A DNA stretch of 27,065 nt from the IMG/VR virus record IMGVR_UViG_3300024264_000144, positions 1 through 27,065 of that record; one strand, 5' to 3'. The translations under genes were made by a program, and so were the position numbers. The notes beneath the pieces were generated by a model. That model was not told where the DNA came from and ran no database searches. It saw nothing but the letters and a program-made list of their open reading frames with translations. Shown in pieces: positions 1 through 27,065 of the stretch. Every line of letters starts with the position of its first letter. Positions within the stretch are counted from its first letter, which is position 1. This stretch comes from a virus (Duplodnaviria; Caudoviricetes).

Positions 1-1848
1 ATTAGCAGCACTATCAGGTATAGCCGTCACGTTAGATTGTACTGTATCTATTAATGCAGTTACAGTAGTATAGGTAATATGGTCATTAGCGTCACTACTA
101 GAAGTAAGAGAAGATACGTTATCCTGAACTAAATCTACATTAGATTTCACACTCCCAATAGAATTAGTTAAGGTTACTGCTATGTTAGCATCATTTTCTA
201 GAGCAGCTGCTATTTCTGCTAAAGTATCTAAAGTAGTAGGTGCTGATCCTATAACAGAAGTTAAATTAGCTTGTACAGTATCAATTAAGCTACTTACTGT
301 AGTATAAGTATTATAGTCATTAGCATTATGTGATGTTGAAGCATTAACATAAGCTAGCACTTCAGCTTCAAAATTTACAAAACCAAAGTGACTAGAAGAG
401 TTGTCATACAGTAAGAAATCTCCATTAGAAATAGTATCATTACTGTTTATATCTCCAATAGCCTGTATACTATGATTTGAAAGATTAGCTACAGTATCAC
501 TTATTCCTCCAAAACTTGGAAAACCTCCTATAGATCCATTGTCTAGTACTAACTGACCTAGAGAATTTCTAATTGTGCCTTCTAAATCACCTTTGTGCGT
601 TCCATATATTATTGCGGTATTATAGCTACCGGTATCAACTACCACATGACTATTAGAAGAACTTATAAGATTACCAGTGATATCCCCAGTTACATCACCA
701 AATACGTCACCGCCAAAACTTGGAGATCCTCCTATAGAACCGTTATCTAGAACAAGTTGTCCTAGAGAATTTCTAATTGTACCTTCTAAATCACCTTTGT
801 GGGTTCCATATATTATTGCGGTATTATAGCTACCGGTATCAACTACTATATGACCGTTTGAGGAGCTTATAACATTACCAGTGATATCCCCAGTTGAGTC
901 TCCAGTGATACTACCTTGAACATCAGCATATAAAACGGCATCACTACCGTCACCTACTGAACCTACAGACAGTACGGTAACTGCTCCAGTATTAGTAGCG
1001 ACATTACCGTTCCAAGTGCCTGTTGGAGAACTACCTATAAAATCAATTAGTCCTGAAGAAAAATTTACTGTGCCCCCAAAGGTAGTAGTACCCGTAGTAT
1101 TTAAATTATGGGCATTAGCAGTATAAACGTCTAAAACAGAGTCGTTACTGTTAGTTCCTGATGTTAGTACTTTATCTGTAGAAGAGTTATCATATATATC
1201 TCCTCCGTACATATTACCTGCAAAACCGCCTATAAATGTTGTAGTACTGCTAGACACATCTACAATAACATTACCATTAGCATCTATAATATCGCCATGA
1301 AAAGTTGCAGGGGCTAAACCGTCCTTAGCATCTAAAACTATAGAGTTAGTAGGATCTGCTAAATCATACACCACCCTATTAGAATCAGGAGACTGAGCAG
1401 GTACTATAGGATTACCTACTACAGATCTATACCCCATACCTGAATGGTTAGAACAATAGTAGTATAAAGTTGGAGTATTATAAGTTACTACAATTTGGGT
1501 ATAAGCACCTGAAGAACCTGGAGTACCTACATAAGTAATTCCAGTTGTATACTCTGTACCGCTATTATGGGTACCATCAGAAGTAGTTGAAAAACGTAAA
1601 GGATGCCCAGAGTTAGAAGAGTCAGACTGATCAAATTTATAAGTGCTACCCGGCTCTAAAGATAAATTAGGCTTTAAAGAATTATCAATGTAAAAAGACC
1701 CAGCAGTAACTGTTACAATGCTAGTATTAATTGCAGAAGCACCAGGGGCGGCTCCATACTCTACTGTACCGTTAGCAGCTACGTATTTTAATACGTCTCC
1801 ATCACTAGCGGAACTTATATCGAGCAGTTTAACATTAATATCTGTCAT
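1..1848 (-). CDS. Tail fibre / virion structural protein, C-terminal part runs off the window (missing from ORF track)
   Basis: ATG at 1848 overlaps the TAA of the upstream gene (TAATG). Translates as MTDINVKLLDISSASDGDVLKY...YKFDQSDSSNSGHPLRFSTTSDGTH...TLYYYCSNHSGMG, a module I recognise from marine phage virion proteins. Also has GDITG repeats and the fibre motif APTTLDTLAEIAAALENDAN. Confidence 0.8.
   Translation of the reverse strand, partial: MTDINVKLLDISSASDGDVLKYVAANGTVEYGAAPGASAINTSIVTVTAGSFYIDNSLKPNLSLEPGSTYKFDQSDSSNSGHPLRFSTTSDGTHNSGTEYTTGITYVGTPGSSGAYTQIVVTYNTPTLYYYCSNHSGMGYRSVVGNPIVPAQSPDSNRVVYDLADPTNSIVLDAKDGLAPATFHGDIIDANGNVIVDVSSSTTTFIGGFAGNMYGGDIYDNSSTDKVLTSGTNSNDSVLDVYTANAHNLNTTGTTTFGGTVNFSSGLIDFIGSSPTGTWNGNVATNTGAVTVLSVGSVGDGSDAVLYADVQGSITGDSTGDITGNVISSSNGHIVVDTGSYNTAIIYGTHKGDLEGTIRNSLGQLVLDNGSIGGSPSFGGDVFGDVTGDITGNLISSSNSHVVVDTGSYNTAIIYGTHKGDLEGTIRNSLGQLVLDNGSIGGFPSFGGISDTVANLSNHSIQAIGDINSNDTISNGDFLLYDNSSSHFGFVNFEAEVLAYVNASTSHNANDYNTYTTVSSLIDTVQANLTSVIGSAPTTLDTLAEIAAALENDANIAVTLTNSIGSVKSNVDLVQDNVSSLTSSSDANDHITYTTVTALIDTVQSNVTAIPDSAAN
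511..895. repeat. Intragenic tandem duplication, period 204 bp (68 aa)
   Basis: 511-691 and 715-895 are near-identical; both contain TTCCATATATTATTGCGGTATTATAGCTACCGGTATCAACTAC. The differences I checked are synonymous (LGQLVLD in both). Confidence 0.9.
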
Positions 1849-4800
1849 TATATTATCCTAATCTTTAGATTTTGAGCAGCTAAAGAAGTTATTGATACTG
1901 AATTAGAAGAAGGAAAATAAGCTTCATAATCTGTACCATTAATTGCTTGTTTTACTAAAGCTTCTGCATCATAATTTATAGTAACACCATCAGATATTGG
2001 TGATGTTCCAGAGGCTGCATAAGGAGCAATCATTAGGTCAAGAGTATCAGCACTATCCTGGCTGAAGTGATAACCATCAGCTACTGCATCCAATTGTGCC
2101 TTGTCCATTCTGTTGAATGCTTGAGATGTTAAAGCTTCTTGTAAAGTTGCATGTTCATTATTATTTGTACCATTAACCCAAGTTTCGGATGTGCCGTACC
2201 CTAGCACGCTTAGATTATACGTTGCAATGCCATCAGCGTTTCTCCACGTAATGTATATACGTGATTCATCGTTATTAAAAGCTAACCCAGTAGCCAGGCC
2301 ATTGGAAGGTATATCTGAATCAAAATCTAAAGAACTTTCAAAGGTTAATGTGCTTATATCCCAAGCAGTAGAAAGATTCCATCTTCGCAATGTATTACTA
2401 TTAACATAATGTAATTTCGTACCTAAACTATTAAAAATAAGACCCTCAGCGAGATGTGATACAGAAAAAGAAATATTATCATAAGCAGCGCTGCTTAAAT
2501 CCCAAGCGGTAGAAAGAGTATATTGATATATATTTCCGGCGTTGTCAGTTGCGTACATTTTTGTTCCATCAGGCTTAAACGTTAAACCAAAGGGAGTGGC
2601 CATTTGAGAAGAAACACTAAAAAATACATTATTATAGCTGGCTGTGCTTAAATCATATGCTGTTGTGAGTACATATTCATGCACTTTATCGTTAGAGTAA
2701 CCAATTATGTATAGTTTAGTGCCATCATTGTTCCACTTCATTCCAGTTTGTAAGGTTTCTTCACTACTAGTAGTTAAACTAATAACGTCATAAACTGCTG
2801 TACTAATATCATAAGCTACAGATAAACTATACTGTCTGACATCTGGAGAGAACAAAAGTATATACATTTTAGTGCCGTCAGAGTTAAAAAGAATATCTCG
2901 TAGTTTATTACCGACTGGTATACTAAATTGACTTTCATATACTGCATCTGCAACACTAGAAACTGGCCCGCCCGTTCCAGCATCATTATTATACTGCCAA
3001 GTTCCAGAATTATTCTTTGCTATCTTTCTCACACCATCAGAACCTTTAGCTACACCCCAGCTTGTTCTATTGTCCGTTGAAACAGCATAGAACACATCAC
3101 CATCATTTTTAGTCTCGTCAGCAGTCATTGAATTAATATCTTGCCAACTTGATGAATTGATTTGACCAGTAGAAGAATTAGTGAGTGCTGGAGAGTATGT
3201 AGAGTATGGATGTACTGAAGTAGTTCCGCCCGTAATTTCATATATCGGGTTAGCACCACTATTATTATTATATATAACCCACATTCTTTTCCCGTCACTA
3301 GACATTGATAAACCACCATAAGTAATATTATTGCTGCTATTACCAGTAAGAGTTGATAAATCCATTGTCCCTGATGTTTTCGTTAAACTATTACCAGAAT
3401 TGCCTACACTAAATGCGCTAGGTAATGAATATACTTCAATACCACCATCGCCTAGACCGCTACCGTGCATCATAAGTTTAAGACCATCTGGCGATATTGC
3501 TATTGCCTCTGGATCTGAATTTCCATCGAAGTTTGCAAAAGATGTATATGACATAGTAGACATATCCCATCCAGTCGAAAGTGCAAATTCAACAACTGAG
3601 TGGTATGGACTATTATCCCACATTATTGTTATCATTTTTGTTCCATCAGAATTAAATTGAAAACTGAAGGGATTAAAATTCGTTGTAGACGGAACTCCAT
3701 CAGCACCACTAAAACTATTCCAGTTTCCGCCATTATTACAACTATAATAGCCATCATAACTTTGCGTACTTGGAGACCAAGGTGTGCTCAGTGTAAATTG
3801 CTTTATTAAATCATTACCATAATCAGACACCCAAATTCTAGTACCGTCTGGTTTTACACGTATACCGAATTGATTAGAGGTAAGTTGAGCTGTAAAATTA
3901 TCACTCGAAGCTTCAGTCATAGTAGATAAATCAAATGCTGTAGATAAATTAAATCTTAAAACTTTTCCGGCTTTTAAAACAAGCGCTATGGTTCCTTCAC
4001 TATTAAAAACAACAGAACGAACATCATCATAAACGCTTGAGGTAGGTGAAACATTATTATTGTAAACCATTGAAGCACCAGCACCACTTGCTCCTGTGGG
4101 AAATACGATATCTGCTGCTACTGAATAACCACTTAGTTCAATACCACTACCATCAGCCTTACCTTGAGCGCCAAACAGTTGCCAAGAAGAAATTGCAGAA
4201 GTATCTGCAAAAGGAGTGACTGACTTATATGTTCCAGAAGTTGCTGTAATAATAGCAGATCCAGAATTACCGACTACTTTCTTACCTACGTCTGCTGCAC
4301 TAAATGCTGCAGTACTACCTGTTGTATAGTTGTAAATGTAAGTTCCAGTCCATCCATATAATAGCGCTCCATTAGAGCTAAATCTAGTATCTGTAGTGTG
4401 ACTCGAATTTCCTTGCCAAGTAAAAGAAGTTCCAGAACTTAAAGATGATAAATCATAGCCCGGAGACATAGTAAAATACTTACTGGTCGTACTACCAAAA
4501 GCATCAGAGGCTATCACTAAAGTACCATCAGGGGAAATAGTAACAGCTTGTGTTCGAGATATAAGAGTGCTTGAAGTTGTTCCACTTAGAGATGCAGTTG
4601 TAATATCCCACGCGACCGACATGGTAAATTCTCTTAGCACAGCACTTCCAGTAATACCATCTTGAACTTGATATCCAGTTAGCCCATTCGGTTGAATAAA
4701 CAAACTAGCCATAGTATTCACAAAAATAGCAGAAGAAGCACCATGATAGGATGCAGTACTAAGATCATACGCAGTAGACATCTTCCATTGGTAAATTATA

Positions 4801-6854
4801 TTGTTTTGATAATCTCCAAAATATAAATCATATCCAGAATTAGTTATGTGTAAAGGGCAATAGTGAGCAATAGTACCTGAAACTCTACTAGACATATCTA
4901 AGGTATTTGCAGGAGTAGTATTTAGGGTACTTAAATCGTGTGGTGTACTCATAGTATATTGATAGACAGTTTTTGCATATCCGACTTGAGTTGTATTAGA
5001 TACCATATATACATGGTTACCAGTGGGATCAAATTCTACCACCTGCCAAGAACCACCACTACCTTGGGCTGTAATACTTGGAGAAGTAGAATTAAGATTA
5101 ACAGTACTCGACATTTGATAACCGACTACTGTAGGATTACTACTCGTAAAAGTACCATCACCAGTCGCACTAGGAGTTAATGTTGAACTGGCATAAGAAA
5201 TAGGTTTTTCATCATAAAAGTCATAATTTGTGGCATTAGCATTAACGTCCCAGCTACCTTTTGAACTAAATCCTGCTTGAGCAATCTCTTTAAATACGCT
5301 TACATTAGGGACAGGACTAACATTAGAAGATAAAGTAATAGTAGAACTTTCATTGTTAGCAAAACTTTTAGTTAAGCTACCAAGAGTGCCCGCTATTCCT
5401 CCTCCGGCGCTAATTGTTATATCTCCAGAACCTAGTATTGAATCTCCATTTATAGTCTTAATATTAGTATTAGACACTAAAGTGCTTTGATAACCTGATA
5501 AGTCAGGAGGAGTGTAGGTAAGAACCTCTGATCCATTATCATAAGAAATAGATCCTGTGCTAGAAGCTGACGCATTAGATACTGTTAAATTAGAGCTTCC
5601 GCCTATTTTAGAAATAGATACGATGTCTCCAGGAGCAGTATTAGCACCCAGTACTATAGAAGATCCTGTAGTAGCAGTAAATTCTGTATTTGCTAGCTTA
5701 ACACCATTTAAAAATAACTGTATACTTCCTGGGATATAAGTAGCAGCAAAAGAAGTTTGATTTGCAGTAGTTATAAACTCATACTCTGTTAAAGCAGGAG
5801 TACTACTACCACTAGATCCACCCGCAGATTGATCTACCCATACATAGTCTGATCCACCCCAGCTCAGTACTTGATCTGTTGAGGCTGTTGATCGGTTTAA
5901 ATGTAAATCAACATCAGAGTTTCCATAGCTACTTGCGACAGTACCAGGCTCCCATTTAGAATTAGCATTTACATATACTAGTGCTTGACCATTACTAGGA
6001 GCGTTAGTAGTTATATCAACATCTGTAAGATCATTAAGAGAGGCACTAGACATTCCAAAGTTAACTATCTCAACGTCATCTCCTAGAAGAGTAGCATTGT
6101 CTAGTACTACTGAATCTCCTGTAGAGGCTGAAAAGGCATTATTTGATAGTTTAACACCATTTACATATACTCCTATTTTACCTATAGTATAAGAAGGAAG
6201 AGCGGGAGTGCTAACATCATTAAAAGTTGTTATGCCTGCAGCTGTATTATTATATAGAGTAGAAGAATAAGATGTACCAGATATAACACCTCCACCACCT
6301 CCTGAACCTACAGAGCCTGAAAATTCAAAATCTAAATATCTAACTTCTACAGTAGTCCCAGATACTAGAGGTCTATTATTACTAAGTGTTAAAGAGGTGT
6401 TAGATACTGTATATTCTGAAGGTTTTTGAGCTATGCCTCCATAACTTACTAAAAGTTTATTTACGTTATCAGTAGTGTTTACAAGAGTAAAAGTATTTGT
6501 GCTTCCGTCTATTGAAAATTCTTGAGAAGTAACATTAGCAACGGATACATTACTCCCCCCAGCCCCAAAAGTATTATTAGCATAAACACCAAAACTATCT
6601 ACAGTACTAGTTAAAGAAGTTACATTGTCTTGAACTAAATCTGCAGGACCACCAACTCCTTGGCTTACAAACGACAAATTCCCGCTACCATCAGTAGCGA
6701 GAACTTGACCCGAAGAACCTACAGAAGTTGGAAGTACTAAATGGACATTAGAAGCAAGACTTGCATCAGATGCAATACTAGAAATAAAAGAATTTGATTT
6801 AAATTCTATATTAGAAGTAGACACCTTGTCTACGCGAAATGCTTGTTGTACCAT
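1848..6854 (-). CDS. Large fibre / receptor-binding virion protein with repeated beta-propeller-like blades
   Basis: 1668 aa, Ser/Thr/Gly-rich. Three N-terminal modules (LLVSYGG, VYVNGVKL, LFLNGVKL) and many Y-x-L/M-STAW/YDLSTA blades with FNxDGTKMY turns, in three clusters. Confidence 0.75.
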   Translation of the reverse strand: MVQQAFRVDKVSTSNIEFKSNSFISSIASDASLASNVHLVLPTSVGSSGQVLATDGSGNLSFVSQGVGGPADLVQDNVTSLTSTVDSFGVYANNTFGAGGSNVSVANVTSQEFSIDGSTNTFTLVNTTDNVNKLLVSYGGIAQKPSEYTVSNTSLTLSNNRPLVSGTTVEVRYLDFEFSGSVGSGGGGGVISGTSYSSTLYNNTAAGITTFNDVSTPALPSYTIGKIGVYVNGVKLSNNAFSASTGDSVVLDNATLLGDDVEIVNFGMSSASLNDLTDVDITTNAPSNGQALVYVNANSKWEPGTVASSYGNSDVDLHLNRSTASTDQVLSWGGSDYVWVDQSAGGSSGSSTPALTEYEFITTANQTSFAATYIPGSIQLFLNGVKLANTEFTATTGSSIVLGANTAPGDIVSISKIGGSSNLTVSNASASSTGSISYDNGSEVLTYTPPDLSGYQSTLVSNTNIKTINGDSILGSGDITISAGGGIAGTLGSLTKSFANNESSTITLSSNVSPVPNVSVFKEIAQAGFSSKGSWDVNANATNYDFYDEKPISYASSTLTPSATGDGTFTSSNPTVVGYQMSSTVNLNSTSPSITAQGSGGSWQVVEFDPTGNHVYMVSNTTQVGYAKTVYQYTMSTPHDLSTLNTTPANTLDMSSRVSGTIAHYCPLHITNSGYDLYFGDYQNNIIYQWKMSTAYDLSTASYHGASSAIFVNTMASLFIQPNGLTGYQVQDGITGSAVLREFTMSVAWDITTASLSGTTSSTLISRTQAVTISPDGTLVIASDAFGSTTSKYFTMSPGYDLSSLSSGTSFTWQGNSSHTTDTRFSSNGALLYGWTGTYIYNYTTGSTAAFSAADVGKKVVGNSGSAIITATSGTYKSVTPFADTSAISSWQLFGAQGKADGSGIELSGYSVAADIVFPTGASGAGASMVYNNNVSPTSSVYDDVRSVVFNSEGTIALVLKAGKVLRFNLSTAFDLSTMTEASSDNFTAQLTSNQFGIRVKPDGTRIWVSDYGNDLIKQFTLSTPWSPSTQSYDGYYSCNNGGNWNSFSGADGVPSTTNFNPFSFQFNSDGTKMITIMWDNSPYHSVVEFALSTGWDMSTMSYTSFANFDGNSDPEAIAISPDGLKLMMHGSGLGDGGIEVYSLPSAFSVGNSGNSLTKTSGTMDLSTLTGNSSNNITYGGLSMSSDGKRMWVIYNNNSGANPIYEITGGTTSVHPYSTYSPALTNSSTGQINSSSWQDINSMTADETKNDGDVFYAVSTDNRTSWGVAKGSDGVRKIAKNNSGTWQYNNDAGTGGPVSSVADAVYESQFSIPVGNKLRDILFNSDGTKMYILLFSPDVRQYSLSVAYDISTAVYDVISLTTSSEETLQTGMKWNNDGTKLYIIGYSNDKVHEYVLTTAYDLSTASYNNVFFSVSSQMATPFGLTFKPDGTKMYATDNAGNIYQYTLSTAWDLSSAAYDNISFSVSHLAEGLIFNSLGTKLHYVNSNTLRRWNLSTAWDISTLTFESSLDFDSDIPSNGLATGLAFNNDESRIYITWRNADGIATYNLSVLGYGTSETWVNGTNNNEHATLQEALTSQAFNRMDKAQLDAVADGYHFSQDSADTLDLMIAPYAASGTSPISDGVTINYDAEALVKQAINGTDYEAYFPSSNSVSITSLAAQNLKIRII

Positions 6855-6923
6855 TTAGTTTCCCTATCCACCAAAAGATTATATACTTTGCAGAGTTAGT
6901 TAGATTTCTCTGCAAAGCTTAGT

Positions 6924-8681
6924 TTATTGTATTAAATTGTGAGAAGCCACTGATATCTTTTTATTAGCGCTTCCGCCGCTAGAGCGAACTGAGATTATAT
7001 CTGAACCATCAATAGTTACATTGAAAGTAGATAACTCATTAGTACCAGTATGTACAGCACCATACTCAGTAAAGTGAACGTCTGTACCGTCATGAACAAT
7101 TAACATTTTGTTTATTTGATACTCAGAATTACTTATATCTTGAGTTAAGAAAGTTAGCTCTGCAGCTCTATATACTGTACCAGGAAAGTTAAATATTTCT
7201 GTGTCAGCAGTGCCTACAGAAGATTTAACATTAGAAGTTACGTGTAGCTGAGTATTAAGCTTAGTTACAGGAGTAGAAACCGAACCTAAGAAGGTTGAAT
7301 CGCCTGTAAAATCAGTTGTGCCATCAATAACTGCCTCTAAATTAGAGTTAATAGTATTAATGTTACTAGCGTTAGTACTAATGTTAGTATTAGCGGCAGT
7401 CAAACCATTTACTACTGCAGAAACATTATCTTGTACAAGATCAACGTCTGCACCAATAGTAGACGCAACTGTAATCTGATCGGCAGCAGTAGTTAAAGTT
7501 ATACCACTTCCTGCTACAAAAGTAAGAACGTCTGCATTAGCGCTAGCTACTACGTCAGTCTCACCAGATACTTGAATTGTATTATAGTATACTAAAGAGT
7601 CTAGTCTATTAGCATTAGTAACTGTATTAGAAGATATAGTAGGTAGATCAGTTTCTACAGTACCAAATCTAGTACTAAGATCAGCTATATCTATTCCATC
7701 TACAGTACCATCAACAACTAAGTTATTAACTCTTAAATCTGCATAACCACTAAAAGTAAAATCAGTAACTACGTTACTTCCTTCATCTTGTGTGAATGCT
7801 AAAGCTATTTGATCAGCAGACTCATCCCAACCTACAAATACATTAGCATCTGAGCCTCTGGATATAAGAACACCAGAGTCAAAAGAAGCTGCTGCAGCAC
7901 CATTAGATAGAATAAGAGTTCTATCTTGTATAGTAGTATCTACAGATCCTATAGTTGTTTGAGTTCCACCAACTACTAAATCTCCATCTACAGTAAGATT
8001 TTGATTCATAGTTACACTGCCCGTAAAGGCAGTAGAACCGTCTATTATTGCAGCTACATTATCTTGAACTAAGTTAACATTAGCATTAGTAGCGGCTACA
8101 TTATCTTGTACTGTATTGATATCAGTAGAGCCATCAACATGAATAGCTACACTTTTAGAGCCTGCATCACCGATGAGGGTAATACCGTCACCTGCAGTAA
8201 GAGTAAGCGAATCCGCATTGGCTCCTGCATCTACGTTAACACCATTAGCTGTAATGCGTCTAAAGTATTTTAAAGAGTCTAGTCTTGCACTAGCTGTTGC
8301 TACATTATCTTGTACTGTATCAATAGAAGTAGAACCTGCATTTACATTATCTTGTACATCGTCTATTAATCCTGATAAAGTTACATAAGTAGTATGTGTA
8401 TTAGCTACTCCAATTAAAACATTGTCTTGTACAAGATCAACATCCGCTTTTAGAGTAGTATAAGTATTATAAGTGTTAGCTACGCCTGCTAATATGTCTG
8501 TAGCATTAGCAGATACATTACTTTGTACTGTGTCAACTGCAGATTGAAGGGCGACTACACTTCCGCCTAACGCGAGGGAGTTAGCGGTATTGTCATAAAA
8601 GAATCCACCGGAGGTAGAAGAAATATTACCTCCGACTATAATACCTTTTTTGACCTTAAAGTCTTTTTGTTCCGTTGCCAT
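6924..8681 (-). CDS. Fibre-like virion protein with coiled-coil VQDNV repeats
   Basis: 585 aa with repeated D(T/L)VQDNV heptads, a beta-rich segment containing VGWDESAD, and a C-terminal VHDGTDVxxTEY domain. Confidence 0.7.
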   Translation of the reverse strand: MATEQKDFKVKKGIIVGGNISSTSGGFFYDNTANSLALGGSVVALQSAVDTVQSNVSANATDILAGVANTYNTYTTLKADVDLVQDNVLIGVANTHTTYVTLSGLIDDVQDNVNAGSTSIDTVQDNVATASARLDSLKYFRRITANGVNVDAGANADSLTLTAGDGITLIGDAGSKSVAIHVDGSTDINTVQDNVAATNANVNLVQDNVAAIIDGSTAFTGSVTMNQNLTVDGDLVVGGTQTTIGSVDTTIQDRTLILSNGAAAASFDSGVLISRGSDANVFVGWDESADQIALAFTQDEGSNVVTDFTFSGYADLRVNNLVVDGTVDGIDIADLSTRFGTVETDLPTISSNTVTNANRLDSLVYYNTIQVSGETDVVASANADVLTFVAGSGITLTTAADQITVASTIGADVDLVQDNVSAVVNGLTAANTNISTNASNINTINSNLEAVIDGTTDFTGDSTFLGSVSTPVTKLNTQLHVTSNVKSSVGTADTEIFNFPGTVYRAAELTFLTQDISNSEYQINKMLIVHDGTDVHFTEYGAVHTGTNELSTFNVTIDGSDIISVRSSGGSANKKISVASHNLIQ

Positions 8682-8693
8682 TTAAGTGTCTCC

Positions 8694-9608
8694 TTAGTCT
8701 AAGAATCTTAGAATCTTAATAGTATTATTTGAACTTACAGCGCTAGCTTTTATCTCAACGTTATTTGTTGCTATATTAGCATTAAAAGTAACAATAGGTT
8801 GAGTACTAGAATGTACAATTGCATATTCTGTCAATTTTACATCCGTACCATCATGGACTAATAATACCTCAGAACTTTGGTATTGTCCATATGTTAAATC
8901 TTGAACATTGATAATTAGCTTTGCAAAGTTAAAATCGTTTTTGTTAAAAGAACTCACTACTGTTTCTATAGTAGTGACGTCCACTTGAGTAGTTGAGTTC
9001 ATAGTAAAACTTTCAACTCCTCCAGAGGAAAAACTGACATTACTTACGGATGATATCTCATCTAAGTTTTCTATGCCAATAGTTCCAATATATCTTGCTC
9101 CCGATATAAATACACTCTTTCCAGAAAAATTTATACCATTAGGAAGATTATCTCCAATAAAGTTTAGTACTCCAGATTCATAGTCAAAAAACCATTCATC
9201 ATTGTTTCCTGAGCCTGTTATAAATAAGCGCGTACCATTAGTTTCAGGATTAGTTTCTCCAGCATCTGCAACATGAATTACTACTAAGTAAGTAGACCCA
9301 AATTGAGGAGGGATCCAATTCGATAATCCTGTTTTCCAAGTTCTATGCTGTGTTGACGTGTTATCAGCTACGCACTCTACTGAGTTAGAAGTAGATTCAG
9401 AATATATTTCAACAATATTTGAAGAACTTGAAGGCTTTACTGCAGGTATTAAATTAGCTTGAATCCATGTTAAATCTCCACGCTCAATAAAAGGAGAAGG
9501 AATAGCTTCGTTAGCTGCAAGCTTATTAGCATTAGTGTCAGTTTTAGTGGCTGCAAAACCTACTTTTTTCCATAGATAGTCTATTTTTTGTGAGTCAGAT
9601 ATAGCCAT
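8694..9608 (-). CDS. Virion structural protein
   Basis: 304 aa with DEWFFDYESGVLNF and a C-terminal VHDGTDVKLTEY domain shared with 6924-8681. Overlaps the stop of the upstream gene by 1 nt. Confidence 0.65.
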   Translation of the reverse strand: MAISDSQKIDYLWKKVGFAATKTDTNANKLAANEAIPSPFIERGDLTWIQANLIPAVKPSSSSNIVEIYSESTSNSVECVADNTSTQHRTWKTGLSNWIPPQFGSTYLVVIHVADAGETNPETNGTRLFITGSGNNDEWFFDYESGVLNFIGDNLPNGINFSGKSVFISGARYIGTIGIENLDEISSVSNVSFSSGGVESFTMNSTTQVDVTTIETVVSSFNKNDFNFAKLIINVQDLTYGQYQSSEVLLVHDGTDVKLTEYAIVHSSTQPIVTFNANIATNNVEIKASAVSSNNTIKILRFLD

Positions 9609-12600
9609 TAGCTAGTCTCCTCGAAACTTAAAGAAGTTAAGCTTTGACCATTAGAAAGGCCTATTGCTATCAAAACTTGATTTGCTGTTGAATTAGAAGC
9701 ATTTTCTGTTCCAAATGTTAAAGTGTACGCTTGATTATTTATATATGACCCTGTAGGTATAATATCTGCACCAGTTAGTGCGCAACCATCACTACCATTT
9801 CCTCCGCCTCCAGTATTAGATCCAGGTTGCCCTGCACCATTGTACTGACTAGTAGCAGTCAACCAACCATTAGAGCCAGATGAACTATCTATTCCTGATC
9901 CTGGTAATGCTATGTTGAAAGAAGAGATAGTTCCTGTTAGTCTTACTTTGAAGTTTGCCATGTTAGAGCGTCTAAATGCAAGTCTGATAAACTGGGCCCC
10001 ATTACGTCCCGTAGCTAGATCAGGCCCTACAGGTAGATATCCGCTACTTAAATCAGTATTAAAGTGCTTTAATGTACCCCACCTAACAATAGCTTCATCT
10101 GTTCCTGAAACAGTTTGAGAGCCTGACCATGCAGAAGTATTAAAATAATCAGTAGAAGAAGTAAAAGAAGGAGTAGCGCCACTAGCTCCCGATAATAATA
10201 TACGTTTAGCATCGTCATTATATGTAGCACCCAAGTTATCACTTACTGATATAGTCTCTTCATTGAATCCGGATATAGATTGACTATAAACTTGAAGCTT
10301 AGTATCTGAAAGCTCTGAGTAGCTTCCTGTACCGTTTACATTTTTCATTCTAAACTTTAAAGTTTCAGAAACTCTTGCAGAACCGTTTACATTTATAGAA
10401 ATATCTCCCAAAGTGTACTTATTAGAACTGCTCACTCCTGTACCTTTTAGAGGAACTGAACTAGATAAATAACTTGAAGCACCATCAAGGTCATTATAAT
10501 TTTTATTTTGAGTTGAAATAGAGTTACCACTTGTGCTCTCAAAATTTGTAGCAGGAGCTATTGTAAAAGGAGTAGAAGTATCTCTATACGTTTGATCAAT
10601 CCAATTATATACTTGAGCCCCACTTAAAAGAACTTGAGCACCGCTATTATAGTAAGCAACTCCCGAAATATATCTTTTTGTGCCTGCAACACTTTCTGTT
10701 AGAGTTGCTGAGGTTAAATCTATGCTAGGAGTATCGGTTAAGCTTTCTTTTACTATCTCCACTGTATTAGTAGAACCTTCTGTGCTATGCTGAAGAGAAA
10801 AGGAATTAACGCCATCAGATAAAGTAGTAGCACTCTTTTGTACATAAGCTTTGAATACTCTATAAAATCCTTCAGGGTAAATTCTGCTGCTGCCATAAAC
10901 TGAGTTACCAGTAGCTCCTGAGCCGTTGGCATCAATATCTTCACTTATAACAAGAGAAGTGTAGGTTCCTGCATCATTACCCGTAGTAAAGGTTTTAGTG
11001 CCGTCTACACTTCCATTTACAATAGCACTTAGATCGCCTGCTACAGCATTATAAGCATAAGAGCTTAAAGTATCGGTTGTTACAAAACCAACTTGATCTA
11101 CAGTTCTGTTCACACTATCTCCTGCACTAACACTAGAGCCTCCAGTATTATCATCAAAACTAGCTGTTAATAATGGAGATAGTCCTACGTCTTCTGAAGT
11201 CATAGTTATGGTTTTAGAAGATAGCCCTGCAGGAGCGCTTGGAGGGTTAACGATTTCAATATAGTTATTTCTTGTATCCGTATCATCAGTGGCTGTCAAA
11301 GAGTTATCTCCTGTAGCAAGTAGTGAAAGGTTGTAGGTTCCTGTAGAAGTGTATTCATGAGTTATATTAGCGCCAGTAGGAGTACCAGCTGCGCCTTCAG
11401 AAAGAGAAGTGTTAGTAGAATCACCAAACGACCATTCATAGGTATCAGTATTTTCAGATTGATTTATGAACGTAGCTATATTTCTCTTATTACCACTATA
11501 GTCTGTGAATAAGTATCCTAATCTAGAACTAGAAGAGTTAAGACCTTGAGATATAGTACTCATAGTTCCTACATATTCAGAGCGAGGATCAGGATTTACA
11601 GTTATAGTAGTTGCTGAACTAGAAAAGGGAGAAGTGCTATGACCATTATACAAAGATAAGGTTACATCAAAAGTCTGCTGCACTGTTCTGTTAGATAGTG
11701 CAAAAGTATGAGATATGCTCTGATTAGTATCGCCACTAGAACTAGAACCTGCAGTAACATACTGAGAGGTTCCATCTCCCCAATCCCACTTATATCTAAT
11801 AGTATCAGGATAAGAAGAGTCGTTACCAGGAGCACTGCTGGTAGTATTAGTAAAGGTTACGGGTAAGCCCGAAGTGGCTTCTTCATTGTTACCGCTAGTA
11901 ACGCTAGAACTAAAAGTAGGCGTGTGAGTAGAGTATACATATACAGAAGAATTAGTGCTATCATCTTGGCCGTTTGAAGAGGCAGCAGCCGTAAGAGTTA
12001 TAGTATAAGTTTCATCTCCCGCAGTATTATTATAAGTGTGTAAAATGCCGCCCCCACCTGGAGTGCCTGCACCACTAGAACCTAGAGAGGTATTAGAACT
12101 TCCATCTCCCCAGTTAATTTCATAAGAGTCAGTAAACTGAGAACTATTAGTAAGCGTTACTGATGAGGCATCATCTATAGTATTATCAGCAATAGAAAAT
12201 CCAGCTATAGGAGCAGGAGTTTGTAGTGATATATAGTTAGAACGAGTAGAGAATGCTTCAGATCCTTCACCTGATCCTGAAGTATTTTTAGCTGTTACTG
12301 TTATAGTTTGAAGACCTCCGTCAGGCACAACATAGGTATGAGGTACAGAAGTAGAAGAAGTTGTTGTATTAGCTGTTCCATCTCCCCAGCTTATTTCATA
12401 ATTATTAGCATTGCCTTCAGCAGTTATTGTAAGGGTAGTATTTAGTGGGGAGTTGCCTGCGGTAACATTAGAAACAAAAGAAACTTCTTTGACAAAAGTA
12501 TCATTTCTTACATTTTCAAGAACTTCATTAAGAATATCAATAGCATCAGTAACTTTTGTAGTAGTATCAAAATATTGATAAGCGCCATCTGCTAAAGAAT

Positions 12601-14377
12601 AGTCTAAGCTTGTTCCAAGAGCAAGAGTGTTAGCCGTAGTATTAACAGAGTTAGCTATTAAATTAGTAACTTCGATAGTTTGAGCTACAAGGTTACCAGT
12701 AGACACACTATGAGTTGCTTCAACTGTTACTCCAAATACGTTACTTTGAGTTACGCTAGCAGTTATGCTGTCTGCAGTCATTTCACCTGCTCTAAAGTCG
12801 GCAGGACTTCCACTAAATACTTCTCCGCTATTTGTTGCGTCTAGTAAAAATGAATAAGAATTAGAAGCTGCGTTCCAACCAAAAAATCCTAGTTTAGACT
12901 GATTATCTTCGTAGTATCTAAATTCTACTCCGCGATCTTTTCCGTCTGAGGACTCTAATGCCGTGTTTCCTGCAAGAGTAATAATAGGATCTTTTAGAGT
13001 AGTAACAGTAGTATCTACAGAAGTAGTATTTCCTTCTACAATTAAGTTTCCTAATAGTAGAAGATTAGTAGCGTCAAGAGTTATGCTTCCTGCATTAGAA
13101 GAAATATTAGAACCGCTAATTACTATGTCGCCTATGTTAGCGCGAGGAAAGCCTGTTTTAAGATATGTTTCATTAATAGCTGACACTAAATTAGAAGTAT
13201 CAACAGTAACTAAATCAGCTTTAGATCCTACATTAGACTCTACTCTAAACTCTAGTGAGTTTACATTTGCAGTTAGTGAGTCTAAATTAGCTACTGTACG
13301 TACTTCTAAAGTATTTACATTTGCAGTTAAAGTATTAAGATTAGCAGTTACAGAAGAGTCTAGTGCTTCTACATTGCCAGCTAGTGAGTTTAAGTTGGCA
13401 GTTACACGAAAGTCTAGTGAGTTTACATTTGAAGTAGTCAGGTCAATATTAGACTGGGTACGACTTTCAAGAGCGTCTACATTAGCTGTAATAACATCGA
13501 GATTAGCAGTTACACGTAGGTCAAGAGCTACAACATTATCAGTTGTAGCATTTATATTAGCGTTTACATTATCTGCAAGAGATACAACATTGTCGTGTAA
13601 AGAAGTAATATTAGCTTGAAGCTCAGCAATATCTTCTCCGCCTACATCTGCAATAGCAGCATTAGCGTATGCAGCATAAGCATCGAGATTAGAGCTTACT
13701 ACACCAATATTAGCTGTAAGTTGTACTACGTTGTCGTCAAGATCTTGTAGGTGTTGAGCATTACCACTTGAAAGAGAGTTAATAGCCGCAACAATGTTAT
13801 CGCTTACGCCCGTATTTAAATTAATAGGATCGCCTGTTAAAGCTATAATCTGAGCGTTAGAAGCCAAGTCACTTGCAACAATTTCAACTGTGTCAACAGC
13901 GTTTGCATCAGCAGTAAGACTCACACCAGGAATTCTAACTGTACCATCAGGATCAACATTGAAGTTTTGAATAGCAATGGATGAGCCGCTGATAGAAGAG
14001 TTAGCACCTATAAAGATTGTACCTTCTGCAACGTGTATTTCTTTAAACTTGCGTTCAGGAGTACCTAAGCTGGTAGCTTCATCAGAACTAGGTACAATGT
14101 TAGAGCCTACAACAATACTTGATCCAGGTATAGAAGTGTTGGCACTAATAAAAAGATCACGGGCGTCTCCTGAACGCACCGTGATCTCATTTTGATGTTC
14201 ACCTATACCGATGTTAAGATTACCTACGTTGGCATTCTCTTCACCTTTGGGACCTCGTATCCCTACTTCTACAACTTTTATAGCCCCTGAATTAGGAGCT
14301 GTTACAACTACTTGATTTGTGGTCTCGGAGACAGTGACGGATTGTACTGTTTCACTTACGGTTACTCTGTTGCTCAA
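9608..14377 (-). CDS. Long tail fibre-like protein with coiled coil and four PKD domains
   Basis: 1589 aa. N-terminal GIRGPKGE, an 18-aa periodic coiled coil (ANLDxLTANVxxLExRV), and PKD signatures YEISWGDGT, YEINWGDGS, YKWDWGDGT and YEWSFGDST. Directly follows the collar-like gene. Confidence 0.75.
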   Translation of the reverse strand: MSNRVTVSETVQSVTVSETTNQVVVTAPNSGAIKVVEVGIRGPKGEENANVGNLNIGIGEHQNEITVRSGDARDLFISANTSIPGSSIVVGSNIVPSSDEATSLGTPERKFKEIHVAEGTIFIGANSSISGSSIAIQNFNVDPDGTVRIPGVSLTADANAVDTVEIVASDLASNAQIIALTGDPINLNTGVSDNIVAAINSLSSGNAQHLQDLDDNVVQLTANIGVVSSNLDAYAAYANAAIADVGGEDIAELQANITSLHDNVVSLADNVNANINATTDNVVALDLRVTANLDVITANVDALESRTQSNIDLTTSNVNSLDFRVTANLNSLAGNVEALDSSVTANLNTLTANVNTLEVRTVANLDSLTANVNSLEFRVESNVGSKADLVTVDTSNLVSAINETYLKTGFPRANIGDIVISGSNISSNAGSITLDATNLLLLGNLIVEGNTTSVDTTVTTLKDPIITLAGNTALESSDGKDRGVEFRYYEDNQSKLGFFGWNAASNSYSFLLDATNSGEVFSGSPADFRAGEMTADSITASVTQSNVFGVTVEATHSVSTGNLVAQTIEVTNLIANSVNTTANTLALGTSLDYSLADGAYQYFDTTTKVTDAIDILNEVLENVRNDTFVKEVSFVSNVTAGNSPLNTTLTITAEGNANNYEISWGDGTANTTTSSTSVPHTYVVPDGGLQTITVTAKNTSGSGEGSEAFSTRSNYISLQTPAPIAGFSIADNTIDDASSVTLTNSSQFTDSYEINWGDGSSNTSLGSSGAGTPGGGGILHTYNNTAGDETYTITLTAAASSNGQDDSTNSSVYVYSTHTPTFSSSVTSGNNEEATSGLPVTFTNTTSSAPGNDSSYPDTIRYKWDWGDGTSQYVTAGSSSSGDTNQSISHTFALSNRTVQQTFDVTLSLYNGHSTSPFSSSATTITVNPDPRSEYVGTMSTISQGLNSSSSRLGYLFTDYSGNKRNIATFINQSENTDTYEWSFGDSTNTSLSEGAAGTPTGANITHEYTSTGTYNLSLLATGDNSLTATDDTDTRNNYIEIVNPPSAPAGLSSKTITMTSEDVGLSPLLTASFDDNTGGSSVSAGDSVNRTVDQVGFVTTDTLSSYAYNAVAGDLSAIVNGSVDGTKTFTTGNDAGTYTSLVISEDIDANGSGATGNSVYGSSRIYPEGFYRVFKAYVQKSATTLSDGVNSFSLQHSTEGSTNTVEIVKESLTDTPSIDLTSATLTESVAGTKRYISGVAYYNSGAQVLLSGAQVYNWIDQTYRDTSTPFTIAPATNFESTSGNSISTQNKNYNDLDGASSYLSSSVPLKGTGVSSSNKYTLGDISINVNGSARVSETLKFRMKNVNGTGSYSELSDTKLQVYSQSISGFNEETISVSDNLGATYNDDAKRILLSGASGATPSFTSSTDYFNTSAWSGSQTVSGTDEAIVRWGTLKHFNTDLSSGYLPVGPDLATGRNGAQFIRLAFRRSNMANFKVRLTGTISSFNIALPGSGIDSSSGSNGWLTATSQYNGAGQPGSNTGGGGNGSDGCALTGADIIPTGSYINNQAYTLTFGTENASNSTANQVLIAIGLSNGQSLTSLSFEETS

Positions 14378-14754
14378 ACTGTAATCTCTGGAACTACGTT
14401 AAATTTTCCTTCGAGTATTCTAGTAACAACTCCAGAAGGAGATTGTATTTCGAGATCATATTTAAGAGAACCAGGAGGTATAGCAGAAGTATTAGCTGCA
14501 GCAATTAGTAGCCTAACGTTTCCGTTAGCTCCATCTTCGCTGTCTTCTACCGAACCATTTAATATACAGTGACCATTTGAGGTAGCATTACTATGTAAAT
14601 CTACTATAAGATCTCCCCCACTATACTCACGAACGTGCATCCTAACTAAGTAGTTGTTAAGACTTACCGCTGTACCAGTGGAATCTTTATAGGTTATGAT
14701 TTTATCAAAAGTAGCTCCTTGCTCACAAGTGAAATTATACTTTCCTGCTGACAT
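14374..14754 (-). CDS. T5 p132-like / BppU-N-like fibre collar (attachment) protein
   Basis: 126 aa with pattern QGATF...YDLEI...RILEGKFNVVPEIT, resembling the C-terminus of T5 p132 as I recall it. Sits directly upstream of the fibre gene. Confidence 0.65.
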   Translation of the reverse strand: MSAGKYNFTCEQGATFDKIITYKDSTGTAVSLNNYLVRMHVREYSGGDLIVDLHSNATSNGHCILNGSVEDSEDGANGNVRLLIAAANTSAIPPGSLKYDLEIQSPSGVVTRILEGKFNVVPEITV

Positions 14755-15210
14755 TTATTTTTTGTCTCCTAGCAGATCCTTCATCAAGGAATCGTAGTTA
14801 TTATTGATTTGTACGGCTACTCCAGTATCGCGCTTTGGTCGTGCTGAGGTTTCCATATCATTAAGAAGCTTCATCCAATCAAGTAAATCTTTCTTAGAAT
14901 AGACACCTGACTCAAAAGCTTCCTGTAGTTTTTCGTCGATAACTTTGTTTATAACTGTTAATCGCTTTTGGCGATTTAAGTAGCCTTGGCTTAAATAAAC
15001 GTTATCCACGTAAGATTTAACTTCTTTATTCTCAATAATACTGGTTACTTGGTCCATTGTCAATGAGTGATTTTTAGCTATTTCATCAATGCTCTGACCG
15101 GCTAGAAAATCATTTGCGACAAGTAGATATGTAGGATCAAGCGCTGGAGCAGCGAGTGATTCGTTTAATTGGTCACTGTAAGTAACAGGTATGTTTGGTT
15201 TATCATTCAT
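14755..15210 (-). CDS. terS: T5-type terminase small subunit
   Basis: N-terminal HTH (SIDEIAKNHSLTMDQV), then EVKSYVDNVYLSQGYLNRQKRLTVINKVIDEKLQE and a C-terminal VQINNNYDSLM. This matches the pattern of T5-family TerS as recalled. Confidence 0.75.
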   Translation of the reverse strand: MNDKPNIPVTYSDQLNESLAAPALDPTYLLVANDFLAGQSIDEIAKNHSLTMDQVTSIIENKEVKSYVDNVYLSQGYLNRQKRLTVINKVIDEKLQEAFESGVYSKKDLLDWMKLLNDMETSARPKRDTGVAVQINNNYDSLMKDLLGDKK

Positions 15211-15561
15211 TTATAAGTCTTCTTTTGGTTTTTCCCAAGGCTGTTCGCCTGACCATGCTTGGAAGTTTCGTACTGGTGCTAACAAACACATTGTTTTGTC
15301 AGGAAACATAATTGTAATGCTAGTTGTTTTAGTATCTAAGTTAGTCCAAACGTACAATCCAGCTTTAAAAAACTGTTTTGTGTTAGCTTCACGAATAAGA
15401 CTATCTCCAGTAAAGATTAGACGCTCATCTACTTTACGAAGCACCTCAAATACGTCTATAACATTGTTGCAAGGAAGCATAGTTGTCATAGTTTTTTCTT
15501 GACCTAAAGCATAACTAGCTGTAGATAAGAATAGTGCAGTAATTAAAAATATATTTTTCAT
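15211..15561 (-). CDS. Hypothetical exported protein
   Basis: Signal-peptide-like N-terminus (MKNIFLITALFLSTASYA) and two Cys; tightly packed in the operon. Confidence 0.7.
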   Translation of the reverse strand: MKNIFLITALFLSTASYALGQEKTMTTMLPCNNVIDVFEVLRKVDERLIFTGDSLIREANTKQFFKAGLYVWTNLDTKTTSITIMFPDKTMCLLAPVRNFQAWSGEQPWEKPKEDL

Positions 15562-16031
15562 AATTCACTCTCATAAGTTATAGTGAAGATCATATCAGCG
15601 ACTCCATAAGGAGACATAACACCTTCGTCAGTGCTAAGTTGTAATAGTCTTACATCAATTAAACAATCTACACGGTTTTTTAAATTATTGAGTACATGCT
15701 CTATATCATCTAATAAAGCTTCTGCCCACCAGGTAGAATCTTCATCTTCTCCTAAGTCTTCATGTACATAGCCTCTAAGATTAAAAGTAGCAGTTTTATA
15801 TCTAATACCTGCTTCAGCTTCTCTAAAGGCTTCTTCTACTATATAGAAGCAGATTGTAGGAAAATCGTTAAGCTCATATAAAAACTTATAACTTGGAAAA
15901 CAATTTTCATGGCAATCTGTATTAAAAGTATACTGTTTAGGGCCTGGAAGATGAGCTGTTTGAATAGAGGTGCCTCCATCAATAGTTCTTAGCTCTTCTG
16001 TTAAGCTTCTAAGTAGGGTTAACTTGTTCAT
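15558..16031 (-). CDS. T5 p142-like tail tube terminator protein
   Basis: YKFLYELNDFPTI and STDEGVMSPYGVADMIFTITY resemble the T5 p142 motifs as recalled; 157 aa size is consistent. Confidence 0.7.
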   Translation of the reverse strand: MNKLTLLRSLTEELRTIDGGTSIQTAHLPGPKQYTFNTDCHENCFPSYKFLYELNDFPTICFYIVEEAFREAEAGIRYKTATFNLRGYVHEDLGEDEDSTWWAEALLDDIEHVLNNLKNRVDCLIDVRLLQLSTDEGVMSPYGVADMIFTITYESEL

Positions 16032-16372
16032 TCGGCTGCTACAGGCTTTGTACCAAATGTTCTGTTATAGCCTGGATCTTCATCATATGCGCCTGCCCAT
16101 TTATTCTCAGTAAAAGCTGCAAACTCTACAAGAGCGTCTAAGTCAAAAAATATATCAGATATCCATCCCTCAAGTTCTACTGTTTTAGCTTTTAAATCTG
16201 CTAAGTCACGAGCCATAGTAATTTCTTCTTCTACAGCCATACGACTAGTTAACTGAGATACTTGCTCACTTAGTTGTTCTATTGTTTGTGCTTGTTGAGC
16301 TGTCCACCATACAAAACCACTAACTTGTAGCACTATTGCAACAACAACTCCTATACTAAACTTTGTGTTCAT
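16028..16372 (-). CDS. Membrane-anchored coiled-coil protein
   Basis: N-terminal transmembrane segment (IGVVVAIVLQVSGFVWW) followed by heptads. Confidence 0.65.
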   Translation of the reverse strand: MNTKFSIGVVVAIVLQVSGFVWWTAQQAQTIEQLSEQVSQLTSRMAVEEEITMARDLADLKAKTVELEGWISDIFFDLDALVEFAAFTENKWAGAYDEDPGYNRTFGTKPVAAE

Positions 16373-16589
16373 TTTTATACTCCATTTCAGTTATAACCTC
16401 ATTGCCTTCACGATCGTTTGCAATACCTGCAGCTAAACTTTGTATTTGCTCTACTATGTGGTTACATTTTTGTGCATCATAGCTGCAGTGTGCATCTTCA
16501 GAAAATTGGTTACGCAATCTATGTACTTGCACCGCTAAGTCATGCATAACATTTATTCGTTGGATAACACTTTCTATGCTATGTCTCAT
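16356..16589 (-). CDS. Hypothetical protein
   Basis: GAGGAG RBS; overlaps its neighbours in the operon. Confidence 0.65.
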   Translation of the reverse strand: MRHSIESVIQRINVMHDLAVQVHRLRNQFSEDAHCSYDAQKCNHIVEQIQSLAAGIANDREGNEVITEMEYKNEHKV

Positions 16590-16767
16590 GCTTACTCCTC
16601 AAATGTTTTTTATACGCTTCTTCAAATCCATCTTCATGATAACAAAGCTCGTGATTACCCCACATACGTTTAAAGTACCCACTATAACAGTCTCTCATAG
16701 TTTTAGGATCAGTTATATGACCTTTTACCATATAAAATAGTCTAGCTACTTCTTTATCAGTCATCAC
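16579..16767 (-). CDS. Hypothetical protein
   Basis: GAGGAG RBS; operon packing. Confidence 0.65.
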   Translation of the reverse strand: MMTDKEVARLFYMVKGHITDPKTMRDCYSGYFKRMWGNHELCYHEDGFEEAYKKHLRSKHET

Positions 16768-16939
16768 TTATCTCCTCGCTTGAATCTCTATAACGTAGCT
16801 TAGGAGTATCATACTTACATCTTTCACTGCAGTACCATATGTATCCTTTACTAGCTACTCCACAAAATACATCGTAGGCACGATGATCACCATTGCTAAG
16901 GGGTTCAAAAGCCATATGAGTAGCACTGCACCTGTTCAT
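16757..16939 (-). CDS. Hypothetical Cys-rich small protein
   Basis: ATGA overlap with the upstream gene; YCSERC motif. Confidence 0.5.
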   Translation of the reverse strand: MNRCSATHMAFEPLSNGDHRAYDVFCGVASKGYIWYCSERCKYDTPKLRYRDSSEEISDD

Positions 16940-17214
16940 GAAACCACGGACAGTTCGTAGGTTTCCATAACTTGATTTGTTTGAGAAGAAGCAACGCTGT
17001 GAGCCTGTTCTTCACTTTCTGCAGTAAAGTAAAGTACTTTACCTATTCTTGTATCTACTACACAATCAAAGCCTATACTTGCAAGAGCGCGAGAGGTTGC
17101 CATGCCTGCATTGTCAAGAATTCCAGGATGTAAGTTTATAATAGCACAGTACTTTTTCATAGCCCTAAGCTCCACATCCATACAGGTATAACCACAAAGT
17201 GTAGTGCTACGCAT
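16936..17214 (-). CDS. Hypothetical protein, possibly PurS-like; true start probably the internal MKKY
   Basis: INLHPGILDNAG...ALASIGF...RIGKV...NQVMETY resembles the PurS pattern (L+xGVLDPQG...L..LGF...RxGK...NPVIExY) from memory. A GGAG lies upstream of MKKY. Confidence 0.5.
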   Translation of the reverse strand: MRSTTLCGYTCMDVELRAMKKYCAIINLHPGILDNAGMATSRALASIGFDCVVDTRIGKVLYFTAESEEQAHSVASSQTNQVMETYELSVVS

Positions 17215-17256
17215 AAAAATATCATTAACTTAACAGTTAACATATTATTATTTTTG

Positions 17257-18012
17257 TTAGTCATTTATCAGTCTTTCTATAGCATTAACATATCCAGGCA
17301 TAGAGTGATCACTTATAGAGTCAAAACGTCCGGCAGCTAGTCCAAGACCTATGCCACGTATACGATCCCATGCTCTTGATAATCCTCGTATGCTACGTTG
17401 CTTACCGCAAGAACTTATATACTGCTCATTTCCATCATGACGATAACCCATTATCCATAAAGGTACGCGTGTTACAACGTCATTATTATTAACCCAACGA
17501 CTATGTGTAACACTCAAAGAACAACAAAAAGCTGCATTGCCTACGCGAGGAGAGCCATAAGTATAAAGTTCTCTTACCTCTGGTAACATTATATCATCTT
17601 GACAACGAGATGCCAAGATTGTTGCCATTGCCGCTCCTAGTGAATGTCCACAAAACCATACTCTACGGTTGCCTGCTGCTTTCAAATGTGGTAATATCAA
17701 AGAATATAAATCATCACACTCTTGTTTAAAACCTCGGTGTACTCGACCTACTGTTTCTGCCGCAGTCATAGCTGCTTTAAGATCAGCACTAACATCGTTC
17801 CATTCGCCTGGCTCTGTTCCACGACACGCAATTACTAAATCATGTTTGCTTGAAAAGCAATAGGCTTGTGCACCGTCACGATCTAAAAAAGTTATATCGT
17901 TAAAACCTAACTGTTGGCCTCTTCTACGGGCAGGGGTTTCATCTCTGTAAGAAGTGTTTGATAGTCTTGCAAATAACAAACTCTTTTCTAAGAAGGATAA
18001 TTCTTCAATCAT
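17257..18012 (-). CDS. Class 3 lipase (alpha/beta hydrolase)
   Basis: Motifs IACRGTE, VHRGF, GHSLGAAMA nucleophile elbow, YTYGSPRVGN, NNDVVTRVP and C-terminal DHSM..Y. AAGGAG RBS. Confidence 0.92.
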   Translation of the reverse strand: MIEELSFLEKSLLFARLSNTSYRDETPARRRGQQLGFNDITFLDRDGAQAYCFSSKHDLVIACRGTEPGEWNDVSADLKAAMTAAETVGRVHRGFKQECDDLYSLILPHLKAAGNRRVWFCGHSLGAAMATILASRCQDDIMLPEVRELYTYGSPRVGNAAFCCSLSVTHSRWVNNNDVVTRVPLWIMGYRHDGNEQYISSCGKQRSIRGLSRAWDRIRGIGLGLAAGRFDSISDHSMPGYVNAIERLIND

Positions 18013-18231
18013 AGTAAGACTCCTTTACAAAATTAATTGTATATAGCATAAAGTTATCATAGTATTTGTACTATGTCCAACTCTTTTAACGAAAATTCAA
18101 AAAATTACTGGGGGAACGCGTGCGGGTGTGCGCAGCGCACGCATAGGTTGTAATGTGCCAAAACCGCCCTACCATAGGTTGCAAAAATAAGAAAACTACA
18201 GTTTTTTTTAAAAACGGCAGTTTTTCCGGCC

Positions 18232-18552
18232 CTATACGGGCCGATATGGTTTTGCGATACCGGCGGCGGCTGCCTTGCAATATTTTGCCCAATATGCGCG
18301 GCGGCTTTCTATTTCGGCGCGGGCTTCGCTATAAGGTGCATAGGCGCGAAAAACTACGTTTGCAGTTCCTTGCACCTTATTGCAAACATCGCACAAGCGC
18401 ACAAAATTTTCTAAAACCATTGCGCCGCCATTGGCTTCTGAAACTAAATGACCCGCTTCGCGAGCATCCCAAGTGCCGCAAGCTGCGCAGCAGTTAAAAC
18501 GCGCGAAAACTTCGTTGCGGATTTTTGCGGGGATTCTTGATTTTTTAGCCAT
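18232..18552 (-). CDS. HNH endonuclease
   Basis: CAACG...GHLVSEANGG...NFVRLCDVCNKVQG; AGGAG RBS and its own promoter. Confidence 0.8.
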   Translation of the reverse strand: MAKKSRIPAKIRNEVFARFNCCAACGTWDAREAGHLVSEANGGAMVLENFVRLCDVCNKVQGTANVVFRAYAPYSEARAEIESRRAYWAKYCKAAAAGIAKPYRPV

Positions 18553-18577
18553 CTGATTTTCTCCTATCTATAATAAG

Positions 18578-18606
18578 AATATACATACCGCGGCGGATAA
18601 ATACAA
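18578..18606 (-). promoter_or_regulatory. Sigma70-type promoter for the HNH gene
   Basis: TTGTAT-N17-TATATT on the minus strand. Confidence 0.6.
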
Positions 18607-18649
18607 GAGAAAAAAGGACTTTTTTTAAAAAAAATTTGTTTTGCTTTAA

Positions 18650-18662
18650 AATCAATAGGTTA
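18650..18662 (+). promoter_or_regulatory. Single IHF-consensus box between divergent promoters
   Basis: AATCAATAGGTTA matches WATCAANNNNTTR exactly. Confidence 0.55.
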
Positions 18663-18694
18663 GCAGATTTTTACAAAAAAAGCTGGATATGGGC

Positions 18695-18722
18695 TTGAAA
18701 CCCGCGAAAATATGCTTATATT
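18695..18722 (+). promoter_or_regulatory. Sigma70-type promoter
   Basis: TTGAAA-N16-TATATT. Confidence 0.5.
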
Positions 18723-18752
18723 AATATTATGACATTTACGAAAGGATTTAAA

Positions 18753-18986
18753 ATGTTTGGATATATTGTTCGCGAAACCGAAAAAGCTGTTGCCTTTGTT
18801 CAAGAGGGCAAATTTGCGGGCGTCGAAGTCAAGGCGCTATGGGTTCCACGGTCTAAAATCAATTCTATGGTTGAGCGCGATAGCTATTCGCCAAGCATCC
18901 AGCTTGCCGGTGAAAAAATCCGCCGCTTTGGAATTCCAACGGATCTTGAAATTGATCCAGCATTTTTAGAAAAGATTGGGGTTTAA
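18753..18986 (+). CDS. Hypothetical protein
   Basis: AAAGGA RBS precedes the ATG at 18753, in frame with the track start at 18729. Contains RETEKAV...WVPRS. Confidence 0.7.
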   Translation: MFGYIVRETEKAVAFVQEGKFAGVEVKALWVPRSKINSMVERDSYSPSIQLAGEKIRRFGIPTDLEIDPAFLEKIGV

Positions 18987-18987
18987 T

Positions 18988-19125
18988 ATGAAAATCGCAA
19001 AGCGTAAACCCCAAACACCGCAGCCCGTAAAAAGGGCTGACGGTTCATGGTTTGTTCCATCTCGCCGTTGTTCGTCAACAATCAACAATAAAATTTCTAG
19101 CAGCTTCAAAGGGGTTAAAAAATGA
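18988..19125 (+). CDS. Small basic hypothetical protein (45 aa)
   Basis: MKIAKRKPQTPQPVKRADGSWFVPSRRC...; starts 1 nt after the previous stop and overlaps the next ORF by ATGA. Confidence 0.5.
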   Translation: MKIAKRKPQTPQPVKRADGSWFVPSRRCSSTINNKISSSFKGVKK

Positions 19126-19247
19126 CCGATCTAGATATTATAAAGTATCACCTGGCTACAAAAGAGTTTTGGTTAGGTATAGTTGTAACTCTACTAGGTA
19201 CGCTTGCAATATGGGTAGCAGTACAACTTGCAGCTGAGTTCTTGTAA
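19122..19247 (+). CDS. Small membrane protein (41 aa)
   Basis: MTDLDIIKYHLATKEFWLGIVVTLLGTLAIWVAVQLAAEFL; AAAGGGG RBS; one transmembrane segment. Confidence 0.6.
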   Translation: MTDLDIIKYHLATKEFWLGIVVTLLGTLAIWVAVQLAAEFL

Positions 19248-19258
19248 AAAGCGTGCAA

Positions 19259-19306
19259 AATCAATAGCTTAGCGGCAGGGCCGCCCCGCCCGCTAAGTAG
19301 TTGATT
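19259..19306. repeat. 48-bp element, copy 1
   Basis: AATCAATAGCTTA-22 bp GC-rich-TAAGTAGTTGATT. Confidence 0.9.
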
Positions 19307-19325
19307 TTAAACAGTTTTTTTAGGG

Positions 19326-19356
19326 TTGCAAAGCAATTAAAACTATGCGATAAACT
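19326..19356 (+). promoter_or_regulatory. Putative promoter
   Basis: TTGCAA-N17-GATAAA, or TAAACT with a 19-nt spacer. Confidence 0.45.
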
Positions 19357-19384
19357 TATATAAGATAACAAAGGAGAAAATCTT

Positions 19385-19870
19385 ATGACTACATTTTACA
19401 CCGCTGGAAAAGTTTGGCACAATAAAAAATTTCAAAATCTGCGTGATGATCTAGGATACGCTGTAAAAGCTCGCTGGATTGACCTAGAAAATGACAGTGA
19501 TTTTGTGCAAAATCAAAAAGATCAGCTCTGGAATTTGTGCTATGAAGATGTTCGGGATAGTGATTTCTTGCTGCTATATTGTGAAGATTTTAACGAAGAA
19601 CAGCGCGGAGCGTTGGTTGAAATTGGAATGGCTTATGGTTGTGGTAAACCAGTGTATGCGATAGGTAAGTGTGCAAGCATTGCTCCTAATGCAATCTCTG
19701 ATGTTGCTTTCACCCATTTTAAAAACTGGACATGGTTAGAAACCACTGATCTAGTAGAAGGTGCGGATCAAGCTATTGCTATGCACGAAGGAAAGCAAAA
19801 GGCCCAGCGCCTTGTGAGTATGTTTAAAGATTTTAGAACTGTTGGAACAGTACAATCGGAGGTTGCATAA
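19385..19870 (+). CDS. Nucleoside 2-deoxyribosyltransferase / N-glycosidase family protein
   Basis: FYTAGK...EDVRDSDFLLLY...GALVEIGMAYGCGKPVY, including the catalytic Glu motif; AAGGAG RBS. Confidence 0.8.
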   Translation: MTTFYTAGKVWHNKKFQNLRDDLGYAVKARWIDLENDSDFVQNQKDQLWNLCYEDVRDSDFLLLYCEDFNEEQRGALVEIGMAYGCGKPVYAIGKCASIAPNAISDVAFTHFKNWTWLETTDLVEGADQAIAMHEGKQKAQRLVSMFKDFRTVGTVQSEVA

Positions 19871-20161
19871 ATGCCTTATATTCCCGTAGAAGATCGTTCA
19901 CGCGTTGATGAAGCTGTAATGGATCAAGGGTGCCAATGGGTACCCAACAACGCCGGAGAACTAAACTGGCTAGTATCTAGCTTTATAAATAATTTTTTAG
20001 AGGTGCATGGTGTACGTTATGCGTATCTAAATGAAATGATGGGCGCGCTAGAGTGTTGCAAATTAGAACTCTATAGAAAAGTAGGGGCGCCTTATGAGGA
20101 AATAAAAGAAGCTGAAAATGGTAAAGCATATTCAGTTGAAATGCAAGGGGCAGATTACTAA
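19871..20161 (+). CDS. Conserved phage helical protein (DUF6899-like)
   Basis: MPYI..R...GELNW...Y..LNEMMGALECCKLELYRK...PYE..K..ENG pattern; GGAGG RBS. Confidence 0.7.
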   Translation: MPYIPVEDRSRVDEAVMDQGCQWVPNNAGELNWLVSSFINNFLEVHGVRYAYLNEMMGALECCKLELYRKVGAPYEEIKEAENGKAYSVEMQGADY

Positions 20162-20186
20162 CGCCCAGCGCCTAATAACCCTTTAA

Positions 20187-20234
20187 TATCAAAGGGTTAG
20201 AGGGCGCGGCCCCCCGCGCGCTAAGTGGTTGATT
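20187..20234. repeat. 48-bp element, copy 2
   Basis: TATCAAAGGGTTA-22 bp-TAAGTGGTTGATT. Confidence 0.9.
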
Positions 20235-20253
20235 TTAAACACTTTTTTAGTGC

Positions 20254-20282
20254 TTGACGCTAACAGAATAAAAGCGTATGGT
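20254..20282 (+). promoter_or_regulatory. Sigma70-type promoter
   Basis: TTGACG-N17-TATGGT. Confidence 0.65.
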
Positions 20283-20310
20283 TTCTTATAGTCAATTAAA
20301 AGGAGTACTC

Positions 20311-20637
20311 ATGGCTACTAAAACTTTAAATTATACTACCGCACAAGTTGATCAAATTATCAGCATGTACAAGCAATCAGGTAACGAATCTCTTCCAGAG
20401 ATTGCTGCAGCTGTCGGTAAGTCAGTGCGTTCTGTACGTTCTAAACTAGTACGCGAAGGCGTATACTCGGCTACCCCTAAGCCGAAACGGTCTTCAATTG
20501 ATAAAGGACCTACTAAAAAAGAACTACTTAATGAGCTCGAGCAGGTGTGTGGTTTTGATGTCACACCTCTGTCTGGTGCCACTAAAGAGGGGTTGCTTTC
20601 GCTAATCTCTTTTGCTAAAAAAATGGGAGAAGCTTAG
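20311..20637 (+). CDS. A2: T5 A2-like DNA-binding protein, paralog 1
   Basis: LPEIAAAVGKSVRSVRSKLVREGVY resembles the T5 A2 segment LKEIAKAVG...SVRSKL as recalled. AAGGAG RBS supports the start at 20311. Confidence 0.7.
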   Translation: MATKTLNYTTAQVDQIISMYKQSGNESLPEIAAAVGKSVRSVRSKLVREGVYSATPKPKRSSIDKGPTKKELLNELEQVCGFDVTPLSGATKEGLLSLISFAKKMGEA

Positions 20638-20667
20638 GCTTCCCCACCACCCTTTTAGGAGATATTT

Positions 20668-20835
20668 ATGTCTGTAAAAACTGCTATATGTTACGATGAG
20701 TGCGGCACGGAAGTTTCTATCCAAGTCGAAGGGCATCACCAGATACCCGAAGAATGGCGGTTCTGTTACTGGCAAGAGTTCAGCGATCGGGAGCTTGCTG
20801 AGTGGAGGCTAGAGCAGGAGCAAGACTGGCCCTAG
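20668..20835 (+). CDS. Small acidic hypothetical protein (55 aa)
   Basis: MSVKTAICYDECGTEVSIQVEGHHQIPEEWRFCYWQEFSDRELAEWRLEQEQDWP; AGGAG RBS. Confidence 0.65.
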   Translation: MSVKTAICYDECGTEVSIQVEGHHQIPEEWRFCYWQEFSDRELAEWRLEQEQDWP

Positions 20836-20855
20836 CCTCCAAAAAAACCCTTTAA

Positions 20856-20984
20856 TATCAAAGGGTTAGCCGCACCGCCAAAAAAGTGTGTAATATCAAG
20901 GGGTTAGCAGGGGGGTCGCCCCGCTCGCTAAGTTATTGATTTTAAAGGGTTTTTTAATTCAAATAAAATGCTAAGTCATTGAAA
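20856..20984. repeat. 48-bp element, copy 3 (core 20894-20941), with extra boxes at 20856-20868 and 20972-20984
   Basis: TATCAAGGGGTTA-22 bp-TAAGTTATTGATT; flanking boxes TATCAAAGGGTTA and TAAGTCATTGAAA. Confidence 0.9.
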
Positions 20985-21002
20985 ACAAACGATTCTTTTA
21001 TA

Positions 21003-21031
21003 TTGACTTGAGCTGATTTATTCTTTATAAG
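21003..21031 (+). promoter_or_regulatory. Sigma70-type promoter
   Basis: TTGACT-N17-TATAAG. Confidence 0.65.
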
Positions 21032-21054
21032 TTATATACAAGGAGAATTTACTA

Positions 21055-21510
21055 ATGATTAAAAATATTTCTATCTTTGATTTAGACGGAACCTGTGTTG
21101 ATAGCTCGCATCGGCAAGCTACTCTTTCAGATGGTACGCTAAACTTGGCGGCTTGGTTTGCCAACGCTACGCCTGAAAAGATAGCTCAAGATAAGCTGCT
21201 TCCTTTAGCTAAGGAAATCAGCAACCGTAAAGATAAGGGTGACTATGTTATAATCTGCACTGCTAGAAATATGTCTAGCGCAGATTATGAATTCTTAAAA
21301 AAGAATAACATGGTTGCTCACAAGATTATTTCTCGCCCTGTGGGAAATATGGAAGCAGACGGATCACTTAAGGCGAAACAGCTTTCATCCTTTTTAAGCC
21401 TCCGCCAGTTTAAAAGAGCTTCAAAAGTGATGTTTGATGACGCGCAAAGTGTCCGTTCTGCTATCCGAAAAATTGGTATTGCGGTACTAGATCCCGCAAA
21501 ACTCAACTAG
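21055..21510 (+). CDS. HAD-superfamily phosphatase (PNKP phosphatase-like)
   Basis: Motif I IFDLDGT, motif II ICTAR, motif III Lys (LKAK), motif IV MFDD. Confidence 0.85.
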   Translation: MIKNISIFDLDGTCVDSSHRQATLSDGTLNLAAWFANATPEKIAQDKLLPLAKEISNRKDKGDYVIICTARNMSSADYEFLKKNNMVAHKIISRPVGNMEADGSLKAKQLSSFLSLRQFKRASKVMFDDAQSVRSAIRKIGIAVLDPAKLN

Positions 21511-21518
21511 AGGTTGTT

Positions 21519-21800
21519 ATGGAATATACTCACGAATTAATGTTAGAATGTCACGAAAAACGCATGGGAGGAAATATGCGACACTTAATGATAACACGGC
21601 CAGATGGTGGCATCTGTGATTGCTACGGAGAGATCGAAGAGAATAGCAATTTTGAAGTCGTATGCTACGACGAAGAAAATGATGGAATTTGGGCGACGGG
21701 AAACCATGACACCAATGAACCATTTAAAGATTGGCAAGAAGCTGTTAAATGGCTATGCGAAAACCTTGACTCACGGATTGAACAGCTAACCGCTGTTTAA
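21519..21800 (+). CDS. Acidic hypothetical protein
   Basis: GAGG RBS; ends immediately before element copy 4. Confidence 0.65.
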   Translation: MEYTHELMLECHEKRMGGNMRHLMITRPDGGICDCYGEIEENSNFEVVCYDEENDGIWATGNHDTNEPFKDWQEAVKWLCENLDSRIEQLTAV

Positions 21801-21808
21801 TCCTTTAA

Positions 21809-21899
21809 AAACAAGCACTTACGGGCAAGGGCGCCCCGGCGGCTAAGTCATTGATTTTAAACGATTTTTAAATTGAAAAAAAATGCTAAGTCCTTGTTT
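21809..21899. repeat. 48-bp element, copy 4 (core 21809-21856), plus extra box at 21887-21899
   Basis: AAACAAGCACTTA-22 bp-TAAGTCATTGATT; extra box TAAGTCCTTGTTT. Confidence 0.9.
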
Positions 21900-21917
21900 T
21901 TAAACGATTCTTTTCTC

Positions 21918-21946
21918 TTGCATTCTGCTTATTTTAAAGCTATAAA
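21918..21946 (+). promoter_or_regulatory. Sigma70-type promoter
   Basis: TTGCAT-N17-TATAAA. Confidence 0.65.
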
Positions 21947-21981
21947 TATTATATTAACCCTCAAACAAAAGGAGGCCAATT

Positions 21982-22305
21982 ATGGCTACATCTAAAACTG
22001 CAAATTACACCACCGCTCAAGTCGAGCAAATCGTTTCTATGTATGCTGATCTCGGAAACGAAGGTCTGCAAGATATCTCTGACGCCGTGGGCAAATCTGT
22101 CCGGTCAGTTCGTTCGAAACTCGTGCGTGAGGGTGTTTATGTCGCCACCCCTAAAGCCGCTGCACCTAAGCGGGATCAAGGCCCAACCAAAAAAGAGCTG
22201 TTAAATCAGCTTGAAGAAATGGTTGGTTTTGATGTTACTCCACTTTCGGGGTCAACCAAAGAAGGTTTGCAATCTCTGATTGCATTCGCCTCTAAGGTGG
22301 CATAA
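21982..22305 (+). CDS. A2: T5 A2-like DNA-binding protein, paralog 2
   Basis: NYTTAQV...LQDISDAVGKSVRSVRSKLVREGVY...GPTKKELL...GFDVT; AAGGAGG RBS. Confidence 0.7.
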   Translation: MATSKTANYTTAQVEQIVSMYADLGNEGLQDISDAVGKSVRSVRSKLVREGVYVATPKAAAPKRDQGPTKKELLNQLEEMVGFDVTPLSGSTKEGLQSLIAFASKVA

Positions 22306-22312
22306 ACCAGAG

Positions 22313-22341
22313 GGGGCAAGGTTGCAGCCTTGCCCCTTTTT
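22313..22341 (+). terminator. Rho-independent terminator
   Basis: GGGGCAAGG-TTGCAG-CCTTGCCCC followed by TTTTT. Confidence 0.8.
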
Positions 22342-22366
22342 ACTTGACACTGAAAAAAGTGTTTGA

Positions 22367-22458
22367 AAACAAACACTTACGGGGCGGGGCCCCCCGCGAG
22401 CTAAGTCATTGAAAACAAACGGTTTTTTAGTTAGCAGAAAAAGGCTAAGTCCTTGTTT
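22367..22458. repeat. 48-bp element, copy 5 (core 22367-22414), plus extra box at 22446-22458
   Basis: AAACAAACACTTA-22 bp-TAAGTCATTGAAA; extra box TAAGTCCTTGTTT. Confidence 0.9.
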
Positions 22459-22476
22459 TTAAACGATTCTTTTTAT

Positions 22477-22505
22477 TTGACAGCTGAATGTTTTTGCTTT
22501 ACACC
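22477..22505 (+). promoter_or_regulatory. Sigma70-type promoter
   Basis: TTGACA-N17-TACACC. Confidence 0.55.
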
Positions 22506-22537
22506 TATAAGGGTAAAGCATACAGGAGAATTTACAA

Positions 22538-23242
22538 ATGCCTTTCAAACCTACTCTTTTCGTTGTGACCGACATTGAAACCACCATGCGTAAGCGTATT
22601 GCTTTTGATGTTGCTTGGCGCATTGTTGACCGAAAAGGTCGGGAATACGGTTCTGGCTCTTATGTTATTCGTGAAGCCTTCAAGCTTGATCTGCCTTTCT
22701 TCGCTGAAAAAATGGGTCATTATTTTGATGATGCTTATAGCCACAAAATTGTGCCTGCCTCTATTGATGACGTTCGCGCAGAATACAACGCGCAAATTAA
22801 TGCGCTTGCTGCTGCTGGTCATAAAGTCATTTTATGCGCTTATAATGCGCGTTTTGATTTTACGCATCTGCCGCGCACTTTGCAAGTTTTGCATAATGAC
22901 GACTCTGCGCGTTGGTTAGATAATGCTTTTCCGCTGCTCGATATTTGGGATTTCTGGGGTCAAAGCGTTCCTCTTAATTATCGCGCCAACCCTTCAAAGT
23001 CTGGCAAATACTTTTCAACGTCTGCGGAAAGCGCCTACCGTTGGGAATTCATGCAAGAAGATTTTGAAGAAAGACATATTGCGTGGCATGATTGCTTGAT
23101 TGAAAGCGACATTTTGCTTAAAGCATTGCATCGCAAAAAGCCTATGCCTATAGTCTCCAAGCCTTCGGAATTTTCGGGATCAGTCTGGAGAGATATCAAT
23201 CTGAGACTAGGCGTTGACGGTTCTCAGGCTCTTGCGGCATAA
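22538..23242 (+). CDS. DEDDh 3'-5' exonuclease family protein
   Basis: ExoI VTDIETT, ExoII AYNARFD, ExoIII HIAWHD; AGGAG RBS. Confidence 0.85.
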   Translation: MPFKPTLFVVTDIETTMRKRIAFDVAWRIVDRKGREYGSGSYVIREAFKLDLPFFAEKMGHYFDDAYSHKIVPASIDDVRAEYNAQINALAAAGHKVILCAYNARFDFTHLPRTLQVLHNDDSARWLDNAFPLLDIWDFWGQSVPLNYRANPSKSGKYFSTSAESAYRWEFMQEDFEERHIAWHDCLIESDILLKALHRKKPMPIVSKPSEFSGSVWRDINLRLGVDGSQALAA

Positions 23243-23249
23243 TTAAACT

Positions 23250-23272
23250 GGGGCTTGCAAAACGCAAGCCCC
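23250..23272 (+). terminator. GC-rich hairpin after the exonuclease gene (no U-tract)
   Basis: GGGGCTTGC-AAAAC-GCAAGCCCC. Confidence 0.45.
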
Positions 23273-23293
23273 CCACAACCCGAGGTTGAAAAA

Positions 23294-23404
23294 ATGGCTA
23301 AAATTAAACTTGCGCTTCCTTATATACTAAAGGCTTATATCGTTTACTCTGTTATATCCGAAACGGTAGTTTTAAGCGGGCTTATATACTTAATTTTCTT
23401 TTAA
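23294..23404 (+). CDS. Small membrane protein (36 aa)
   Basis: MAKIKLALPYILKAYIVYSVISETVVLSGLIYLIFF; GAGG RBS; stop abuts element copy 6. Confidence 0.6.
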   Translation: MAKIKLALPYILKAYIVYSVISETVVLSGLIYLIFF

Positions 23405-23452
23405 TATCAAGGGGTTAGGCGGCGGGGCCCCCAACCTGCTAAACTACTGAAA
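23405..23452. repeat. 48-bp element, copy 6
   Basis: TATCAAGGGGTTA-22 bp-TAAACTACTGAAA (degenerate right box). Confidence 0.85.
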
Positions 23453-23471
23453 ACAAACACTTTTTTTACTA

Positions 23472-23500
23472 TTGAAGATATATTTTAAAACTGATACTAA
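23472..23500 (+). promoter_or_regulatory. Sigma70-type promoter
   Basis: TTGAAG-N17-TACTAA. Confidence 0.5.
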
Positions 23501-23517
23501 TAATTAAAGGAGAAAAC

Positions 23518-23727
23518 ATGGCTAGAAGAGTTGAATGGAAAGCTATCGGCAAATGTAAAGTTTGTGGCATAAATTTATATGCTGAGAGAGATAATAAACC
23601 TCATAAGATTGCTATGCCTTGCAATCTAGGAGGTTGCCCTTATGAAACACCAGAACAGCAGCAAAGCGCTGATGAATTTTGGAGATCACTACCACCAGCA
23701 GGAAAAGGAGTAACTTATTATGAATAA
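23518..23727 (+). CDS. Small putative Zn-binding protein
   Basis: CKVC...PCNLGGCP; AAGGAG RBS. Confidence 0.7.
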   Translation: MARRVEWKAIGKCKVCGINLYAERDNKPHKIAMPCNLGGCPYETPEQQQSADEFWRSLPPAGKGVTYYE

Positions 23728-23929
23728 ACATTCAAACACATATAAAGAATGGTTTGCAGAAATCGATCGGATCTTAGAACGTTCTATAGGCTTAGGGCAA
23801 GACTGCCTAGCAGACTGGCTAAGTCGAGATGCGTATAATGATGGGCTTAGTGCAGAGGAAGGCGCAGCTATTTGCCTAGAAGCTCAAGATTTAATGAATG
23901 ATGATGAGATATCAGAATTATTGAGTTAA
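23720..23929 (+). CDS. Acidic hypothetical protein
   Basis: AAGGAG RBS; DCLADWLSRDAYNDGLSAEE; stop overlaps element copy 7. Confidence 0.7.
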   Translation: MNKHSNTYKEWFAEIDRILERSIGLGQDCLADWLSRDAYNDGLSAEEGAAICLEAQDLMNDDEISELLS

Positions 23930-23976
23930 ATCAGGGGCTTAGGCCCCGACGCGCCCGGGCTCCTAACTTATTGATT
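23929..23976. repeat. 48-bp element, copy 7
   Basis: AATCAGGGGCTTA-22 bp-TAACTTATTGATT. Confidence 0.85.
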
Positions 23977-24038
23977 TCATTGATCTTTTTCTCTCTTGAC
24001 ACAACTTAAAATTGAATTAGGCGCCCTTAGCGCCGCCT

Positions 24039-24067
24039 ATAGTAGTAGTTCAACTACCCGAGTGCAA
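24039..24067 (-). promoter_or_regulatory. Leftward sigma70-type promoter
   Basis: TTGCAC-N17-TACTAT on the minus strand, with the palindrome GTAGTTCAACTAC in its spacer. Confidence 0.55.
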
Positions 24068-24203
24068 GTAGAAAAACAATTTATAATGTACTCAAAGCTA
24101 AGTCTACTTTAACTTTAGCACCAGGCCAAGTAGTAGTTCAACTATCAAATTTCGTGGGCCCTAGTAGGCATTCGAAGTAATTATTTAATAGCCTAGCGCC
24201 ACT

Positions 24204-24233
24204 ATTATAGTGGAAAAACTATAGCGTTGTCAA
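24204..24233 (-). promoter_or_regulatory. Leftward consensus sigma70 promoter
   Basis: TTGACA-N18-TATAAT on the minus strand. Confidence 0.65.
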
Positions 24234-24319
24234 GCGCAAATTAGCCGTGGCCGCTCATCAAAGTCAAGTCACATAAAAAAATAGAGAGCAGCATAGAAGT
24301 AGATTGTTCATGTTTCTTC

Positions 24320-24348
24320 TTGCTTACTTGCTGTTTTTATCGTATATT
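24320..24348 (+). promoter_or_regulatory. Sigma70-type promoter for A2 paralog 3
   Basis: TTGCTT-N17-TATATT. Confidence 0.55.
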
Positions 24349-24419
24349 GATTATGTTGATGAGGGAAATGAGCGCCTCGAACCAGCTCAGAAGCCAATTA
24401 TATAGAAAGAGGTTCAAAT

Positions 24420-24737
24420 ATGGCTAATACTACAGTAAACTACACAGACGCACAAGTAGAAATGATCGTTGAAATGTACAACGGGCTCGGCAATGACGGT
24501 CTTGATGAGATCGCAGCTGCTGTTAGCAAGTCAGTACGGTCGGTACGGTCAAAGTTGGTGCGTGAAGGTGTTTATGTTGCTACACCTAAAGCCAAGGCAG
24601 CTCCAAAAGATATGGGTCCTTCGAAGAAGGAACTGTTGAATGACTTGGAGCAAATTGTAGGCTTTGATGTCACCGGCTTCACCGGTGCTACTAAGCCTGC
24701 GCTGGCTACGCTTATTGAAAAGCTGCAAGCTGCTTAA
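24420..24737 (+). CDS. A2: T5 A2-like DNA-binding protein, paralog 3
   Basis: NYTDAQV...LDEIAAAVSKSVRSVRSKLVREGVY...GPSKKELL...GFDVT; GAGG RBS. Confidence 0.7.
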   Translation: MANTTVNYTDAQVEMIVEMYNGLGNDGLDEIAAAVSKSVRSVRSKLVREGVYVATPKAKAAPKDMGPSKKELLNDLEQIVGFDVTGFTGATKPALATLIEKLQAA

Positions 24738-24759
24738 GCGTTACGCAACATGAACACAC

Positions 24760-24788
24760 AGGGGGCCTTCGGGCCCCCTTATCTTTTA
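24760..24788 (+). terminator. Terminator-like hairpin with UUCG tetraloop
   Basis: AGGGGGCC-TTCG-GGCCCCCT followed by a T-rich tail. Confidence 0.7.
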
Positions 24789-24810
24789 ATGGCTAAAAAA
24801 AGGAACAATC

Positions 24811-25227
24811 ATGCAAGGTTTGATCGAATCTGATAATTATATTAAATGTAATCACTGCAATTATGCTCATACTTATGGTCAACGTCTAGATACAGGTTAT
24901 GACGTTGTGTGTCCTAACTGTGAGTCTGATGCATCTACTGAAGATCTAGAAGACGAAGAAAAGTACTATTGGTGGAGTGTTGGTATATATTCAACAGGCG
25001 AGAACTACGGAGGCCCCGAAGAGGGCGGTTGGTGGTACACTGCAGGCAACCTAGAACATCATGATAAAGTTCGTAGCTTTTATTCACTAAAACAAGCTCA
25101 AGAATACGCTGTAGAACTACGTAAATGGGTAACAGAGTATAATGGTGGTCAAGATTATGCAATAAAAGGGTTTACAGAACAGTTTCCTGATGATGGATTC
25201 CCTAAAGTAAGACCCCGTTACTGCTAA
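24811..25227 (+). CDS. Hypothetical protein with Zn-ribbon and YGGPEEGGWWY motif
   Basis: CNHC...CPNC followed by YGGPEEGGWWY, a motif I recognise from phage hypothetical proteins; AAGGA RBS. Confidence 0.75.
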   Translation: MQGLIESDNYIKCNHCNYAHTYGQRLDTGYDVVCPNCESDASTEDLEDEEKYYWWSVGIYSTGENYGGPEEGGWWYTAGNLEHHDKVRSFYSLKQAQEYAVELRKWVTEYNGGQDYAIKGFTEQFPDDGFPKVRPRYC

Positions 25228-25234
25228 AAACGAG

Positions 25235-25264
25235 AAAAGGAGCCCTTTTGAGGCTCCTTTTTTT
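25235..25264. terminator. Rho-independent terminator, possibly bidirectional
   Basis: AAAAGGAGCC-CTTTTGA-GGCTCCTTTTTTT, located where rightward and leftward gene blocks converge. Confidence 0.8.
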
Positions 25265-25586
25265 ATTTAATATTAAAAACTAGTAAAAATCGGTAAAAAA
25301 GCTTGCGCTTCACGAAAAATACCAGAAAAATTGAAATAATACTTGCTTGGCAAAATAATTGAATAATTCTAGTTAAAAATCAACGTCTTTCTCTGGTAGT
25401 ATTAAAATAATAATAACTAGAAAAAAGACAGAGCTTTCCCACCTAATAAGTTATACGGAGAAAAAATGAAAGCTAACCCCCTAACGAAATCTTCGTTTCG
25501 AACAGTCTGCCTTACCCCGCGTAAACGTCGTGCAGTCTCCCCGTATGAGATCGTTGTCTCTAGCCTGAAGCTGCTTAAGTTGCCTA

Positions 25587-25622
25587 AGAATCTTTAGAAT
25601 TACCTTAGAATCTTTAGAATTA
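25587..25622. repeat. Direct repeat AGAATCTTTAGAATTA x2 (period 20)
   Basis: Copies at 25587-25602 and 25607-25622. Confidence 0.85.
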
Positions 25623-25625
25623 GGG

Positions 25626-25688
25626 TTATATACCTAAGATTGTAAGCATTAATAGTAAAACTATATAAATAATCCATTCTGTATTCAT
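25626..25688 (-). CDS. Putative 20-aa hydrophobic peptide
   Basis: MNTEWIIYIVLLLMLTILGI; candidate promoter TTGACT-N16-TAATAT at 25706-25733; weak RBS. Confidence 0.35.
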   Translation of the reverse strand: MNTEWIIYIVLLLMLTILGI

Positions 25689-25862
25689 TATTAACTCATG
25701 TAACTATATTAGCATAATTTGCATTAAAGTCAAGTAGTCATTGAGCGATAAGCTTCATAGTTTTAATTTTCAGCATTGAGAATATGAAAATTAAGCACTT
25801 TGGATTAATTGTATATAGGTAAACGATATACATTTAATCGCTCAATGACAGGCTAGACTTAG

Positions 25863-25982
25863 TTAATCTACATGCTCATATGCTAGCGTTAACCAATGCT
25901 TTGCTACATCTTGAACTAAATAAAGAGCACAGCAACAGGCAATAATAGCTATAGCAGTAGTATAGTTGTTAGGCAGATTCAT
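25863..25982 (-). CDS. Small hydrophobic protein (39 aa)
   Basis: MNLPNNYTTAIAIIACCCALYLVQDVAKHWLTLAYEHVD; AAGGAG RBS; overlaps the upstream stop. Confidence 0.55.
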   Translation of the reverse strand: MNLPNNYTTAIAIIACCCALYLVQDVAKHWLTLAYEHVD

Positions 25983-26202
25983 TAAAAACTCCTTCTAGTG
26001 ATTGACTTAGTAGATAATCAATAGCGTCTAGCCTACCTTGTGCTGCAGCCATTGAATCTAACTGATGTTGAATGCTTTGTGCAATATCTGAATGCTCACC
26101 AATACCAGTACTTGAATTTAAATAGATGTTTACATTAAGAGCTGCAACATCTAGTTCTGATTTGGCATGATTTCTAAGTGTGTTAAGTATTTGTGTGTTC
26201 AA
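25969..26202 (-). CDS. Conserved phage hypothetical protein (GIGEHSDI motif)
   Basis: TTG start with GAGGAG RBS; NVNIYL...GIGEHSDI motif that I recognise from marine phages. Confidence 0.7.
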   Translation of the reverse strand: MNTQILNTLRNHAKSELDVAALNVNIYLNSSTGIGEHSDIAQSIQHQLDSMAAAQGRLDAIDYLLSQSLEGVFNESA

Positions 26203-26533
26203 TGCGTTTCTCCTCTGGTGTAAAAATGTCTACAATGCTACGTCTAATAACTTGATCATTAATGCAATATCCTCGTGTATGCGTTTTAGAAACTGCATCA
26301 TAGTCACAGTCAGGTTTAGGATGTATATTGTGAATTTCATGACGCTGCGGGTCAAACGCTTGTCCACGATCGTCATAACTTGTTAATCCACGGCTTTGCA
26401 GTGCCTGAGCTATAGCCTCTACAGTAGCACGATAAGTTGCATTATCATAATATTCTAACAATGCAATTAATTCATCTAGTGCGGGTAACAGCTCCTGGAT
26501 CAAATCTGCTGTATCTGATGTTAAGTTTTTCAT
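26183..26533 (-). CDS. grpE: GrpE-like nucleotide exchange factor, N-terminally truncated
   Basis: ELLPALD...RGL...GQAFDPQRHE...RGYCINDQVIRRSIVDI follows the GrpE signature (LLPVLD...G.xFDP..HEA...GY.L.DRVLRPA.V). GGAG precedes the ATG at 26533. Confidence 0.75.
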   Translation of the reverse strand: MKNLTSDTADLIQELLPALDELIALLEYYDNATYRATVEAIAQALQSRGLTSYDDRGQAFDPQRHEIHNIHPKPDCDYDAVSKTHTRGYCINDQVIRRSIVDIFTPEEKRIEHTNT

Positions 26534-26987
26534 ATCTATCTTCTCCAAGTTGTGGAAGTTTTGCCAGTTCGGTTTGAGTAACTATTACTGCTCGTCCCTT
26601 ACTTTCCATCCAGTTAGTTAGTGTATCATAATCCATACCATCGAGCAAGTCTGTTTTAACTGTTTTTAGTGGGTGTGGATGTTCTACAGAGAAAAAACGT
26701 TTTGAGTTTGCATGGCGAAGATCACAAGTTTTGCGGTGTGTGCTTTGACGATTAGAGATGTATAGCGCTTGTGCCTCTTCAGTCCAAAGCAAACACCATT
26801 GAATACAACTTCCAGTATTATTATGAACACGAGTAGTTTCTGAACTTAGAATATCGCTCGCTGCACGGAGTGCACGATCTACCATCTGCAATTTATAGCT
26901 ACGTCTAAGAGGTTGTTGAGCGCAGTACCAAGCTATTTGAAGTAGAGTAGTATATTGCGCTCTCCAGCAATCAAGATGTGCGCTCAT
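26472..26987 (-). CDS. Hypothetical protein, possible remote His-Me-finger-like fold
   Basis: 171 aa with pattern VEHPHP...VIVTQTELAKL...RY...I; overlaps the grpE-like gene by 62 nt. Confidence 0.55.
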   Translation of the reverse strand: MSAHLDCWRAQYTTLLQIAWYCAQQPLRRSYKLQMVDRALRAASDILSSETTRVHNNTGSCIQWCLLWTEEAQALYISNRQSTHRKTCDLRHANSKRFFSVEHPHPLKTVKTDLLDGMDYDTLTNWMESKGRAVIVTQTELAKLPQLGEDRYEKLNIRYSRFDPGAVTRTR

Positions 26988-26988
26988 A

Positions 26989-27063
26989 CTAAAACCACTC
27001 TTCTGGATGTGCGCTTATAGCGTGTAAGCGTTGTGCACGTTGTGCAGCGTGTTCAGAAACGAT
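26989..27063 (-). CDS. 3' end of a gene entering from the right
   Basis: Open frame ...IVSEHAAQRAQRLHAISAHPEEWF* ending 1 nt before the next ATG. Confidence 0.35.
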   Translation of the reverse strand: MVSEHAAQRAQRLHAISAHPEEWF

Positions 27064-27065
27064 AG

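Follow-up and report, generated by a model that had tools for sequence, protein, structure and literature searches.

The window analysed here is the whole 27,065-nucleotide stretch of a Caudoviricetes virus genome (IMG/VR record IMGVR_UViG_3300024264_000144). Seven repeated paired-box elements, hereafter modules, are interspersed with short gene cassettes in a block that also holds three homologues of the T5 A2 protein, and a terminase small subunit gene of T5 type lies nearby. The features are as follows.

14755..15210 (-), terminase small subunit, Demerecviridae type (context)
18232..18552 (-), small protein of the HNH family, left edge of the block, candidate core ligand
18300..25050 (ends approximate), probable terminal repeat and pre-early block, inferred from contig depth and breaks and T5-like gene order
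18650..18662 (+), single IHF-type box without A-tract, in a divergent-promoter gap
19245..19320, module 1 (core 19259-19306): 22-bp GC core between an A-tract/IHF-type arm and an inverted arm; -35-like TTGCAA at 19326
19385..20161 (+), cassette: nucleoside 2-deoxyribosyltransferase-like gene (below the Pfam cut-off) and DUF6899 gene
20173..20248, module 2 (core 20187-20234): -35 TTGACG at 20254; upstream of the first A2-like gene
20311..20637 (+), T5 A2-like DNA-binding protein, copy 1
20842..20868 (+), additional IHF-type arm in forward orientation, upstream of module 3
20880..20955, module 3 (core 20894-20941)
20972..20998 (-), third (reverse) arm downstream of module 3; -35 TTGACT at 21003
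21055..21800 (+), cassette: HAD/PNKP-type phosphatase and a 93-aa gene without assigned function
21795..21870, module 4 (core 21809-21856): centre GGCGCC
21887..21913 (-), third (reverse) arm downstream of module 4; -35 TTGCAT at 21918
21982..22305 (+), T5 A2-like protein, copy 2
22353..22428, module 5 (core 22367-22414)
22446..22472 (-), third (reverse) arm downstream of module 5; -35 TTGACA at 22477
22538..23242 (+), likely exonuclease (one 27% match annotated exodeoxyribonuclease; no Pfam match); this cassette has moved in a relative
23391..23466, module 6 (core 23405-23452): -35-like TTGAAG at 23472
23518..23929 (+), cassette: 69-aa gene without assigned function and DUF5419 gene
23915..23990, module 7 (core 23929-23976): TTGACA at 23996, no recognisable -10 at 17 nt
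24420..24737 (+), T5 A2-like protein, copy 3: own promoter, no module adjacent

The seven modules are real. As an earlier note on this DNA had described, all seven cores begin where listed and each holds a 22-bp GC-rich spacer (86-95% GC); the frequency is far above background, with seven paired-box matches against a mean of 0.09 and a maximum of 2 in 100 shuffles. The pattern WAWCAR-N4-TTA-N22-TAA-N4-YTGWTW is matched exactly by five modules and with one mismatch by the other two. The full module, at about 76 bp, is longer than its 48-bp core, with an A-tract lying 8 bp outside each box, and the resulting arm layout (A-tract, 8 bp, WATCAR-N4-TTA) is that of a full IHF-type site; the 8-bp gap is that of lambda H'. 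An A-tract (5-6 A of 6 at -14 to -9) is present in 10 of the 14 paired arms, including all seven right arms, and in all three extra reverse arms. The IHF consensus core WATCARNNNNTTR is exact in 10/14 paired arms and carries one mismatch in the remaining four, which bears out the IHF likeness proposed in the note; the available part of PMC8421141 gives this consensus with a left-side A-tract, a 35-bp footprint and a 160-degree bend. Eleven of the 15 exact WATCAANNNNTTR boxes in the window fall within 18650-23976, and five arms are unpaired (18650 and 20856 on the forward strand, and reverse arms ending at 20984, 21899 and 22458). Two other readings of the boxes were rejected on spacing: the FNR box is TTGAT-N4-ATCAA, with halves 4 bp apart, but the halves in the window stand in opposite order and 36 bp apart, and the CtrA box is likewise a misfit. 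No inverted paired-IHF-box module was found in the literature searched.

Modules are confined to one part of the genome. Matches fall in a single 5-12 kb block in all five contigs of 47-78 kb, and only at 171-173 kb in a complete 173.5-kb relative, in agreement with the expected restriction to a terminal-repeat region. Contig depth over 18.3-25.0 kb is about twofold in two RNA-library assemblies, both of the same study, and 1.3-1.9 fold in the single DNA assembly examined, all figures being for contigs only. In close relatives the contigs end at scattered positions (two begin at 18557-18560, the rest at other places), and these ends do not fix the repeat boundaries. Provisionally, the module block is probably the terminal repeat. 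The A2-like proteins match T5 A2 with an hhalign probability of 95.7; they are predicted to fold into helices, the weak HTH/Myb-like matches of this fold fall short of significance, and a fold search with the A2 model gave no match at E 0.001 or better. T5 A1 matched only itself among 7885 ORFs of a set of loci that included window positions 11982-27065 and close relatives, and no HU/IHF gene was detected in the 173.5-kb relative or in 8 other records. No close cultured relative was found: the A2-like protein was unmatched in 50,697 phage records, and DNA matches were 75 bp or shorter. The phage is an uncultured marine T5-like phage, with the module block as its likely first-entering region.

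The modules are linked to promoters in a polar and helically phased manner. A TTG-type -35 box lies 18-19 nt beyond the last reverse arm in all seven window modules; where the promoter is further from the module, a third reverse arm brings this distance back. Most -10 boxes here are non-consensus. Among 347 elements of relatives, which come from related phages and are not independent counts, TTG occurs 17-20 nt past the right arm in 213 but on the left in only 31. Promoter-like calls were obtained for 248 of 400 non-duplicate elements, 136 of them at 18-20 nt, and the 88 calls beyond 23 nt cluster at 27-30, 38-39, 48-49, 61-62 (a peak to which third arms contribute in part) and 71-74 nt. The phasing of these distant calls (mean cosine 0.67 and 0.49 at 10.4 bp) was equalled in none of 5000 uniform draws. 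The arm-to-TTG distance in relatives is 18-20 nt, or 18-20 nt plus whole helical turns, and the -35 box sits in helical register with the nearer IHF-type site in both window and relatives. Judged from sequence, this arrangement supports the role in promoter control that had been among those suggested for the elements.

Spacer length, which had been thought invariant, varies among relatives. Of 352 elements, 282 have 22 bp, and lengths of 19-25 bp also occur; orthologous elements in close relatives have 21 or 23 bp, a sister lineage has 19-20 bp, and the range is 14-25 bp in T5-like phages and 10-35 bp when other phages are included. Nor is the spacer free in sequence, as had also been supposed: mean identity across the seven window spacers is 61% versus 42% when shuffled, and the centre is strongly conserved in relatives, which carry up to 18 modules. 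The central hexamer is lineage-specific (GGCGCC in 133/282 elements with 22 bp, CCCGGG in 33/40 with 20 bp), and among 119 dereplicated elements GGCGCC stands at spacer position 9 in 40 and at other positions in three. Conservation is uneven: the boxes and the six bases at the centre are well conserved, the stretch between them poorly. With length varying and the centre conserved, a purely geometric constraint is not supported. These lineage statements are not based on the A2 tree, in which many forks are open. The strict module form has one match in 596 Gb of cellular genomes and can therefore serve to mark these phages and, within them, the terminal-repeat region. A single pattern match in the phage Ceto is AT-rich and looks like chance.

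The interpretation we favour, somewhat better than evenly, is that each module is a double docking site for host IHF. The protein would bend the DNA into a fold just upstream of a pre-early promoter, which likely stays active in this way on newly injected phage DNA. Host IHF would bind both inverted arms. With kink positions that we take to be those of the IHF-H' structure, the predicted bend centres lie about 47 bp (4.5 turns) apart, and the two helical turns formerly read from the 22-bp spacer would be the wrong measure; with the bends opposed, the DNA would follow an S-shaped path, and about 12 bp of the core would stay exposed. The nearer IHF site, centred near -55, may help RNA polymerase or counter a silencer, as at the phage Mu promoter Pe, and the GC core on the dyad may be read by a second partner. 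The repeats would likely also act, as a side effect, as recombination seams that mark where gene cassettes are shuffled; between relatives, cassette order changes at module boundaries. At Pe, too, a host IHF site lies directly upstream of a phage early promoter, with a proposed activating or anti-silencing role; the accessible part of PMC8501957, citing van Ulsen et al. 1996, states that IHF there counteracts H-NS. However, Mu is temperate and has the arrangement at one promoter, whereas here an inverted pair with a conserved core recurs at seven. Because one proximal site should suffice for a Mu-type effect, activation alone leaves the distal arm and the conserved core unexplained. Further observations stand against the IHF-promoter reading: spacer length, and with it the phase of one bend relative to the other, is not the same in all lineages, module 7 lacks a recognisable -10 box, and T5 has strong pre-early promoters and no module.

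A comparable arrangement occurs in phage DLP6, where five pairs of IHF-consensus boxes in 50 kb of genome precede promoter-like sequences. They stand before the same genes named in PMC5349666 and may be identical with the 'phage promoters' motif of that paper, whose text is without IHF; unlike the modules, they are direct repeats 25 bp apart, and DLP6 has no inverted pair genome-wide. If the IHF reading is correct, the module bears on how the first-injected DNA of a lytic phage is transcribed before any phage protein exists, and on how T5-like phages end the pre-early phase. The module suggests that, in a widespread group of marine and freshwater phages, nearly all pre-early promoters depend on an architectural protein of the host. 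The modules are short enough to be ordered as test pieces, and they come with a phasing series (18, 28, 38 and 49 nt) and natural core variants.

Several other explanations merit consideration. The core may, though this is doubtful, be where a pre-early nuclease of the phage itself acts, with the two IHF bends framing and licensing the site and a nick or cut shutting off the pre-early promoters or starting terminal-repeat recombination. At the centre of the core stands a palindrome that is specific to the lineage and resembles a restriction site, and nuclease genes divide by spacer class: the HNH family of the window occurs in 18/20 loci with 22 bp and 0/11 with 20 bp, while an MvaI/BcnI-family nuclease, sometimes in the same slot, occurs in 0/20 and 9/11. 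BcnI recognises CCSGG (PMC3203586, available part), a site present in 53/55 elements at 10 of the 11 loci with an MvaI/BcnI-like gene, and CCSGG sites in 20-bp phages lie nearly all inside or next to modules. However, some lineages (L464, L473, L480, L492) have CCSGG together with an HNH gene and without an MvaI-like gene, L484 combines 22-bp spacers and a CCCCGG centre with the absence of both nuclease genes from the 13.5 kb covered, and just one of the seven window cores has a perfect GGCGCC. Site avoidance did not support a GGCGCC-cutting enzyme: GGCGCC and GCGC are not depleted outside modules (about 12 sites outside the block in five contigs), and CCGG is avoided in all groups. Site avoidance and the tie to a single nuclease fit the MvaI-like lineage and misfit the GGCGCC class of the window. 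Since several other genes also split with spacer class, the association amounts to roughly one lineage swap. A model is offered by the type I-F CRISPR leader, in which two IHF sites fold a scaffold that presents motifs to an enzyme (bioRxiv 10.1101/2023.05.26.542337); that leader, however, is a single chromosomal locus with a known integrase, whereas the partner protein of the module is hypothetical. The corresponding IHF-framed switch, in which two IHF molecules fold the region into an S, the promoter is first on and the palindrome is then shown to a small phage nuclease (HNH in the window, MvaI/BcnI-like in a sister lineage) whose cut ends the pre-early phase or joins terminal repeats, is possible though doubtful; if true, it would replace T5's A1 in a large uncultured T5-like clade.

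It is unlikely that the paired bends act independently of transcription by compacting the first-injected DNA, pulling it in or shielding it, as the earlier note had considered. The modules are confined to the block that probably enters first, IHF can bend and bridge DNA (PMC8421141, available part), and T5 second-step transfer requires A2 (bioRxiv 10.64898/2026.04.02.716235, available part). However, nothing found favours these roles over promoter control; they would need no helical register with a -35 box and would not predict the polar, phased linkage, the spacing between modules is irregular (524-1038 bp) and varies with cassette size, and two-step entry in T5 works without modules. The injection stop signal of T5 (IRC-spacer-IRD; bioRxiv 10.1101/866236) likewise has inverted repeats and a fixed spacer in the pre-early region, but carries DnaA boxes, with a 52-bp spacer and in two copies, compared to 22 bp here.

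Binding of the arms or core by a phage protein, most plausibly an A2-like one autoregulating the pre-early promoters, with the IHF likeness incidental, is quite unlikely. Three A2 homologues lie in the block, two directly behind modules, and the strict GGCGCC module is present in 33 contigs, all of the clade of the window. However, both the sequence and the spacing of the arms agree with the bipartite host consensus, phages without an A2 match (L468, DLP6) carry the same boxes, and a conserved RSKLVREG stretch is common to lineages with differing cores. T5 has A2, yet the paired IHF pattern is absent from it. Relatives with A2 and no modules were dropped as evidence against A2 as the ligand, because the loci are centred on a distal A2 paralogue, which L314 places about 8 kb from the block, and 0/15 cover terS.

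It is decidedly improbable that the modules are simply cassette repeats homogenised by recombination, comparable to the PeSLs of T4-type phages, with equal length reflecting common descent and only the promoter mattering. Cassettes are reordered or inserted at module boundaries between relatives, length and core are particular to each lineage, and PeSLs behave in this way in RB49 and phi1, where they are repeated intergenic promoter cassettes among small early genes and act as shuffling points (PMC2839356, available part). Homogenisation alone is insufficient, however, given the uneven conservation within the element, and lineages with about 60% identity between their A2 proteins share the 22-bp length. 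In addition, according to the same part of that source, a PeSL is a terminator stem-loop with consensus sigma-70 boxes; the module is an IHF-type pair without hairpin covariation.

An RNA or ssDNA hairpin or cruciform (a terminator or kissing loop) is very improbable and largely refuted: although the inverted arms fold on paper, the central hexamers are self-complementary and the 8-bp linkers slightly exceed permuted complementarity (0.409 vs 0.367; 3/1000), neither the outer spacer (0.374 vs 0.404) nor N4 (0.374 vs 0.374) does so, half-swapped controls fold at least as well as the real elements, whether as RNA or as DNA, and the modules have no Rfam match.

Left out of the evidence are sequences from RNA run X15 over 21974-22308 and 24290-24755: they are contigs, which give no starts, strand or level.

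All seven elements that the earlier note had described, each with a 22-bp spacer between inverted IHF-type arms, were recovered between 19245 and 23990 (modules 1-7), with spacers of 86-95% GC; shuffling produced a mean of 0.09 pattern matches and a maximum of 2 (100 shuffles), compared to the 7 in the window. The module is larger than first described (~76 bp), with each arm, read outward, comprising an A-tract, 8 bp and WATCAR-N4-TTA. The IHF consensus is exact in 10 of the 14 paired arms and has one mismatch in 4, while at least five of the six A-tract positions are A in 10 of the 14, among them all seven right arms; five unpaired IHF-type arms also occur in the window. Passages of PMC8421141 describe the IHF consensus, a left A-tract that raises affinity, a 35-bp site, and a geometry of kinks 9 bp apart with a 160-degree bend. 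Because complementarity was not in excess at the spacer flanks or N4 positions (a slight excess was seen in the 8-bp linkers) and real elements folded no better than half-swapped controls, the module is best interpreted as an element of double-stranded DNA.

The window is part of a T5-like phage genome, with a Demerecviridae-type terS, a tail terminator and three T5 A2 homologues (hhalign probability to T5 A2, 95.7); T5 A1 matched only itself among the 7885 ORFs of the loci compared. The modules sit between cassettes of small rightward genes, in a block (~18300..25050) with the following genes at or beyond its edges:

17257-18012, minus strand: class 3 lipase-like gene, left of the block
18232-18552, minus strand: small HNH-family gene, at the left block edge
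26183-26533, minus strand: GrpE-like gene, right of the block

GAAC-N7-GAAC / GTTC-N7-GTTC motifs, which resemble the alphaproteobacterial LexA box, occur at 19043 in the window and in two related loci (L137, 6225-6369; L308, 991-1052); in relatives they form arrays, with as many as 11 copies, close to the block's left edge. Contig depth at 18.3-25.0 kb was 20-45, compared to ~11-12 outside, in two RNA-library assemblies from one study (a strain ~93-95% alike), and 77-113 compared to 49-61 in one DNA assembly; this raised depth, together with the T5-like gene order, suggests that 18.3-25.0 kb is a collapsed terminal repeat. Compared to the late region, 18300-25100 is richer in GC (41.5% versus 37.2%) and GCGC (5.9 versus 1.3 per kb), and CCWGG is scarcer. 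Sequencing runs holding 50% or more of the sampled words (14 of 24 rows, one of which may be the source) were marine or seawater without exception. Among -10 boxes of relatives starting with TA, just 30 of 122 have a final T, and boxes seldom ending in T are typical of Alphaproteobacteria (PMC8407463); we infer an alphaproteobacterial host.

Confinement of the module to one block, as the earlier note proposed, held in relatives: all 39 matches in five related contigs (47-78 kb) fell inside one 5-12 kb block per contig, the reversed pattern had zero matches in the same contigs, and a complete 173.5-kb relative had matches at 171-173 kb only. The strict GGCGCC form gave one match in the species-genome collection and matched 33 viral contigs, 22 of which were also reached by A2 searches, with the remaining 11 carrying A2-like, terS or other block genes. 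The inverted pair is absent from T5, Slocum, DLP6 and POP15, and Ceto has a single, AT-rich match. The module is a real, clade-wide cis-element.

Contrary to the earlier note, the spacer proved neither invariant nor free of sequence constraint. Among 352 distinct elements from 116 loci reached via A2 (counting spacers 6-40 bp long with a GC content of 60% or more), 282 spacers were 22 bp, 40 were 20 bp, 26 were 19, 21 or 23 bp and 4 were of other lengths, and orthologous elements of close relatives differ by one base in spacer length. A scan of 15 of the 64 parts of the viral collection found 114 distinct GC-rich pairs, some with fully palindromic arms, in 17 lengths spanning 10 to 35, which usually agree within a base or two inside one contig. 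Given this variation, the 22-bp length holds as a rule for the clade but not universally. At the spacer centre, the hexamer GGCGCC occurs in 133 of 282 22-bp spacers and CCCGGG in 33 of 40 20-bp spacers. GGCGCC lies at spacer position 9 in 40 of 119 dereplicated elements and elsewhere in 3, and neither hexamer half is perfect in 7 dereplicated elements (15.5 expected); only one core of the window has a perfect GGCGCC. In a 54% GC relative (L484/L491), 18 modules are packed into 13.5 kb, many of them separated by just 330-400 bp, and their CCCCGG cores are almost the same throughout. Seven records (L002, L013, L015, L022, L030, L073 and L076; contigs up to 151 kb) have triplets of AT-rich, IHF-like boxes whose spacer is 30 bp.

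It is improbable that the core is the target of the phage's own pre-early nuclease. Loci of the 22-bp class carry the window's HNH family in 18 of 20 cases, those of the 20-bp class in 0 of 11; for an MvaI/BcnI-family gene, which occupies the HNH gene's leftward slot in some loci, the count is 0 of 20 in the former class and 9 of 11 in the latter. BcnI recognizes CCSGG and MvaI CCWGG (PMC3203586, PMC3001055); 10 of 11 loci with the MvaI/BcnI gene show elements, and 53 of those 55 elements contain CCSGG. However, lineages with CCSGG and HNH but no MvaI-like gene exist, L484 has a CCCCGG centre in spacers of 22 bp, no depletion of GGCGCC is seen outside modules, and further genes also split by spacer class. 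The MvaI/BcnI-family restriction-like nuclease gene lies in the marine T5-like pre-early block of L300 (2993-3622), L301, L305, L310, L388 and L155.

The arms are linked to promoter-like sequences. In all seven modules, a TTG-type -35 box lies 18-19 nt after the last reverse arm (for modules 3-5, measured from an extra, third arm), with no recognisable -10 at module 7. Among relatives, TTG lies 17-20 nt after the right arm in 213 of 347 elements; the left side gives 31 of 347, and downstream control windows 9-69. Promoter-like calls were made in 248 of 400 non-duplicate elements: 136 fell at 18-20 nt, a further 24 at shorter distances and the remaining 88 more than 23 nt away. The 88 distant calls cluster a whole number of helical turns further along, a periodicity (mean cosine 0.67 and 0.49) that none of 5000 uniform draws reached. 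These are not independent counts, and third arms account for part of the 61-62 peak. Such a face-of-the-helix register is expected of an IHF bend that acts on RNA polymerase. One 20-bp lineage (L300, L301, L305) has a second conserved motif of ~35 bp between module and promoter. In the window, a perfect TTGACA-18-TATAAT (24204-24233, minus strand) faces left into the early block and is followed by a GC-rich stretch; in relatives, GGCGCC lies right behind leftward -10 boxes.

Host IHF most likely occupies both arms when the first phage DNA comes into the cell; a search of 9 phage records, three of them complete, found no HU/IHF gene. If the bend centre is placed at the first base of WATCAR, as we assume after the IHF-H' structure, the two centres would lie 47 bp or 4.5 turns apart, and the bends would therefore be opposed, giving an S-shaped path that would leave ~12 bp of the core uncovered. 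The bend centre closer to the promoter would fall near -55, where IHF may help polymerase or keep out a silencer, as passages of PMC8501957 describe at Mu Pe; the distal arm and core would require a further partner. Gene cassettes are rearranged at module boundaries (e.g., an exonuclease-like gene in the related locus L133), and promoter-early stem-loops of T4-type phages likewise mark cassette reordering (PMC2839356).

No description of the inverted module was found in the main text of the open PubMed Central and bioRxiv literature searched; figures such as the DLP6 logo and the T5 alignments, and the supplement to the T5 preprint 10.1101/866236, may hold relevant material. The closest case in print is the paired 'phage promoters' of DLP6 (L298, KU682439.2; PMC5349666), which coincide in 5 of 5 places examined with IHF-consensus boxes that are direct and tandem rather than inverted (5310, 8053, 34439, 44008 and 47587; 25 bp apart, before promoter-like sequences). 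We read the module as a new form of IHF-assisted early promoter cassette; the present analysis contributes its full-site anatomy, helical phasing to -35 boxes, lineage-specific core and T5-like setting.

A conserved leader of A2-like copy 3 (window 24355-24395; also in L309, L313, L318, L357 and other relatives) can form an H-type pseudoknot, the sequence of one stem differing between relatives. It has no Rfam match. In an alignment of 16 sequences, 78% of cells were paired (72% after shuffling) and both partners had changed in 3 pairs; a +1 slide equals the pseudoknot on covariation score. The leader is possibly an autoregulatory RNA.
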